Part shown: positions 1 through 64,000 of the stretch, piece by piece | Layout of the letters: each line of letters opens with the position of its first letter | Position numbering within the stretch: the first letter of the stretch is position 1 | Assembly: GCA_043800255.1 (NCBI GenBank) | Contig: JAZDNF010000003.1 | Location: 1-64,000, forward strand | Direction of reading: 5' to 3' | Source: Candidatus Altiarchaeota archaeon | Lineage (GTDB): Archaea; Altiarchaeota; Altiarchaeia; IMC4; SCGC-AAA252-I15 | Length of the DNA: 64,000 nucleotides | The notes under the pieces: generated by a model | The model's database searches: none | Seen by the model: the letters and a program-made list of their open reading frames with translations, nothing else | What the model was told of the DNA's origin: nothing | Made by a program: the position numbers and the translations under genes

Positions 1-255
1 GCTGTTGATACACTGTGTATATTTTCACTTTTTTCGGCTTTCATATTATAAGGAACATTCTTTAAAATATCCGAAACCGCAACCAACAAGGCTTGAAGCC
101 TAAGAATAGAATTTTACTTGGAATCAAGCCGCCACAGATAGCATTCAGGAGGCCTGAAACCCGCTTGAGTTCGTATGGCGCACCAGAACAACCAGACGTT
201 GCACCAGAACAAAAGAAATGGCCTGACGTTGCGTTGTGTGTGGGTGTCTTTCAAA

Positions 256-561
256 CTATTTCTTTAGTTGGCTGAATTTTCTTTCGAAGTCTTTGTAGTC
301 TTTTTCTCTTTCGAAAACGCCGAGGATGAGTATTTGGTTGGTCTTGGGTGTGTGTAGTGCGTAAAGCAGTCTTTGGTATTTTCCTTCAATCGATAATTTT
401 ACTTTCAGAACCCTTTTGTATCCTTCAATAGTGTCGTATCTAAATGGATTTTGTTTGATGAGTCGGAGTTTGTCTTCAATGAGATGTTTTGTTTTCTCGT
501 CATATTCTAGCCACTGTTTTTCAAAAAAGCGGGTGTATAGGAGTTCAAAGTTTGAGGCCAT
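256..561 (-). CDS. RelE/ParE-family toxin of a type II toxin-antitoxin pair
   Basis: 101-aa basic protein with RelE-like layout (LYTRFFEKQW...YQRLLY...ILILGVFER); overlaps the upstream RHH gene. Confidence 0.75.
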   Translation of the reverse strand: MASNFELLYTRFFEKQWLEYDEKTKHLIEDKLRLIKQNPFRYDTIEGYKRVLKVKLSIEGKYQRLLYALHTPKTNQILILGVFEREKDYKDFERKFSQLKK

Positions 562-802
562 GTTTTGCCATGTCTTTTTCAGATAGTATGTTGCCTATAG
601 TTTCCTCCTGTCGTACCCATTCCATCAGTTGCTTGTCTTTCTCTGTCATCTCTCCTAAGCCAATCTTGTAGTTTATTATCTCCCTTCGAAGGCTCTCTCT
701 AACGATTTCGCTGAAATTGCTGAAATAACCCTTCTCCACAAGATTCTTAGATTCCTGCAGGAGTTTTTCCGGAAGCAACACATTCACTCTAACATTCTCC
801 AT
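545..802 (-). CDS. Ribbon-helix-helix (CopG/Arc-like) antitoxin
   Basis: Start moved to MENVRVNVLLP (GGAGGT Shine-Dalgarno upstream); has GYFSNFSEIVRESLR, typical of the RHH/ParD-like family. Confidence 0.75.
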   Translation of the reverse strand: MENVRVNVLLPEKLLQESKNLVEKGYFSNFSEIVRESLRREIINYKIGLGEMTEKDKQLMEWVRQEETIGNILSEKDMAKHGLKL

Positions 803-819
803 CTCGCATACCTCCAAAA

Positions 820-850
820 TATATGTATAGTATATGTATGTTATATGTAT
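820..850. promoter_or_regulatory. Putative TA operator: three TATATGTAT direct repeats at 11-bp period
   Basis: Copies at 820-828, 831-839 and 842-850, directly upstream of the antitoxin start. Confidence 0.55.
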
Positions 851-1128
851 ATAAATGCTCTGCCTTTGCACCAGGATAATAAACACCTTAGTTGGAGTGC
901 GTTCGAAAAAATTCGAACAGATTTTGCCCAAAATTTGTAGGGCTGGCGGAATTCCCCCCAAACCCCCCTTCCGCCCGCAGAAGCGACCCTTTCGGATTGA
1001 AAAACTGCCAAAGAACCTGAAAAAATATCGGCTCGAACTTCATTTTGAAAGATAAAAAATTCCAATTTGCACTTAAAATCGGCTGGCGAGCCCTCGCAGA
1101 GGGCGAGCCAACAAAGACATTTTCCAAC

Positions 1129-1172
1129 TGGCGGGGGGAGAGGGATTTGAACCCCCGGAAATCCCGTATTCC
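1129..1172 (-). other. Orphan tRNA 3' fragment (T arm, acceptor 3' strand, G73, CCA)
   Basis: Minus strand reads GGGGG-TTCAAAT-CCCTC-TCCCCCC-G-CCA; no matching 5' half or D arm upstream. Confidence 0.65.
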
Positions 1173-1277
1173 ACATAAAAAAATGATAACCACAAGTCAA
1201 CCATGTGCTGGAGTCCACACCCGTTAACAGAAGCCTCCTGTCTGCTTTAATGAGTCGGTGTTGTAGTATATGGGTTG

Positions 1278-1835
1278 TTATGTCCAGGTGCATTCGCCGT
1301 CTTTGCAGTAGCCTGTGCACTCGTGGAGGGGGTATTCAAGTTTTGATGATCTTATGGTGCATTGGGCGTTCGGTTTGCCGGGGTTTCTGCAGACTGGGCT
1401 GAGTGTTTGCTCGTAGACGTCGCCGAAGTTGCATATTCTTCTAACTGTGACGTTCCCGCAGTCCGAGTTCAGGTTGCATGCGATTGACGTTGTCGGCGCC
1501 GTCGTTGAGGTTGTTACCGTGGACGTGGAGGATACTGTCGTGCTTACGGAGGTTGTTACAACCGATGACGTTGTCGTCTCCTCGTCGGAGTCACATATGC
1601 TATTATCGTTCGCATCAAGGCAGCAGTCTATTCCAACCCTGATGTAGGGTTTCTCGCATACGACGCCGTCGCCGGCAGGCTCTTCGGAAGAGCCGAACAA
1701 CCTCGAAAAGAAGGACTTTATGGAGGATATTATTTTGCTGAAGAAACCCTGCTCTTCCTCTGCAGTCTCCTGAGCCAGAGCTGTTGACATCAGCAACAGG
1801 ATTGAAAATGCGGATAACAGCGCAGGTGGCCTCAT
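1278..1835 (-). CDS. Secreted Cys-rich protein with Thr/Ser-rich linker
   Basis: Signal peptide, CEKPYIRVGIDCCLDANDNSICD motif, T/S stalk, C-terminal disulfide-rich domain. Confidence 0.7.
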   Translation of the reverse strand: MRPPALLSAFSILLLMSTALAQETAEEEQGFFSKIISSIKSFFSRLFGSSEEPAGDGVVCEKPYIRVGIDCCLDANDNSICDSDEETTTSSVVTTSVSTTVSSTSTVTTSTTAPTTSIACNLNSDCGNVTVRRICNFGDVYEQTLSPVCRNPGKPNAQCTIRSSKLEYPLHECTGYCKDGECTWT

Positions 1836-1887
1836 CCGTTAAAGATGGGAGAGGACGCTTATATATGTTGTTTCTCATTATGTTGAT

Positions 1888-2541
1888 ATGATAGTGTCTG
1901 ACGCCAGTTCGATAATATCGCTGGCTATGAACTGCATGTCAAACGTCCTCAGCCTTATGGAGGCCGATATTGCCATCACCCCAGCAGTCTATGACGAGAT
2001 TTTCACAAGGCCTGTCAAGACCAAGAAATTCGCCCTTGAGGCGCTCAGGATAAAAAAACTGTTCGCTGAGGGCACGATTCACATAGTCGATGAGGACCAT
2101 AATCTTACAGACAGGATACTTGACCTGTCCAACTCGATATATTCTGCGAAAGGCAAAAATATCAGAATCGTCCACAAAGGCGAGGCCGCCGCGCTGGCGC
2201 TGATGTGCAAATTAAACGCCGACGCGCTGCTGATAGATGAGAGGACCACTCGGCTTCTGATAGAGGATCCGGACTCTCTGAGGGGCCTGCTCAATCACAG
2301 GACGGGAGAAAGCATTAGGATGGACAACAAAAGGCTCTCTGAGCTCTCAAGGCTTGTGGGTGACACGCCGATAATACGGTCGGCTGAGATAGCCTTCAGA
2401 GCATATGAGATGAACCTGCTGGACGATTTCAACACTAGAGACTATAATGTCTTGGATGCCATGCTCTATGCGCTAAAATTCTCAGGCTGCGCCATAAGCT
2501 GGGACGAGATTGAGGAGTACATAAGGATACGGAACAGTTGA
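1888..2541 (+). CDS. PIN-domain protein
   Basis: MIVSDASSII N-terminus, HKGEAAALAL and LLIDERTTR motifs. Confidence 0.75.
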   Translation: MIVSDASSIISLAMNCMSNVLSLMEADIAITPAVYDEIFTRPVKTKKFALEALRIKKLFAEGTIHIVDEDHNLTDRILDLSNSIYSAKGKNIRIVHKGEAAALALMCKLNADALLIDERTTRLLIEDPDSLRGLLNHRTGESIRMDNKRLSELSRLVGDTPIIRSAEIAFRAYEMNLLDDFNTRDYNVLDAMLYALKFSGCAISWDEIEEYIRIRNS

Positions 2542-2547
2542 GGTCAG

Positions 2548-3102
2548 CTATCCTAAAGGTTGGTTGATGTTGACGTAGAATCTAAACTCATCCAGCTGTT
2601 TTTTCAGGGCATAAGGCGTCTTGCGCCCGTAGTAGGACAGCCACCCGCTCTCCTCATATTCTCCGGGCAGGCTACTGTCCTCTGCCTTTGCCCGCCTTAC
2701 AAACTCTATGAGGCCTCTGCTTCGGATTATTGAATCCCTTGGCCTGAAAATCCCTGACCAGGTTGCCCACACCTTGAATACGGTGTCAGGGTATCTGCCG
2801 CCGCCCATGTCAACCGCGAGCACGTCGCAGGAGCCTATTATCTTCAGCGTTTTTTTTATCGTGGTGAAGCTTCTCACATCGCCATTGACGAAGTATAGAT
2901 TTTCGTTTTTCTTTTGCAAAACTTTGAAGGTGTCACGTGACTGCGAGGCCTTGTCAACGACGATAACCCTCCCAGCTCGCCTGAGGTATGGGAGAGTGCT
3001 CCTCCCGACATGCGGCCCAATCTCCAGGACTGTGTCGCCGTCTGCGACCGCCCTGCTCAGAACCCTGCGATACTCCCCAACATCATAGGCAAGCTCTATC
3101 AT
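2548..3102 (-). CDS. Class I SAM-dependent methyltransferase-like protein
   Basis: VLEIGPHVG motif I, VIVVDK, FVNGDV. Confidence 0.7.
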   Translation of the reverse strand: MIELAYDVGEYRRVLSRAVADGDTVLEIGPHVGRSTLPYLRRAGRVIVVDKASQSRDTFKVLQKKNENLYFVNGDVRSFTTIKKTLKIIGSCDVLAVDMGGGRYPDTVFKVWATWSGIFRPRDSIIRSRGLIEFVRRAKAEDSSLPGEYEESGWLSYYGRKTPYALKKQLDEFRFYVNINQPLG

Positions 3103-3155
3103 GGCAGTATAAGGATTTATACCCCCAGTTATAATAAATTAGGCAGAGGTTTAGG

Positions 3156-6100
3156 ATGCATTTGGACAAACTAGAGCTTAAAGGCTTCAAGTCGTTCAGA
3201 GACAAAACTGTCATAGAATTCCCAGACAACTTCACAGCCATAGTGGGTCCGAACGGCAGCGGCAAGAGCAACCTCACCGAGGCCATATGCTTCGTTCTTG
3301 GTAAATCAAGAGGCTTGAGGGCCAACAACCTGCAGGAGCTGATTTTCAACGGCGGCAAACACGAAAAGCCGGCGAAAACGGCCGTTGTGAGCATCGAATT
3401 GTCCGATAAAGAGACAACGCACAGGATTTCCAGGATGATAGACGTTGACGGCAGGTCAATCTACAAAGTCGACGGCTCAAGGGCGTCCAGGCAGAGGGTT
3501 GTGGACATACTAGGAGACAACGAGTACAACATCATACTCCAGGACGACGTCACCAGGGTCATCAAGATGCAGCCTCAGGAGAGGCGGCAGATAATAGACG
3601 AGCTCTGCGGCATCGCAGAATACGACAAGAAGAAGGAGAAGGCTTTGGGCGAGCTTGAGAAGGTGGAGGACAGGATATCCGACACTGAAATAGTTCTCGG
3701 CGAGAAGCAGGGTTACATGCTCCGCCTGAAAAAGGAGAGAGACGACGCACTCGCCTACAAGGACATACGGGATGAGATACGGCAGAACGAGGCCAGCCTG
3801 CTCAATCACGACATAATCCGGCTTGGGAAGAGGTTCAGCACTCTTGACGATAGGATAAAGGAGCTGGAGAACGAGAAGAAACAGAAGTCAGAAAGCATAG
3901 AAGCGATAAGGAAGGACATAGAGGAGACGCGACAGAAGCTGAAAGAATGCAACAAAAGCATAATCGAACTGGAGGAGGACTCCAGCAGGGCGAGGGTTAA
4001 CGAACTCAACTCTGAGATAGTCAGGTATGAGGAGAGGACATCATCCCTCAACGGGAGAGGGGAGAGCGTAGAGGCAAGGGCGGCCGAATTGGTCAACAAG
4101 CAGGGCGAACTCAACCGCGAGCTCCAGAAGAGGCAGTCAAAGCTCGCTGAAGCCAAAAAGTCACTGGAAAAAGTTGAGAAGCTCATTGAGAAGAGGATAA
4201 GCGAGACAGGCCAGTCCGAGTTTGAGGAGCAGATTGACAGCATAAAGAACCTCGTGTTCGGAAGGGAGTCAGAAATCAGAAGCCTTGATAGTTTGAATGA
4301 GAGGGTGGGTTCTGAGCTGAGGGAGATGAAGAAGGAGAAGGAAAGCGCGGCGTCCGAGCTCAAAGCGGTTACGGAAAAGATAGGTGAAGTCTCAGACCAG
4401 CTGTCTGACAGCACAGGCACCCTGAGCAAAAAAACCGAGGGACTAGAGACGTTAAAACACAACATCAAAAAAGTCGACGAGACCATAAACCAGCTTGAGG
4501 AAGAGTTCAGGCTGAAGCAGAGTCAACACACTGAGAAGAGGACAGACCTTAAGGTGCTGGAGGAATCCGGAGGCGGGCTCAGAGTGGCTGAGAAGGCGAT
4601 AATGAAGCTCAAGGACGTGATACCTGGGATATACGGCCCCCTCTCACAGCTCGGGAGGATAAAATCAAAAGAGCATGAGGAGGCTCTGGTAATCGCCTCA
4701 GGCTACAGGATGAGTTATATCGTGGTCAGAGACGTCGAAACCGCTAAAAAGTGCATAGAATACCTGAAAAAGAAGAGGATAGGGAGGTCCACATTCCTGC
4801 CTCTCGACAAGATAGACGTCAGCGTGAGCGGGAAAGTGCCTGACAAGGCCATAGGCCTCGCCAGGGACTTCGTCCAAGTTGACAAAAAATTCGACAAAGT
4901 GCTGGACTACGTGTTCGGCGACACCATAATAGTGAAAAATATTGACTCCGCCAGAGCCATCGGAATCGGAAAGCACAGGATGGTCACAGTCGAAGGCGAG
5001 CTTTTCGAGAAGAGCGGCGCAGTCAGCGGCGGCTTCATGAAGAAGGAGTACCTGATGACGTTCTCAAACCTCGATGACCTGGAGAATGAGGTTAAGCGGC
5101 TGGAAGACGAGGCGAAGTCGGCAGAAGAGAAAATAAAACAGGAGAGGCTTGAGCATGAGAGCCTCGAAGACACCATCGGAAAAACGGCAGAGGAGATAAG
5201 CGAGATCAGGATAGTCTGCGAAAGGCTTAGATCAGACCTCAAATCACTCTCCGAGAAGGAGAACAAGCTTGGGAGCGACCTCAAAATGATTTCAAACGGG
5301 ATCATAAAGGCTGAGAAGGAGCTGAGCGAGAATAGTAAGAGGGCCGCATCCTTCAGAGCTGAATTCACATCCAAAAAAACGGAACTCCAGAGTCTATTGG
5401 AGAAGAGGAGGCCTGGCAGGAGCCAGGTTGACCAGCTCAAGGACGAGCAGACGCAGCTTGCTGTCGAAAGCAGCCGGCTGGAAGAGCAGACGAACACCAT
5501 AAAAGAGCAGGCCATGCAGCTGCTGGAGGAGGATAAAAGCCTGAAGAACGAGAAGAGCAGCATCAGCAGGGACCTGGATGAGGCGAAAAACAAGCTGGCG
5601 AAACTTAAGGAGGAGATTTCAAAATTAGAGGGTGAGGGAGCGTCAATAGTCGACAGGATAAGGACTCTGATGAACAGGAGGAACGACCTGGACAACAAGA
5701 TAACTGACTTAGGGTCGAACATAGGCGGGATAGAGCATGAGATGTACGGCTTAAACGACAAGATATCCTCCGTCCTCGTGGAGAAGACCAAAGTTGAGAC
5801 CGAATTGGAGGTTAAGCGGCAGGAGTTCAAAAAGTACGAGGGGAGCGCCGTAGTGGACAAGAAGGTGACTGAGATAGAGGGCAGCATCATCAAACTGCAG
5901 AAGAAGCTGGACGAGTTCGGGCCTATCAACATGAAAGCCATCGAAACCTATGACACAATTGTAAAAGAATTCGAGGACATCCAGAAGCGGCTGGAAACGC
6001 TCAAAACCGAGAGACAGTCGATCTTTGACTTCATGGAAGGCGTTGAGAAGAAAAAGCACAAGGTCTTCATGGACACGTTCAACACGGTCAAAGAGAGCTT

Positions 6101-6512
6101 CGAGAAGACATTCAGAAAGCTCTCTGGGGGGGAGGGCACTCTGATACTGGACAACCCGAACAACATAAGCGAGAGCGGGCTGATAATAAGCGCCTCCCCA
6201 GGAGGCAAAAAGATAATGAGCTTGGACGCCATGTCAGGAGGAGAGAAAGTCATAACAACCTCAGCCTTCCTGCTGGCGCTCCAGCAGTACAAGCCAGCCT
6301 ACTTTTACATCGTGGACGAGCTTGACGCCGCACTGGACAAGGCCAACTCCATGAAACTCGGCGAGCTGCTGAGGGACTCCGAAGCCCAGTTCGTCCTGGT
6401 GACCCACAACAACTCGATGATAAAATACGCAGGCTCGGTCGTCGGAGTCTCAATGGCAAAAGGCATCTCCAAGATAATAGGCGTCAAACTCGAAGAACCA
6501 CACGCCAGCTAA
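3156..6512 (+). CDS. smc: Chromosome segregation protein SMC
   Basis: Walker A GPNGSGKS, coiled coils, hinge (GIYGPLSQLG...GAVSGG), MSGGEK signature, VDELDAALD Walker B/D-loop. Confidence 0.96.
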   Translation: MHLDKLELKGFKSFRDKTVIEFPDNFTAIVGPNGSGKSNLTEAICFVLGKSRGLRANNLQELIFNGGKHEKPAKTAVVSIELSDKETTHRISRMIDVDGRSIYKVDGSRASRQRVVDILGDNEYNIILQDDVTRVIKMQPQERRQIIDELCGIAEYDKKKEKALGELEKVEDRISDTEIVLGEKQGYMLRLKKERDDALAYKDIRDEIRQNEASLLNHDIIRLGKRFSTLDDRIKELENEKKQKSESIEAIRKDIEETRQKLKECNKSIIELEEDSSRARVNELNSEIVRYEERTSSLNGRGESVEARAAELVNKQGELNRELQKRQSKLAEAKKSLEKVEKLIEKRISETGQSEFEEQIDSIKNLVFGRESEIRSLDSLNERVGSELREMKKEKESAASELKAVTEKIGEVSDQLSDSTGTLSKKTEGLETLKHNIKKVDETINQLEEEFRLKQSQHTEKRTDLKVLEESGGGLRVAEKAIMKLKDVIPGIYGPLSQLGRIKSKEHEEALVIASGYRMSYIVVRDVETAKKCIEYLKKKRIGRSTFLPLDKIDVSVSGKVPDKAIGLARDFVQVDKKFDKVLDYVFGDTIIVKNIDSARAIGIGKHRMVTVEGELFEKSGAVSGGFMKKEYLMTFSNLDDLENEVKRLEDEAKSAEEKIKQERLEHESLEDTIGKTAEEISEIRIVCERLRSDLKSLSEKENKLGSDLKMISNGIIKAEKELSENSKRAASFRAEFTSKKTELQSLLEKRRPGRSQVDQLKDEQTQLAVESSRLEEQTNTIKEQAMQLLEEDKSLKNEKSSISRDLDEAKNKLAKLKEEISKLEGEGASIVDRIRTLMNRRNDLDNKITDLGSNIGGIEHEMYGLNDKISSVLVEKTKVETELEVKRQEFKKYEGSAVVDKKVTEIEGSIIKLQKKLDEFGPINMKAIETYDTIVKEFEDIQKRLETLKTERQSIFDFMEGVEKKKHKVFMDTFNTVKESFEKTFRKLSGGEGTLILDNPNNISESGLIISASPGGKKIMSLDAMSGGEKVITTSAFLLALQQYKPAYFYIVDELDAALDKANSMKLGELLRDSEAQFVLVTHNNSMIKYAGSVVGVSMAKGISKIIGVKLEEPHAS

Positions 6513-7693
6513 AAAAGCGATTCTGAAAGCAGGCTGAAATAGCCCCACGAAGCAAAGTTCAAACTCAATACGGTGAGCATCAGCGAGATGGTGGTTACCA
6601 GCAATAGGAGGTATCTTCTGCTTTTTAGTGAGTCGTCAAAAACCATCGAAAACGGCAGCGAGAGGAGCGGAATCAACGGATAGTGATATCTAGGCGACCA
6701 AGAGACAGTCCCGAAGGGGTTATGCCAGAAACTGTAGAATAGAACAAGAAGTAAGGATATCCAGGATATCATAATAATCTCCAAGGCGTTTCGGTTCTTC
6801 AATAGACCATAAAACGAAAACAAGATAACCGGTTGAGTCACTATCAAGGCCACTAGGATAAGGGCAACATGCCTAACGAAGCTGACATCAAAAGAGAACA
6901 GGGCTCTCGTATCCTGCGGCCCTTGCAGTCCGCTCTCAGAGTCAAACATAACGCTGGAATAGCCGGTCTGCAGCGGGCTTCCGAAGAGGAGGGCATCATA
7001 TGAAAAGAGGATGGCTAAGAATACTGAGGCTCCAACAGCGAAGTATGACAAATTTTTTGCGCTGGACCTCAGTCCTAAGAGGTAGATAACGGCCAGAACG
7101 GAGAGAGAGATTTTTGTGAACACAAGAAAGCCGAAAAAATAGCCGGACAACACCATAGACTCTGTCCGACCCGCTTTCCTGAAGTCAGCCATATAGTAGA
7201 CGGACGCTATCAATAGCAGACCTAGAAGCGATTCGGAGAGCGATACCTGAGAGTATGTGTATATGGACGTGCAGAATGCGAAAACCAGTGACGTGATTAG
7301 TGCTGTCTTCTCGTCAACGAAAAGACGGCAGAGGAGGAAGAGGTAAAGAACCGTTAAAGTCGAGAATAGAACACTAGCCAAGGGAATCCCCCGCAGCCCT
7401 GAGAGTACATAGAAGGGCGCCATAGCATAAGAAAAACCAGGGGAGAATCGACTATATGCATTGCCGTCTGAGCCCATGCTAAGGCAGCACCTCTGCCAGG
7501 AGCCAACAGGGTATGTGAGGTACTCGTTGAGGTTTAAATCGCCGGTATCGACAAGGCTCTGCGTTAACGCGAAATAGTTGTCTCCGAAGGTTATGTACGG
7601 ATATTCCATCCGATCAAAACCCATATATTGGAAAAAAAGAGAGACAAAATAGACGGAGAACACCACAATAAATAGAATAATCGTCTTATTCAT
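6509..7693 (-). CDS. GT-C fold membrane glycosyltransferase (PMT/ArnT-like)
   Basis: Polytopic membrane protein with N-terminal loop, SES motif, SPLQTGY and PRYHYP. Confidence 0.7.
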   Translation of the reverse strand: MNKTIILFIVVFSVYFVSLFFQYMGFDRMEYPYITFGDNYFALTQSLVDTGDLNLNEYLTYPVGSWQRCCLSMGSDGNAYSRFSPGFSYAMAPFYVLSGLRGIPLASVLFSTLTVLYLFLLCRLFVDEKTALITSLVFAFCTSIYTYSQVSLSESLLGLLLIASVYYMADFRKAGRTESMVLSGYFFGFLVFTKISLSVLAVIYLLGLRSSAKNLSYFAVGASVFLAILFSYDALLFGSPLQTGYSSVMFDSESGLQGPQDTRALFSFDVSFVRHVALILVALIVTQPVILFSFYGLLKNRNALEIIMISWISLLLVLFYSFWHNPFGTVSWSPRYHYPLIPLLSLPFSMVFDDSLKSRRYLLLLVTTISLMLTVLSLNFASWGYFSLLSESLF

Positions 7694-7725
7694 CGTATGC
7701 TCAGTTAGCCCTGGGAAGATTGCGA

Positions 7726-7778
7726 AGAGCCTTTCTTTTTTCCCGAAAAGAAAAACCCTCGGGAAAAAGAGAGGGGAT
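7726..7778 (+). repeat. Copy of the tRNA-associated hairpin repeat
   Basis: GAGCCTTTCTTTTTTCCCGAAAAGAAAAACCCTCGGGAAAAAGAGAGG aligns by eye with the reverse complement of 18200-18254. Confidence 0.7.
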
Positions 7779-8172
7779 ATTGTTTTCTTTCTTTTTCTGG
7801 GGGGAAAAATTTAGCCCCGGGAGGATTAAACCCCAAAAAAGTCCGAATCCCTACTAGTTTATTCTATTAAAACTTAAAATACCCCACATGATGTGAACCA
7901 AAGCAGAAGTGTCTGAGAACTTGGGAGGAGGACTACCCCTAAAATTAACTCTAAACTCTTATCGGGGTAGAGCGCCGGGGTTGGAATGGGAACGAGAGTG
8001 CAGTATCCCCGGTCAATGCCGAATGCGGGATTTCCCCTTGGATAGGATGTCGCTTCGTTTCAGAAAAATTTTCAGAATAAGCATGCTTTAAGGTTATTCT
8101 CCAACTTATTAATCAGTGTTTGGGCAAGGGATGCTCTATTTCAATAGCGTTTGCTTATACTCTAGTTGAAAC

Positions 8173-8883
8173 ATGGTCGAAGGTAAGAATACAAGTACTG
8201 CGGTGCACAGAGTGCAAAAACTACTCTCTAACCTTGGTTATTGTTCTAGACGGCAGGCTGAGGAACTGATACGGGCTGGGTGGGTGAAGGTCAATGGAGA
8301 AACAGTAACTGTTGGAGGTAAAGCTTCGGAGACTGATGTCATAACTGTTGGTGGTAAAGTTGTTAAGGGAGAGGATAGGGTTTATTTGATGTTTCATAAG
8401 CCTACTGGTTGTGTTACAGCCGTGAGAGATCCTAGGTTCAAGACGGTAATGGACTATCTCAGGATAAAGGAGAGGGTTTTTCCCATAGGCAGACTTGACC
8501 GTGACACCTCGGGAATACTTCTTCTGACAAACGATGGCGATTTTGCAAATAGTGTCATGCACCCCAGATATGAAGTGAAAAAGAGGTATGTCGTAGTGCT
8601 TGATAAACCTGTGAAGCAGGATGTGAAAAGAAAAATTGAACGCGGCATTACACTTGAGGATGGAAAAACAGCACCTGCAAAATCAAACATCCTAGCGGAA
8701 AATACCCTGGACATCACAATACATGAAGGAAAAAACAGGATAATCCGGAGGATGATGAAGGCGTTAGGCTATAACGTAAAAACCCTAAAGAGGGTCTCAA
8801 TCGGAAACCTCAAACTTGGAACACTAAAACCGGGAGAATACAGGAATCTAACAAAAAACGAGATCACCCAGATATTCAAATAA
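8173..8883 (+). CDS. RsuA/RluB-family rRNA pseudouridine synthase with S4 domain
   Basis: S4 (RVQKLLSNLGYCSRRQAE), FHKPTG, catalytic GRLDRDTSGILLLTNDG, EGKNRIIRRM. Confidence 0.92.
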   Translation: MVEGKNTSTAVHRVQKLLSNLGYCSRRQAEELIRAGWVKVNGETVTVGGKASETDVITVGGKVVKGEDRVYLMFHKPTGCVTAVRDPRFKTVMDYLRIKERVFPIGRLDRDTSGILLLTNDGDFANSVMHPRYEVKKRYVVVLDKPVKQDVKRKIERGITLEDGKTAPAKSNILAENTLDITIHEGKNRIIRRMMKALGYNVKTLKRVSIGNLKLGTLKPGEYRNLTKNEITQIFK

Positions 8884-8918
8884 TCAAACCCTCAGGATTC
8901 TATACCAAAGATGTGAAG

Positions 8919-9061
8919 AACCACCGGTCAGAGACCGATGGCATCTTATGAGATGAACCGGTGGTTCGTACACGCCTATGTGGCCGACCATCGGTCGGAC
9001 ACACACCCGAGCTGAACTCGACTGTGTTCCACCGGCCAAACCACCGGTCCGAGACCGGTGG
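8919..9061. repeat. Cluster of palindromes bounded by a 23-bp hairpin direct repeat
   Basis: AACCACCGGTCAGAGACCGATGG (8919) and AACCACCGGTCCGAGACCGGTGG (9039), with several short hairpins between. Confidence 0.65.
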
Positions 9062-9145
9062 AATAGAGCGTTTTAAAAATTGAAAAAAAGAGATAAAACT
9101 AAAAAGATCACTAAACCCCACTCAAACTCCAAAAAAAGAAAACCT

Positions 9146-9192
9146 TGCCGAAGGCGGGACTCGAATTACAGGTTCGAATCCCTGACGCGCCG
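9146..9192. other. Two back-to-back tRNA 3'-end fragments
   Basis: Minus strand TTCGAGT-CCCGC-CTTCGGC-A (9165-9146); plus strand GGTTCGAAT-CCCTG-ACGCGCC-G (about 9171-9192). Confidence 0.5.
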
Positions 9193-9241
9193 GATTATTT
9201 TCTGAAAAAAACGTTAGACTGCCAACTGAAAAAATAATTTT

Positions 9242-9427
9242 TAGCCCCGGGAGGATTCGAACCTCCGTCGCCCGGTTTCTTCATCAGAGCCTAACGGTTC
9301 TGATACCCCCTCGAATTTTCGCCTTTGGCGAAAATTCGTTTTTCTTTGGGGGTGAAGCACCTTTCTTTTTAAAAAAGAAAGGGGCTCCGCCAAAGCCGGG
9401 CAGGATTGGCCACTACCCTACGGGGCT
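9242..9427 (-). tRNA. tRNA-Gln(UUG) with 113-nt canonical 37/38 intron (9277-9389)
   Basis: AGCCCCG/CGGGGCT acceptor (A1-U72), CCCGG/CCGGG anticodon stem, T arm GGAGG-TTCGAAT-CCTCC; BHB central helix CTTT/GAAG. Confidence 0.92.
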
Positions 9428-9455
9428 GTCTATGTTTTTTTTCTTTTTGGACAAC

Positions 9456-9516
9456 TACGCGTTTTCTTTCTTTTCCGTAAACGCTTTTCTTTCTTTTTTG
9501 AAGAAAGAAAAGGGTT
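9456..9516 (-). repeat. Hairpin repeat copy starting immediately after the tRNA-Gly discriminator
   Basis: AACCCTTTTCTTTCTTCAAAAAAGAAAGAAAAGCGTTTACGGAAAAGAAAG; near copy of the tRNA-Gly intron content. Confidence 0.75.
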
Positions 9517-9666
9517 TGCGCCCGCCGGGATTCGAACCCGGGTCATCAGCTAACTTCAGAACCTGTTCACGTTTTTGTTCTTTCTTTTCGTGAACGTTTT
9601 CTTTCTTCTTAAGAAAGAAAAGGTTCCGTGGAAGGCTGAGGTCCTACCAGACTAGACTACAGACGC
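9517..9666 (-). tRNA. tRNA-Gly(UCC) with 77-nt canonical intron (9552-9628)
   Basis: GCGTCTG/CGGGCGC acceptor, TCAGC/GCTGA anticodon stem, perfect BHB helix CTTC/GAAG flanked by GGAACC/GGTTCT. Confidence 0.92.
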
Positions 9667-9824
9667 TTAGTGTTTGGATTCTTTCTTTTGGAGATGAAAC
9701 ACTTTTTGCTGCGAACCTTTGGTTCGCGGCAATCGGAAACCTTTGGTTTCCGCTTTCTTTTTTATGGATGAAAAGGGTTCTTTTTAGTGGGGGTAGGATA
9801 TATATAAAGCGGGGGGTTTTAAAA

Positions 9825-10745
9825 ATGTTTGTTTTTCCCGGGCAGGAGGTTTTCAACGTTGGGGGTTTGAGGTTTGGGGGTCAGATGGTTAATCCCTGTA
9901 AGATGGTTGCTACCGTCTTTTACAGGCGTGAGGGGGTTTTCTTGGATGGTGGTTTTTCCAGGTTTGACAGGCGGCTTGCTGGCTTGTTGATTGAGGATTT
10001 TGAGGCGGTTGGTTTGGAGTATGGTATTGAGTCTATGTTGGATGTTTTCGCTGAGAGCGGGGATGATATGGTGGAGAGGATTGATTTCGTCTGCTCTAGG
10101 ACTGATATGCCTTTTATGGTGGATTCCACTGATGCTGAGGTCAGGATGAGGGGTGTTGAGTTCGCTGAGGAGGTTGGGGTTGTTGACAGGGTGGTCTATA
10201 ATTCGATTAATGCCGGTATTAAGGAGCCTGAGATCGAGTTTCTAAGCGCGTCGAAGTTGAATGCCGCGGTTGTTTTGGCTTTCAACCCGGTTGACAGGTC
10301 CTTGAAGGGCAAGGTCGATATTCTTGAGAATGGTTCCAAGCTTCTTGATTCAGGTCTTCTGGACATTGCGAGGAGGTCGGGCGTGAGGAAGGTTCTTATT
10401 GACACCGGCGTTACCCCTTTGGGGGATGGTGCTGGCGTCTCATGTCATGCTATAACAGTTTTGAAGTCGAGGTTCGGGCTGCCGACTGGGAATGGAGTGC
10501 ATAATGTCGTCTCAGGTTTGAAGGGCAGATTGATAGGCAAGGATGGGGGATGTTTGGACGCCTCTTTGCATGCTGTTTCCAGGGTCTTGGGCGCTGATTT
10601 TCTGATGTTCGGGCCGATAGAGAACGCTAAAAAAATTTACCCTGTTATGGCCTTGACGGAGGCTGTGGTGGGCGAGTCTCTGATGGGCAGGGGTTTCTGC
10701 CTTGACGGGGGGCATCCTCTTTCGAAGTTGATGTCTGGTGTATGA
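9825..10745 (+). CDS. mtrH: Tetrahydromethanopterin S-methyltransferase subunit H-like pterin methyltransferase
   Basis: MFVF...Q.VFNVGGLRFGGQ start, PFMVDST, VYNSIN, LIDTGVTPLG, GLPTGNGVHN, GADFLMFGPIENA; start placed at MFVF. Confidence 0.85.
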   Translation: MFVFPGQEVFNVGGLRFGGQMVNPCKMVATVFYRREGVFLDGGFSRFDRRLAGLLIEDFEAVGLEYGIESMLDVFAESGDDMVERIDFVCSRTDMPFMVDSTDAEVRMRGVEFAEEVGVVDRVVYNSINAGIKEPEIEFLSASKLNAAVVLAFNPVDRSLKGKVDILENGSKLLDSGLLDIARRSGVRKVLIDTGVTPLGDGAGVSCHAITVLKSRFGLPTGNGVHNVVSGLKGRLIGKDGGCLDASLHAVSRVLGADFLMFGPIENAKKIYPVMALTEAVVGESLMGRGFCLDGGHPLSKLMSGV

Positions 10746-11053
10746 TGGAATCTGAGAAAGTGGATGGGGGGGAGTTTGATAGGCGTGCTGGCTTGGATGG
10801 CAGCGGGTTTTTCGTCATACACGTTGACCATGAAAGAGGTAGGCTGGTTGTTGAATTCTACTCTTACGATCGAAAGCTGAGGGACAAGATTGTGGGGGAC
10901 AATGCCATGAGAATCTGTGAGAGGGTTGTGGAGAAGGGGCTTATATCTGACTTGGGCCATGGCATGTACCTTGGGAGGGAGCTGGCGAAGGCGGAGATCG
11001 CGTTGAGGGGTGGCTTCAGGTACAAGCAGGATACTCCGCTGTCCTTATCCTAG
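10742..11053 (+). CDS. DUF4346-like protein
   Basis: LDGSGFFVI...LISDLGHGMYLGRELAKAEIAL...YKQD motif. Confidence 0.8.
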   Translation: MMESEKVDGGEFDRRAGLDGSGFFVIHVDHERGRLVVEFYSYDRKLRDKIVGDNAMRICERVVEKGLISDLGHGMYLGRELAKAEIALRGGFRYKQDTPLSLS

Positions 11054-12091
11054 GGGCCTCTCACTCCGGTAGTTTCTCACAATCTGGCCTAAGGATACTC
11101 TCTTCTGCCTCTCAGATGCATGGAGTTCGTTCAGATTGACGTAGTAGCAGTTTTGGAACTCCTTTAGTATTGAGGGCGGGAGTGTGGCGACGCCCTTAGG
11201 GTTGAGCTTCTTCGCCAGGTTTATGTTGTCAGTGAAGACTAGGGTTATGCCTTCCGGCAGTGTGTCATCAAGCTTTGCCATGCCTTTAGCATAGGTCATG
11301 CCCTCGAAGTGTGCTGGGTAGAGTCCGACCGGCTTTATTTTTTTCCCTGTCAGATCGTGCCATATGCTTCTGAATTGCTGCATCAGCCGCAGATCAGCTT
11401 CCCTCTCCCTGAGTTTCATCCTCAGAGTCGATGCAATATCGTTCAATCTGCCTATCTCGCTCTCCTTCAGCATCTCCCTGCGGTATTTCGAGCGCTCCAG
11501 TTTCAGGCTTTCAGACAGTTTTTCTATCCTCTTATCCTTTTCTCTGGCTTCATTCTGAAGCTCTTCCAGTTGGGATTTCAGCCGCAATATGCCGTCAACG
11601 CTGACGTGCGCAGAGTGGTTTCTCTTCTTTTTAGGCTTGCTGTTTTTTTCTGGCTGGCCGCTTTTATACTTGATGGCGAGGCCTGCAATCACGTTATGTT
11701 TGACGTCCTGGCCTAGGTCAAGCGACTCTATCTTCTGAAATTTGTTCTTGTAGTTGTTGTATGCGCTTATGGAGGCTGCGAGAGCGTCGCGTTGGTGTGA
11801 GTTTTCTACCTGATACGCTCTAGTGAGCTCTAGCTTCTCTGAGACTGTCAGAGGATGCTCAGGACGGTAGACCTGGCAGCCGAGCTTTGATGAGATTTTT
11901 TCGACGAAATGCGGGAGAGGGTTGACGTCAGACGCTATGAGAGACGCGCGCCCGAATTGTATGATGTAATCTATGGTCTCGCTGACTCCCATGTCTTTTG
12001 AACTGTGGAGTCTGATCAGTCTTCCGTTCAAATCCAGTATCGCGATCCCCGTGGTCGTCCCAGGGTCTACTCCCACGATAATGTATTCCAT
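11045..12091 (-). CDS. DUF460-family protein (RNase H-like fold plus coiled coil)
   Basis: IIVGVDPGTTTGIAILDL and NSHQRDALAA; start at MEYII overlaps the purF stop. Confidence 0.8.
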   Translation of the reverse strand: MEYIIVGVDPGTTTGIAILDLNGRLIRLHSSKDMGVSETIDYIIQFGRASLIASDVNPLPHFVEKISSKLGCQVYRPEHPLTVSEKLELTRAYQVENSHQRDALAASISAYNNYKNKFQKIESLDLGQDVKHNVIAGLAIKYKSGQPEKNSKPKKKRNHSAHVSVDGILRLKSQLEELQNEAREKDKRIEKLSESLKLERSKYRREMLKESEIGRLNDIASTLRMKLREREADLRLMQQFRSIWHDLTGKKIKPVGLYPAHFEGMTYAKGMAKLDDTLPEGITLVFTDNINLAKKLNPKGVATLPPSILKEFQNCYYVNLNELHASERQKRVSLGQIVRNYRSERPLG

Positions 12092-13446
12092 CACCCAACG
12101 AGTTTCGTCTGTTTTTCCTTTACAGGATAGTTGCCTGTGAGACATGCGAGGCAGAGCTTATCAGCCGGTAGGCCGATGGACGTTACAAGCCCGTGGAGGC
12201 TTATGTACGAGAGCGAGTCCGCACCTATCTCCTTGCTAATCTGCTCTACCGTCTTCTTGGAGGCTATGAACTCCTCTGATGTTTGCATGTCAATCCCGTA
12301 GGGGCATGTGTGCTTTACCGGCGGGCAGGATATCCTGACATGAACCTCCTTCGCCCCTGTGCTTTTTAAAAGCCGTATGAGTCTCTTCTGTGTGGTGCCT
12401 CTTACGATGGAGTCGTCTACGAGAACCAGTTTTTTCCCGTTGATTTCGCTAGCGATCGGGTTAAGTTTGACCTTCACGCTGACGTCCCTCTGGTTCTGCT
12501 CAGGCAGTATGAACGTCCTCCCAATGTACCTGTTCTTTATGAGAGCCTCGGAGTAGCTTATCCCTGACGCTTCAGAGTACCCTATGGCCGCGGTTATGCC
12601 TGAGTCTGGGACGGGGGTGACTATGTCAGCCTTCACGCTGCTCTCTTTTGCCAGCGTCTTGCCGAGATTCTTCCTAACGTTATAGACTGAGACGTCATTG
12701 ATTATGGAATCCGGCCTTGAGAAGTATACGTATTCGAACATGCAGTGGGAGGTGTTCTCTCTGTTTCCGTGATACGATTTCACGGTGTCATCGACCACGA
12801 TTATTTCAGCAGGCTTGACGTCCCTCTCGAGTTTGGCGCCTACGACGTCCAACGCGCAGCTTTCAGACGCGAATACATGGCCTTCTCCAAGCCGTCCGTA
12901 CACGAGGGGGCGGATTCCGTGCGGGTCCCTTACAGCTATCAGCTTTCCATCGTAGAGGATGACAAGAGAGTAGGAGCCTATGAGCTCCTTCATGGCCATC
13001 TTGATGCCCTCAACGAAGTCGCCTGTATTGAGATGCTCCTGGACTATAATCTGGGCTATGACCTCAGTATCGGAAGACGTTGTGAATATGTTGCCCTTGT
13101 CTTCAAGTTTTTTTTTAAGCTCGGCGTGGTTGAGAATCTGGCCGTTGTGAGCTAACGCGAAAGAGCCCCCAGAGTAGCTTATGTACAGGGGTTGGGCGTT
13201 CTCTATCTTAGAGCCGCCCTCTGTGGAGTATCTGACGTGGCCTATCCCTACGTTCCCCTCCAGGAGGATGTTCCTGAAGACCTCTGAAACGAGCCCCATG
13301 CCTTTATGGACCCGTATGCCATCGTTATCAACTGCGATGCCGGCCGACTCCTGGCCCCGATGTTGCATCGAGTACAGCCCATAGTAGACATGGTTGAATA
13401 CGCTGGTGTCTGACTTTATGCCAAAAACGGCACACTTGTCCTGCAT
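12091..13446 (-). CDS. purF: Amidophosphoribosyltransferase
   Basis: N-terminal Cys, QHRGQESAG, GHVRYST, PRPP motif VLVDDSIVRGTT, CLACLTG. Confidence 0.97.
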   Translation of the reverse strand: MQDKCAVFGIKSDTSVFNHVYYGLYSMQHRGQESAGIAVDNDGIRVHKGMGLVSEVFRNILLEGNVGIGHVRYSTEGGSKIENAQPLYISYSGGSFALAHNGQILNHAELKKKLEDKGNIFTTSSDTEVIAQIIVQEHLNTGDFVEGIKMAMKELIGSYSLVILYDGKLIAVRDPHGIRPLVYGRLGEGHVFASESCALDVVGAKLERDVKPAEIIVVDDTVKSYHGNRENTSHCMFEYVYFSRPDSIINDVSVYNVRKNLGKTLAKESSVKADIVTPVPDSGITAAIGYSEASGISYSEALIKNRYIGRTFILPEQNQRDVSVKVKLNPIASEINGKKLVLVDDSIVRGTTQKRLIRLLKSTGAKEVHVRISCPPVKHTCPYGIDMQTSEEFIASKKTVEQISKEIGADSLSYISLHGLVTSIGLPADKLCLACLTGNYPVKEKQTKLVG

Positions 13447-13496
13447 TTTCGGGGGAAGTAATACTTTTCTTCTTACATGCTTAAATAAGTTAAACC

Positions 13497-14648
13497 ATGG
13501 AATTCAAGGCTCTTAGAACTGGCATATGCTTCAACGGCTTCAAGGCCTCTGGAGTGAGGTCTGGGAAGCAGGGTGTAGCCCTGATTACTGCCGGAAAAGC
13601 CTGCAATGCTGTCGGCGTCTTCACGAGGAATAGGATAAAATCAGGTTCTGTGGTCTACACTCGGAGGAAGCTTAGGAACGGCATAATGGCGGTCGTCGTG
13701 AACTCCGGTAATGCGAACTGCTGCACTTCCACGGACGTAAAAGATGCCGACACGCTGGCATCATATGCTTCAAAGTACCTTGTAGTGGGAAAGGAGAACG
13801 TCGCAGTCTCCTCGACAGGCATCATCGGCAGGAGATTGAACACGAAAGGCCTCAGGCCGCTGATAGAGAAGGCTTCGGAGGGCTTAGGATGTTCCGGGAA
13901 AAAATCGCTTGAAGCTGCGAAGGCCATAATGACAACCGACACGAAGCCTAAAGTCTTCGCATACTCGCATAAGGGCATTATCATAGGAGGCATATGCAAG
14001 GGCTCTGGGATGATAGCGCCTAACATGGGGACGATGCTGTGCTTTCTCACCTCAAACGCCGACCTCCCCAGGGGATATCTGAAGAAGGCCCTTTCTGAGG
14101 CTGTTGACTCAACATTCAACATGATCGTGCTGGACGATATGAGCACGAACGATTCTGTCATGCTGCTGACAGATTCTTCTAAGAAATGCTCTCCCAAAGA
14201 CTTTAAGCTTCTCCTGACTCATGTTCTCAGGCAGTTCGTCAAGCTGATGCTCGAAGACGCGGAGGGCGCCTCAAAGGTCTTGGAAGTCACAATCAGGGGA
14301 GCTAAGGATGTTAAAACGGCCGGAAAGGCTGCAAAGGCTGTCGTCTCATCAAACCTCGTTAAGACCGCATTCTACGGTGAGAATCCGAACTGGGGGAGGA
14401 TAGCAAACAAGCTCGGCGGCACCATAGAGGTGGACTTCAGGAAGCTTGACATTGTTTTCGCGTCTGACAGGGGCAGAGCCTACGCCGTAAAATCCGGAAG
14501 ACCGCAGGATATAAGAAGATTGGCCAGAATCCTTAAGTCGAAGAAGATTCACGTCATCGCAGACCTGAAATCCGGTAGATCTGAGGCTACCGCATGGGGC
14601 TGCGATCTAACGCCAGGCTACGTTAAGATAAACGCCGAATACAATTAG
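13497..14648 (+). CDS. argJ: Ornithine acetyltransferase ArgJ
   Basis: VNSGNANC, STGIIG, IMTTDT, KGSGMIAPNMGTML, STND, PNWGRI, YVKINAEY. Confidence 0.95.
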   Translation: MEFKALRTGICFNGFKASGVRSGKQGVALITAGKACNAVGVFTRNRIKSGSVVYTRRKLRNGIMAVVVNSGNANCCTSTDVKDADTLASYASKYLVVGKENVAVSSTGIIGRRLNTKGLRPLIEKASEGLGCSGKKSLEAAKAIMTTDTKPKVFAYSHKGIIIGGICKGSGMIAPNMGTMLCFLTSNADLPRGYLKKALSEAVDSTFNMIVLDDMSTNDSVMLLTDSSKKCSPKDFKLLLTHVLRQFVKLMLEDAEGASKVLEVTIRGAKDVKTAGKAAKAVVSSNLVKTAFYGENPNWGRIANKLGGTIEVDFRKLDIVFASDRGRAYAVKSGRPQDIRRLARILKSKKIHVIADLKSGRSEATAWGCDLTPGYVKINAEYN

Positions 14649-14649
14649 G

Positions 14650-15270
14650 ATGAGGATACTGGGTTCTAACAAGGGCGCTATTGAGGTTTTGATACTAGCT
14701 AACGCCCTCGCGTTCATAATCACGCTTATAAACCAGAAATGGGTTTTCATGAACTTCGCACTCCAGCCTGCCACGGTGTTCGTCAAACCTTGGACGATAG
14801 TGACCAACATGTTCTTGCACGCCGGCCTGGGGCATATCGCATTCAACATGATAGCATTGTTCTTCTTTGGGATATATCTGGAACAGCTTGTCGGAGAGGA
14901 ACGGTTCCTGAAGATCTACTTATGGGGCGGGGTCTTCGCGAGCATAGCTTACGTGTTCACCTCGATCTTTTTCGGGCTTCCGAGTCCGACGGTTTTCGCT
15001 GTCGGCGCATCGGGAGCGGTCTTCGCGATTATGGGGGCCCTCGTAGTATTAAGGCCTAATATGACGATACTCTACAACTTTTTCATACCGATGCCGCTCT
15101 GGGTTTGGGCCATAATCTACACCATAATAGCAGTGCCCGAGATGCTCTACCCTGTCGGTTCCATAGCGCACAACGCGCACCTCGGCGGGATGCTCGCAGG
15201 TTACTATTTCGGGAAGAGGATACAGGCAGAGGGTACGGGAGGGGGAGGATACGGGTACAGATTTTACTGA
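14650..15270 (+). CDS. Rhomboid intramembrane serine protease
   Basis: PW.....FLH...HI.FNM, VGASGA and AHLGG motifs. Confidence 0.93.
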   Translation: MRILGSNKGAIEVLILANALAFIITLINQKWVFMNFALQPATVFVKPWTIVTNMFLHAGLGHIAFNMIALFFFGIYLEQLVGEERFLKIYLWGGVFASIAYVFTSIFFGLPSPTVFAVGASGAVFAIMGALVVLRPNMTILYNFFIPMPLWVWAIIYTIIAVPEMLYPVGSIAHNAHLGGMLAGYYFGKRIQAEGTGGGGYGYRFY

Positions 15271-15272
15271 AT

Positions 15273-16163
15273 ATGAAAGAGACAGGCAAAGCTAGGCTGA
15301 TTAGGAGCGTTCGCGTGCTGGCCAGGATAATCAGGCTCAGGAACGCGCTCATAACATTCTTCGGCGTGCTGGTCGGAGCCACGCTAGTCGACACTGTTGA
15401 AGTAATCCCCATGAATTCTGACGTCATGATGGCAGGTCTGGCCGCCTTCCTCATAGTCGGTGGGGGAAACACCCTAAATGACTTCTTCGACTATGAGATT
15501 GATAAAACGAACCGGCCTGACAGGCCCATCCCATCGGGCATGATATCAAGAAGCGACTCTCTCATGCTTTCAGCCACGCTGTTTCTTGTGGGATTGGGTC
15601 TTGCGAAGTCGATAAACAGATACGCTTTGATCATAGCCATAACTAACACTCTGATTCTGATATTGTACGCCAAATTCTCGAAAAGGCTGCTGCTCATCTC
15701 AAACCTGAGCATAAGCTATCTTGTTGCGTCCATATTCCTCTTCGGCGCTGTTTCAGTATCATCAGACATCAATGGGAATACCGGCAGCATCCACCTTGCG
15801 ACTGTACTGTTCGCCTGCGCCTTTCTGATGACCTTCGCAAGGGAGATAGTAAAAGACATAGAGGATTTCGAGGGGGACAGGCGAGCTTACTCCAGAACAT
15901 TGCCTATTGTATTAGGCATATCGAATGCGAAGCGCATAACCATCATCTTCGGGCTGACTGCCGTCGTATTGAGCCTCGTGCCGCTTGTGCACTCGTATCA
16001 GACAATAAACGAGAGCATATATGGCATAATAATCGGCCTTGCTGATGTCATATTCGTCGCCGCCCTCACAATGTACGCACCATTAAGCCAGAAGGTCATG
16101 GTCCTCGGCATGCTATTAAGCCTATTCGGGTTCTTCTTCGGCAACATCGCAACAAAGATATAA
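15273..16163 (+). CDS. UbiA-family prenyltransferase, likely digeranylgeranylglyceryl phosphate synthase
   Basis: NDFFDYEIDKTNRPDRPIPSG and REIVKDIEDFEGD; start placed at MKETG after the rhomboid stop. Confidence 0.88.
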   Translation: MKETGKARLIRSVRVLARIIRLRNALITFFGVLVGATLVDTVEVIPMNSDVMMAGLAAFLIVGGGNTLNDFFDYEIDKTNRPDRPIPSGMISRSDSLMLSATLFLVGLGLAKSINRYALIIAITNTLILILYAKFSKRLLLISNLSISYLVASIFLFGAVSVSSDINGNTGSIHLATVLFACAFLMTFAREIVKDIEDFEGDRRAYSRTLPIVLGISNAKRITIIFGLTAVVLSLVPLVHSYQTINESIYGIIIGLADVIFVAALTMYAPLSQKVMVLGMLLSLFGFFFGNIATKI

Positions 16164-16194
16164 AACATCCCTCCCTAGTATTTAAAATCAATAA

Positions 16195-16379
16195 GCCTCA
16201 GTAGCTCAGTCGGCAGAGCGTTGCCTTGGTACAGCCCTTTCTTTTCCCGAAAAGAAAGCGCGGCGAAGACTTAAGTGTCTTCGTGCGCAACGAGACAAAA
16301 GTCTCGTTTGCGCTGGCGGAAAGAAAAGCCATTGGTTCCAAAAAGGCAAAGGTCGCGAGTTCAATTCTCGCCTGGGGCT
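16195..16379 (+). tRNA. tRNA-Thr(GGU) with 112-nt canonical intron (16232-16343)
   Basis: GCCTCAG/CTGGGGC acceptor, U73, TTGCC/GGCAA anticodon stem, BHB helix TTGG/CCAA. Confidence 0.92.
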
Positions 16380-16482
16380 AAGGTAGACTCAGGGTTCTGA
16401 CGAGTTCATTATAATATCATATGTTATCATATGACAGTGTATTTATGCCTCTTTTTTTACTAGGGACTGTAGATACTATATT

Positions 16483-17076
16483 ATGCCGGTCAAGACGGCG
16501 ATGCTCAAAATCGCGGAACACATAAACGACGCCGTGAAGGAGATAGACGACGGAGAAGTCGACCTCATGGTGGAGGAGATACAGAAGGCCAAGAAGATAT
16601 TCTTAGTAGGCGCTGGCAGGTCAGGGCTTGTTGCGAAAGCCTTCGCAATGAGGCTGGTCCAGCTCGGGCTCACAGCATACGTTGTCGGTGAGACAACATC
16701 GCCGGCAATAACAAAAAAAGACCTTCTCATCGCAGTCTCAGGCTCGGGTAAGACCACCAACGTCGTCAACGTCACGAAAATCGCGAAGGACATCGGCGCC
16801 AAGGCGCTTACAATAACATCATATCCTAATGCAGACTTAGGGCAGCTGTCAGACCATGTTGTTAAGATAAAGGGCAGGACGAAGATAGACATAGAGAAAG
16901 ACTACACTGAAAGCCAGCTCAAAGGTCATTTCTCCTCTCTAACTCCCCTGGGAACGCTCTTCGAGGACACTGTCATGATATTCTTCGACGGAGTTATCGC
17001 AAGGCTGATGAGCGAGCTTGGCAAGGGTGAGAGTTACATGAAAAAGCGCCACGCCACGCTTGAATGGTTCTACTGA
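16483..17076 (+). CDS. hxlB: 6-phospho-3-hexuloisomerase (SIS domain)
   Basis: GAGRSGLVAKAFAMRL, VVGETT, SGSGKT, PLGTLFE, terminal RHATLE. Confidence 0.93.
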   Translation: MPVKTAMLKIAEHINDAVKEIDDGEVDLMVEEIQKAKKIFLVGAGRSGLVAKAFAMRLVQLGLTAYVVGETTSPAITKKDLLIAVSGSGKTTNVVNVTKIAKDIGAKALTITSYPNADLGQLSDHVVKIKGRTKIDIEKDYTESQLKGHFSSLTPLGTLFEDTVMIFFDGVIARLMSELGKGESYMKKRHATLEWFY

Positions 17077-18137
17077 ACCCTGAACCTCAAGATTGCGCCA
17101 ACCCCGCCCAGAGAATTCAGCTGCCTGCCAGCCTCGGATTCGCTGTTTACAATATGGACCAGCCCCCTAGATGCTTTCACATTCTGCATGTTAGCATCAA
17201 GGCGCTCCCTGTCCCTGACAAATTCGTTATCGGTTACCAGCAGCGCCTCCACAGCCCCCAGATTTATCGCAGACTCGACATCGCCGAGGCCGTATGCGCC
17301 CAAACCGGAATCTTTGCCTATGTTTTCCAGAAGCTTTTCAACCAGCTGTATGTCCTTCACAGATGCTGACTCTTCGATAACTTTTCGGGTTTCATCCCTC
17401 TTCAAGACCTCGATTACGCCGTTCCTCCCTGATGAACCGGTGTGCTCTAGGATGCAGTTGCCGCTGATTGCCGGGGAGTGTTCCCGCAGATAGTTGAGAA
17501 AATTCTCCTTCTCGAAGCCTGGGCCGGCGACTATGGTCTTGGCTATCGAATCCGACTGTATGAGCTGTTCCAGCAGACCGCCCACTTCGCTGTAGAATTC
17601 ATCCTTCCGGGATTTCCTCTGCGCGGTGTCGTATTTGCCCCCTATGGTCTTCGTTATCTCATAGTATTTGATCTGTGATTCCCTCACCAGCCCGATGCTG
17701 GCCTCACCCTCGTCTATCACAGCAACCAGGAGCTTAGGCCGGAAGGTCGACCGCTCAGCCTCTTTCAGGCGGCTGAAGTCGACCTCAGACCACCTCTCTT
17801 TTACAATATCAAGGACGGTCCCGTGCTCGACCGTGAACGTGTGATGGGATCCTACCGAGACCAAATCCTCAGGGCCTTCGGTTATTATCCCAGAAATCCT
17901 GAAACTGCCAGTCTCAGACTTGAACTCCGTCTTCTCGACTCGGATCTTCAGCCTGACGGGCCTGCGCTCCCCCCCGCTGCTCCTCCCGATATCCTCCTTG
18001 TCCTTTATCCTCCTGTAGGATACCGACGTCACAAGGTCGCCTGGCATGATAACATGGCTCAGATACCACAAATCGTCCAAATTCTCAGACCTCGCTTTCA
18101 CAAAACCGTGCCTGAGATCGGACTTCAGGATTTTCAT
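17070..18137 (-). CDS. pelA: Pelota (aDom34) ribosome rescue factor
   Basis: ENLDDLWYL, GSHHT, AGPGFEK, LGGVGAILRF; true start MKILK (the longer ORF overlaps tRNA-Glu). Confidence 0.95.
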   Translation of the reverse strand: MKILKSDLRHGFVKARSENLDDLWYLSHVIMPGDLVTSVSYRRIKDKEDIGRSSGGERRPVRLKIRVEKTEFKSETGSFRISGIITEGPEDLVSVGSHHTFTVEHGTVLDIVKERWSEVDFSRLKEAERSTFRPKLLVAVIDEGEASIGLVRESQIKYYEITKTIGGKYDTAQRKSRKDEFYSEVGGLLEQLIQSDSIAKTIVAGPGFEKENFLNYLREHSPAISGNCILEHTGSSGRNGVIEVLKRDETRKVIEESASVKDIQLVEKLLENIGKDSGLGAYGLGDVESAINLGAVEALLVTDNEFVRDRERLDANMQNVKASRGLVHIVNSESEAGRQLNSLGGVGAILRFRVQ

Positions 18138-18199
18138 ACAACAGTATATTGAGAACACAAAAAGAAAACAGGATAGTATCACTTGAGGAGCAGCCGCAT

Positions 18200-18254
18200 C
18201 CCTTCTTTCTTTTTCCCAAAGGTTTTTCTTTCTTCGGGAAGAAAGAAAAAGGCT
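18200..18254 (-). repeat. Hairpin repeat copy starting immediately after the tRNA-Glu discriminator
   Basis: AGCCTTTTTCTTTCTTCCCGAAGAAAGAAAAACCTTTGGGAAAAAGAAAGAAGG. Confidence 0.75.
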
Positions 18255-18417
18255 TGCTCCCGCCGGGATTCGAACCCGGGTCACCAGCTAACTTCATCGG
18301 AATCTAACGGACTCCAACACCTCCAAATTTTCTTTGGGGGTGAAGCACCTTTCTTTTTCTAAAAGAAAGGGGCTCCTCGAAAGGCTGGAATGATTGACCG
18401 GACTACACTACGGGAGC
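18255..18417 (-). tRNA. tRNA-Glu(UUC) with 88-nt canonical intron (18290-18377)
   Basis: GCTCCCG/CGGGAGC acceptor, CCAGC/GCTGG anticodon stem, BHB helix CTTT/GAAG. Confidence 0.92.
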
Positions 18418-18454
18418 GTGTGATTTGGTTTATAGTTATATTAATTGGGGGAGT

Positions 18455-18528
18455 ATGTGTTTTTCTTTTCCGTCAACGCTTTGCTGCCGAAGGCAGTAAA
18501 GGGTTGGATTGGACTACACTACGGGAGC
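18455..18528 (-). repeat. 18-nt duplicate of the tRNA-Glu 5' end followed by a variant hairpin repeat copy
   Basis: 18511-18528 is identical to 18400-18417; then AACCCTTTACTGCCTTCGGCAGCAAAGCGTTGACGGAAAAGAAA. Confidence 0.7.
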
Positions 18529-18633
18529 TAGTAATCAATCGGTTTTATAGATATGGAGGTCTCTGAATATAAGTCTTATCGTGCTCTTGGTCTGGAGAAA
18601 TGGCGGGTTATACAAAGAATGTTTTGGAGGGGG

Positions 18634-18942
18634 TTATTTGGTCAGCTCTATTTCGATGTGGACGCCGTCTGGGACTTGGATGCGCATTATCTGTCCGAGG
18701 GAGCGCTCGTCCGCGTCAAGGTCTATTATCCTCTTGTGAACGCGCATCTCCCAGCGCTCCCATGTGGCGGTTCCCTCGCCAGATGGCCCTTTCCGGGTGG
18801 TTATCTTCATCCTCCTTGTTGGGAGGGGAACCGGCCCGGAAAAGTTGACGCCGGTCTTCTTTGTGACCGTTACTATCTGGTCGCAGACGTCTTCAATCTG
18901 CCCCACATCTTTGCCTATTAGTATAATCCTCGCCTTTTCCAT
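18634..18942 (-). CDS. rps10: 30S ribosomal protein S10 (uS10)
   Basis: GPVPLPT, RKGPSGEGTATWERWEMRVHKR. Confidence 0.97.
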   Translation of the reverse strand: MEKARIILIGKDVGQIEDVCDQIVTVTKKTGVNFSGPVPLPTRRMKITTRKGPSGEGTATWERWEMRVHKRIIDLDADERSLGQIMRIQVPDGVHIEIELTK

Positions 18943-18948
18943 GCAACC

Positions 18949-20223
18949 TTAGCCTTTCTTTTTGACCTCTAATACCATGCCGGCTGCAACGGTTTGGCCC
19001 ATGTCCCTGACAGCGAAGCGTCCGAGCTGCGGGAAGTCTTTAGCAGATTCGACGACAATCGGCTTCGTGGGCTTTAGCCTTACGACAGCCACGTCTCCTG
19101 TCTTGAGGAACTCAGGCTTCTCCTGCTTGGTCGCGCCGGTCTTCGGGTCTATCTTCTTGATCAGTTCTGTGAACTGGCAGGCCACCTGCGCGGTGTGTAT
19201 GTGGAATACCGGCGTGTAGCCGACTGCTATGGCACTCGGGTGCTGCAGTACCACTATCTGGGCTGTGAACTCTTCCGCAACAGTTGGGGGGTTGTCCTTA
19301 GGCCCTAGGACGTCTCCTCTCTTGACGTCGTTTTTGCCGACTCCTCTGACATTGAATCCTACGTTGTCCCCTGGCTCTGCCTGCGGGATCTGCTCGTGGT
19401 GCATCTCTATGGTCTTTATCTCACCTGTAACTCCGCTGGGCATGAATATCACAGATTGGCCTGGTTTTAGGATTCCGGTCTCGACTCTGCCGACTGGCAC
19501 TGTTCCGACACCGGTTATCGTGTATGCGTCCTGTATTGGCAGTCTCAGAGGCTTCTCTGTCGGCTTCGGAGGAGCCACAAGCTTGTCCATTTCAGCAAGA
19601 AGGAAGTCGCCTTTGTACCAGGTCATCTTGTCAGACTTCTTTGTTATGTTCTGGCCAACATAAGCTGATATGGGTATCATTGGAATCTTGTCAACCTTGT
19701 AGCCGATCGAGGATAGAAGCTTTGACAGCTCCTGTTTTACCTCATTGTATCTTTTCTCGTCGTAGTTGACCGCGTCCATCTTGTTGATGGCTATGACAAG
19801 TTGGTTGATTCCGAGAGTCTTGGCCAGGAAGGCGTGCTCCTTTGTCTGGGGCTGTATGCCATCCTTCGCGGCGACAACAAGCACTGCCGCGTCGGCCTGG
19901 CTTGTTCCGGTTATCATGTTCTTGACGAAGTCCCTGTGTCCTGGGGCGTCGATGATGGTAAAGTAGTTCTTCTGGGTTTTGAACTTCTTGTGAGCTACGT
20001 CTATGGTAACACCCCGCTCCCTCTCCTCTTTCAGGGAGTCCATTACCCACGCGAACTCAAACGTTCCCTTACCGATCTTGTCGGCTTCTTCTCTCAGAGA
20101 CTTTATCTTCTGCTCTGATACCTCTCCTAGCTCGTACAGTAGCCTACCGACCAGCGTAGACTTTCCGTGGTCTACGTGACCGATAAACACCAAATTTAAG
20201 TGCGGTTTTTCAGCCATAATCAT
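18949..20223 (-). CDS. tuf: Elongation factor 1-alpha
   Basis: [41 protein letters not shown]. Confidence 0.99.
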
Positions 20224-20276
20224 CTCCTCCTAGTTATTGTAAGTCTTAAATATTCCCTTTTTTACTATAAAAATGG

Positions 20277-22466
20277 TTAGTCTATGTATTCTTCGGCTCT
20301 CGGCAGTTCCTTCTTCAAGCCCTTCCTGGACCTGATCTGCTCTATTATCTTGTATTGGAGCTCTGTTGGCAGCTTCTCGAAGCCTGCGTTCTCAGTGGAC
20401 CATAGGGCGTGCCCTTCTGTGGCGCTTCTGATGTCGCCAGCGAAGCCGAACGACTCTCCGACAGGCATTTTGCCCTCTATTGTCATAAGCTCGTCCTTCT
20501 GGGCCATATCCCCTATTATGCCTCTCCTCCTCTGAAGCTCCCTTGTCACGCCTCCGAGGTAGTCCTGTGGAACGTCAACCCAGATGTTCTGGACAGGCTC
20601 CAGTATTGAGGGTTTAGCCTTCAGGAAACATGCATATATGGGCCTTTTGATGGCAGGATACACTTGGGCTGGGCCTCTGTGGATAGCATCCTCGTGGAGT
20701 GTTACGTCCATCAGCTTGACTTTCACTCCCATGACAGGCTCTTCAGCCTGCGGCCCCTTGTTCATGATGCTCTCAAAGCCGTCAAAAAGCAGTTCCATGA
20801 CCTCGTCAAGATGCTGTGTTCCCCGGGTCATGTCAACCATGATGTTGCCGTGGTATATGTCTATTATCCTCTTGGCCTCTTCGCCGTCCATGTCCAGATC
20901 GATGAGTTGAGCTCTTAGGTCCTTGCTTCTAGCCTTTCTGCGGCCCTCTTTTAGGTCTCCCTCTAGTATGGCCTTCAGAACGGCAGGCTCAATAGGCTCT
21001 ATTGATACAAGGAACTTGTTGTGCTTGTTAGGGGACTTGCCTTCTATCGGGCCTGCCTTGTCCATTATTGTCTCCCTGTAGACGACAATCGGGGGCGATG
21101 TCTCAATCTCCAGGCCGCCTGCCTTGATCCTGTTTAGGATGACCTCCAGATGCAGCTCGCCCATGCCGGATAGCAGGTGCTCGCCGGTTTCCTCGTTTAT
21201 TTCGGCCTTTAGCGTAGGATCCTCCTTGGCAGTCTGTCTCAGGACTTCAATGACCTTCGGCAGGTCTCGCATGTGCTTGGCCTCGACCGCCATCGTTACG
21301 ACAGGCTCTGAAGTGTGTTTTATGGCCTCGAAAGGTATCATGTCGTCTGTGGAGACCGTCTCCCCAGCGAATGCCTTCTTCAGGCCGGTTATCCCGACTA
21401 TGTTACCTGCTGGGACTTCGTCGGTGTTTATCCTGCTGGCTCCCATGTACACGCTGACCTGCTGTATCCTCTCAGCTGATTTCATGCCGATAAGGTAAAC
21501 GTCCTGGCCTTGTTTTATGGTGCCTGAGAAAAGCCTTCCTGTGGCGACCTCACCCTCACGCTTGTCGAAGACCTGTATGTTCGTTATCATGACCGCAAGC
21601 TTTCCGTTCGGATCGCAGCCCAGCATGGACTTGCCTATGTCGGATTCAAGGTCACCGTGCCATATCTGGGGTATCCTTATCTTCTGCGCCTGTAATGGGT
21701 TGGGGAGGTGCTTTATCGCTATGTCAAGCATTATCTGATGCGCCGGCGCCTTGTCAGCCATCTCCTTCTGCTTCTCAGTAGTGCAGCTTTCTATGATGTC
21801 CTTGAACGTTATGCCCGATTTTTTCATGTAAGGCACGTTGATGGCCCAGTTGTGGTATGCTGACCCGAATGCCACGCTCCCCTTCTCGACGTTTACGGTC
21901 CAGTCGACGCCCTCGGGCTGCTTCATCTTTATGATCTTGTTGATCTCTGTTATGATCTTCATGAATCTCTTCTGAAGCTCCTCGGGCGTCAGCTTCAGCT
22001 CGTTGATAAGACGGTCCACCTTGTTGATGAATACGGTGGGCCTGACCTTCTCCTTCAGGGCCTGTTGTATGACTGTCTTAGTCTGCGGCATGACTCCTTC
22101 AACAGCGCACACGACCACTATGACGCCGTCAACAGCCCGCATAGCCCTTGTCACATCCCCCCCGAAGTCTACGTGACCTGGAGTGTCTATCATGTTGATC
22201 AGGTATTCTTTGCCGTCGTACTCGTGGACCATTGAAACGTTCGCCGCGTTTATTGTGATGCCTCTGGCCTGCTCGTCCTCGTGGAAGTCCAAGGCCAGCT
22301 GCTTTCCAGCCCCCTCCTTGGATATCATGCCAGCATTGGATAACAGATTGTCGCTTAACGTGGTCTTGCCGTGGTCTATGTGGGCGACGATGCCCATGTT
22401 CCGAATCTGGTCAGGCTTGTTGACGAGCTTCTTAATCTTCTCCAGCATTACCTCGTATCTTCCCAT
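20277..22466 (-). CDS. fusA: Elongation factor 2
   Basis: [26 protein letters not shown], diphthamide-site LHEDAIHRG. Confidence 0.99.
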
Positions 22467-22470
22467 CTTG

Positions 22471-23073
22471 TTATCTTGCAGACTGAGCTATCCTCTCGGT
22501 CTCCTCCTTCCGTTGTATCGCATAGCTTTTGTTGTCGGAGTTGGCAGCCCATATCAGCTCATCCGCCAGGCATTCCTCTATCCTCTTCTTGGAGTTGAAG
22601 GCCGTTGCGAAAGCCCCCAAGGATATGTACTTTATCGCGAAGTCTATGCGCCTCTGGGCTGAGACGTCTATGGCCTTGTGGTATCTTATGCCGCCGTATA
22701 TGATGGTGGTAGTCTCCTCTCGGGGTCCTGCGTTGAGAACGGCGTTCACGAAAACCTGGATTGGGTTCTGTTTGGTCCTCTTCTCGATTATTTCAAAGGC
22801 CTGCTTTACTATCCTCAAAGCATGTTGTTTTTTGCCTGTGTTGCCAAGGCCCCTTATGTAGCGGCCTGCGACCTTTTTTGTCCCCTGCCCCGACCGCATC
22901 ATCCTGTTGGCGAGGCGCTCCACGATGTTCATCTTCGACTTACTGAACTGTTTCCCCGTTTTCCTTCCCGCACTGTGGGGAACGTAGACAGGTTCCAATG
23001 CAATGTACGGCTTAGCCCACGCGCCCTTCACTTCCACAGTGTAATCCCATCTCCCGAATAGCTTGACGTCCAT
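22471..23073 (-). CDS. rps7: 30S ribosomal protein S7 (uS7)
   Basis: [32 protein letters not shown]. Confidence 0.97.
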
Positions 23074-23074
23074 T

Positions 23075-23227
23075 TTAGCTGAATTTTTTGAATCCGATGC
23101 TCACAGCAGTCTCCCTGAAGCATCTTCTGCATATGTGAAGCCCGTACTTGTGGATTACCCCCTTGTTGGTCCCGCAGACCACGCATTGTAGGCTCCTTGA
23201 ATCAGACTTGGTATCTTTTTTATTCAA
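23075..23227 (-). CDS. rps14: 30S ribosomal protein S14 (uS14, Zn-type); absent from the ORF track
   Basis: Hand translation from a TTG start: ...[36 protein letters not shown]. Confidence 0.93.
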
Positions 23228-23735
23228 TTTCAACACCGAATTTTTCCTTCATGAGGCTAATTGCCTCTTCTCTTGTAATGTAACTTGATTTTGGGATTCT
23301 CGACTTCTTTTTCTTTCTTCGGGTCACCCTGAAACCTGGACGCTTTATTGTTACGCAAACGTCCAAGCCGAATATCCCAATCTCCGGGTCGTACTTCATG
23401 CCTTTGATGTCGATGTACTCTCTTATGCCAAATGACATGTTCCCGTGAGCGTCGAACGAGGATTCGCTCACCTTATCATCCTTCGCGAAGAGCAGGTTCT
23501 TCAAAACCTCATCAGCCTTAGCGCCTCTCAGAGTCACCTTGCAGCCTATCGCCTCACCCTTCCTAAGGCCCCATGCAGGTATCTTGTGGGTTGACACGGT
23601 CCGGACTGGCTTCATCCCGGTGATCTTTTCAAGCAGCTTCTCAGCCTTCATGAGCTTCTCTCCAGACTCTCCGACGCAGATGTTCACCACAACCTTTTCT
23701 ATGACCGGCTTTTGCATCACATTCGCGTATTCCAT
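23220..23735 (-). CDS. rpl5: 50S ribosomal protein L5 (uL5)
   Basis: [32 protein letters not shown]. Confidence 0.97.
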
Positions 23736-23736
23736 A

Positions 23737-24399
23737 TTATATCACTGGCTTGTCCTCTCCGATAACGAACACATAGTCTGTCAGAGTCTGAATCTCGCCA
23801 ATTCGTGTAAGGGAGTCCCTGTTCCCGATGCCTGGAAGGACTTCGGTAATCTTCCCGCGCTCGCCGCTGTGCTTGCCTTTCAGGACGATGGCAGTGTTGC
23901 CCTTCTTCAGCTCAAACCTGCTCTTTATTTTCTTGGAAGGCAATTCCAGGACGACGCTGGCGTTGACCTTATAATCGTCCGAGTCAACCAGCAGGGTTGT
24001 TCCATCGTGCAATGTCAGTTGGATTTTGCCGTTGCTTAGCTTGTTTTTTGAGACTATCTTGCACAGTTTCTGCTTGGTGTCAGACTTCCCGATCTTTTTA
24101 AGCTCAAGCCCTTTTGCAGAAGGCATCACAACATACTGCTCGTCAATCCCTGCAACTTCGATGACGTCCATGAGGCCAACACCATGCTTCGGGTCTTTTC
24201 TGACCTTCTTGTCGACCGAGATGACGCCGTCAGATATTATCTTCTTTGCCTCGCGAGCCTTGTCAGCGTAGCCGAGGACATCCCTCACCATAACAATCAG
24301 GGGTATTGAATCCTCAATCTGATGAGGCCCGGGTTTAGACCGGGATATCCACTTATGCTCCTTTCCATAACCTGTTGCTATCCTCTTAGCGTGACTCAT
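23737..24399 (-). CDS. rps4e: 30S ribosomal protein S4e
   Basis: PGPH...SIPL, GLMDVI, LHDG, T..DYVFVIG. Confidence 0.95.
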   Translation of the reverse strand: MSHAKRIATGYGKEHKWISRSKPGPHQIEDSIPLIVMVRDVLGYADKAREAKKIISDGVISVDKKVRKDPKHGVGLMDVIEVAGIDEQYVVMPSAKGLELKKIGKSDTKQKLCKIVSKNKLSNGKIQLTLHDGTTLLVDSDDYKVNASVVLELPSKKIKSRFELKKGNTAIVLKGKHSGERGKITEVLPGIGNRDSLTRIGEIQTLTDYVFVIGEDKPVI

Positions 24400-24764
24400 T
24401 TTCCTCCTCTCTCAAGGGTTTCTCCCCGTTCCTTGTCATCCAAATTAAGATGTGTTATTAGAACGTTTGATGCAGCTAGTGGCCTTGGCACGTCCGCTCC
24501 GTCAGACTTCTTTATGTTAACGCCCTCAACGGTTATCCTCCTCGTCTTCGGGTCCACGGAAAGTACTTCGCCCTTGACCCCCTTGAACGCTCCCCGCATT
24601 ATTTCGACATCGTCGCCTTTCCGTATGGGGAGGGAGCGCCTGCCGTACTTTCCCCTAAGATCATCTGCCAGCGAGGCGGAAGTCATCTTGCGCGCCTTGT
24701 GGTTGGGGGCGCTGCTAAGCCACTTCCTCTGCCGTCTAGGTTTGCTCGAAGTTGGATGTTTCAT
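24396..24764 (-). CDS. rpl24: 50S ribosomal protein L24 (uL24)
   Basis: SSKPRRQRK, IRKGDDVEIMRG KOW motif. Confidence 0.96.
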   Translation of the reverse strand: MKHPTSSKPRRQRKWLSSAPNHKARKMTSASLADDLRGKYGRRSLPIRKGDDVEIMRGAFKGVKGEVLSVDPKTRRITVEGVNIKKSDGADVPRPLAASNVLITHLNLDDKERGETLERGGK

Positions 24765-24765
24765 C

Positions 24766-25206
24766 TTAGATGACGATTGTTGATATGGTGCCCAGCTTGT
24801 TCCACTTATCGGTCGCTTCGCGGGCTACTGGCCCCTTTATCTCAGTACCCCTCGGAAGGCCGTCGTCTCCGATCAGGACAGCGGCGTTGTCCTCGAACCG
24901 TATTCTGGTGCCGTTGTATCGCCTGTAGGCTTTACTCTGCCGGATTATCACAGCCTTGACAATCTGGTTTCTGAGCTCTGGTTTGCCCTTCTTCACCGAG
25001 GTTATAACCAAGTCGCCAACTCCTGCCTTTGGATATCTGCGCCTTACGCCCCTGTAAGCCCTCACCGCTATTATCTCCAGCTCCTTGGCTCCGGTGTTGT
25101 CAGCGCATACCATCCTAGACCCTGTTGACAGTCCCTTCGTGATTCTCGCAGTCACCGCCTTGCCAAGCGGCAGATTCTTCGACCCTCCTCCAAGTGGTTT
25201 TGCCAT
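24766..25206 (-). CDS. rpl14: 50S ribosomal protein L14 (uL14)
   Basis: CADNTGAKEL, FEDNAAV, GTEIKGPVARE. Confidence 0.97.
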   Translation of the reverse strand: MAKPLGGGSKNLPLGKAVTARITKGLSTGSRMVCADNTGAKELEIIAVRAYRGVRRRYPKAGVGDLVITSVKKGKPELRNQIVKAVIIRQSKAYRRYNGTRIRFEDNAAVLIGDDGLPRGTEIKGPVAREATDKWNKLGTISTIVI

Positions 25207-25207
25207 T

Positions 25208-25522
25208 TTAGTCTAATTTGTCGGTTACTACGAAGTTAACGGTTTTGCTCAGCTTCCTGCACTCCGCAATCCGCACCTTATCGCCTGCTTTCGCGTTTAT
25301 GCACGGCGGGTTGTGCGCTGAGAGCCTGGATCTCGATTTCTTGTAACGCTCATACTTTCTTACCTTGACGTAGTAGTCCCTCTGTACGATGACAGTCTTG
25401 TTCATCTTGTCAGACACTACCACTCCCTCAAGCAAAAGCCCTCTGGTCGGCAGAGTGCCATGTTTGGGGCAGTTCACGTCGCCGCAGTCGGCCTCCTTCT
25501 TGTTCCCTTTCTTTTCTGCCAT
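25208..25522 (-). CDS. rps17: 30S ribosomal protein S17 (uS17)
   Basis: C.D.NCP.HG, GVVVSDKM.KT, AHNPPC, ECRKLSKT. Confidence 0.97.
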   Translation of the reverse strand: MAEKKGNKKEADCGDVNCPKHGTLPTRGLLLEGVVVSDKMNKTVIVQRDYYVKVRKYERYKKSRSRLSAHNPPCINAKAGDKVRIAECRKLSKTVNFVVTDKLD

Positions 25523-25523
25523 T

Positions 25524-25796
25524 TTAAAATCTTATCCTTATCCTCTTCTTTATCCTCTCTTCAGGCCTTCCCAGCAGAAGCCGCCCTTCGACTTCCACCA
25601 CCGCCTTATCAGGCAGTTGGAGCTGGAATTTGGTGCCCTCTTTCGGGATTTTCGACTCACCGCTGAGGGTTACCGTGCTCTTGGTCTCGTCCGTCACCTG
25701 CCCTGCCAGGCCGACGCGGCCGCTGTCTCCCGAGCCCACTACCCGAGCGTCCAAACCGATGAATTCATGATGCAATATGTTGTAAGGAGTTATCAT
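25524..25796 (-). CDS. rnp1: RNase P protein component 1 (Rpp29/Pop4)
   Basis: MITPYNILHHEFIGL, DETK, GRPEERIK; canonical operon position. Confidence 0.92.
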   Translation of the reverse strand: MITPYNILHHEFIGLDARVVGSGDSGRVGLAGQVTDETKSTVTLSGESKIPKEGTKFQLQLPDKAVVEVEGRLLLGRPEERIKKRIRIRF

Positions 25797-25810
25797 AGTA
25801 GCAGGCGGCG

Positions 25811-26104
25811 CTAGTCTATCATGGCTGCTGAGAAGCCCATTCCAACCAAAACTTCCTTCAACCGTGAGAGATGATCGCCTTGTAATACCACTTTGCCCTC
25901 CTTTATCGTTCCGCCGCAAGCCAATTTCGTCTTCAGCTCCTTGGCAATCCTGTCCAAGTCCATGTCTTCAAAGCCCTCAACCACTGTCACTAGCTTGCCG
26001 TATCTCCGCTTGTCAGTGCGCACGCGTATCTTCTGGTCCTTTCGAACCATCTCCTCGCAAACGCACAGTTCCACTGGCAGTCCACACTTCGGACATGTGT
26101 TCAT
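25811..26104 (-). CDS. sui1: SUI1/aIF1 translation initiation factor
   Basis: CPKCGLP.ELCVCE, RRYGK, LACGGT, LQGDH. Confidence 0.95.
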   Translation of the reverse strand: MNTCPKCGLPVELCVCEEMVRKDQKIRVRTDKRRYGKLVTVVEGFEDMDLDRIAKELKTKLACGGTIKEGKVVLQGDHLSRLKEVLVGMGFSAAMID

Positions 26105-26313
26105 TTCTTTCCGCTTTTTCCCTCCTGCCTTTGGATAGTTAATATTCTCGCTATTGTCCTCCGGATTTCCCTCGTCTTCCCGACGCCCTCCGGTATGCCG
26201 CCTGACGCAAGGCCTCCCCGAATCTTCATAAGCTCTCCTCTAAGCTCCGCTAGGTGCTTGCCTCTTTCAGCATCGCCCATGTCCGCTATCTCGTTGGACT
26301 TTAGCACTGACAT
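26101..26313 (-). CDS. rpl29: 50S ribosomal protein L29 (uL29)
   Basis: REIRRTIARILT; operon position. Confidence 0.95.
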   Translation of the reverse strand: MSVLKSNEIADMGDAERGKHLAELRGELMKIRGGLASGGIPEGVGKTREIRRTIARILTIQRQEGKSGKK

Positions 26314-26340
26314 TTTAGTATTACTAATGAAGTGTTTTAT

Positions 26341-27171
26341 TTAAATAACGCCGGCAGGTTTCTCCTCTGAAAGCCCTGGGAGCGGCTTCTCCTCGGACGT
26401 CATGTCCTTCTTTTTGTCTTCGCTTTCCTGCGCCCCGGTCGTCTCATCCTCCTTTTTTGCCGGCTTCTCCTTGGTCGTTTTCTTCCCTGTTCTTTCCTTT
26501 GTCTTCTTCTTTACTTTAGCCTTCTCCTCTGGCTTTTTGGCCTCGCCCTCTTTAGGAACTTCGGCAGCCTCTTTCTTTTCGATAACATATATCTGATCGG
26601 GGAACACTGTGCCTGGCGGGACTATTTTGACGGAAACGCCGATGACGCCAGCCTTCAGGTAAGCCTGCGTGGCGCCCCTGCTCACCAGCTTAGCGCAGTC
26701 GCCTGCCTTTTTCATGTAACCTTCTGAGTATTTTTCTGCACGGGATCTGCCTCCCTTGCCCACGATTTTGCCGGCCAGTATGATCTCCACGCCTCTGGCT
26801 CCTGAGCCCATGACAGCCCTTACTGCCTTGTAGACGACTCTCCTGCGGTTCATGCCCCGCTCAAGGGCGACTGCTATCCTCCGCGCTACTATGTTCGGGT
26901 CGAGAGTCGGCCTCTCTATCCTCTGAACGTCTATTGACGGGCTCTCTATGCCGTATTTCTCTGTCAGCACTGTAGTGAGCCGGTTTATCCTCTTGCCGTG
27001 TTTTCCGATGACAAGCGGCGGCTTCTCCACGTACAGTATGACCCTTGTCGTCAGCGGCGTCTTCTGTATTTTTATGCCGCTGTAGCCTGCCCGGTTAAGC
27101 TCGCTCCTCAGGAAACTCTCTATCTCAGACCTTATCACTCCCTCCTGTATGAAATGCTTCTCCATCGCCAT
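26341..27171 (-). CDS. rps3: 30S ribosomal protein S3 (uS3) with K/E-rich tail
   Basis: RAGYSG, KH domain VIGKHG, GARGVEI, GVIGVSVKI. Confidence 0.96.
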   Translation of the reverse strand: MAMEKHFIQEGVIRSEIESFLRSELNRAGYSGIKIQKTPLTTRVILYVEKPPLVIGKHGKRINRLTTVLTEKYGIESPSIDVQRIERPTLDPNIVARRIAVALERGMNRRRVVYKAVRAVMGSGARGVEIILAGKIVGKGGRSRAEKYSEGYMKKAGDCAKLVSRGATQAYLKAGVIGVSVKIVPPGTVFPDQIYVIEKKEAAEVPKEGEAKKPEEKAKVKKKTKERTGKKTTKEKPAKKEDETTGAQESEDKKKDMTSEEKPLPGLSEEKPAGVI

Positions 27172-27172
27172 C

Positions 27173-27622
27173 TTAAGACTCCTCGCCCATGATCTGCATG
27201 TGTGTGTACTCTGTGTTCCAGGTCTTCCACCTGCCCTTCGGCTTCCTCTTAGCCCTTGAGAAGCCCCTCAGAGCCAGCGCATGCTTTATCTTTATCTTTT
27301 CAACGTCCAACGCCTTGTACTCTGCGTTAGCCTGTAGGTTGTTCAACAGCTTCAGCATCTCTCCCGCAACCTTTACAGGATATTTCCCTGACTTCGGAAC
27401 GTCGCCCTTCCTGTGCCCGACGCCCAACTTGTATTTCACGCTGGGAATTGGGGTCTTCTTAACCTTCACATTCTCCATCAGCGCCATGGCGTCCGCAAGC
27501 TTCAGCCCCTTGACGGCTGTGCAAACGTTCACAGCATCCTTGAATGACATGTTCAGGTCTCTCCCTGCTGCCACGACGCTCTTGCTCTTGTTCTTCGGTT
27601 TGAACGCGTATTTTATCTCCAT
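27173..27622 (-). CDS. rpl22: 50S ribosomal protein L22 (uL22)
   Basis: SFKDA, VGHRKG, GKYPVK, NAEYK. Confidence 0.95.
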   Translation of the reverse strand: MEIKYAFKPKNKSKSVVAAGRDLNMSFKDAVNVCTAVKGLKLADAMALMENVKVKKTPIPSVKYKLGVGHRKGDVPKSGKYPVKVAGEMLKLLNNLQANAEYKALDVEKIKIKHALALRGFSRAKRKPKGRWKTWNTEYTHMQIMGEES

Positions 27623-27623
27623 C

Positions 27624-28034
27624 TTATCTGATAGGCACGAATAATGAGGATCTCGTCGCTCCGACGCCTGGCGCGCCGTGCCTTACCGGCTTACGTGACA
27701 TAGCGAACTCTCCCAGGAACTGCCCTATCATTTCTGGCGTGATGTCGACTGCTACGAACTCCTTCCCATTATAGATTGCAATCTTCAACCCCACCATCTC
27801 AGGCAGCACAGGTATGCTCCTGCAGTGGGTTCTAATAGGTTTTGGATTCTTGTTCTCGCTGAGAAGCTTCCTCTGCTCTTTAACGTCCAGAAGCAGCTTC
27901 TTCTCCCTGTCGTCAAGCCCCCGCTTGAGAGTCCTCCTAACTCTGGACGGCAGCACCTTAACCAGCTCGTCCATTGACATGGACTGCAGCGCATTAAGAT
28001 TGTAACCCCGGTAATTGAATTCCTTCTTAGCCAT
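27624..28034 (-). CDS. rps19: 30S ribosomal protein S19 (uS19)
   Basis: [29 protein letters not shown]. Confidence 0.97.
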
Positions 28035-28035
28035 T

Positions 28036-28755
28036 CTAGCGTTTCCTCTTTCCTGTCCTTCTGGCAGCGATATGACCTACTTTTCTCCCTGGCGGAGTGT
28101 TCCTGGATATGGTTGTCGGCCTGCCCACGTGCGGGTGCCTACCTCCACCGTGCGGGTGGTCTGCTGCGTTCATTGACGTTCCACCGACCTTTGGGTAAAC
28201 CTTGTGTTTGGCCCTCTTGGCATGGTATACCTGACCGGCGTGAACGTAAGCCTTCTCCTTGCGGCCGCCTCCGGCGGCCCTCCCGACTGTGGCATAGCAT
28301 CTGCTTTTTATCGGGACTATCTTCTTAGAGGGCAATTTGACATAGGTTAAGCCTGTTTTCCTGTCGTGGGATACTATGCTCGCGAAAGTCCCGGACGACC
28401 TGACGAACTGGCCGCCGTCGCCAGGATGCAGCTCGACATTGTAGACTTCAGTCCCCTCAGGCATGCTCCCGATTGATGTTGCGCTTCCCCTGGATGCCTT
28501 GATTTCATCGCCGACTGTTATCCAGTCGCCGACTTTTATTCCTTCAGCGGCTATCATGTACGAGTTTGAGAAGTCATCCCACATTATCTTCACGACCGGA
28601 GAATAGTGCAAAGCATCATGCTCTAATGCTATGACCTGGCCGTTTGCTGTTCTTTCCCGACTAGGATACCTCATATCGCCTTTCGCCCTGTTCTTCAGGC
28701 TCCGGTACTTCGGGCTTCCGTGCCCCCTCCTCTGATTTGGAAGTCTGCATCCCAT
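28036..28755 (-). CDS. rpl2: 50S ribosomal protein L2 (uL2)
   Basis: [36 protein letters not shown]. Confidence 0.97.
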
Positions 28756-28756
28756 T

Positions 28757-29017
28757 TTATAATATTCCGAAGTGCGAGGCTATCTCCTCTGCAGAACTCT
28801 TGTCTGACAGCTTGACGTGCGCTTTCTTCTTGCCGTCAGGCCCGTTTATGATCTGCGTCGATAACACCTCTACCTTGTATTTCTTCTCAATTGCTTCCTT
28901 CACATCCTTTTTTGTTGACTTCTTATCGACTATGAATGTGAGTTTGTTCTCCTTCTCCCTCAGCATGGTCGCCTTCTCTCCCATCAGAGGGTAGATTATC
29001 ACCTTCTCAAGATCCAT
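28757..29017 (-). CDS. rpl23: 50S ribosomal protein L23 (uL23)
   Basis: EKA....E.ENKLTFIVD, GKKKAHVKL. Confidence 0.96.
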   Translation of the reverse strand: MDLEKVIIYPLMGEKATMLREKENKLTFIVDKKSTKKDVKEAIEKKYKVEVLSTQIINGPDGKKKAHVKLSDKSSAEEIASHFGIL

Positions 29018-29678
29018 TCTTGCTCAAAACCTCGATTGCCGATTTAGTCCATATCGTGCGTCTTGGAATGCCGGCAGCTGGCGTTAGTTGTTCGACATCA
29101 AGTTCATCGACCAGCACGCACTGGACTCCCTCAACATTTGAAGCTGCCTTCAGGATTCCGCCGTCCCTGCCGACGACCAGCAGGAGGTTCTTAGGCTCGA
29201 CTTTCAGTGAGCTCAGGAACCCGATTATCTCCTTAGTCTTGGACATTCCCTCTAGCTTGTCTTCGACGATGATTAGATTATTCTTTGTGGATGCTATCGC
29301 AGATTCCAATGCCTTCGTATACTCCTTGGAGTTGATTTTCTTCGTGTAGTCTTTGCCCCTCGGCGGGTGCGAACGCCTTCCGCCAACGGACTGCGGCACC
29401 CTCCTGACCTTACCAAGGCCTCCGCCGCCGGTCTTCTCCCTCGGCAGCCTTGACATGCCCTTGTTTATGGTCATCCTATAAGCGCCTTTTCTCCTTCCGT
29501 AATATTCTGCCGTGGTCTGCAGGCCGGCGTCAGGCGAAACGCCGTACGGCTGCCTTCGGGATGATTGCAACGCTACGGCGCCCCTTTGTATGAGGTCAGG
29601 CCGGTATTCTGTCGAGAATACCCCGGGTAGATCGATTTTGCCTGCTTTTTTGCCGTCAATAGAGTAAACATCAGCCAT
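29007..29678 (-). CDS. rpl4: 50S ribosomal protein L4 (uL4), short
   Basis: LP.VF...YRPDLI, VPQSVGGRR.HPP, KKIN.KE. Confidence 0.94.
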   Translation of the reverse strand: MADVYSIDGKKAGKIDLPGVFSTEYRPDLIQRGAVALQSSRRQPYGVSPDAGLQTTAEYYGRRKGAYRMTINKGMSRLPREKTGGGGLGKVRRVPQSVGGRRSHPPRGKDYTKKINSKEYTKALESAIASTKNNLIIVEDKLEGMSKTKEIIGFLSSLKVEPKNLLLVVGRDGGILKAASNVEGVQCVLVDELDVEQLTPAAGIPRRTIWTKSAIEVLSKNGS

Positions 29679-29679
29679 A

Positions 29680-30630
29680 TTATAATCCCTGTTTTGAGTC
29701 GGTATTTATTGATAATATTTCGAACGCGTTCTCCCTGATCGGCCTTCGGGGCATGGTTATTCTTATTATCCTCTTCGTAGGCCCAGGCACCGACCCTGAG
29801 ACTATGAGATAGTCGCTCTTCAGGTTACCGTACCTCAGGAACCCGCCTTTTGGGTTCACTTCAGCACCATCGGAGCCTATCTTCACAACTGTTTTGTTGT
29901 ATTCTGTCCTCGTGTGGTATCCGACCTGGCCTGCAAGAGGTTCCATCCTGAGCTTGTGGGAGGGAGTCCACGTTCCTCCGGTTCCCATATGCCTCCTACC
30001 GCCGTCAGCCTTTCTCACTGACCTCCTAACGCCCCACCTTTTTATCACGCCCTGGAATCCCTTACCTTTTGTCACTGCTGTGACGTCAACGTACTGGCTT
30101 TCCTTAAGCACGTCGCCTGCCTTGATCTCCTTGCCAATGCTTTGCTTGGCGTATGCTATTTTCTCGTCAACGGAGCCACTGAGCGCCATCTCCATGACGT
30201 CAGGCTTCTTTTTGGGTATTGCAGCCTTGACAGGCTGAGTTGACATCAGAAGCCTCACATCAGCTATGCGGCCTTTCTCCTTCAGTTCGTCTATTAACTT
30301 AAGAGGGTCCTTCTTCTTCGTATCGGATTTTATGTCAGCTATGCTTTCCAATCCTGTGTACCCTTTGCTGTATATCCTAATGCCTTCGACCTTCATCGGC
30401 GGCACGTCCAAGACAGTCGCTGGGAGGGATATTTCCAAGCCTGATGTGGGGCTCTTCTTCCGGTTGTCCAACACCATCAGGTGGGTCATGCCTGCCTTGT
30501 ATCCTGCGAAACCCAGAACCTTTGAGTCTCCGAAGTTCTGCCAGGAGTGTATTCTAGGCCTCTCCCTTTTAGCCCTCTTCCTCGGGCTGTACGCCATTGA
30601 ACCACGACGTGGTTTGTTTGATTTTGACAT
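29680..30630 (-). CDS. rpl3: 50S ribosomal protein L3 (uL3)
   Basis: PRRGSMAYSPRKRA, GFAGYKAGMTH, TKGKGFQGVIKRWG, GYHTRTEYNK. Confidence 0.97.
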   Translation of the reverse strand: MSKSNKPRRGSMAYSPRKRAKRERPRIHSWQNFGDSKVLGFAGYKAGMTHLMVLDNRKKSPTSGLEISLPATVLDVPPMKVEGIRIYSKGYTGLESIADIKSDTKKKDPLKLIDELKEKGRIADVRLLMSTQPVKAAIPKKKPDVMEMALSGSVDEKIAYAKQSIGKEIKAGDVLKESQYVDVTAVTKGKGFQGVIKRWGVRRSVRKADGGRRHMGTGGTWTPSHKLRMEPLAGQVGYHTRTEYNKTVVKIGSDGAEVNPKGGFLRYGNLKSDYLIVSGSVPGPTKRIIRITMPRRPIRENAFEILSINTDSKQGL

Positions 30631-30745
30631 GTTCTAAAACAGAGATACAGGTGCAGTTCGTGCCCTGATTTAAAAGGTATCTCCTATATCTATAATCCGG
30701 GCAACATGGATTGTAAGTACTATACTAGGAATTTAGGGTATAAAA

Positions 30746-31558
30746 ATGCCTGCTGACCTAATTTCATCGTTCGTTTACAGGTATTTTCTAGTTGACGGAT
30801 ACAATATTGTGAATACTCTCGCATATGGCCTGATTCTCGGGCTGGCTGTTTTCGGGACAATCCCGTTCCTCAGGAGGATAGGCGTCAGCTTTGACAGGCG
30901 GTTCGTCTATTCTCTAATACCTTACCTGTTCTACGGCGGCACAACCAGAGAACTCGTCGACCAGCATCTTGGAATCTACTCGGGGTTGGGGCCGTACCCG
31001 CAGAATTACATGTTCGTTGCTCCGGGAATCTATGTAACGATGTTCTCCGTTACGGCGCTGACATTCGCACTAAGCAGGCTTCTTGCGAAGGAGAGGTATC
31101 ATCTGATGTTCTCAGGCGTCGGCATCCTGCTAGCAGGCTATAATCTGGCTCTCATGGTGCCTAACATAGAAAACTTCGAGGCTCTTGCCCTGATCCTGCT
31201 ATTCTTCTCCATGTTCGCAGCTCTCACCATCCTGTTTGCCAAAAATTGGCTCAGATTTCTCATGTTCGAGAAAAACTATTATGTCGTGCTCGCCCACCTG
31301 CTTGACGCCAGCGCAACATTCGTCGGCGTCGATTACCTCGGTTTCAGCGAAAAGCACGTGCTGCCCAGCTTCCTCATAGAGCGGCTGGGGACGGCGTTCA
31401 TAATGTTCCCTCTCAAACTCGCAGTCCTCATACCTGCGTTATACTACATTGACAAGGACGTGAGAGACGACGTCCTGAGCAGGCGATTTCTCAAGCTGGT
31501 GATACTGGCGATAGGCATCGGACCTGCGTTGAGGGACATCACTTTGGCGATACTTTAA
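30746..31558 (+). CDS. DUF63-family membrane protein
   Basis: GYNIVNTLAY, AHLLDASATFVG, EKHVLP, GPALRD. Confidence 0.8.
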   Translation: MPADLISSFVYRYFLVDGYNIVNTLAYGLILGLAVFGTIPFLRRIGVSFDRRFVYSLIPYLFYGGTTRELVDQHLGIYSGLGPYPQNYMFVAPGIYVTMFSVTALTFALSRLLAKERYHLMFSGVGILLAGYNLALMVPNIENFEALALILLFFSMFAALTILFAKNWLRFLMFEKNYYVVLAHLLDASATFVGVDYLGFSEKHVLPSFLIERLGTAFIMFPLKLAVLIPALYYIDKDVRDDVLSRRFLKLVILAIGIGPALRDITLAIL

Positions 31559-31588
31559 GCCTTTTTAAGGAGCCTCCAAAGGTATAAT

Positions 31589-32455
31589 ATGCGGGTCTGG
31601 GTTTATGTGCTGGTGTTCGCAGCCATTGTAGTGAATCAGGCATCTGCCTGGAACCCTGCCACATACAGTCGCCTATGCGCTCAGACGGCAGCCAGATTAT
31701 GGGACGGCGAGACCGCAATCGAATGCTTGCAGGATATTGACAGTTACCTCGTTGGGGTTAAAAACGACTCCGAAAACCTTAAGGATTTTTCAACCTGCCC
31801 AATAAACGTCCAACCTCACGCGAAATACCTGTGCGGGAACCGCACATACTCGGCTGCGAACGCAACCTCGCAGGAATGGTTTAACAGGGCTCTGAACTCT
31901 TCCACAGTATGCGAGATGGTGAGAAACTTCTGCATCGGCTCAGCCTACCATTCTGAGACGTTCTTTCCGACGAGGGGCCTGACAGTGGAAAGCGACAACA
32001 AATGCGAGGATGAGCTTGCATCGGACATGGACTGGCGGATCAATAAGACTTTTGCAACTGATGCAAATGACAGCTGGGAGGAGCAGACAGTCTGCAGGTT
32101 CACATACCACATTCCAAAACTCGGAAGTAGTATTCCGACAAGGTACAGGCAGACATTCTCGATAACAGACCGAACCCTTGAGCGGATGATGGAAGCGATT
32201 GTAGAAATTGGAGGAGAAATTTCAGAATCACCACAATACTCCACGACGAGCACGTCCACAACAACAAGTTTATCAACAACATCAACCTTGGCTGCGACTA
32301 CCACCATGCCAGAGGTAAAATCCACAGGCATTGGCAGAAAAGCATGGATTCTCGCACTCATACCGCTTGCAGCCGCCGCAGTGTATTATACCAGAAGGCG
32401 TCGCAGAACTGGCCTTGCGGGAGACAGAAACCTCAGTGAACTTCGTCAACTATAA
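31589..32455 (+). CDS. Secreted Cys-containing protein with T-rich stalk and C-terminal membrane anchor
   Basis: Signal peptide, STTSTSTTT linker, hydrophobic helix followed by RRRRR. Confidence 0.65.
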   Translation: MRVWVYVLVFAAIVVNQASAWNPATYSRLCAQTAARLWDGETAIECLQDIDSYLVGVKNDSENLKDFSTCPINVQPHAKYLCGNRTYSAANATSQEWFNRALNSSTVCEMVRNFCIGSAYHSETFFPTRGLTVESDNKCEDELASDMDWRINKTFATDANDSWEEQTVCRFTYHIPKLGSSIPTRYRQTFSITDRTLERMMEAIVEIGGEISESPQYSTTSTSTTTSLSTTSTLAATTTMPEVKSTGIGRKAWILALIPLAAAAVYYTRRRRRTGLAGDRNLSELRQL

Positions 32456-34052
32456 GCTCGAGCTGGTCTGAGAACTCGTTATATTTGACCCTGCCGACGA
32501 GCGACACCTGCCTCTCGAGCAGGTTCTTCTTTGCGCCTTTCAACGGTGCCGTCTCGTCCTGGCGCTCCCCTATGATGTTCATAGCATCGTCCACCGTCAG
32601 GTTCAGAAGCTTCTCCGAGTTGTCGCCGAACAGCACCGCCCTGACGGTACCAGTCTCATCTTCGACTGTGATTGACGCCACCATGTTCAGGTTCGGGTCA
32701 ACGTCACCGCACATCTCACAGAACCATGATGTGCTAAGATTCTGGACCTTCTTGCCGCAGCCGGGGCAGGTCATGAATATGAGCGGTTTCTCGGTGTCCA
32801 AATCGACTATCGTACCGGTAACCCTCACCCGCTTGTCGTTTACGTCCAAGTCGGCTATCTTCCTCGTTTTCGTGGAAATCTCCTCCACAACGGAGAGCGC
32901 TGGAACATCTATCTTATTGTCCACTAATATCTTGCCGTATTTTCCGACGTGCAACTCCGGTTCCAGGTTCAGGTTGGCTTTCGAGTAAACGTTCTCCAGC
33001 TTGACCGCGTCGCCCACCCGTATTTTGCCAGCATCATGTGCCTTATCATCCCATAATACTGTCCGTATTATGCTGGTCTCGTCTCCGATGATGAGCGAGG
33101 CTACTGTGCCCTTCGAATACTCTCTGGGGGGGTAGACTGTCACCACCCTCCCGATGACGTTTATTGAGCTCATGTCGAGCTTTATCTCAGCTATCTTCGG
33201 CTGGACGACCTTCGTCTTCAGAGGCGGGAGATTCAACTCCTTATTAGTCTCTATAATCCTGCTTCGCGATCCAATGTGAACTTCGACATCGTTGTTCAAG
33301 CCCTGCCGAGCGTAGCCGTTCTCTATCTTCACATACTCGCCGTTCTGGAGCGGAAAGCCTGCAGACCTGTCCCAGAGCACAACCCTGATTCTGCCAGTCT
33401 CATCCTCGCCTATGAAAGACGCCCTAGCTCCCTTGGTCCCGTCGTTTCTCTCGAACTCCTGCCCAGGATAATAGGAGACAATCCTGCAGATGAGGTTTAT
33501 GGCCTGATTCTCAAGCTTCACGTCCGCAATCTTGACAAGGCTTTCCTCGACCTCAGGCAGATTCAATTCCATGCTGGGGTTAACTGCCACGTTGGTCAGA
33601 GAGCTCGCATGGACTTCCAGAACCCCGTTGTTATCTTTAGAATAGCCGTTTCTGATGAGTAAGGTGTCGCCAATGTGCGCCCTCTTCGTGATTTCCGTGT
33701 TCTGATCCCAGAGCACAAGCCGGACCTCGCCCGTATTGTCCAGGAGGATCAAGCTTGCGAATTTACCGACCGTCTTATCCTTCCTCTTGAACTCTCTTGG
33801 AGAGTAAACTACCTTGACTTTTCCAGCTATGTTGACCGATTTCTGCGGCTTTAATCCGGCTATTTCCGTCAATTCTATCTTGTCCTGGTTCAAGTCTATC
33901 CCCAACTCCTTCGCAACAGCGTATACTGCACCGTAGTCTGAGAGGAGGCCGTGTGTTTTCTCCTTCCGCTGGTTCATCCGCTTCTCGATTTCGCCCATAT
34001 CACTGCCGCTTTCCTTTGCAACGCGTTCTATAAGGTCTTTTACGTCGGCCAT
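32433..34052 (-). CDS. rpa: Replication protein A (multiple OB folds plus Zn finger)
   Basis: Repeated D.TG..R..LWD OB motifs; CPGC...CEMC Zn ribbon. Confidence 0.9.
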   Translation of the reverse strand: MADVKDLIERVAKESGSDMGEIEKRMNQRKEKTHGLLSDYGAVYAVAKELGIDLNQDKIELTEIAGLKPQKSVNIAGKVKVVYSPREFKRKDKTVGKFASLILLDNTGEVRLVLWDQNTEITKRAHIGDTLLIRNGYSKDNNGVLEVHASSLTNVAVNPSMELNLPEVEESLVKIADVKLENQAINLICRIVSYYPGQEFERNDGTKGARASFIGEDETGRIRVVLWDRSAGFPLQNGEYVKIENGYARQGLNNDVEVHIGSRSRIIETNKELNLPPLKTKVVQPKIAEIKLDMSSINVIGRVVTVYPPREYSKGTVASLIIGDETSIIRTVLWDDKAHDAGKIRVGDAVKLENVYSKANLNLEPELHVGKYGKILVDNKIDVPALSVVEEISTKTRKIADLDVNDKRVRVTGTIVDLDTEKPLIFMTCPGCGKKVQNLSTSWFCEMCGDVDPNLNMVASITVEDETGTVRAVLFGDNSEKLLNLTVDDAMNIIGERQDETAPLKGAKKNLLERQVSLVGRVKYNEFSDQLELIVDEVH

Positions 34053-34105
34053 AGTCTAAAATTTGGAATGTACGTTAAAAAGTCTTTTTCCCAGGAGATG
34101 GAGAA

Positions 34106-34912
34106 TCACAACCCTCTCAGGCCTTTCCCTTTTATGAGGTAGAAGAAGGCTGCGAGGAGCACCACCCCTATGACAACTAGAACCCCTACGATGATTAAGC
34201 CGTAAAGCCATGAGGGCATTCCGCCGCCGCATGCCTTGCATGGGCCGCCGCAGTCAACGCCGGTCTCGCCCTGGTTCCTGATGCCGTCAGCGCATGTGCC
34301 AGCACCGCCGACCGTCGACAGCGTGGACGTCGTGTTGGATTTCGCAGATTCATCCGCCTTGTCCCCCCCAAGCAGTTTGTCGACAATAGACTTTGACGTT
34401 GTCGTCGTCTCCCGCTGTATGGTGGATTGAGAAGCCTTTACTGTTGTCGTCACCTTGGAGCCTGGGCACGGGTCGCACGGGCCGCCGCAGTCAACACCGC
34501 CCTCCCCCTGGTTCCTGATGCCATCAGCGCATGTCGGCTTCGGAGCCGAGCCCCCAGCAGAAAGGTCGAAGTCAGACTGTATTTCACCCGAGATTGCGAC
34601 ATCACTACGTTCTGCAGGATTCGATGTCATTCTACTAGTCACATACCAGCTTAGAGGCTCATTGAAAGACGCTCCCTCATCTCTCTCAGATTCTGGATCG
34701 TCAAGGATAACCGTAAGCTGGTAGTAGCCACCCTCAAATGTCGTTGTCTTGAACTCGTCTCCAGAGGCGGAAACTGCCTTTATTTCGATATCCTTACCGA
34801 CGAGTTTGCCGTCCAGGTATGCGTGACCCTCATAGTATGCTGGAATTGGAGGGAACGCTATGGCGGAGCTGATGGCAGCTAGGAACAGGCTGAAATACAG
34901 CAGTTTTTTCAT
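34106..34912 (-). CDS. Membrane-anchored surface protein with two CxDGIRNQGE..VDCGGPC repeats
   Basis: Signal peptide, beta-rich N-domain, two Cys-rich repeats, C-terminal TM helix. Confidence 0.75.
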   Translation of the reverse strand: MKKLLYFSLFLAAISSAIAFPPIPAYYEGHAYLDGKLVGKDIEIKAVSASGDEFKTTTFEGGYYQLTVILDDPESERDEGASFNEPLSWYVTSRMTSNPAERSDVAISGEIQSDFDLSAGGSAPKPTCADGIRNQGEGGVDCGGPCDPCPGSKVTTTVKASQSTIQRETTTTSKSIVDKLLGGDKADESAKSNTTSTLSTVGGAGTCADGIRNQGETGVDCGGPCKACGGGMPSWLYGLIIVGVLVVIGVVLLAAFFYLIKGKGLRGL

Positions 34913-35460
34913 CTTTTCCTCGAGCTTATTATATATGACAGCATGATGCCTATTATTATGCCTACGAGTATTAGAAACTGCGGCGCAATCGACGCTTTTT
35001 CTCCGCCAGCTGGGGGAAGGCCTACAGTCGATGTCGGCATCTCATCCTTGATTGTTTCGTTGGACAGCAACACAACATTGAAGTCCTTAGTGAACTCCCC
35101 GGAGTGGGCTTTCACCTTGCCAGGTTCGGGGATGCTGGCAACCGTCCCATCGACATACCATGTCAGCAGGTCTCCGTTCTTAGCGCCGTCCACCGTGCTG
35201 CCGTTAACATCGTTCTCGAACACGACAAGGATAAAAAAATAGCCATTATCCTCAATCACTGGGCCCTGCCCGACAATCTCGTCCGTGCCGGTTACCTTGA
35301 CTGTGATGTTGGTGTCCTTAGCAGCAGGCTTGTTGTCAACGTAAACGTAACCCTCAAACGCGTGCGGGATGAACTGGGGGATGAACTGCGGTGAAACGAA
35401 ACCTAACAGTATCAGAAATGACACGGAAACAAACAGGTTTTTACGCCAGAACGTAACCAT
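34909..35460 (-). CDS. Membrane-anchored surface protein; N-domain paralogous to its neighbours
   Basis: PH.FEGYVYVD..PA...G.F pattern shared with 34106 and 36143; C-terminal TM helix plus RKR. Confidence 0.7.
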   Translation of the reverse strand: MVTFWRKNLFVSVSFLILLGFVSPQFIPQFIPHAFEGYVYVDNKPAAKDTNITVKVTGTDEIVGQGPVIEDNGYFFILVVFENDVNGSTVDGAKNGDLLTWYVDGTVASIPEPGKVKAHSGEFTKDFNVVLLSNETIKDEMPTSTVGLPPAGGEKASIAPQFLILVGIIIGIMLSYIISSRKR

Positions 35461-35522
35461 AGTGGATAAGATAAGGGTTATAGAATAAAAGAATAGCCGG
35501 GACCTATAAATCCCGGGCCGCC

Positions 35523-36062
35523 TTATGTTACCGTAAGTGTCGCGCTCGACGCGTTCACCTTAACCCAGTAACCATATCCTGCTATAGAGTAGTTTAAGCT
35601 GTTAGATCCTGGACTCAACGCATATGGATTATAGGATACCCAAGCAGGAGACGCAGACGCATTATACCCGTACACTAGGATATACTGACCGTTAATACCG
35701 CTTAAAGTTGTTGACAACAGTTGCGTAGTTGTCTTAGGATAACCTATTAGATTCCATCCGCTAACCAGACCTATCGCTGTCGAAGATGGTTGGGTTCCAG
35801 TAACGTTCAATGTCGCTGATGACGCGTTCACCTTAACCCAGTAACCCCATTGCACTGAAGTGTAATTTAGGCTGTTAGATCCTGGACTCAACGCATACGG
35901 ATTATAAGATACCCAAGCAGGAGACGCAGACGCATTATACGCATACACTAGTATGTACTGACCGTTTATGCTGGAAAGCGCTGTCGAAATCAGAGTCTGC
36001 GCTGACACATAAGACGCCAATAAAAGAATTCCTGCGACTAAACATATGTTGGTTTTTTTCAT
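35523..36062 (-). CDS. Secreted protein made only of two GWNL...GYW repeats
   Basis: Signal peptide plus two near-identical repeats of about 85 aa; many N-x-S/T sequons. Confidence 0.75.
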   Translation of the reverse strand: MKKTNICLVAGILLLASYVSAQTLISTALSSINGQYILVYAYNASASPAWVSYNPYALSPGSNSLNYTSVQWGYWVKVNASSATLNVTGTQPSSTAIGLVSGWNLIGYPKTTTQLLSTTLSGINGQYILVYGYNASASPAWVSYNPYALSPGSNSLNYSIAGYGYWVKVNASSATLTVT

Positions 36063-36142
36063 CTTCTTTATCCCTCCTGAAAATATGGAGTTAGGGGGCG
36101 TTTAGCCCCCCACTATTCGTCCTGAGTAGTTACGTCAACTCC

Positions 36143-37546
36143 CTACTTCTTCGGAGCTTCCTTAACTACTTGTCCGCCGCCTTTCTTCTTGCTCATAGCA
36201 ACTGCCGCCACAACTATTACTATGACGACAACAACTATTATCAGTAGGCTGCTTGTGCCCTTCTTAGCCACTGGAGCAACAGGTACGGTTGTGACTGGTT
36301 TGACGCTCGTCGTTACCTGTGCGATCGTAGTAGCCTCCTTCACAGTTGAGGTTACCTCAACGGTCGTCTCAGGAGCCTTTACTGTCGTAGTCACTTCAAC
36401 TGTGGATGTGGTCTCCTCGACAGCTCCGCATGCTCCGACAGTCACGGTCTTCTCGTACCGCCTGTATGCTGAAGCATCAATCTGCAGCAGGTAGTCTCCG
36501 ACGTTGGCTGGCGTGAACTTGGCCTGACCCTTTGCATCGGATTCCACGTTGAAGACCTTGTCGTTGTTCAGGAACACATCAACGTCTGCTCTGTCAACTG
36601 CCGTGCCTCTCCTCTCATCGGTCACGACAACCATTACAGGCTGCTTGACACAGAGCTGCGCTCCTCCGTCAGGCCCTGTAATCGCGACTACCATATACTT
36701 GTTGGACCTCCTGACCAGAAGGCCAGAAGAGACAGTAACCGTAACAGTTGAGGTCGCATTCACGCTCGAAGAGTTCGTCGAGATGTTGATCTGCCCGGTG
36801 TAGGTGTCAGTCGAGTTCGACGGAACCAGCACAGTGACAAGTATCACACGGGACGTCCCCTTGGTCAGCAGGAAATTGCTCACATTTAGGATTACATTGG
36901 ATGCACTTATGACGTCAGACGAGTTCGTCGTTCCGACCAGGTTACCCTTCGTAACCGTCACATTCAACGGCGGGGTTCCGCCTGATGCTGAAGCCCCGGA
37001 TGATATCGTCAATGTCCCGGTAGCGTTCGTCGCGTTCTCGGCTGTGTCAGCACTTATTGAAACAGCAACTGCTGACAGGCAGGAACCGCAACTTCCGCCA
37101 CAGTCTGCCAGAACCTCGTCGCCGTTCAATATTCCGTCTGTACAGGAGGCACCGATTGAGAGGTTACATTGTGTCGCTCCACCTCCCCCACCGGCTGCGA
37201 AGACAGATGGACAACCGGATGTTGTGTTAGCAGTTGAACCGCTTACACGGAAGGTTAAACTCTCTGAGTTGTAGAATCCACGTGCGGTACACTCATCGGT
37301 ATCATTTACTAGTAAATTACCGCTATAGATACCGCTAGCATCGGTTGTCATAGTTTGACTGTGACCGCTTGTACCTCCGGTAACGTTTACTGTAATCCCT
37401 GCTGGCGCAACTGACCCGCCTATCAAGGCGTATCCTTGGATACTATAGGGCATACCACAAGGCACCGAAGCCGCATAGCCTATCATGAACAAGGCTAAAA
37501 ATATAAACATACCTACTTTCCTAGAGTTTCCTATCATTTTCAACAT
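36143..37546 (-). CDS. Membrane-anchored multidomain surface glycoprotein
   Basis: Signal peptide, shared N-domain, CTDGILNGDE..ADCGGSC repeat, Ig-like segments, T-rich stalk, TM helix plus Lys tail. Confidence 0.75.
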   Translation of the reverse strand: MLKMIGNSRKVGMFIFLALFMIGYAASVPCGMPYSIQGYALIGGSVAPAGITVNVTGGTSGHSQTMTTDASGIYSGNLLVNDTDECTARGFYNSESLTFRVSGSTANTTSGCPSVFAAGGGGGATQCNLSIGASCTDGILNGDEVLADCGGSCGSCLSAVAVSISADTAENATNATGTLTISSGASASGGTPPLNVTVTKGNLVGTTNSSDVISASNVILNVSNFLLTKGTSRVILVTVLVPSNSTDTYTGQINISTNSSSVNATSTVTVTVSSGLLVRRSNKYMVVAITGPDGGAQLCVKQPVMVVVTDERRGTAVDRADVDVFLNNDKVFNVESDAKGQAKFTPANVGDYLLQIDASAYRRYEKTVTVGACGAVEETTSTVEVTTTVKAPETTVEVTSTVKEATTIAQVTTSVKPVTTVPVAPVAKKGTSSLLIIVVVVIVIVVAAVAMSKKKGGGQVVKEAPKK

Positions 37547-37578
37547 AACCTCCTTTTATGATTTTAATTTTCTAAACC

Positions 37579-39276
37579 TCAACTTGTACTTCCAGTTACC
37601 GTAAGTGTTGCTGTTGTAGCGTTCACCTTTATCCAGTAACCGTATCCTGGTGTGGAATAGTTGAGACTGTTTGCTCCCGGACTCAACGCATATGGATTAT
37701 AAGATACCCAAGCAGGAGACGCAGACACGTTATACCCGTACACTAGTATGTACTGTCCAGCAATACTGTTTAACGTTGCATTGACTGTTGCTGTTGCCAG
37801 TGTCGGGTATCCAATCAGGTTCCAGCCACTCACCAAGCCAATCGCTGTCGATGTTGCCAGCGTTCCTGTATTGGTCAGGTTCGTCGAGTTGGTCGTCTCG
37901 TTGACCTTAATCCAGTAACCCTGGGTATTTGATGTAAAGTTAAGACTGTTTGCTCCTGGACTCAACGCATATGGATTATAAGATATCCAACCAGGAGACA
38001 CAGACGCATTATACCCGTACACTAGTATGTAGTTCCCGTAGACGCTGGTCAGCGACTCGTTTATGCTCGTGTTGGACGGCGTCACCGGCAGGCTGATTAG
38101 GTTCCAACCCTGTGCCATGGTTATCGTCTGCGTGTTCGTCCAGCCCGGGTTTACCGTGCCCCTTGAGGACGTGTTGGTTGCTGATACTGTGCCGTTTGCT
38201 GCAAGTATGACTGACACGTTCTGCACGAACCAGTACCCGCTAGCCTGCACGCTGAACAGCGGCGGAGCGGCGACTGCTGCTGACTCGTTTGTGGTCACCA
38301 GCGGTGTGCCAGCGAAGGTTGATGCGCTGTAGCTGATTATGTCCCACAGTGTGCCGCTTGAGTTGTACAATAGCACGGAATCCTCGCTGTTGTCGAGCCA
38401 ATCCAGGTATGCCATTGACGCGTTGTAGCAGACTACCGTGTATCCGCCGGCTGTTGCTGCGACGCTTGAATCGCTCGCAACCGTCGTTGAGCCAATTGTG
38501 ATGTTCTGGCCTTCAGCGTTGCTTACTATCCATCCTGTGAGGTTCGCTGTTGAGGTTCCGTTGTTGTATATCTCAACCCACTCGCCATTACAAGTTAGAG
38601 CGGCGGTATCGTTTCCTGATGGGTTCAGGTAGACTTCATCGATTCTCGCACCAGCGACGCCCCTGCTGGGGAGGCTCGTCTGCGCTGTCACAGTGAACGT
38701 CTGCCCGCTTGTGCTCACAGTCGTTGAGCCAGCCATCACGCTGACGTTGGCTGTGAACGTGCCAGCACCGTATGAGACTGGAATCGGCATCGAAATTGTG
38801 TACGCCAGGTTCGTGGCAGCCCATACGCCGCTGTTGTTGTAACCGTAGCCGTAAGTGTAGGCGTAGGTGCTTTGATATCCTTGAACTGGAGCGTACCCGT
38901 AACCTGATGTGTAACCGTATCCGTAACCGTATGCAAATGCTGAGGTTGTTGAGGAACTAACTGTTGCTGTTTGGTTGTCGGAACATGTTACTGCGAGGTT
39001 GGTGTTAGTCCCGTTTATGGGGAGCGCACAATAGGTTATAAGCCCTGACGAGTTCGAAAGGGTCAGGTTCACGGCGCCCGTGGTCATAATAAACTCGTAA
39101 TCGTTTATCGACACGTTGGCCGAAATGCTCGCGCGCTGACCAGCATATATGTTTGAGATGCTGTTCAACGCAACCGTTATTGCAGAACTAGGCCCAGACA
39201 GATATAATAATACCACAATAGCCACCGTAAAAACGGTGGACATTAACCTCTTATTCGTTAGTTCCATTTGTGACAA
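37579..39276 (-). CDS. Secreted surface glycoprotein: Tyr-Gly-rich segment, lamin-tail-like domain, two GWNL...GYW repeats
   Basis: YGYGYGY tract; IDEVYLNP...EWVEIYN...NLTGW LTD motif; C-terminal repeats nearly identical to those in 35523. Confidence 0.75.
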   Translation of the reverse strand: MSQMELTNKRLMSTVFTVAIVVLLYLSGPSSAITVALNSISNIYAGQRASISANVSINDYEFIMTTGAVNLTLSNSSGLITYCALPINGTNTNLAVTCSDNQTATVSSSTTSAFAYGYGYGYTSGYGYAPVQGYQSTYAYTYGYGYNNSGVWAATNLAYTISMPIPVSYGAGTFTANVSVMAGSTTVSTSGQTFTVTAQTSLPSRGVAGARIDEVYLNPSGNDTAALTCNGEWVEIYNNGTSTANLTGWIVSNAEGQNITIGSTTVASDSSVAATAGGYTVVCYNASMAYLDWLDNSEDSVLLYNSSGTLWDIISYSASTFAGTPLVTTNESAAVAAPPLFSVQASGYWFVQNVSVILAANGTVSATNTSSRGTVNPGWTNTQTITMAQGWNLISLPVTPSNTSINESLTSVYGNYILVYGYNASVSPGWISYNPYALSPGANSLNFTSNTQGYWIKVNETTNSTNLTNTGTLATSTAIGLVSGWNLIGYPTLATATVNATLNSIAGQYILVYGYNVSASPAWVSYNPYALSPGANSLNYSTPGYGYWIKVNATTATLTVTGSTS

Positions 39277-39455
39277 CCTCGCTTCTTTTTGAATATAAAT
39301 TAATGTAACTTATTGAACGCAATCCTTTAAAAATACCTTTACCGGTATGTTAAACCCGGTTAGGGATTTAAGGACTGATATGATAAGACATCACAAAACC
39401 CACAAAACCCGCCCTAAGTTATTAGACATTCGATTATAAAAAGGTTTCGCTACCC

Positions 39456-41024
39456 TTATTTTGACGTTGCTTCGCCATTATTCCACCTGGCCCTGGCAGG
39501 CGGAAGCACGTGAGCGCCCTTTATCATATATTCCATGGTAGCGTCTTCGGACGGGTTCAGCTGTTTTAGAGTCCATACTAGGTAGTTCTCACGCCGTATG
39601 ACTCCAAGGGTTATAGTATGGACTTCAGCCTGTATCGGGATCTTATCCTCTACTGTGATGTCCGTTATCTGCCTTCGGGTTCCGTTCCTGAGGGTGACAG
39701 ATACTTTGCCGCCCTCGTCGACCGTTTTCGAGAATTCGACGCTGCCCTTCAGCTTGGGCAACAGTAGGATGGCTGCCAGCAGAAGAAGGAGCAAGACTGC
39801 CGTTGCCGTCAGATACAGTTTCGTCCTAGGCACCGGCGGAAGGCAGCGTTTGAGTTCGACCCTTAACATGGATTTTTTGCTTATGGAATCCATGGTAGTG
39901 CCGTTTGAGGCTGAGAGTACGGCGCTTACATCGTAGGATGCGGTCTTGTTCGGGATAACGGCGTTAAATTCCAGCGTCCTGATTCTGTCAGGCTCCAACT
40001 GTCCTGTCGCCTGAACGCCTGAGTATAGGATTCCGTCAGGGCCTGAGACTGTCAGATTCACACTGCCCGAATTCCCTTCTTTGGTTGCGATGACGTCAAC
40101 CGTCAGTTTAGCAGTCTGCTCTCCGCAGTAGTATCCGTAGACGTTGTCAGCTAGGACCTCTGCCAAGCCGAATGCGCCTTTTTCCGGCGGCAGGACAGGA
40201 GCCTCGTTGCCGTAGTTCGTCTTCACAGTATAGTTCTCGCCGGGCTGCAGCGTTATATTATAGTAATATAGTATGACCGCGCTGTCTCCGAGTATCGACC
40301 TTGATGTGTTAACAGTGTAATCCCATGCTGTGTCCTTGCTCTGCTTCCAGTCTGCAACGACAATCCTGCCGGGATAGTTCAATCCCAAGTCAGGGTCTAC
40401 TGTGCCTGTTGCTACGATGGATGGGTTGTCCTGCTGGTTATAGGCTTTCCAATACCTGAAATTCAATTTAGTTCCGGAGTAGTCCCGTTCAGCTGTCATG
40501 AGGCCGTCTCCGGGTATGTAGATTGGAACGCCATCGTTGTAGCCGAGCATCGTGTCTATGTGTATTCTGACGCCTACTGGGATTGAGTTAGCATTGTCGT
40601 TTTTCAGTTTTACTAGGATGGAGGTTCCGTTGTCAACGGTCTCCAGTATCTGCTCCACAACAAGGCCTTCAGGCAGCCGCCATCCTGTCCTGATTACGCC
40701 GTTCAGGTTCAGGGGCTTTTGGATGACGTATTCGTCCATCGGCTGGGCGTTTTTCGGATACTTTGACGTTGAATAATATTTTTCATTCACGTTTAGGGTT
40801 AGGAACGTGCCAGGCCAGGGCTTAGGATAGAGGTAGGTCAGCTTCTCCCAGCGGCCATTGTAGAGGCCGCCTATAGAGAACACGCCTATGTTGTCGCATC
40901 CCTCGACAACAGTATGCACCGCCTTCCGAAGGTTCTGTTCCTCCATGTAGCAGGACTCTTCGGTTATGGCATAGGCGAAATTTGAGAGGAGGAGTAATAT
41001 CAGAAAACCAGCCCCGCATTTCAT
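39456..41024 (-). CDS. Secreted single-pass membrane protein with beta-rich domains
   Basis: Signal peptide, DTMLG.NDG.P motif, TM helix near the C-terminus, DUF11-like tail (ITVEDKIP...LVW). Confidence 0.65.
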   Translation of the reverse strand: MKCGAGFLILLLLSNFAYAITEESCYMEEQNLRKAVHTVVEGCDNIGVFSIGGLYNGRWEKLTYLYPKPWPGTFLTLNVNEKYYSTSKYPKNAQPMDEYVIQKPLNLNGVIRTGWRLPEGLVVEQILETVDNGTSILVKLKNDNANSIPVGVRIHIDTMLGYNDGVPIYIPGDGLMTAERDYSGTKLNFRYWKAYNQQDNPSIVATGTVDPDLGLNYPGRIVVADWKQSKDTAWDYTVNTSRSILGDSAVILYYYNITLQPGENYTVKTNYGNEAPVLPPEKGAFGLAEVLADNVYGYYCGEQTAKLTVDVIATKEGNSGSVNLTVSGPDGILYSGVQATGQLEPDRIRTLEFNAVIPNKTASYDVSAVLSASNGTTMDSISKKSMLRVELKRCLPPVPRTKLYLTATAVLLLLLLAAILLLPKLKGSVEFSKTVDEGGKVSVTLRNGTRRQITDITVEDKIPIQAEVHTITLGVIRRENYLVWTLKQLNPSEDATMEYMIKGAHVLPPARARWNNGEATSK

Positions 41025-41074
41025 AATAGGAATTGAAATTCTTATTATAAATGCCAGAATAATATGTTAACGCC

Positions 41075-41710
41075 ATGTTCGAGATTCCTGTTCTGTTCGA
41101 AGTCAATGAGGAGACGTATAACAACCTGACGTCGCTGGTCCTCAGCCCCTATGTTCTCATCGGCATCACAGTTTTGGTTTTCATAGTAGTCTACGCCATA
41201 GTCCGCCTGCTGGAGAAGAGGGAGGGGGAGAGGAAGGCTTCAAAAGAGTTTGAAAGGATGCGGCCGGTCAGGGCTCCGCCACCATTGGCAGAGAAGCCGG
41301 CGCCGGAAGGCGAGCTCACGCCACATGATAAGCTGATAAAAAGGGAGAGGGAACTGAGGGATAGGGAAGAGGAGTTGAAGATCAGGAAGAAGAAGGAATT
41401 GGAGGAAAGGGAGAAGAAACTCGGGGAGAAGGAGTCTGAGGAAACATTCTATGACGACCGCAATAGGGACGCTAACTTGGATATTGTGGGACGTGAGCCG
41501 GCTGACGTCAAGGAGGATGGACCGGGACTGGATGATGAGAGCACCGAACTGGAGTATAGCCGCAACAGGCTCTGGAAGAGCCTGCGGAATGCTGAGGAAA
41601 AATACGTCAACGACGAGATGGATGAGGAAGAGTTCAGGAGGATAACGGCGAAGAACATGCGCGAGCTTATTGAAGTGAACACCAGGCTCAAGAAGATTGA
41701 CAGACTATGA
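41075..41710 (+). CDS. Single-pass membrane protein with charged coiled-coil cytoplasmic part
   Basis: N-terminal TM helix, E/K/R-rich body, SHOCT-like end (MDEEEFRRI). Confidence 0.6.
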   Translation: MFEIPVLFEVNEETYNNLTSLVLSPYVLIGITVLVFIVVYAIVRLLEKREGERKASKEFERMRPVRAPPPLAEKPAPEGELTPHDKLIKRERELRDREEELKIRKKKELEEREKKLGEKESEETFYDDRNRDANLDIVGREPADVKEDGPGLDDESTELEYSRNRLWKSLRNAEEKYVNDEMDEEEFRRITAKNMRELIEVNTRLKKIDRL

Positions 41711-42822
41711 CCGACTATGCGAAGAGTCTCGCCGGTCTCATTGTCATACTCTTGTCTGCGAAAATCGTCGCAATAATGTCCCTCTACGTTCTGATACCCT
41801 ACGCTGTTGACTACATCGACCGTAACCCGGAGTTCCTGGACAAGTTCGGGAACAGGTACTCGCGGACAGGCTACGAGGACAATCTCCCCTTAAGCGCATT
41901 ATGCTGCCACTGGGATTCTGAGCATTATCTCAGGATAAGCGAGCGCGGCTATGACAGCGAGATGCTATACGCCTTCTCCCCAGGTTACCCTATGCTGATC
42001 AGAATCGTCTCGTTTCTGGTCTCTGACAGACTGCTTGCAGCAGTGCTTATTTCAAATTTTTTTTCGATAGCCTCCGTCATGGCTTTCTACTTCACGGCGA
42101 GGCTGTATTTGACGGAACGGGAGAGCGTCTATGCCTCATTTTTTTTCATGCTGTTCCCGACCGTGTTCGTCTACGGGACTGTTGCCTATACCGAGCCGAT
42201 GTTCCTGACGTTTACCATACTAGGATGGTATTTTTTCGAGAGGAAGAAATACTTGAACGCCGGCTCACTGCTGGCGGCCGCCTCGCTCACAAGATATTCC
42301 GGGCTGGTACTGTACCCGATATTGAGCTTCCTGCTGGTGAGGGAGCGCGGCCTTGATTTTAAGGGATTAATCAGACTGAACGCGCCTGCGGTTGCTGTCA
42401 TAGTCTTTTTCCTGGCCCTGCAGTCAACAACGCAGTCTTCCTATTCGGCCATACAGAAAACCTACTGGGACACCCAATTGGAGTATCCGCTCGCGTTCTT
42501 AGGCTATGTGAAGCTGACGGCAGGCTCTGTGTTGAAGGACCCCACATTCTATTTCATCCTCTTCATGGTGCTGGGGATTATGTGTTACAGGATAAGGCCG
42601 AGACTGGCGCTTTACGCACTCACTTTGACACTGTTCTACTCGTCCTTTGTCGGAGTCGCAGCAGCCTCCATACCCCGATTCCTTGCGACAGCATGGCCTG
42701 CGTTCCTGCCGCTCGGAAGATACCTTAAGAACACGTTAGTCGTTGTGACAGTTCTCGCATACTTCTGGATTTTCTCCGTCCTTGTGTTAATAGTACATAC
42801 GCTCTGGATTTTCTACGCCTGA
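41707..42822 (+). CDS. GT-C mannosyltransferase (PIG-V-like)
   Basis: WDSEHYLRISERGY...AFSPGYP, YTEPMF; polytopic. Confidence 0.8.
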   Translation: MTDYAKSLAGLIVILLSAKIVAIMSLYVLIPYAVDYIDRNPEFLDKFGNRYSRTGYEDNLPLSALCCHWDSEHYLRISERGYDSEMLYAFSPGYPMLIRIVSFLVSDRLLAAVLISNFFSIASVMAFYFTARLYLTERESVYASFFFMLFPTVFVYGTVAYTEPMFLTFTILGWYFFERKKYLNAGSLLAAASLTRYSGLVLYPILSFLLVRERGLDFKGLIRLNAPAVAVIVFFLALQSTTQSSYSAIQKTYWDTQLEYPLAFLGYVKLTAGSVLKDPTFYFILFMVLGIMCYRIRPRLALYALTLTLFYSSFVGVAAASIPRFLATAWPAFLPLGRYLKNTLVVVTVLAYFWIFSVLVLIVHTLWIFYA

Positions 42823-43907
42823 ACCTTGTACCTTAGGAGCGCAGCCTTCCCCTTGAAAGTGTTCCAGAGCTGGTATCCTTCCTCGAACTCGTCTGATACT
42901 ATCTCAACCAACGCCCCGGTCTGGGTTGCCATATCATAGTACTTGTCTATCTCGCCCTCAGAGAGCTTCTCGCTCAACAGCAGGGTTTCCACTGCCCCAG
43001 CTTTGAGGCTCTTTTCCACGTCAGGCCCGTAGGCGACGTTCCCTCCCCCAACCAGGTCGCGCATGAACCTCTGGAATAATGTCTTCTGCCTCACCATCTC
43101 AACGCTGCTGAGGTCGTCCTGTGCCTTGTCTATCAGCTCCCGTATGCCTGACTCGTCAGTGTAGGTTGTGTCCTTCACAGCTATTATCTTTTTCTTCAGC
43201 TCGTGGTGGATGTAGTCTCCAGCAACGAAATCGTCCTTGGTGATGGCAGGCCCCCCTATGACAATCCCCCTCACGTCTTTTATGATTGGCAGGAATATGC
43301 TATTGACCTGTTCCCCGACCCGGACCTTGAACTCGTGCGACTGTTCTCTGATGACACGCTCGAACCTCCTCTGGGACTGGCCGCCGGCCCTGTGCTTGCC
43401 GTGGTATCCTGATGTGAGCTTCTTATGGATGGTATAGTTGGAGCCTTTCAGCGTCGCTATCGTCGCAGTCTTGTTGTCTATCGCTATCAGCCCGTAAGAG
43501 TCTGACGGTGTTACGAGCGCCTCAAGCGGGCCCAGCAGGAACTCCTGCTCGCACCTGTAGAGTCTCGTTGATATGGGCTCCGGCGGCTCGACAGCCCAAA
43601 TTCTTAGATCCTGCTGGCCCTCCCGCTCTGAGACGTTGCCGCAGAAGACTGCCAAGCCGTTGGGCGGCGTGCGGTTGTAGAGCTTCAGATTCTGTATGGT
43701 CTTCTCCAGCGCATCGGTGACGTTCTTCTTGGTCGTCCTCGACTTTATGTTGGAAGCCGTGCCCTGCTCATCCTGCAGCTGCTTGAGGATGTTTATCATG
43801 CTGTAACCCTGCGGCACGTATACTGTTATCAGCTCCGTGTGCCTTCCCCTCTTCTCCTTCAGCTCCCGTATGAGCTTCTTAAGTTTGAACTGTTTTTGCG
43901 AGTCCAT
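42813..43907 (-). CDS. prf1: Peptide chain release factor aRF1
   Basis: TASNIKS, YRC...F, GGQSQRRF. Confidence 0.96.
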   Translation of the reverse strand: MDSQKQFKLKKLIRELKEKRGRHTELITVYVPQGYSMINILKQLQDEQGTASNIKSRTTKKNVTDALEKTIQNLKLYNRTPPNGLAVFCGNVSEREGQQDLRIWAVEPPEPISTRLYRCEQEFLLGPLEALVTPSDSYGLIAIDNKTATIATLKGSNYTIHKKLTSGYHGKHRAGGQSQRRFERVIREQSHEFKVRVGEQVNSIFLPIIKDVRGIVIGGPAITKDDFVAGDYIHHELKKKIIAVKDTTYTDESGIRELIDKAQDDLSSVEMVRQKTLFQRFMRDLVGGGNVAYGPDVEKSLKAGAVETLLLSEKLSEGEIDKYYDMATQTGALVEIVSDEFEEGYQLWNTFKGKAALLRYKVQA

Positions 43908-43924
43908 TTTAGAACAAGACGATG

Positions 43925-44749
43925 CTAGCTTAGGTCGTGCGCTCTGTCCAAATCGATTTCAAGGGCTGCTGCCGGAACCTCAAGCCCGAAATTCTCTATA
44001 ACCTGCGGGTGCAGCTCGCCGAAGAATCCAATGCTGTTGCCTGCGCATCTCCCAAGTATGAAGCTGCCATGCTCCAGCTGCCGGACTTCTTCCTTGATGC
44101 TGAGAGCCTGCATGAGGCCTGCGAATATCGCCTTTATGCCTGAGAAGTTGGCGGTCGAGTGGGCGTCTGCAACGCACAATCTCCTGTTGGTATCCCCCTT
44201 CGGCGTGACGCAGTCGCCTACTTCAAAGATTTTCTGCGGGTATTCCATGTTCCTGTTCTTCTCCAACACAGTCAAAAGGGAGGGCGCCAGCCAGGTCCTG
44301 CACACGCTGTGCTCCTCTGAGACCGGGTTCAGGGTTTCCACGACATTCCCGTCCTTCAGGAGCATCCTCCTGAACATCTTATCCCTGTCGGTCATTATCA
44401 AGGTCATAACCTCCTGGAACCCGTAGCCGAGCATCAGCTCCCTGACCTTCGAAGAATACTCCTCAAGGGGGTCTTTCTTGGGGAGGGTGAATTTTTTGAA
44501 AACCTCGGGCTTGAAGTTCTGGTAACCGTATGCTATTGCGATGTCCTCCACCAGGTCCATCGGATGTAGGACGTCAGTCCTGTAGGCTGGGACGCTCACC
44601 GTCAGCTTCTTGCCCGCGCCTTTGACGTCGTATCTCATCCGCTCCAGGAGCTTTTTAGCATCCCCTGTTTTAAGCTGCACGCCCAGAAGCCTGTTGGCGT
44701 AGTCCAGCTCAAGCACCATCTCCTTCGGCGTCAGGTCAGGCGTCCGCAT
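43925..44749 (-). CDS. pheT: Phenylalanyl-tRNA synthetase beta subunit, C-terminal half only (B5 plus core)
   Basis: VPAYRTDVLHPMDLVEDIAIAYGY, NPVSEE...RTWL.PSLL, YPQKIFEVG, FGELHP; only 274 aa. Confidence 0.85.
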   Translation of the reverse strand: MRTPDLTPKEMVLELDYANRLLGVQLKTGDAKKLLERMRYDVKGAGKKLTVSVPAYRTDVLHPMDLVEDIAIAYGYQNFKPEVFKKFTLPKKDPLEEYSSKVRELMLGYGFQEVMTLIMTDRDKMFRRMLLKDGNVVETLNPVSEEHSVCRTWLAPSLLTVLEKNRNMEYPQKIFEVGDCVTPKGDTNRRLCVADAHSTANFSGIKAIFAGLMQALSIKEEVRQLEHGSFILGRCAGNSIGFFGELHPQVIENFGLEVPAAALEIDLDRAHDLS

Positions 44750-44787
44750 GGTATTGTATTATAACGTCAGATTAAAAAAGTATTACA

Positions 44788-46306
44788 ATGAAGTGCGAGA
44801 GGCTGCTACTTTTTTCATCACACTCGGTCTGCTCTTAAGGCTTATCGTCGCCTGGACCGACATCACAGTGCTACTGCAGAAGAATCTCCCAGACGACGCC
44901 TTCTACTATTTCGGGATTGCTAGGAACATCGCCTCCGGGAATGGTGTTACCTTCAACGGCCAGCATATGACGAACGGGTTCCACCCGTTATGGGCGCTGA
45001 TGATAACGCCGTTTTATTTTCTCATGGAGGGAAATGCTGACTTCCAATTCACCTGACCCTCACGCTGGGCGCATTGCTTGATGTCATCACAGCTTGCATA
45101 ATCTTCATGATCGTAATGCTGCTGACTGCAAGCCGGCGTGCGTCACTCTTCTCGGCGGCTGCTTACCTCTTCAACCCGGTCGCGATTATGAATTCGACGA
45201 ACGGTTTGGAGACTTCGGTGAGCGTCCTCTTCTACGCGCTCTCGTTTTACGTTTTCCTCAGGGTGAAGGACTCCACTAGGCGGGGGGAATTTTTCCTGTT
45301 GGGCATTGTGGGAGGCCTCATGGTGTTGGCCAGGACGGACAGCATAACCTTGCTTGCAGTTTACGTTCTTTACTTCCTCGTACGGAGGAACATTGGGGTT
45401 GCGTATGTCCTCCTCGCCGCAGGCGCGACTGTTGCACCATGGATGGTATGGGATTATCTCACGTTTGGGACGCTCTTCCAGTCGAGCGCCCTGTCGGTGC
45501 CGTACATAGTGCACCAGAATTTCATCTCAGCGCAGGGTTCAACGTCTGCTCTGGTAATCTCCCACTCGGTTAGGAATTTCGTGAACGCGCTCTTCTACAA
45601 CCTGCTGATGTTGGACATGTGGGGTCTCGGCCTGATTCCGCTGGCGCTGCTCGCAGCCTACGCTCTTTTAGGGAGTAAAGAGGCGAGACGCAAGGCGTTG
45701 GCTGGCCTGATGCCAGTCTCACTGCTCCTGCTCGGTCTTTTACTGCTAACCATCGTCCACTATGGTATCAGATGGTACGGGAGGCTCTGGTATCTGGCTC
45801 CCGCTTCGGCGGCATCATCCATCATGGCAGGCATCTTCTTCGACAGCCTGAAAGACAGAAAAGTGTTGGCCCTGCTCGCAACCGCAATCGTCTTATCCTG
45901 TTTTGCAGCCTACGGCCTCACATTCTGGCAGCAGGGCTTCTGGCCGTGGCAGCTGGAGTATTATCTCGCCGGGAGGTGGGCTGGCATAAACCTCGGCCCG
46001 GATGCCGTAATCGGGAGTGTCAGTTCAGGCATAATCGGCTACTATTCGAACCTGAGCGTTGTCAGCCTGGACGGCGCCATAAACAACGAAGCCTATTTGA
46101 GCATAAGGAATGGGAACGTCTTTGAGTATTTGAGGGAGAGCAATGTCACGCACCTCGTGGACTATGAAGTCACGCTGTTCGACGACTACAGAGGATATTA
46201 TGGCGTTGACATCAGAGACCAGGTCACCCTTGTGCAGACGGTTAACGTCGAGAACCTAACCTTCAGGGGTTCTGAGGTTGGTGTCTGCAGAATCCGGTAT
46301 CAGTAA
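44788..46306 (+). pseudogene. GT-C membrane glycosyltransferase interrupted by frameshift(s); pseudogene or assembly error
   Basis: PDDAFYY..IARN...TNGFHPLW in one frame continues as LPIHLTLTLGALLD...NGLETS...LARTD in another near 45041; a second probable slip in the T run near 44810. Confidence 0.7.
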
Positions 46307-48186
46307 ACCCTGTACGCTGTGACCTCGCTGTCAGAGTAGAGCGGCTTCTGCCCGTTGAATGCTTCTGAGAGTATTCTGGAGACCTTCTCGTCTGTGCCGT
46401 TCTCGTACAAGTCTGTCAGCAGGACATCATGGTGGACCACAACATACCGTAGGTTATATTCTCTCAAAGCAGGCAAGAACGCCTCAACCCACTCTCCGGT
46501 GAAATTCTTGTGGTCTGGGTCGTTGAGCGGCCCGAAGACCAGGCTGTCCTGCATGAAACCAAGCGCCGTTCGGCTTGGATAGGATACATAACCTCCGACT
46601 ATCGGCCTCTGATGTAGGGTCTGGTAGTAAAGGTACTGGGGTATGCCATGGCCTATTTTGCTGTTATCGCGTTCGATGATTCTGGGGGCAATGGGAACCT
46701 CCAGTACTGCGAAATCTTCCGGGCCGTTTTTTATATCATCATATGCTGGACTTGCGTGCAGTTTCGTGACAGGCAATGCGGACATGAACTCAAAAAGGAT
46801 TAGAACTGATACCGCAAGCGTGAGCAGGTTCTTTCTCGATGACCTGTTGAGCATCTTCTTCAGCCCTAACGCTGAGATTATCGCGCCGGACAGCATCAGC
46901 ATTACGGTGAACCTCGTCGGCGCCCGAAATATGCTGAAGCCCGGAATCAGCATGAAAAACATGTACGGCATCGGTATCGTTAAAGTCCCAAACACATGAA
47001 GAATCGGGCCAAAGGATAATATGAGAAAAACGAGGAACGTTTTAGTCCAAAGGCTGGCCTGCCGGTCTAACAGGGCTACGAATGTGATGATGGTCAGGAG
47101 GAGCACTAGCAGCGACGCGATCGCGTACAATACACTCGCGCCAAAAATCAGGAGATACGATAGGATGACAAGCCCGCCGACGTATATGAAGCTGATGTTT
47201 GGAAAGTACCGCCTATAAGTTGATGCTGCCTCGTTCTTAATCCGGGCGCATGCGCCGCTGGCTCTTAGGTGATAGGCCATCAGGAACATAATAGTGTATC
47301 CCAGTGGGATGGCTGGCGGCAGAAGATATATACTCTTTGAGAGCCTGTAGAATGCCCGGGAGATGCCGTTCAGCAGGGGGTGGAACATGTTCGGCGTGAA
47401 AAACGAGATCAGGTCCATGGAATAGTAGGCTGCGCTGAGCGGTTGCGGCTTCTCATATTCGCTGGAGAAGATGGCAGCCAGTGTCGGGTAGAAGAACGGG
47501 GCCACAAGCAGTGCCGAGATGACCATAATCTGCCCGACAACCTTTAGCGTTCGCCTGTTCAACTGGTTAACTAGGTATATCAGGGTGAACATTAACATGA
47601 ATCCCATGTACTGCCAGGAGCATAGTGCGTTCAACACGAAGAAGATTGATGCCATAATGGCGTCTGATCTCTTTCTGCTTTCCCCTGCCTTGAGGAGGTA
47701 TAGTACGTAGAATGGAATCCACTGTATGCTGGTCAGATTCAGATGGCCTGCCAGGGTCTCAGAAACGTGGTAGGGTGAGAACGCATAAATCAGGCCTGCG
47801 ACAAAACTCGCCCGTTTGTCTGCCGTCAGCTTAAGCGCCAGCAGGTACGTTCCATAGCCTGCCAGTATGAAGGTTGACAGGATGAGCAGATTGTATGTGA
47901 CTACCAGTGTGAAAAAATTCTGCAGCATGAAGCCGACCATCGCATTATAGTGCGATATCGTTGACAGGCTTAGGCTGACTCCCGTAGGGTAGAACTGGTG
48001 GCTGGCGTAGAAGGGGTTGCCTTTAAGCTCTGTTATCGAGTGCTTGAACCACCAGAGGTCCCAGAGGAAATAGTACGAGTCATAGTTCCCGAAGATGCTG
48101 TCGGTTATGTTCTGGATCAGGGGGTATGTTAGGACAGCGGTCAGCAGAGCGTAAAGTACTATAACGTAAGCCTTATCCTTTTCCAT
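46300..48186 (-). CDS. Polytopic GT-C/YfhO-like membrane protein
   Basis: WDLWW, FYPTGVSL, AFSPYH, GHLNL...WIP, FRAP.RF, YYQT.H.RPIVGGY. Confidence 0.75.
   Translation of the reverse strand: MEKDKAYVIVLYALLTAVLTYPLIQNITDSIFGNYDSYYFLWDLWWFKHSITELKGNPFYASHQFYPTGVSLSLSTISHYNAMVGFMLQNFFTLVVTYNLLILSTFILAGYGTYLLALKLTADKRASFVAGLIYAFSPYHVSETLAGHLNLTSIQWIPFYVLYLLKAGESRKRSDAIMASIFFVLNALCSWQYMGFMLMFTLIYLVNQLNRRTLKVVGQIMVISALLVAPFFYPTLAAIFSSEYEKPQPLSAAYYSMDLISFFTPNMFHPLLNGISRAFYRLSKSIYLLPPAIPLGYTIMFLMAYHLRASGACARIKNEAASTYRRYFPNISFIYVGGLVILSYLLIFGASVLYAIASLLVLLLTIITFVALLDRQASLWTKTFLVFLILSFGPILHVFGTLTIPMPYMFFMLIPGFSIFRAPTRFTVMLMLSGAIISALGLKKMLNRSSRKNLLTLAVSVLILFEFMSALPVTKLHASPAYDDIKNGPEDFAVLEVPIAPRIIERDNSKIGHGIPQYLYYQTLHQRPIVGGYVSYPSRTALGFMQDSLVFGPLNDPDHKNFTGEWVEAFLPALREYNLRYVVVHHDVLLTDLYENGTDEKVSRILSEAFNGQKPLYSDSEVTAYRVY
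46385..46614. repeat. 230-bp near-identical segment, copy 1 (copy 2 at 49020-49249)
   Basis: About 16 mismatches by hand alignment. Confidence 0.85.
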
Positions 48187-48898
48187 CTTCTTTTTCCGCG
48201 ACCACTGTGAGGAGCATTCCCGATGCAGTCATTTTGAGCAGGCGCTCTTCAGCCGGATGGACGAGTTTTGTCAGCTTTTCTGACAGCACCGCCGTGAAGG
48301 GTGTGACAAGGAGTATCGTGCTCATCTTCTTCACCCTCATGCCGTTGTCCTCGAGAATCTTCTTCAGCCCGTTTTTGTCGAATTTTGATATGTGCTGTTT
48401 CCGGTAGCCTCTGCCCTTCCCGAGGGTGTCCCACAGGAATTCGACCATAGGCCACATGCTGCGGAAGTTGGGAGTCGTGAGTATGAGGTTTCCCTTGTCG
48501 TTCAGTGTTCTCCGGATTTCCGCGACGCATTTCTGCGGGCTGGTCAGGTGTTCTATCAGTTCAACGCATACTACCGCATCGAAGGATTTCTCCTTGAATG
48601 GCAGGTTGATGGCGTCGCCGACCACGCCCATCAGGTTCTTGTTTATTTTCCTGCAATTTCTTATGCAATTCTCCGAGATGTCGTAGGATATTACCGTGTT
48701 CGATTCTGACAGCAGGTTCGAGATTACCCCTGAGCCTGATCCGAGGTCCAGCAGCAATTTGCCTACGCCAGCGTCTTCGACGACCTTTGATATCTTCTCC
48801 CTCTGCCAGTATCTTTGCACGTACAGTCTGCCGTAGTATGCCCGCTCGTCCAAGTCGCCTGCGAACCTGCCATAGTATTCCCGGTAATTTTCAGGCAT
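48173..48898 (-). CDS. Class I SAM-dependent methyltransferase (type 11-like)
   Basis: LLDLGSGSG, GDAINLPF...SFD, ELIEHL, TTPN. Confidence 0.88.
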   Translation of the reverse strand: MPENYREYYGRFAGDLDERAYYGRLYVQRYWQREKISKVVEDAGVGKLLLDLGSGSGVISNLLSESNTVISYDISENCIRNCRKINKNLMGVVGDAINLPFKEKSFDAVVCVELIEHLTSPQKCVAEIRRTLNDKGNLILTTPNFRSMWPMVEFLWDTLGKGRGYRKQHISKFDKNGLKKILEDNGMRVKKMSTILLVTPFTAVLSEKLTKLVHPAEERLLKMTASGMLLTVVAEKEDGKG

Positions 48899-48937
48899 GT
48901 GAGAATATTTGACCGTAATCTTAAAAGAAAATGTGAT

Positions 48938-50839
48938 TTATGTCCTGTAGACTAGAATCCTCTCGTTTGAATAATACGGACTCTGGTTTCGGAAGGCTTT
49001 TTGCATAAACGCTGAAATCTTCTCGTCTGTGCCGTTCTCGTACAAGTCTGTCAGCAGGACATCATGGTGGACTACCACATAACCTATGTTGTATTCTCTC
49101 ATAGCAGGCAAGAACGCCTCAACCCAGTCTCCGGTGAGATTCTTGTGGTCCAGGTCATTGAGCGGCCCGAAGACCGGGCTGTCCTGCATGAAACCAAGCG
49201 CAGTTCGGCTTGGATAGGATACGTAGCCTCCGACTATCGGCCTCTGATGCACGGTTTGATAGTACATGTATTCGGGAATGCCATATTCTAGCACTCGACC
49301 ATCATCAAGTGCCAGCCTCTGAGGAGCTATTGGAACGTCCAGGATGGCGTAATCCTGACCGTCTGCAAGCGTCAGATAGAACTCCTCTGTCGGGGGCGTT
49401 GTCAGATTTAGTGGGACGGTAAGAAATTCGAATAGTATCAGGGAGGATATTATGAAACCTAGTAAATTTTTGTGTGTGGTTTTTGACAGCATACGGTTTA
49501 TGCCGTGTCCTGCGAGAACCGATAGTGACAACATCACCATCACCGCGAATCTTTCCGGCACCCTGAATATGCTGAAGACAGGTAGTTTCTGGAGGAGTAT
49601 GAAGGGCAGGAAGATTGTGGGCTCTCCTAGGATGAAGAGGATAGGCCCAAAGGATAGGATGGTGAACACCGTCAATATCATGCCCCACAGACCGATCAAC
49701 CTCCGTATGTAGAGCGAAAAAGATAGGTAGGCTAGGACTATGAAGAGAACCACAAAAAGCGCCCTGACAAGGGTGTCTCCGAACAACAAAACCCAGGATA
49801 TGAGGAGCATAACAGATGACACTAAAAGCGTGCGATTTCCTCCAGGGAGAGCTCCCGCAAATGTGTGGAGAGACTCCATCTTAGTGCGGAGTATGCCGCT
49901 TCCCTTCATATTGTAGAGCGACAGAAAAAGCACTGTAAAGCCGACTGGCATCACATAACCAACATTCTTCTCAGACGAGAGCATTCTGTGGGCAGCATTC
50001 CCAAACCACCCGAACAGAGGATGAAACTGGCTGGGCAGAAGATAAGAGAACATGTCGGACGAGTAGCATATTATAGCGTAGAGAGAACTACGGCGGGCCT
50101 CACCAGCGAGTATGATTTTTAATGTTGGGTAAAAAAATGGGGCGACCAGAATAGCGAACAAAAAAGTTGATTTTACGGTGTTCTTGACGAACCCTATGTC
50201 GCCTTCTCTGTAAAAGTGGGCTGAGAACAAAAACGCGGTCAACAGCATGAACCCCATGTACTGCCAAGAGCATAGGGCGACCAGCAGCAGGAAAAATGAG
50301 GATAGGACCACATTCTTCCAGTTGCTGTCTCCTCTCATCTTCAGGAGGTATAATACGTAGAAGGGTATCCACTGGATGCTCAGGAGATTAAGATGACCTG
50401 CTAAAGCCTCTGCATAATGGTAAGGCGAGAACGCGAAGATGATGCCAGCAACAAATGCGGAGATTTTATCGCCTATTAGATAATAGGCAAGCAGAAACAT
50501 GCCGTAGGCTGCTATTAGGAAGGACAATAACACGAGAATATTGTACGAGCCGATTAGGTTGAAACGCTCCTGCAGTATAATTCCTAAAATGCCGTTGTAC
50601 GGCCCGAGCGTGTGCATTCCAAGGCTTACGCCAGTCGGATGAAAGAGGTATCTCGTGAAGTAGGGATTCTCTCTTAGCTCCAAAAGTGACTTCTTCATCC
50701 ACCACAGGTTCCAGACGTTCGAGTAGACATCATAGTCCCCGACCAGCTTGCTTTCCAGATTGGCTATGAGAGGATAGGTTAGGACGAGCGTGAGCGTAGA
50801 ATACAACATCAAGGCGCGCAGGTCGTAAGTGTACGCCAT
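48938..50839 (-). CDS. Polytopic GT-C/YfhO-like membrane protein, paralog of 46300
   Basis: Same motifs as 46300; start placed at MAYTYD by alignment with the paralog. Confidence 0.75.
   Translation of the reverse strand: MAYTYDLRALMLYSTLTLVLTYPLIANLESKLVGDYDVYSNVWNLWWMKKSLLELRENPYFTRYLFHPTGVSLGMHTLGPYNGILGIILQERFNLIGSYNILVLLSFLIAAYGMFLLAYYLIGDKISAFVAGIIFAFSPYHYAEALAGHLNLLSIQWIPFYVLYLLKMRGDSNWKNVVLSSFFLLLVALCSWQYMGFMLLTAFLFSAHFYREGDIGFVKNTVKSTFLFAILVAPFFYPTLKIILAGEARRSSLYAIICYSSDMFSYLLPSQFHPLFGWFGNAAHRMLSSEKNVGYVMPVGFTVLFLSLYNMKGSGILRTKMESLHTFAGALPGGNRTLLVSSVMLLISWVLLFGDTLVRALFVVLFIVLAYLSFSLYIRRLIGLWGMILTVFTILSFGPILFILGEPTIFLPFILLQKLPVFSIFRVPERFAVMVMLSLSVLAGHGINRMLSKTTHKNLLGFIISSLILFEFLTVPLNLTTPPTEEFYLTLADGQDYAILDVPIAPQRLALDDGRVLEYGIPEYMYYQTVHQRPIVGGYVSYPSRTALGFMQDSPVFGPLNDLDHKNLTGDWVEAFLPAMREYNIGYVVVHHDVLLTDLYENGTDEKISAFMQKAFRNQSPYYSNERILVYRT
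49020..49249. repeat. 230-bp near-identical segment, copy 2
   Basis: See 46385-46614. Confidence 0.85.
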
Positions 50840-50890
50840 ATTTGTACTATTGCGCGGAATCTTCTTAAATACGTCCTGCAATTTACTAAC

Positions 50891-52489
50891 ATGCGGGACG
50901 GTGTTTACGTTTCTGTTATCGTTTTGGCTTCCATCATCTTCGGCTTCCATAACATAAGCACCATCCCATTCTGGCATTGGGATGAGGGGGTGAACGCTAA
51001 CATCGCCTGGAATCTCGCCCAAGGCAGGCTTCAGATGTTCGCGATCACCTACAATTTCATGCCGCACCCGCCTTTCGGCTTCCTGGTTTTCGCGTTCGCG
51101 ATAAGAGCCTTCGGCTACAGTGTGTTAACGTTGCGGATGTTCTCCGCCTTTCTGGGGATTATCATCGCACTCTTCGTGTATCTGATAGGAAGACGCCTTG
51201 GAAGCAGGGAGTTGGGTTTCCTGGCAGGCCTCTCTTACGCTGTCATTCCGACGATGGTCTATTGGAGGCGTATGGGCTTCACGTATAATATTCTAGGCCT
51301 GCTTCTTGTGCTGCTGGTCTACTGTATACTTACTGGGCGTCTGAGGCTGGCGGCTGCCTTCGCGGGTTTGTGTGCCGTCACTGACATGACTGGCGGAATA
51401 ATACTTGCATTCTTCATGTTTTTCCTAGTTAGGAGGGGGTTGCTTTCGAAGAGGCTGGTTGCCATCTCTGTCGCGCCGCTCATAGTCTACTCTGTTGCCA
51501 TGGTATACGCCTTCAGGGAAGAGTTTTTTATAGACTTCTTCTACCTGTTCGAGCGTTTCAACCTGTCTGTTCCGAAGATTCTGGTCGTATGTGCCTTATC
51601 TCTCCTAGTGTTCAAGTTCAGGGCGGGAGTTATATCAGCTGTCAGCAGGTACGTTAGGATGGTTTCCAGCATTATCGCAAAAGATTTTGAGTTCACGTTC
51701 GCCGAGAATGCTGGTTTCGTCATGAAGTCCGCCCCCTATCTTATGCTCCTGCTGTTGAACGCCTACTGGGGGAGGGAGGTTTTCGGGGCTATGGATGATG
51801 ACTTCTTCCTGAATGGGATTGGATACCATTGGGTGGGGATTTTCGGCCTTCTCATGCTGCGGGAACGCTGGATTTTTTATTACTTATTTTCGCCTCTCCT
51901 GGCGTTTCTCCTCCTCATAAACCGGGCGGACCATATGCTCATCCCGTTGCATCCGCTGCTGGCGGTTGGCTTTGGTTGTCTAATACTGCAGGTCTACCAG
52001 AAGGCGGTGGTTTTTAGCGGAGGCAGAGTCCTGCCAAGAGCTGTGTTCTTTGTGCTTGCATTCTACCCTCTCACTTTTTTCCTGGTGCAGGATTACAGCC
52101 TGTTCTTTCTCGGGAAGGGGCTGGACGTCGAAAGCATTGATGACATTGTCGGGGTAAGTGAGTTCGTGAACAACTATTCGAGCGCTGAGGATTTTGTCAT
52201 TGGGGAGAGCTGTCTTGACCCGTACGTTGACGCCAGGTTAGCAACTCTCTTGCAGTCCGCCTCTTATGGCGGACGAGGTCTGGCCTATTACAGGGATGAC
52301 ATTGACAATTCGAGGTTCTTGTTCAACGTGTCTATCGAGAACGCCCGGCTCATTGTCTCGAGGGGTAATCTTTCAGGCTGGCTTGTGAACAGTTCGAGGG
52401 AGGACGTTGCAGACTATCTGAATGGATTACACTTGGTTTATAATAATTCAGAGTTTATGGTGCTGTCTCAGACTATGACTCCGCTGTAG
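50891..52489 (+). CDS. ArnT/PMT-family (GT-C) glycosyltransferase
   Basis: WDEG.N..IA...HPP...LR motif; polytopic. Confidence 0.8.
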   Translation: MRDGVYVSVIVLASIIFGFHNISTIPFWHWDEGVNANIAWNLAQGRLQMFAITYNFMPHPPFGFLVFAFAIRAFGYSVLTLRMFSAFLGIIIALFVYLIGRRLGSRELGFLAGLSYAVIPTMVYWRRMGFTYNILGLLLVLLVYCILTGRLRLAAAFAGLCAVTDMTGGIILAFFMFFLVRRGLLSKRLVAISVAPLIVYSVAMVYAFREEFFIDFFYLFERFNLSVPKILVVCALSLLVFKFRAGVISAVSRYVRMVSSIIAKDFEFTFAENAGFVMKSAPYLMLLLLNAYWGREVFGAMDDDFFLNGIGYHWVGIFGLLMLRERWIFYYLFSPLLAFLLLINRADHMLIPLHPLLAVGFGCLILQVYQKAVVFSGGRVLPRAVFFVLAFYPLTFFLVQDYSLFFLGKGLDVESIDDIVGVSEFVNNYSSAEDFVIGESCLDPYVDARLATLLQSASYGGRGLAYYRDDIDNSRFLFNVSIENARLIVSRGNLSGWLVNSSREDVADYLNGLHLVYNNSEFMVLSQTMTPL

Positions 52490-52584
52490 AATACGAACCA
52501 CCACCAGATTATCAGGAATACTATTAGCGCCGCGAACCAAGCCCAGTCTTTTTGGGTTATGTCGTCTCTGAATTGGATTTCCAT
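52468..52584 (-). CDS. Putative 38-aa single-TM small protein; absent from the ORF track
   Basis: MEIQFRDDITQKDWAWFAALIVFLIIWWWFVFYSGVIV*; AT-rich promoter-like region upstream. Confidence 0.5.
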   Translation of the reverse strand: MEIQFRDDITQKDWAWFAALIVFLIIWWWFVFYSGVIV

Positions 52585-52726
52585 AGTGTAAGTTTATTAT
52601 AATTCCTTATTTAAAAGCTTTTTCATGGTTATTTGAGATTTTGTTCTTTTTTAGCCTTTTGGAGGGTAATGCCTAAAAACTATATATTTATATTTGTATA
52701 ATTTTATATTATTATAGGTGGTATTG

Positions 52727-52993
52727 ATGGAAGGTAAAGGTTACAGCACCCAGCGGGTTGACATGGATACGGTAGACCTGATAAAAACCGTGAACCTGCA
52801 CCTCAGGAAGAGGAACATCAAACTGAGGCAGAGCGACCTGATAAAACTGGCATTTGGCTTCATCAAGAGCAGGGAATGGGAGTTTATCGAATATGTTGAG
52901 ACAGGCGCTATCAAGGAATCTTCAGGCTTGTTTGACAGCATATTCAGGGCTACGTCGAAACCATGGTTCCCGTACGGGAATTTGTCAGGTTAG
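52727..52993 (+). CDS. Small hypothetical protein, possibly DNA-binding
   Basis: AGGTGG Shine-Dalgarno upstream; STQRVD strand followed by helices with QSDLIKLA (RHH-like layout). Confidence 0.55.
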   Translation: MEGKGYSTQRVDMDTVDLIKTVNLHLRKRNIKLRQSDLIKLAFGFIKSREWEFIEYVETGAIKESSGLFDSIFRATSKPWFPYGNLSG

Positions 52994-53093
52994 GCGAATA
53001 TAATTTTATATTTTTTATTTTTAAAGGAGAAGGTAACATAGATAACAATAGGTTCTACTAAGACCTACCATAAAATAGAGGTGATATAAAAAA

Positions 53094-53420
53094 ATGAAAA
53101 AAATGCTGGCAATTGCAGCCCTGATGATGATATCAGGATTAGTTGCTGCACAGGCACCTGGAACATCAGCTGCGTCAGCAGCTGCTTCACTCGTCTGCGG
53201 CATACTGCAGAACGTGAAAGTATTCTTCGAGCTTGTGGCCGCCGGAATAGCTATTGTGATAATAGTTATCAACGGTATAAAGTGGATCGGCTCATCTGAC
53301 GACCCAGGAGCCAGAAAGCAAGCCAAAGAAGGCATCATACACGCAGTAGTCGGTCTGGTAATCGTGCTACTAGCTGTCGAGATTGTCGGTCTGGTAGTAT
53401 CAACCAACTGCCTGGCATAA
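53094..53420 (+). CDS. TrbC/VirB2-like pilin
   Basis: Signal peptide, two hydrophobic helices joined by GIKWIGSSDDPGARKQAK, GAGGTGA Shine-Dalgarno. Confidence 0.75.
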   Translation: MKKMLAIAALMMISGLVAAQAPGTSAASAAASLVCGILQNVKVFFELVAAGIAIVIIVINGIKWIGSSDDPGARKQAKEGIIHAVVGLVIVLLAVEIVGLVVSTNCLA

Positions 53421-53435
53421 TCTAGCATGCCTCTT

Positions 53436-53480
53436 TTGCCCTAAGAGTCTAGGGCAAACTTATTCTTTTTTCAATTTTTT
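53436..53480 (+). terminator. Stem-loop plus T tract after the pilin gene
   Basis: TTGCCCTA...TAGGGCAA followed by T-rich runs. Confidence 0.5.
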
Positions 53481-53506
53481 AGCTGTTTCTCGTATATTCT
53501 AATGTC

Positions 53507-56500
53507 ATGAAACGCCTCCACGTGAGGAGAAAACTCCGGACTATTCTCGCGTCAGCCGTCCTCGCGCTGATACTCCTTGCGCAAAATGCGACCGCACTGC
53601 CGATACTCTTGCTTGCGCTGATTTTCATACCGCTCATAGGCACTGGGATAGGCATAGCAATCACAAAATGGCCTGCCGGCGCGAAGTTCCTCGGCTTCCT
53701 CCTGAACATCCCAATCAAACTGCTGGTAGACCTTATCGTAAGCATATTCGGTCCGTTCATCAGGCTGGTCCTGAACTACATAGAGGATGGGATAATCTAT
53801 AACCCGAAAATCTACCCCTTCGATGAGATATGCTTCGGCGGCCTGCCTACGCAGGGGTTCGTGTACGGCTGCGCTGTCGAGAACCTGATGAAGATGATGA
53901 TGAAGATTCTCGCGCCATTCTACACCCTCCTTTTGCTTCTGATAGGCATTTACATCATCTTCGTGTCGGTTGAGCCTCAGTCGAGGGCGCGCGCGAAGTC
54001 GGAGTTCAACAAGCTGCTCATAAGCATGCTGCTCGCGTCATCGGCTCCGGTGATATACCAGCTGCTTTTGGACATATCCCAGTCGATGACTGCTGCCGTG
54101 TTCGAAAATTCCACCACAAAGACGTCGGAGGCCATGGCTAGGGGGATTATTGTCGCCTTCGCCAATCCTTGGACGTTCGAGCTTGGCGCGTGGGTGGTCC
54201 TCTTCGGCCTTGTCTTGGTCATGGCGAGGCTGTTCTTTATCGTCCTCTTCGCGATACTCTTCCCGGTGTCCATATTCCTGTACTTTTTCGACTTTACGAG
54301 GGGTTTAGGCTCTAACATGATAAGGGCGACCATGTTCTTCATATTCCTCCAGGTTGTTCAGGCTCTGATATTCGTCATAACCGGGATTGCAGCGGCTGAG
54401 CAGGCGAGCGAGCTTCTCCGGGGTTTCATAGTCGCTGCAGGGCTTACTGGGATGGTGTTGGCTGGCATGCTCATGGCAGGCATCATGAAGTGGGCTGGAG
54501 GCTTCATGGCGATGGTCGGCACGTCTATGGCTGGGAGGGGGCAGATGGGCGGTGCGGTCATGCTGGGCGCAGGCCAGATTATGATGGGCGCGGGGCCTTC
54601 AGGCCTTGTCGGCGCCGGCGCCACCGCAGGTTATATGATGCCCAAGCAGCTGGAGCCTGGCATCAAGGGCGTGGGGAGGAAGGCGCTCGCAGGTTTGGGG
54701 GGCGCCGCAGGCCATCCGATACAGTCCATGTCAGACGGCATGCAGGAGGCTGGCGGAGGCGCTGCCGGCGTGATTAAAGGCTTCCAGAGGTGGGGCAGAA
54801 CCTACGTTGAAGGATACAAGGGGCGGTTCTCGACCAGGTACACTCAGGTTAGGGAGTCTATGGCAGGCGTCGGCTCAAAGTATGCTGGCGACCTTCCCAG
54901 CTCTGACAAGGTCAGCGAAGCCCTGAAGAGGAGCCAGCAGACCGGGAAAGGAACTGGAAAGGGGGGAACCCTCCCCTATGAGGAGACTTCAGGCCCTGGC
55001 GCGACAGCGGAGGAGAAAGAATTCCCGAGGACGCCGCCCGCCAGGCAGAAGAATTATGGGGCCGGCGCAACTGACGAGCATTCGTCCCTGGTCGCGAGTC
55101 ATACTAGCGGTGGCAGGATAGAGTCTGAGGGCGCATTCTCGAACTGGCCTATGGTTGCGCTGATGCAGTCTGGTTTCATGCCTCAGATGTTCTCATGGAT
55201 GTTCTGGGGTACAGGTAAGGACGAGTGGCGTGATAAGGAATATAAGAAGGGGTTCGGCAGGTGGAGTAAGGGAGTGTCTCTGAGGAAGGCTGCCAAGGAC
55301 ATGGTAAAGGCTGGGGAGGATATGATAGAGCAGAGCAGAAGCCTCAGCGTCGATGAGGCTTCCAAGATGAGAGATGAGGGTAGGAACCTCATAAGACAGG
55401 GTAGGAGGGCGAAGGCTAGGGGGTGGGTCGCAACCGGAGCGTCTGTTGTCATGCCTGCTTCCCCGTTCATACCAATCCGGGAGGCTGGCGCGATTATCGC
55501 AGGCACTGTCTCATTGTTCCTGCCTGAGACTGTGGGTTTGGGAGTTGGAGGGTTGGCGTTACAGCTTGGAGTCGGCGGTTTGAGCCTTGTCCCTGCCGCC
55601 GCAGGCTGGGCTTCTCGCGCGACCGGCTTCGGCGTTTCTCTCCTCGGCGGAAAGGGTGACACGCCGGAGGATATAGAAAGGAGGAGGATGCGCGTTGACA
55701 AGTGGGATGCCCGCGCTGACAGGATGAGAGAGTGGTCTAGGGCAACCAGAAGAGGGGGTGGGTGGGTTAGGGATAATGCAAAATTTCCGATGAGGAAGCC
55801 GTTCTACTGGGCCGCCCGGAAGATGACAGGTTTGAGCGTCAAACAGATATGGCATAGGAGCAACGTCGAGCAGGAATTCTTCAGGTCCATGTTCAAGTAC
55901 AGGCAGGCTAAAAAAGAACACCGCATGGCTAAAAAATCTGGTGACGCGGAGGCTGAGGCGAAGGCTGAGAAGAGAAAGGCAAGTGCTGAGGAGAGGGTTT
56001 TCAAGCTGTTGCGGAAGTCCTCCCGCGGGGATGAGTTCTGGGGCAAGGACGAGATTCATGACACGATGATACAGTCGAAGGTGGCGCAGTGGGCTCCGGA
56101 GCTGATGGACAAATACCTCGAAAGCGGCTCAGATTCGAGTTTGGACAAATACTTTGATGAGGAGACGTCTAAGAACACCGCCGACGCTGAGGGGGTAGGA
56201 TTCGACAAGAAGGAGTTGCCAGGCGCACAAGAGCGCCAGTTGCCAGGCGCACAAGAGCGTGATACATTTGAAGCTCTCCTCAAGGAGGGCGGTATTGGTG
56301 ACGCCGTCGGCAGCGAGGTTAACGCGCAGGTTGGGGGCGTCTTCAACAACGAGTCCGGAGGGGAGTGGGGCGGCTTTGAGCGCCTCACCGAGTTCAGGCC
56401 TGAGGATGTGCTGTATGGTCTGACAGAGGCTGACAGAGACGCTCAGGAGAAGGGGAAGAAGTCTCAGCAGGCTGACGCCTTGAGGCTGGCAGTCGGTCTA

Positions 56501-58756
56501 AACCAGCAGGTCAGAGCTGGGACGAAGGATAGGGACGGGAAAGAGATGGATAGGGATAAAGCTAAGGGAATAATGAAAAAGTTCAACTCGAACATTCAGA
56601 GCGAGGAAGAACAAGCTAAACGTCAGAATAGCCGGTTTTTGGAGAGGTATGCAGCTAAGACTGAGAACGTTACCGATACTATGGGCAGGTATTTGAATCA
56701 TAAGCTTGCGAGGAGGCATTGGGTTGCCGACAAGCAGAGGCTTCTCAAATACGGCAGCCCTAAGACGAGGGCTGATATTCTGAGATCAGTCCATGAAGAA
56801 GACCGGAAAACCATCGAAGAAAAGATTGCTAGAAAACACTGGGTTGGAATCGAAGCTCCGAAAATTCAGGAGATAAAATCGGGGGGAGACGCTGGGAAAA
56901 CTGTTTGGGATATGAAGGACGAAAAAATTAAAAAGAAACAGATTAGAACAGAGAAGGGAATTGATAAGTTCAAAGAGAGGAACATCAATTGGGATACTGG
57001 GACTGTTCGAGAGTTCGTGACGTTGGATCAGGAGGAGGCTGCTGTTGCGTTGCATTATGAGTGGGGTTTGGACGAGCGTACTGGCGCTGTCAGGTATAAT
57101 TTTCACATGATGCGGTCTGCTGACGGGCAGAACATGTACATGAACCAGGGGGATTATGCCAAGCTGATGCAGAGGGTAGAACACGAGGGCGGTAAAATAA
57201 GAGTCGAACATGTGACGGCAGACGACTTCGTGAAGATGCAGGAGACTGGGAGAGTAAGCGTGCAGAACCAGAAGACAGGACGCGTCGAATACTTCCTCGG
57301 GGAGGATGACGCCAACAAGTACGTAATATCCAACACAGGCATAATGGTCGTCGGCGCAGGAATAGCAGATGAAAAGATAACACGAAGAGAAGGAGAAACG
57401 GAAGAAGCCGCTCTAGTAAGAGCGGAAAGCAGAGCAGAAGCGCTTAGAAAAAATCGTGAGAAGGGTGCTTATCTGCGTGTGGATGATATTCAGACGTTGG
57501 AGAGGAAGTATGGTTTCAGCGGGGAGCAGGTTAACCGGTTGGTTGATGTTGTCGGTAGCATGAAAGAGAAGGTTGATGTTGTCGGCAGCATGAAAGAAGA
57601 ATATGGGCTGAACCCTAACACGAGAGTCGCATTCTATTACAATCCGTACGATATCAATCCGGCAACCACCAACGGACGCGACGCGATAGAGATTAACCTG
57701 GGGAGCAGGGTGTTCAACCCGGAGACAGACTACTGGGCTGGGCTGACTGACGAGGAGAAGTCGGCCAGAGTATTAGACCTCAGAGGCTCTAAAGACTTAG
57801 CAGGATGGAACGATCTCGAGGCAAAGAGGAGATGGGACCTCATGCAAACGTACAGCGCAGAGGACAGACAGGTGGTCATCGACAGTATCAGGAGTGTGAC
57901 TGGGAAGGAACTCTCACAGGAGGAGGCGGGCAGGGTACTCTATAACCGGAATGTCAGAGAAATCGGCGAAGGTGATGCGCAGGTTCTGTACAACAGGCAG
58001 CAGTGGTTGCAGAAGGCGAGCACCGAAGACCTGAGCAAGAGCATAGGAGGCGTAATATTCCACGAGGCAGCGCACATAAAACTGTTCACAGGAGCTTCAA
58101 TTAGCTCGGGGCAGATGATAGAAAACCAGCAGGACGTCTACGACGTCTTCATAGGGCCTGGCAAGGCCAGATCATTCATGCGGATGATAAACCCGTTCAG
58201 CAAGAGCAGGAAGATGGGGGCAGGGCAGACGCTGATGGGCGGCGACCGCGCTGAAATGCTAGGACAGCACAAACTGATAGGGAACCTCCCGGAAGTTACA
58301 GAGGAATTCAGGAAAATACTCGAGCGGAACAAAGTCAAAGTAAAAAGTGAAGTCATCGGGAACCTGTTCGGCGAAACCCTCAGCGACCAGATTGGAGGCA
58401 GGTCTGCGAAAGCGAGTGAACGTGAGGACTTTCACAGGCAGCAGATTGGCAAAGCAATAGAGGCTAAGATAGACAACTATGAGGACACGATAGCGTTAGC
58501 CACCAGAGGATACACTGACCCTGAGCTGATAAGGCAAAAGGCCAGCATGACGCTCACAAACAAGGACGCCGCAGAACTGGCCATGTACAGGAAGAGGGCT
58601 GAACTCCTCGGGAATAAAGAGCTGGCGGAGAGGATAGAAGAGCTGGCGAAAGCCACTCTATCAGAGGGGGAACGACGGCGGACATACGCCGGCGCATACG
58701 AAGCCCTAGACTACCTCACAGAGAATGTGAAATTTGAGAAGAGGGAAAATGCCTGA
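53507..58756 (+). CDS. Giant VirB6/TrbL-like membrane protein with about 1350-aa tail containing an HExxH zincin motif
   Basis: N-terminal multi-TM domain paralogous to 59254, Gly/Ala/Met-rich linker, charged tail, FHEAAH at 58058-58075. Confidence 0.65.
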   Translation: MKRLHVRRKLRTILASAVLALILLAQNATALPILLLALIFIPLIGTGIGIAITKWPAGAKFLGFLLNIPIKLLVDLIVSIFGPFIRLVLNYIEDGIIYNPKIYPFDEICFGGLPTQGFVYGCAVENLMKMMMKILAPFYTLLLLLIGIYIIFVSVEPQSRARAKSEFNKLLISMLLASSAPVIYQLLLDISQSMTAAVFENSTTKTSEAMARGIIVAFANPWTFELGAWVVLFGLVLVMARLFFIVLFAILFPVSIFLYFFDFTRGLGSNMIRATMFFIFLQVVQALIFVITGIAAAEQASELLRGFIVAAGLTGMVLAGMLMAGIMKWAGGFMAMVGTSMAGRGQMGGAVMLGAGQIMMGAGPSGLVGAGATAGYMMPKQLEPGIKGVGRKALAGLGGAAGHPIQSMSDGMQEAGGGAAGVIKGFQRWGRTYVEGYKGRFSTRYTQVRESMAGVGSKYAGDLPSSDKVSEALKRSQQTGKGTGKGGTLPYEETSGPGATAEEKEFPRTPPARQKNYGAGATDEHSSLVASHTSGGRIESEGAFSNWPMVALMQSGFMPQMFSWMFWGTGKDEWRDKEYKKGFGRWSKGVSLRKAAKDMVKAGEDMIEQSRSLSVDEASKMRDEGRNLIRQGRRAKARGWVATGASVVMPASPFIPIREAGAIIAGTVSLFLPETVGLGVGGLALQLGVGGLSLVPAAAGWASRATGFGVSLLGGKGDTPEDIERRRMRVDKWDARADRMREWSRATRRGGGWVRDNAKFPMRKPFYWAARKMTGLSVKQIWHRSNVEQEFFRSMFKYRQAKKEHRMAKKSGDAEAEAKAEKRKASAEERVFKLLRKSSRGDEFWGKDEIHDTMIQSKVAQWAPELMDKYLESGSDSSLDKYFDEETSKNTADAEGVGFDKKELPGAQERQLPGAQERDTFEALLKEGGIGDAVGSEVNAQVGGVFNNESGGEWGGFERLTEFRPEDVLYGLTEADRDAQEKGKKSQQADALRLAVGLNQQVRAGTKDRDGKEMDRDKAKGIMKKFNSNIQSEEEQAKRQNSRFLERYAAKTENVTDTMGRYLNHKLARRHWVADKQRLLKYGSPKTRADILRSVHEEDRKTIEEKIARKHWVGIEAPKIQEIKSGGDAGKTVWDMKDEKIKKKQIRTEKGIDKFKERNINWDTGTVREFVTLDQEEAAVALHYEWGLDERTGAVRYNFHMMRSADGQNMYMNQGDYAKLMQRVEHEGGKIRVEHVTADDFVKMQETGRVSVQNQKTGRVEYFLGEDDANKYVISNTGIMVVGAGIADEKITRREGETEEAALVRAESRAEALRKNREKGAYLRVDDIQTLERKYGFSGEQVNRLVDVVGSMKEKVDVVGSMKEEYGLNPNTRVAFYYNPYDINPATTNGRDAIEINLGSRVFNPETDYWAGLTDEEKSARVLDLRGSKDLAGWNDLEAKRRWDLMQTYSAEDRQVVIDSIRSVTGKELSQEEAGRVLYNRNVREIGEGDAQVLYNRQQWLQKASTEDLSKSIGGVIFHEAAHIKLFTGASISSGQMIENQQDVYDVFIGPGKARSFMRMINPFSKSRKMGAGQTLMGGDRAEMLGQHKLIGNLPEVTEEFRKILERNKVKVKSEVIGNLFGETLSDQIGGRSAKASEREDFHRQQIGKAIEAKIDNYEDTIALATRGYTDPELIRQKASMTLTNKDAAELAMYRKRAELLGNKELAERIEELAKATLSEGERRRTYAGAYEALDYLTENVKFEKRENA

Positions 58757-59273
58757 GAAGGATAAGATTGAGTTGAGCAGGAGGGAGCAGGGCATAGTCG
58801 AGAGGTTCAAGAGGAGCGCTGAGGAGATAAGCGAGATATACAGGGACGATCCCCGGACGGAGATAATGGATGCGATAATAGTTGCCAAACACGGCAGACA
58901 CGACTACGCCACGGAGAGGATCACGCCAGAGCCTTTATGGGATACGGTATTCGAGGAGAGGATATGCCCGGTCTCCAACACGCCGAAAGACATACTCAGA
59001 AACGAAATACACGGCAGGCTTAAATCAGAAGACAACAGGATAGTATGCGACAAGTGCAAATTCCAAGTGGATGAAAAGCTCTTCAACAGCGGGCGGGAAA
59101 GGAACAACAGAGAGAAAAAGTGGATGGAGGATGACGCTAGACTCTATGAGGAGCTGCAAAAACAGAGAATCCCAAAAGGGAGGATAGACGAGCTCAGGAC
59201 TATGGGCGAGGAGCAGGCGCTCACAGAACTCTCAAGAAAATACCCGGAAGAGGATGAAAAAGAAACTGGTTAG
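58749..59273 (+). CDS. Hypothetical soluble protein with possible Zn ribbon
   Basis: CP...CDKC; overlaps both neighbouring genes. Confidence 0.6.
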   Translation: MPEKDKIELSRREQGIVERFKRSAEEISEIYRDDPRTEIMDAIIVAKHGRHDYATERITPEPLWDTVFEERICPVSNTPKDILRNEIHGRLKSEDNRIVCDKCKFQVDEKLFNSGRERNNREKKWMEDDARLYEELQKQRIPKGRIDELRTMGEEQALTELSRKYPEEDEKETG

Positions 59274-61044
59274 TCTGGGGATGATAGCAGCGGCAGGATT
59301 GGTGAAAGCTGAGGAATCCTCAGGCTCCATCATGCAGTCCATCATGAACGCCATCATGGTGATACTCACTCCGTTGGTGAAATGGGGCTTCGACTTCATC
59401 GTCTGGATGATATCGATAAACCCGACAGTGTACTGCATGCCGAGCGAGATTGCGGCAGGGTGCAAGGTAAGCTTCGGCTTCGACAGGTTCTTCCCCTACT
59501 TCTTCGACCTCCTCATACCATTGTACATCGTAGCCTTCATGTTCACTGCGATATACTTCATAACTAAGACGACGAACGCCAGAAGCAGGGCCAGGGCAAA
59601 GGCGATGCTCTCGAAGCTGATACTCGGCATCATAATCATAGGCATGTCCCCCCTCATATACCAGGTCATGTTGGACATATCCGGGGGGCTGGTTAACTTC
59701 ATATACGAGAGTTCAGGCTTGGTGAACTTCGAAGACCTTAAGCAGAATGCGACAGCAGGCGGCGCACTCGCAGCATTGGCGGCCATAATCCTGACCTACC
59801 TGATAATAATCCCGGCGATAGCGATAGTAGCCTGCATCAGATACTTTATGGTGGTCACATTCGCCCTCGTATTCCCCCTCCTCCTGTTCTTGTACTTCTT
59901 CGACCTCACGAGAGGCTTCGGCAGAAAATGGCTGCGCCATGCGGTGGGGTGGATAATGGTGCCCCCGCTGCAGGCCCTCTTCCTTGTTCTCACCGTAGCG
60001 TCCATTGACAGCATAGGCCCGACATTGGACGGGACCCTCGGCTTCGCGCTAGTCGGGCCTCTCGTCGGGTTCTTCATGACAATAGCAGGCCTCCTGATGG
60101 TAGGGCTCGCGCCGCTGATGATAAACCATCTTATGAGCCTAGTCGGAGGCGGAGTCGTTGCAGTGGGGCTGGCGAGCAACACGCCATGGATTGCGGGAGT
60201 TGGAGGAGTCCTTGAAGGCAGAGGCAGCAAGGCGATGAACCTCACAAAATCTGTTCTAACAAGAGGCAGCCCGGCTGGCACAGGATTCTATGCGGCAATC
60301 AAAGGCGCGTCCGGAATCTACGGGGAAACAAGCGCTGGCGTGTCAGGCTTCGGCGCCTTAGGCGGGAAACGCAGGATAAGCCCGGATGGAGTGCAGGAGA
60401 CAAGACCAGTAGACCAGGGGACGATCGCCGAGCGGGGAGTGACTCCCAGCCGCAAGGAGATAGAGGAGACCGTCTCAAAGGAGGTTGATGCTGCGAAAAC
60501 CGGGGTCACGGCTGGAAGCGGGACCGTAACAACAGCAAGACGGTCTGATGAAGGCAAAACCAGCACAGGCAAAATACAGGTTGGAGGCGAGTGGATGAAC
60601 CCCAACATACAGGAGATGATAGCGATGGAAAGGTCGAGGCTGCAGCGCGCCGGAGAGACCCTGCCGGAGACGATAAAGGAAAGCTTCAAGGAGGAGCGTG
60701 AATACCACAGCAAACTCCAGGAAAGACTGAAAGCTATCAAAGCAGGCGGCGTCGAGACCGAGATTGCCGCGGACAAGACCCAACTCGAAAGGATGAGAGG
60801 AGCCGCAAAGGTTACAAAAGCAAGAGCCAAACAGAAGGCAGACTTAGACTTCGAACGCGCCAAGAAGGAGGTTGAAGGAGCGATAGAGGAGGACAAACAG
60901 AAGGAGGGCGCGGAGAAAGCCAGGAAAAGATCGAAGAAGGCTGTGGAAAAAACAATCAAGAAAGCGGTAGAGAATGAAGTGAGAAGGCAAACAAAAGCCG
61001 TCAAAACCGAGACGCAGAAGAGTAAAAAGGAGGGCGCAGAGTGA
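59254..61044 (+). CDS. VirB6/TrbL-like membrane protein with charged coiled-coil tail
   Basis: SRARAK, P.IYQ..LDIS and LFLYFFD.TRG.G shared with the 53507 N-domain. Confidence 0.65.
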   Translation: MKKKLVSLGMIAAAGLVKAEESSGSIMQSIMNAIMVILTPLVKWGFDFIVWMISINPTVYCMPSEIAAGCKVSFGFDRFFPYFFDLLIPLYIVAFMFTAIYFITKTTNARSRARAKAMLSKLILGIIIIGMSPLIYQVMLDISGGLVNFIYESSGLVNFEDLKQNATAGGALAALAAIILTYLIIIPAIAIVACIRYFMVVTFALVFPLLLFLYFFDLTRGFGRKWLRHAVGWIMVPPLQALFLVLTVASIDSIGPTLDGTLGFALVGPLVGFFMTIAGLLMVGLAPLMINHLMSLVGGGVVAVGLASNTPWIAGVGGVLEGRGSKAMNLTKSVLTRGSPAGTGFYAAIKGASGIYGETSAGVSGFGALGGKRRISPDGVQETRPVDQGTIAERGVTPSRKEIEETVSKEVDAAKTGVTAGSGTVTTARRSDEGKTSTGKIQVGGEWMNPNIQEMIAMERSRLQRAGETLPETIKESFKEEREYHSKLQERLKAIKAGGVETEIAADKTQLERMRGAAKVTKARAKQKADLDFERAKKEVEGAIEEDKQKEGAEKARKRSKKAVEKTIKKAVENEVRRQTKAVKTETQKSKKEGAE

Positions 61045-62105
61045 GGGACAAGCAGAAGGAGAAGGAAGACGACAAAGAGCTCATAGGCCTCATAAAAAAA
61101 GGCTCGCAGATAAAGGCGCCTGAACAGGTGTGGCAGACGAAAGTCAGGAGAATAGACGCCTTCGGCGACTTCACGCAAGCATCACAGGAGAGCGGCGAAC
61201 CGTACACGGTCTCGGACGCGATGAAATCGGCCGAAAACTTGGTCAAAGAGCACGGCCTGAAACCCAACCAGGAGGTCACCATCATAACAGAGGACAAAGG
61301 CAAGAAAGTAGAGAAGAAGATGACATTAGAGCGCATGTCCAGCCTACGCAAAGGAGACAGCCTCTACAAGAAACTCAAAAAAGACGGCGGATGGGTGAAA
61401 TTCGGAGACGAAGGCCCGGACAAGGAAACAGTCAAAGCCGTCGTGGGAGGAACCCTCCTCAAAGCAGCAGGCATAATAGCGGAAAAAGTCGAGGAGGGCG
61501 AAATACCAGACTCCCAGAAGAAGAAGGCAGCTGAAGTGGTGGCAAAATGCATAAGAGAATGGGACAGCATACAAGACCAGGGACTGGACCAGACACGAGC
61601 AACAGAAGCCTTCGGCGCCCTCGGAATGACAGGAGGAAGCCCGGGCGGCGGAATCTACCAGCCCTTCTCACGCTACACCGTCGGAATACCCTGGGACTAC
61701 ATCGACACCCAAAGCAGGATAATGGCAGCCTGGTGGTTCGACAACGTCAAATGGAGAAGCCAATACTCGATAGTCGGAAAATACGTCTCACTGCCCTGGG
61801 CGATAACAAAATACGGCAAAAAAAACAAAAAGAAGAAAAAAAAATGGAAGAAAAAGGTCAGAAAATTCGAAAAAATGTTCGACCTATTCTACATCAACAT
61901 AGAAGACGTATTCGACCTCGACAACCTAAGCATATGGGACATATTCGAACTCGAAGACTACGGAAAAACAAAACCCACAGGAAAACAATACGAATCCATA
62001 AAAAAACTCATGAAAGAACAAGGCTACTTCAAAGAACAAGAAGCCATCAAAGCAGCAGAAATAACCAGAACACCCCAAACAAGCGACATATTCAAAAAAC
62101 CCTAA
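61041..62105 (+). CDS. Hypothetical soluble protein with Trp-rich segment and poly-Lys tract
   Basis: GTG start overlapping the upstream TGA; KKNKKKKKKWKKK. Confidence 0.6.
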   Translation: MRDKQKEKEDDKELIGLIKKGSQIKAPEQVWQTKVRRIDAFGDFTQASQESGEPYTVSDAMKSAENLVKEHGLKPNQEVTIITEDKGKKVEKKMTLERMSSLRKGDSLYKKLKKDGGWVKFGDEGPDKETVKAVVGGTLLKAAGIIAEKVEEGEIPDSQKKKAAEVVAKCIREWDSIQDQGLDQTRATEAFGALGMTGGSPGGGIYQPFSRYTVGIPWDYIDTQSRIMAAWWFDNVKWRSQYSIVGKYVSLPWAITKYGKKNKKKKKKWKKKVRKFEKMFDLFYINIEDVFDLDNLSIWDIFELEDYGKTKPTGKQYESIKKLMKEQGYFKEQEAIKAAEITRTPQTSDIFKKP

Positions 62106-63154
62106 GAGGGCACCGTAATACCCAACCGATTACTAATGTGCTCAAAAACCATCCGCCGGGATGCACAATAATAATCTCGGGTATAGATAGACCCATGCAC
62201 CTTAAACGCATTATAGGTGCAACCCCCATTACATAATTCTTTCCACTTGCAGCCTAGGCAATCTGCTATCCTGTTTCTCGCAAATTTTGGATACGATTCA
62301 ACCAGAATTTCTTTTAGACTCCTATCAGATATATTTCCTAATTGCATTGACTTCTCATTAGCAAACGTATCGCAAGGGTAGACATTCCCAAAAACGTCAA
62401 TATGTATGAGCCGGTCCAGACAATTTCCTATGCTCCAACACCCACTAGTTTTATTACTGGTAACAGCATAGGAATATTCCATAAGCGTTTTTATTCTGAT
62501 TTTATCGAATTGAGGATACCACAAATCGAACAGCTCTGTGAGAGCTATGCCATACTCTTGGGGGGTTATAGCAAGAGAGTTATCAGGGGGGTAAGGGCGG
62601 ATAGGATTTAACCTAAAGCCGAGATTAATGCTCTTAAAGAAGTTGAGTATCCGGGGTATTTTATTCAAACCTATGCGTGTTAGAATACAGATACATCCGA
62701 ATCGAACGTTATGCTCTCTAAGAATTTTAACTGAGTTCATTATATCGTCATGCGTTCCACCTCCATCACAATAGACTCTTTGAGAATCATGGATGTCTTT
62801 TGGACCATCAATACTCAGACCCAAACCGATATTATTATCTTTAATGAATTTGACGGTCTGTTCATCAATCAATGTTCCATTAGTCTGAATCTTTATTTTC
62901 ATCTCGAGTTTATCCTTGAACATTCTTTTTAGGTCCATTACTTCTTCTAAAAACGGAATCTCCTCGATAAAGGGCTCTCCGCCAAAGTATTGGAATGTGA
63001 CCTTCTTTTTCCCCAATGATATTACCTCCTCAAGTATCTTGTTTAATGTATCCAGATCTATCGTGATGTCACCTTTCTCATAAAAACAATATTTGCACGA
63101 AAGATTGCACTTCCGCGTTAGCTCAACTATCACTCCCGCATTTTTTGGGATCAT
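62102..63154 (-). CDS. Radical SAM/SPASM-domain protein (anSME or peptide-maturase-like)
   Basis: CNLSCKYC, GGEPF, QTNG, SIDG; SPASM C..C...GNVYPC...C..C.....C.GGC...YYC. Confidence 0.92.
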   Translation of the reverse strand: MIPKNAGVIVELTRKCNLSCKYCFYEKGDITIDLDTLNKILEEVISLGKKKVTFQYFGGEPFIEEIPFLEEVMDLKRMFKDKLEMKIKIQTNGTLIDEQTVKFIKDNNIGLGLSIDGPKDIHDSQRVYCDGGGTHDDIMNSVKILREHNVRFGCICILTRIGLNKIPRILNFFKSINLGFRLNPIRPYPPDNSLAITPQEYGIALTELFDLWYPQFDKIRIKTLMEYSYAVTSNKTSGCWSIGNCLDRLIHIDVFGNVYPCDTFANEKSMQLGNISDRSLKEILVESYPKFARNRIADCLGCKWKELCNGGCTYNAFKVHGSIYTRDYYCASRRMVFEHISNRLGITVPS

Positions 63155-63155
63155 T

Positions 63156-63999
63156 TTAATTGGATGATGTCTGGACTCCTAGTTTCTTTGCGATATGGTC
63201 GAAGAGACTCGTGTATCCTTCACAATAATAGTCGGGGTGGGATATTGAACCCTGGTACAGAAACGCATTACGCATGCAACCACCCTGACAAACGCGAAGC
63301 CAAGTGCAATCATAACATTTCACCATTTCGCTCTGTTCTTTGTAAAATGCCAAAAATTTCTTGGAATTTATGATGTCAGGATAAGATTGTTCGTTTATAT
63401 TGCCTATGCAAAATGCATTATCTTTCATCTGCCGGTTACATGCAAAAACATCCCCGTCCCATCTTATTCTGAAATATTTACGATGACAATTATGCATTGA
63501 CATCGACTTTCCCTGTGGGGAGGCTAACATATTTTTTATAATCTTTTTGAACGTTGTTATTGTGATTTCATGGGAACTGTCAGAGTACCATAAGTCGAAT
63601 AGACTAACAAATGATTTTCCCAAGTCCGCCGGCGTTAATCTCAGTTTCTCTTGCCCACAACCATAACCAAGAGGGTATATTTTAAAATTGATTTGATTTT
63701 CCCTGAAGAAGTAATAGAGATCCTGAACAGCATTACCATTAATTTTGCTTAGGACACACACTGCCCTTAATTTCATCTCACGCTCGCGCATAAGTTCAAC
63801 CGCCCTCATCGTATTATCAAATGAACCACTGCCATCCGCATATTTTCGTGTGCTATCATGAATTTCTTTTGGCCCGTCTATGCTCAAATAGATTTTAAAG
63901 TTGTTTTCTTGGAACAAATCCAACCAATCCTCGTCTAACAATGTGCCATTTGTCACAACAATGTTTTGTATATTGCGACCATCAGAAAACTTTTTTTCG
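63156..63999 (-). CDS. Radical SAM/SPASM-domain protein, N-terminus beyond the window edge
   Basis: Frame is open to the window end; TNG, SIDGP, GDVFAC, C..C.....CQGGC...YYC; paralog of 62102. Confidence 0.88.
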   Translation of the reverse strand, partial: EKKFSDGRNIQNIVVTNGTLLDEDWLDLFQENNFKIYLSIDGPKEIHDSTRKYADGSGSFDNTMRAVELMREREMKLRAVCVLSKINGNAVQDLYYFFRENQINFKIYPLGYGCGQEKLRLTPADLGKSFVSLFDLWYSDSSHEITITTFKKIIKNMLASPQGKSMSMHNCHRKYFRIRWDGDVFACNRQMKDNAFCIGNINEQSYPDIINSKKFLAFYKEQSEMVKCYDCTWLRVCQGGCMRNAFLYQGSISHPDYYCEGYTSLFDHIAKKLGVQTSSN

Positions 64000-64000
64000 A

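Follow-up and report, generated by a model that had tools for sequence, protein, structure and literature searches.

A window of 64,000 nucleotides from the genome of a Candidatus Altiarchaeota archaeon (the whole stretch analysed here) contains tRNA genes whose introns share a short hairpin module that also lies at tRNA ends. What is this module, how does it spread, and why is it found beside sites of RNA processing? With default settings ARAGORN detected no tRNA in the window, and Rfam at the gathering score found tRNA-Gly alone. With introns allowed, however, ARAGORN called four genes on the window's contig, tRNA-Gln, -Gly, -Thr and -Glu, all four with an intron of 77-113 nt at position 37/38 (Table 1), which confirms the preliminary description of this DNA. 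The tRNA-Gln gene was miscalled as 'Stop tta', and its anticodon, UUG, was read by hand. The tRNA-Glu gene lies behind rps10, a synteny found in five genomes.

All four introns had been thought to be framed by a valid BHB. Sequence reading supports a strict BHB in tRNA-Gly (central helix CUUC/GAAG, bulges CA-C and UU-A, outer helix GGAACC/GGUUCU) and in tRNA-Thr (central helix UUGG/CCAA and a 4-bp outer helix). tRNA-Gln and tRNA-Glu, for which RNA folding was used as well, have a canonical central 4-bp helix and 3' bulge; their 5' site, however, is relaxed, being opposite a 3-nt 'GAU' or a junction. The only EndA in this genome is a single 170-aa one-unit protein.

Read on one strand, the module opens with a 4-nt foot and a pyrimidine arm, followed by a loop, the purine arm and the matching half of the foot; after a turn of 3 nt comes a purine tail. 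It is 45-60 nt long, or longer where the loop or the turn holds one of the optional structured inserts. The 'A(A/G)CC' start noted earlier is really the 4-nt foot followed by C, and this foot pairs and covaries (at least 10 pair types) with the 4 nt past the purine arm. Further features are a conserved C.C mismatch and an 'ACG' turn. The arms, made of T/C and A/G, are 7-16 nt long and A/T-rich (GC 0.26-0.44). A purine-rich tail had also been recognized, but not that it is the mirror of the purine arm, and the three-stranded DNA design was thus missed. Among 57 distinct copies from this genome and its relatives, the mirror is perfect in 50, and 594 of 601 arm positions are mirrored, whereas 1000 shuffles of the tails average 518.5 and never exceed 536; G positions are mirrored in 110 of 115 cases (85.7 ± 2.9 in shuffles). 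Read as a direct repeat, an alternative Watson-Crick partner, the tail gives 518 matches. Each of 26 different arm patterns, 7-16 nt long, has its own mirrored tail, so that the three arms covary. No G.T pair was found among the 601 arm pairs, which were parsed by Watson-Crick pairs alone, outward from loops of 3-5 nt to the C.C mismatch. An exact search for the class II arrangement with 8-nt arms returned 23 sites in the genome and none in each of five shuffled genomes.

We know of no templated copying process that yields a mirror repeat, and the three arms must, therefore, be held by selection on the fold. As the tail mirrors the purine arm, it can fold back onto the hairpin in G.G-C and A.A-T triads, and a three-stranded fold would thus be expected to form in single-stranded DNA; the A.A-T triads, being the weak ones of the purine motif, count against the triplex reading. 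Judged by its sequence, the module is a class II 'intrastrand triplex' design, as in the bacterial BoxC, PIT and TMECO repeats. In the sections of Holder et al. 2015 (PMC4666352) cited here, this arm order defines class II, purine-motif triplexes are stated not to form in RNA, and scrambled genomes mostly match the counts of A/T-rich motifs, the last point again counting against a triplex.

The window holds eight copies of the module, all within 7.7-18.5 kb and none inside a long ORF, in agreement with the earlier count of at least eight non-coding copies; a covariance model and nhmmer revealed no further copy on the 112-kb contig. The copies described at the 3' ends of tRNA-Gly and tRNA-Glu, and behind a tRNA-Glu 5' fragment, were all recovered (Table 1). 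At the 3' end of tRNA-Glu the foot takes in C72 and A73 of the tRNA, and the DNA fold also allows an alternative in which the pyrimidine arm pairs with the tail. The insert in the Thr-intron module (52 nt, two hairpins, 16258-16309) separates the purine arm from the foot. The intergenic copy, reported at 7726-7778, is present, with a diverged piece of the tRNA-Gln 3' end on one side and an exact one on the other, but it is antisense to the nearby tRNA-Gln 3'-end fragment.

Table 1. tRNA genes, module copies and tRNA-derived duplicates in the window.
Feature	Position	Strand	Details	Evidence
C-type module, intergenic	7725..7777	+		weak covariance-model hit (E 0.52); BLAST match to Glu trailer copy
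18-nt exact copy of tRNA-Gln 3' end and flank	7810..7827	.	letters equal 9240-9257	sequence reading
tRNA-Gln(UUG) gene	9242..9427	-	exons 9427-9390 and 9276-9242; intron 9389-9277, 113 nt	ARAGORN with introns, RNA fold
B-type module, Gln intron	9339..9387	-	foot begins at intron nt 3	nhmmer, partial covariance-model hit, DNA fold z -3.18
A-type module from tRNA-Gly discriminator base	9462..9517	-	foot AAAC/GTTT, 12-nt arms, mirror tail	covariance model 55.6 bits, parse, DNA fold z -3.09
tRNA-Gly(UCC) gene	9517..9666	-	intron 9628-9552, 77 nt	Rfam tRNA 50.3 bits; ARAGORN with introns
A-type module, Gly intron	9579..9626	-	foot GAAC/GTTC, 11-nt arms, mirror tail	covariance model 46.6 bits, parse, DNA fold z -3.19
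tRNA-Thr(GGU) gene	16194..16380	+	intron 16232-16343, 112 nt	ARAGORN with introns, RNA fold
Long-form module, Thr intron	16232..16328	+	foot CAGC/GCTG, 9-nt arms, mirror tail	tRNA-intron calls and sequence
C-type module, tRNA-Glu 3' end, from discriminator base	18201..18256	-	12-nt arms, mirror tail	covariance model, parse, DNA fold z -2.06
tRNA-Glu(UUC) gene	18255..18417	-	intron 18377-18290, 88 nt	ARAGORN with introns, RNA fold
B-type module, Glu intron	18328..18375	-		nhmmer, covariance model, DNA fold z -3.65
Module variant directly after tRNA-Glu 5' fragment	18457..18506	-	GC-capped hairpin, foot CAAC/GTTG, purine tail	covariance model 41 bits
18-nt duplicate of tRNA-Glu 5' end	18511..18528	-	about 90 nt upstream of intact gene	duplication scan, exact repeat

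The proposed tie to tRNA processing sites holds across the genome of the window (G000), which has about 41 curated copies, spread unevenly over its intergenic DNA. In 18 of 26 intron-bearing tRNA calls the module stands at the start of the intron, 0-3 nt past the 5' splice site, always in sense orientation (18 of 18), and all module-bearing introns are at 37/38; seven copies begin at a tRNA or sRNA 3' end. Other copies are antisense to tRNAs or lie at the starts of protein genes, with target duplications. Many are found 25-70 nt upstream of a same-strand tRNA, the distance from tail to gene ranging from 0 to 170 nt; several tails have TTATAA-like words within a few nt, and several accessory hairpins have UUCG-like loops. 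Of the 49 genomes of the order, 45 matched the covariance model, as did 56 of the 61 from the phylum Altiarchaeota, in a biased sample: the model was built from five non-intron copies and mostly the best match per genome was viewed in relatives. The B-type sequence, including that of the Glu intron, keeps 91-100% identity between families of the order, and some end-adjacent copies follow the same tRNA in different families. A C-type module likewise lies 3' of tRNA-Glu in a second family (G021, in which a copy is also found 3' of rps10). Behind tRNA-Leu genes, four genomes share one module foot, and three of them share the arms as well. G025, G012 and G015 lack trailer copies.

The surroundings of the copies bear marks of rearrangement. 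For 26 of 79 copies, 12-47 nt just upstream of the module are repeated within 400 nt downstream, compared with 37 of 1560 shuffled pairs. Among the duplicated pieces are tRNA 5' fragments, tRNA 3' ends, one C/D sRNA and, for three protein genes, the gene start; they end at arbitrary positions, including inside protein genes, and the gap between fragment and gene is 16-170 nt, with no integrase gene alongside. In G019, an intact tRNA-Lys is preceded by a spacer, a 30-nt tRNA-Lys fragment and a module, repeated six times in tandem. Some spacers consist of letters that belong to neither module nor duplicate.

Closely related strains differ within the Thr intron. One 6.7-kb contig, with about 97% identity to the window, carries 38 nt of a different variant in place of 90 nt (16241-16330) of the Thr-intron module; its foot has ceased to match the former one, which places a crossover inside the module. 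Another contig, of 2 kb and with about 98% identity to the window, is without the 52-nt insert. Among 16 genomes examined, eight have an intron in tRNA-Glu and eight do not. In related genera, the modules in orthologous Gly and Gln introns belong to different subtypes, and the Gln intron of G017 resembles the Gly intron of G000. The introns are, thus, neither identical nor simply vertically inherited. That the module generates new tRNA introns is no more than a possibility: the 3' half of the BHB is tRNA-specific in each gene, and presence or absence does not separate gain from loss.

The module is not built like a REP or MITE: it lacks terminal inverted repeats, and its target duplications are not of one fixed length. 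Searches of this genome, which is 93% complete, found no HUH transposase of the Y1/RAYT type. They also found no reverse transcriptase, so the suggested RNA-mediated route is unsupported. Y1_Tnp is present in 17 of the 49 genomes of the order, does not track module counts (Spearman rho 0.035), and is missing from 9 of 16 genomes with ten or more modules.

We lean, with modest confidence, towards the module being a transposase-independent, recombination-prone DNA repeat that is tolerated where RNA processing removes it. It would be selfish or semi-selfish DNA, spreading and reshuffling without a transposase of its own, probably through recombination between copies and through template switching where the fold stalls replication, so that the fold itself would drive copying. 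Copies at the start of BHB introns would persist because EndA excises them, those after tRNA and sRNA 3' ends because they are trimmed off, and those at gene starts because the event would also duplicate the beginning of the gene, giving 'fragment - module - intact gene'. If copies persist where they are harmless, introns included, intron content would turn over fast. Exchange and copying of the module continue in this groundwater archaeon, and they may help to account for the movement of archaeal tRNA introns. Some observations, however, sit uneasily with such a repeat. A conserved host function, or a conserved binding protein, would account for the B-type identity across families and for some end copies at the same tRNA no less well than selfish DNA would; the uniform sense orientation of intron copies and their start at most 3 nt from the splice site are stricter than one would expect from tolerance by itself; and template switching is read from the layout alone, and some spacers contain letters from neither module nor duplicate.

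The module might instead be kept by the cell as a signal right behind exon ends, which we regard as unlikely. As RNA it could, for example, be a rigid helix presenting the 5' splice site, offer a processing or decay factor a handle, or persist as a stable RNA, excised or circular; as DNA it could work from the non-template strand of small-RNA genes under heavy transcription. Its breadth in the phylum, the B-type identity and the trailers shared at tRNA-Glu and tRNA-Leu would fit such a role, as would the UUCG-like loops, an RNA hallmark, and the orientation and placement of the intron copies, which begin so close to the splice site that the foot can serve as the helix beside the 5' bulge. Yet stems selected as RNA usually contain some G.T pairs, and these arms have none; an RNA hairpin does not need the mirror tail, with purine-motif triplexes reported not to form in RNA; and a hairpin directly behind the discriminator should, given the preferences of tRNase Z, hinder 3' trimming. 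Moreover, orthologous tRNAs manage without the module (the intronless tRNA-Glu genes, the genomes lacking trailer copies), and copies are also found antisense to tRNAs and at protein-gene starts. Mobilization in trans by a yet unrecognized nuclease, the module being a non-autonomous single-strand DNA transposon (IS200/IS605-derived palindromic or REP/RAYT-like) whose foot is a guide for a 4-nt target, seems improbable. The 5' half of the foot often includes bases of the target itself, C72 and A73 of the tRNA, and always pairs with the 3' half, which recalls the target recognition by DNA pairing of IS608; the one-strand fold and element-level conservation across the phylum also agree with it. 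However, IS200/IS605 elements, to our knowledge, make no target duplication, whereas a third of the copies have one; terminal inverted repeats are lacking, Y1_Tnp is distributed independently of the modules, and at least ten foot variants would imply at least ten targets. In favour of mobilization, Candidatus Altiarchaeum hamiconexum is given the highest MITE density among archaea in the part of PMC11602168 cited here.

We also give little credence to a promoter/terminator cassette, in which the T-rich arm would terminate the gene in front and the purine tail, often with a TATA-like box, would be the BRE of the gene behind, the modules acting as insulators between small-RNA units. The copies at 3' ends of tRNAs, of one sRNA and of rps10, those upstream of same-strand tRNAs and the TTATAA-like words would suit this role, but T4-T6 runs of the same kind occur within 18 introns, through which transcription has to pass, the tail-to-gene distance varies widely, the best TATA candidate of tRNA-Glu is 15 nt beyond the tail, and a cassette needs neither the mirror tail nor the covarying foot. 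Bacterial PIT elements, according to Hoyne and Maher as cited in the sections of Holder et al. 2015 used here (PMC4666352), had no promoter or terminator activity. Finally, 'tRNA fragment - module - intact tRNA' could be the remnant of mostly deleted tRNA-integrated plasmids or viruses, with the module as the element end at the attachment site. Although this layout is a miniature of the case described in the cited part of Sugahara et al. 2012 (PMC3293823), we find such an origin highly improbable: the gaps are short and adjoin no integrase gene, the six tandem units of G019 would demand six integrations and six deletions, the fragment ends are arbitrary, and the intron copies and the mirror design would be left unaccounted for.

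The closest counterparts in design are BoxC, PIT and TMECO which, as presented in the cited sections of PMC4666352, share the order of pyrimidine arm, short loop, purine arm, short turn and mirrored purine arm, are dispersed in non-coding DNA, over-represented against shuffled genomes and linked to local rearrangement with no known enzyme. TMECO is a fixed G/C-rich 9-nt motif, whereas the arms here are A/T-rich and vary from 7 to 16 nt; the covarying 4-bp foot and the C.C mismatch are additional, so that the second 'loop' is 8 nt rather than 3, as are the structured inserts in loop and turn and the frequent long target duplications. Those repeats occur in Proteobacteria or Cyanobacteria, and the text cited does not mention tRNA; the present module belongs to an archaeal phylum and is tied to, and oriented with, tRNA introns and RNA-gene ends. 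Archaeal, intergenic and dispersed, too, are the G-rich repeats of Methanomicrobiaceae (PMC8044849), for which a hairpin with an antiparallel purine third strand was shown in vitro with DNA oligonucleotides; they are G/C-rich, have the purine third strand first and compete with a G-quadruplex, and neither tRNA nor introns are mentioned for them. REP/BIME (REPIN)-RAYT and IS200/IS605 palindromic elements are likewise small, structured, non-coding repeats with a single-strand hairpin and, possibly, guide-like pairing of the foot with the flank, but the module differs by its mirror tail, its long target duplications of variable length and the lack of a Y1/RAYT gene in the genome or of a link to one across the order. 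In Caldiarchaeum subterraneum a tRNA-Thr 5' fragment lies 1.8 kb upstream of an intact, intron-bearing tRNA-Thr, in an arrangement that varies in the natural population, as here; in the cited part of Sugahara et al. 2012 (PMC3293823) a recombinase-coding element lies between the two, in place of which we find a module of 45-100 nt and a short spacer. The 'transposed' tRNA introns of Thermoproteales, near-identical in tRNAs of different identity (Fujishima et al. 2010, as cited in the part of Yoshihisa 2014 used here, PMC4090602), similarly imply spread of introns at the DNA level by an unknown mechanism. Those introns occupy non-canonical positions too, with a lenient alpha2-beta2 EndA, whereas here they are at 37/38, with the single one-unit EndA, and the part they share is a defined repeat that is also found outside introns.

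The four tRNA genes of the window carry long introns, as the preliminary description had reported: ARAGORN, with introns of up to 300 nt permitted, recovered all of them with introns of 77-113 nt, and in 4/4 position 37 precedes the intron (37/38 insertion). With default settings the program recovered 0/4, so that such intron-bearing tRNA genes are overlooked by tRNA finders run with defaults. Among the ARAGORN calls for the genome under study (G000) these four are the sole genes for their anticodons, and tRNA-Gly is the sole Rfam match in the window at gathering score. An Rfam family for the repeat that opens the introns (the module) was sought and rejected; a search of 7600-18650 at E up to 1 added only a mascRNA-like match on the tRNA-Glu 3′ exon, at a chance-level E of 0.98.

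A valid bulge-helix-bulge (BHB) splice motif had been claimed for all four introns. Motifs were read off the sequence and then compared with RNA folds, and the claim held in strict form for two. The Gly intron has a central helix CUUC/GAAG, bulges CA|C and UU|A and an outer helix GGAACC/GGUUCU; the Thr intron has a UUGG/CCAA central helix and an outer helix of 4 bp. The Gln and Glu introns possess the central helix and a canonical 3′ bulge and are relaxed at the 5′ splice site, which lies opposite a conserved 'GAU' or in the junction of the module hairpin and the 3′ hairpin. The orphan tRNA-like piece close to tRNA-Gln (table) was considered as half of a split tRNA and rejected, a matching 5′ half being absent from the whole assembly. 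Judged from its sequence, the bracketed 1.4-kb segment beside tRNA-Gln looks like a small insertion at the end of that gene.

Locations of the features discussed (unprefixed positions, window; C numbers, G000 contigs; other G numbers, relatives' genomes; L numbers, individual loci compared)
Feature	Location	Strand	Details
tRNA-Gln(UUG)	9242-9427	-	ARAGORN with introns allowed, miscalled 'Stop'; loop reads CU-UUG-G; intron 113 nt
tRNA-Gly(UCC)	9517-9666	-	ARAGORN with introns allowed; intron 77 nt
tRNA-Thr(GGU)	16194-16380	+	ARAGORN with introns allowed; intron 112 nt
tRNA-Glu(UUC)	18255-18417	-	ARAGORN with introns allowed; intron 88 nt
Orphan tRNA-like 3′ piece	9150-9195	+	T arm and acceptor 3′ strand, small GC hairpin before it
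18-nt exact direct repeat	7810-7827, 9240-9257		tRNA-Gln 3′ end and 3 nt of flank; lies on either side of a 1.4-kb segment
RsuA-like pseudouridine-synthase ORF	about 8175-8885		within the 1.4-kb segment
'accaccggtc'-type inverted-repeat cluster	8920-9060		within the 1.4-kb segment
Thr-intron stretch replaced in a 6.7-kb strain contig	16241-16330		38 nt of GC-capped variant instead
Thr-intron insert missing from a 2-kb strain contig	16258-16309		52 nt; joint ambiguity 4 nt
Module copies antisense to nearest tRNA or tRNA fragment	C8:117720, C13:42593, window 7725		3 copies
Implausible tRNA calls removed	C11:47317-47570, C14:174239-174544
S-adenosylhomocysteine-hydrolase-like gene	C16:37827		5′ copy of 69 nt, diverged, exact over 19 nt at most
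C/D-box sRNA gene (L034)	C13:11520-11870		28-nt 5′ duplicate and 14-nt 3′ duplicate, module after each; three modules, spacing about 130 nt
Tandem array (L058)	G019:C185, locus 1440-2350		six units, period about 132 nt
Covarying hairpin after tail	L038, L041, L042, L044, L052, C8:133038-133062		GGAATTT..(TTCG-like loop)..AAATTC, then AAC
Second intron module family	C8:129048-129175, C12:11512-11648, C4:4471-4602		two GC-rich hairpins, GCTCGCC..GGCTCGC then TCTGYCC..GGRCAGCG; fills introns of ARAGORN-mislabelled tRNAs with the anticodon loops Lys-UUU, Asn-GUU and CAU; tRNA trailers also hold related GCGCTCGC words
Third module	C8:133205-133230, C13:11755-11785, C7:156230-156260; L079, L081		plain hairpin CAACCTTT..AAAGGTTG, often then ATCAAATGAGCCAC; adjoins 3′ sides of tRNA-Arg(GCG) and tRNA-Cys; opens tRNA-Glu introns of G008 and G001
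tRNA-Trp	C8:117883-118049		93-nt intron with C/D-box-like words instead of the triplex module, as in other archaea; EndA gene 1.5 kb away
Conserved structured stretch, about 60 nt	C11:63445-63525, C13:42535-42595		two hairpins; just upstream of tRNA-Met and again, antisense, just downstream of tRNA-Arg(UCU)

All eight module copies claimed for the window were found (8/8), and the covariance model and nhmmer added no further copy on the 112-kb contig. Aligning and parsing the copies, with 63 model matches taken into the parse, gave the following plan: a 4-nt foot and a C; a pyrimidine arm of 7-16 nt; a loop of 3-5 nt; the complementary purine arm and a C, which makes a C.C mismatch; 4 nt pairing with the foot; a 3-nt turn, mostly ACG; and a purine tail. 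The foot covaries across at least 10 pair types (for example GAAC/GTTC, CAAC/GTTG, GCAC/GTGC, CAGC/GCTG, ACAC/GTGT and GGAC/GTCC), and the second loop, foot counted in, is 8 nt in the parse. The arms consist of T/C and A/G with few G or C, and the model matches have a GC content of 0.26-0.44. Subtype A has the turn ACG, B a longer, C-rich turn, and C two C.C mismatches and a GGG turn; long forms bear structured inserts in the loop or between purine arm and foot. A covarying hairpin follows the tail in many copies (table) and may extend the element on its 3′ side as an optional part.

The tail had been described as a loose purine-rich run. It is instead the purine arm read backwards: the two mirror each other at 594/601 positions and perfectly in 50 of 57 distinct copies from G000 and its relatives, each of 26 different arm patterns being paired with its own mirrored tail. 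Re-dealing the tails in 1000 trials gave a mean of 518.5 and a maximum of 536 mirrored positions, and G positions match at 110/115 as against 85.7 ± 2.9 with shuffled tails. Read as a direct repeat, the tail matches at 518/601 positions, the shuffle level, compared with 594 for the mirror, and on this count an RNA switch in which the tail would replace the purine arm in Watson-Crick pairing with the pyrimidine arm was rejected. An exact search for the design found 23 sites in G000 and 0 in each of 5 shuffled genomes. Relaxing the search to one mismatch and loops of up to 80-100 nt produced 101 clusters that were mostly noise and served only for spotting long-form copies; a 'direct-repeat design' control (12 sites) was discarded because periodic arms contain shared 8-mers.

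We know of no copying process that writes a mirror image, so that selection must hold the three arms through their fold, which is predicted to lay the tail antiparallel on the purine arm through G.G-C and A.A-T triads. The arms follow one another on one strand as 5′ pyrimidine, purine and 3′ mirror purine, the class II order, and class II stems, defined as at least 8 nt long and commoner than in a scrambled genome, are present. Holder et al. 2015 (PMC4666352) give exactly this arm order the name class II intrastrand triplex. Since purine-motif triplexes are reported there not to form in RNA, we place the predicted fold in single-stranded DNA of the sense strand. The complementary strand has a pyrimidine-motif design, and an antisense RNA could in principle take that fold. 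As DNA the module hairpin gives fold z-scores of -1.2 to -3.7, the folding programs covering the hairpin only; 4 of 6 window copies fold as a foot-plus-arm hairpin with free tail (z -3.1 to -3.7), and two C-type copies are the only ones whose single-stranded fold prefers pairing of pyrimidine arm and tail.

The preference for tRNA sites and for the tRNA sense was borne out across G000. The tRNA set comprised 32 ARAGORN calls after removal of two implausible ones; several anticodons are missing from it, and some tRNA genes may be interrupted in ways invisible to ARAGORN. Introns interrupt 26 of the 32, and the module opens 18 of these, always in sense, with its foot 0 nt (n=9), 1 nt (n=5), 2 nt (n=3) or 3 nt (n=1) from the 5′ splice site. 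All 18 lie at 37/38, although tRNAs missed by ARAGORN could hide exceptions. In A-type introns the outer BHB helix is completed by a second, more distal stretch complementary to the foot, and the B type is near-identical across the Gln, Glu, Val, Ile and Met introns. The curated list holds about 41 G000 copies: besides the 18 in introns, 7 start at or a few nt from the 3′ end of a tRNA or C/D sRNA, and the rest lie upstream of RNA genes, after gene fragments and, in a few cases, elsewhere. In end-adjacent copies the tRNA's own C72 and/or A73 form part of the 5′ half of the foot.

Beyond G000, the covariance model matched 45/49 genomes of the order and 56/61 of the phylum, with 0-57 matches per genome. 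MAFFT on all 26 copies misaligned the 5′ arms, and the model was therefore built from 5 short non-intron copies of the same length. The per-genome counts are thus low estimates, because the model favours such copies and large runs were strictly filtered; B, C and long forms are underestimated.

The idea that a HUH/RAYT-like transposase or a reverse transcriptase drives the repeat found no support. In G000, which is 93% complete, we found 0 matches to the Y1 transposase (PF01797) and no reverse transcriptase. Across the order, Y1 genes occur in 17/49 genomes, do not track module counts (rho 0.035) and are absent from 9 of the 16 genomes in which at least ten modules were counted. The tRNA splicing endonuclease EndA is encoded by a single gene, whose 170-aa product has an N-terminal and a catalytic domain, one of each (PF02778, PF01974), and closest relatives in Candidatus Altiarchaeota; by its domain content it is the one-unit build of homotetrameric enzymes. 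According to a review (Yoshihisa 2014, PMC4090602), such enzymes go with a strict BHB and introns in <10% of tRNA genes, which contrasts with the 26/32 calls here.

As had been anticipated, the introns are neither identical nor simply vertically inherited. Half of the tRNA-Glu orthologues (8/16) have an intron at 37/38 and 8/16 have none; the 8 introns begin with the triplex module (n=5), its GC-capped variant (n=1) or another hairpin module (n=2). Module subtypes in the Gly(UCC) and Gln(UUG) introns differ among G000 and two relatives, G017 and G006, and the G017 Gln intron is similar to the G000 Gly intron. Strains, compared through DNA contigs of four groundwater metagenome runs from one study, differ at the Thr module. 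In a 6.7-kb contig about 97% identical to the window, part of the Thr intron is replaced (table), and the old foot CAGC now precedes a new partner GTTC, the mark of a crossover within the module. An insert there is missing from a 2-kb contig with about 98% identity. Short-sided joints across the Glu and Gly introns (sides <40 nt, likeness 85) were rejected as strain variants, since they derive from tRNA genes of other organisms.

A third of the copies are accompanied by duplications. We sought the 45 nt before each module within 400 nt behind it, scoring exact repeats of 12-47 nt, and the upstream piece recurred in 26/79 copies (8/38 in G000, 18/41 in relatives' loci), compared with 37/1560 shuffled pairs. 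The pieces copied in this way come from tRNA 5′ ends (14-31 nt; Glu in the window and Phe and Arg elsewhere, with Arg, Phe, Val, Lys and others among the relatives), from tRNA 3′ ends (12-47 nt), from the beginning of a C/D sRNA or from that of a protein gene; in relatives, a DapF-like gene and one other gene show the same 5′ pattern. The layout is invariably 'X - module - short spacer - X + remainder of gene'. Each unit of the G019 array joins an AT-rich spacer to a 30-nt piece of the tRNA-Lys 5′ end and a module, and the array precedes an intact tRNA-Lys(UUU) gene that lacks an intron. Two spacer variants take turns along the array, suggesting that it was amplified two units at a time. At the rps10-tRNA-Glu locus, which is syntenic, a fragment accompanied by the triplex module is seen in G000, and fragments accompanied by different, GC-rich modules in G012 and G016; in G021 C-type modules follow both rps10 and the tRNA, and G025 has none. 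Because part of the G000 spacer matches native upstream DNA of G025, the event resembles a tandem duplication of 'upstream + X', with the module placed where the two copies meet, and not a transposon with a target-site duplication.

The reading we incline to is that the module is a structure-forming DNA repeat of the intrastrand-triplex type, reshuffled and pasted into or beside small-RNA genes without an enzyme of its own. Recombination between copies would reshuffle modules, template switching at stalled forks would probably paste them into and beside small-RNA genes, and copies would persist where splicing, 3′ trimming or the accompanying duplication renders them harmless. This would explain the mirrored arms, the missing enzyme, the way the junctions are laid out, the arrays and the differences between strains, and it fits the link between such motifs and genomic instability that Holder 2015 (PMC4666352) describes in bacteria. 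Less well explained are the 91-100% identity of the B type across families, the intron copies that are always in sense and hug the splice site, and the conserved C.C mismatch and ACG turn. These features keep in play a host function, or a so far unrecognised binding protein, that maintains the module, which we consider unlikely.

A further reading, which we regard as doubtful, makes the module itself the means by which tRNA introns are gained and exchanged in Altiarchaeota, and probably in other small archaea: an enzyme-less mobile element whose DNA triplex would stall replication, template switches then pasting the module, with a ready 5′-splice-site helix, into or beside small-RNA genes. If true, it would explain how archaeal 'intron transposition' works at the DNA level, a mechanism long sought, and would add a new, structure-driven kind of mobile DNA. 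The intron 3′ ends are each fitted to their own anticodon loop, and the module is only a putative maker of new introns.

How archaeal tRNA introns arrive and move is the open question that the module addresses; the abstract of a 2026 preprint on Asgard tRNA introns closes with the words 'how they arrive remains open'. Here a single, definable DNA repeat opens most of the introns, is found at gene ends too, leaves duplications behind and is not the same in near-identical strains, and a 50-nt sequence makes a vague idea of intron spread testable. 'Intrastrand triplex' repeats, described from bacterial intergenic DNA and rich in G/C, now also include A/T-rich elements that lie within archaeal genes, with a three-way covariation clearer than sequence conservation alone could give. 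The bacterial repeats of Holder 2015 (PMC4666352) are G/C-rich, and tRNA is not mentioned there; the work on Methanomicrobiaceae G-rich repeats (PMC8044849) mentions neither tRNA nor introns. In Caldiarchaeum a tRNA fragment was left behind by an integrating element (Sugahara et al. 2012, PMC3293823), and Altiarchaeum is described as rich in MITE-like repeats in PMC11602168. Supplements aside, including the MITE tables of PMC11602168 that possibly list Altiarchaeum repeats, our literature search found no work joining triplex-type repeats to tRNA introns or describing this module family.

Compared with known systems, the module does not fit the BoxC/TMECO sequence family, which has G/C-rich 9-nt stems of the CCCTCNCCC / GGGNGAGGG pattern and a 3-nt second loop. 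The REP/MITE-like build that had been suggested was not found. REP/REPIN with RAYT, or IS200/IS605-derived elements, need a Y1 (HUH) transposase acting in trans, which G000 is without; MITEs end in inverted repeats and duplicate a short target of fixed length, whereas the module's ends are not mutual inverted repeats, its conservation spans foot to tail, and its duplications vary over 12-47 nt and accompany only 26/79 copies. Intron transposition of the Thermoproteales type, whose mechanism the review (PMC4090602) gives as unknown, resembles the present case in that near-identical intron sequence occurs in tRNAs of different identity (the module in 18 introns); it differs in its non-canonical positions and lenient alpha2-beta2 EndA, as against 18/18 at 37/38 and a single one-unit EndA in G000. 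The archaeal BHB tRNA intron, at 37/38 with two 3-nt bulges 4 bp apart and a helix on either side, calls for a splicing endonuclease, which G000 encodes; it is matched in position by 4/4 window genes, its 5′ site is relaxed in Gln and Glu, and its strict motif can be drawn for Gly and Thr.
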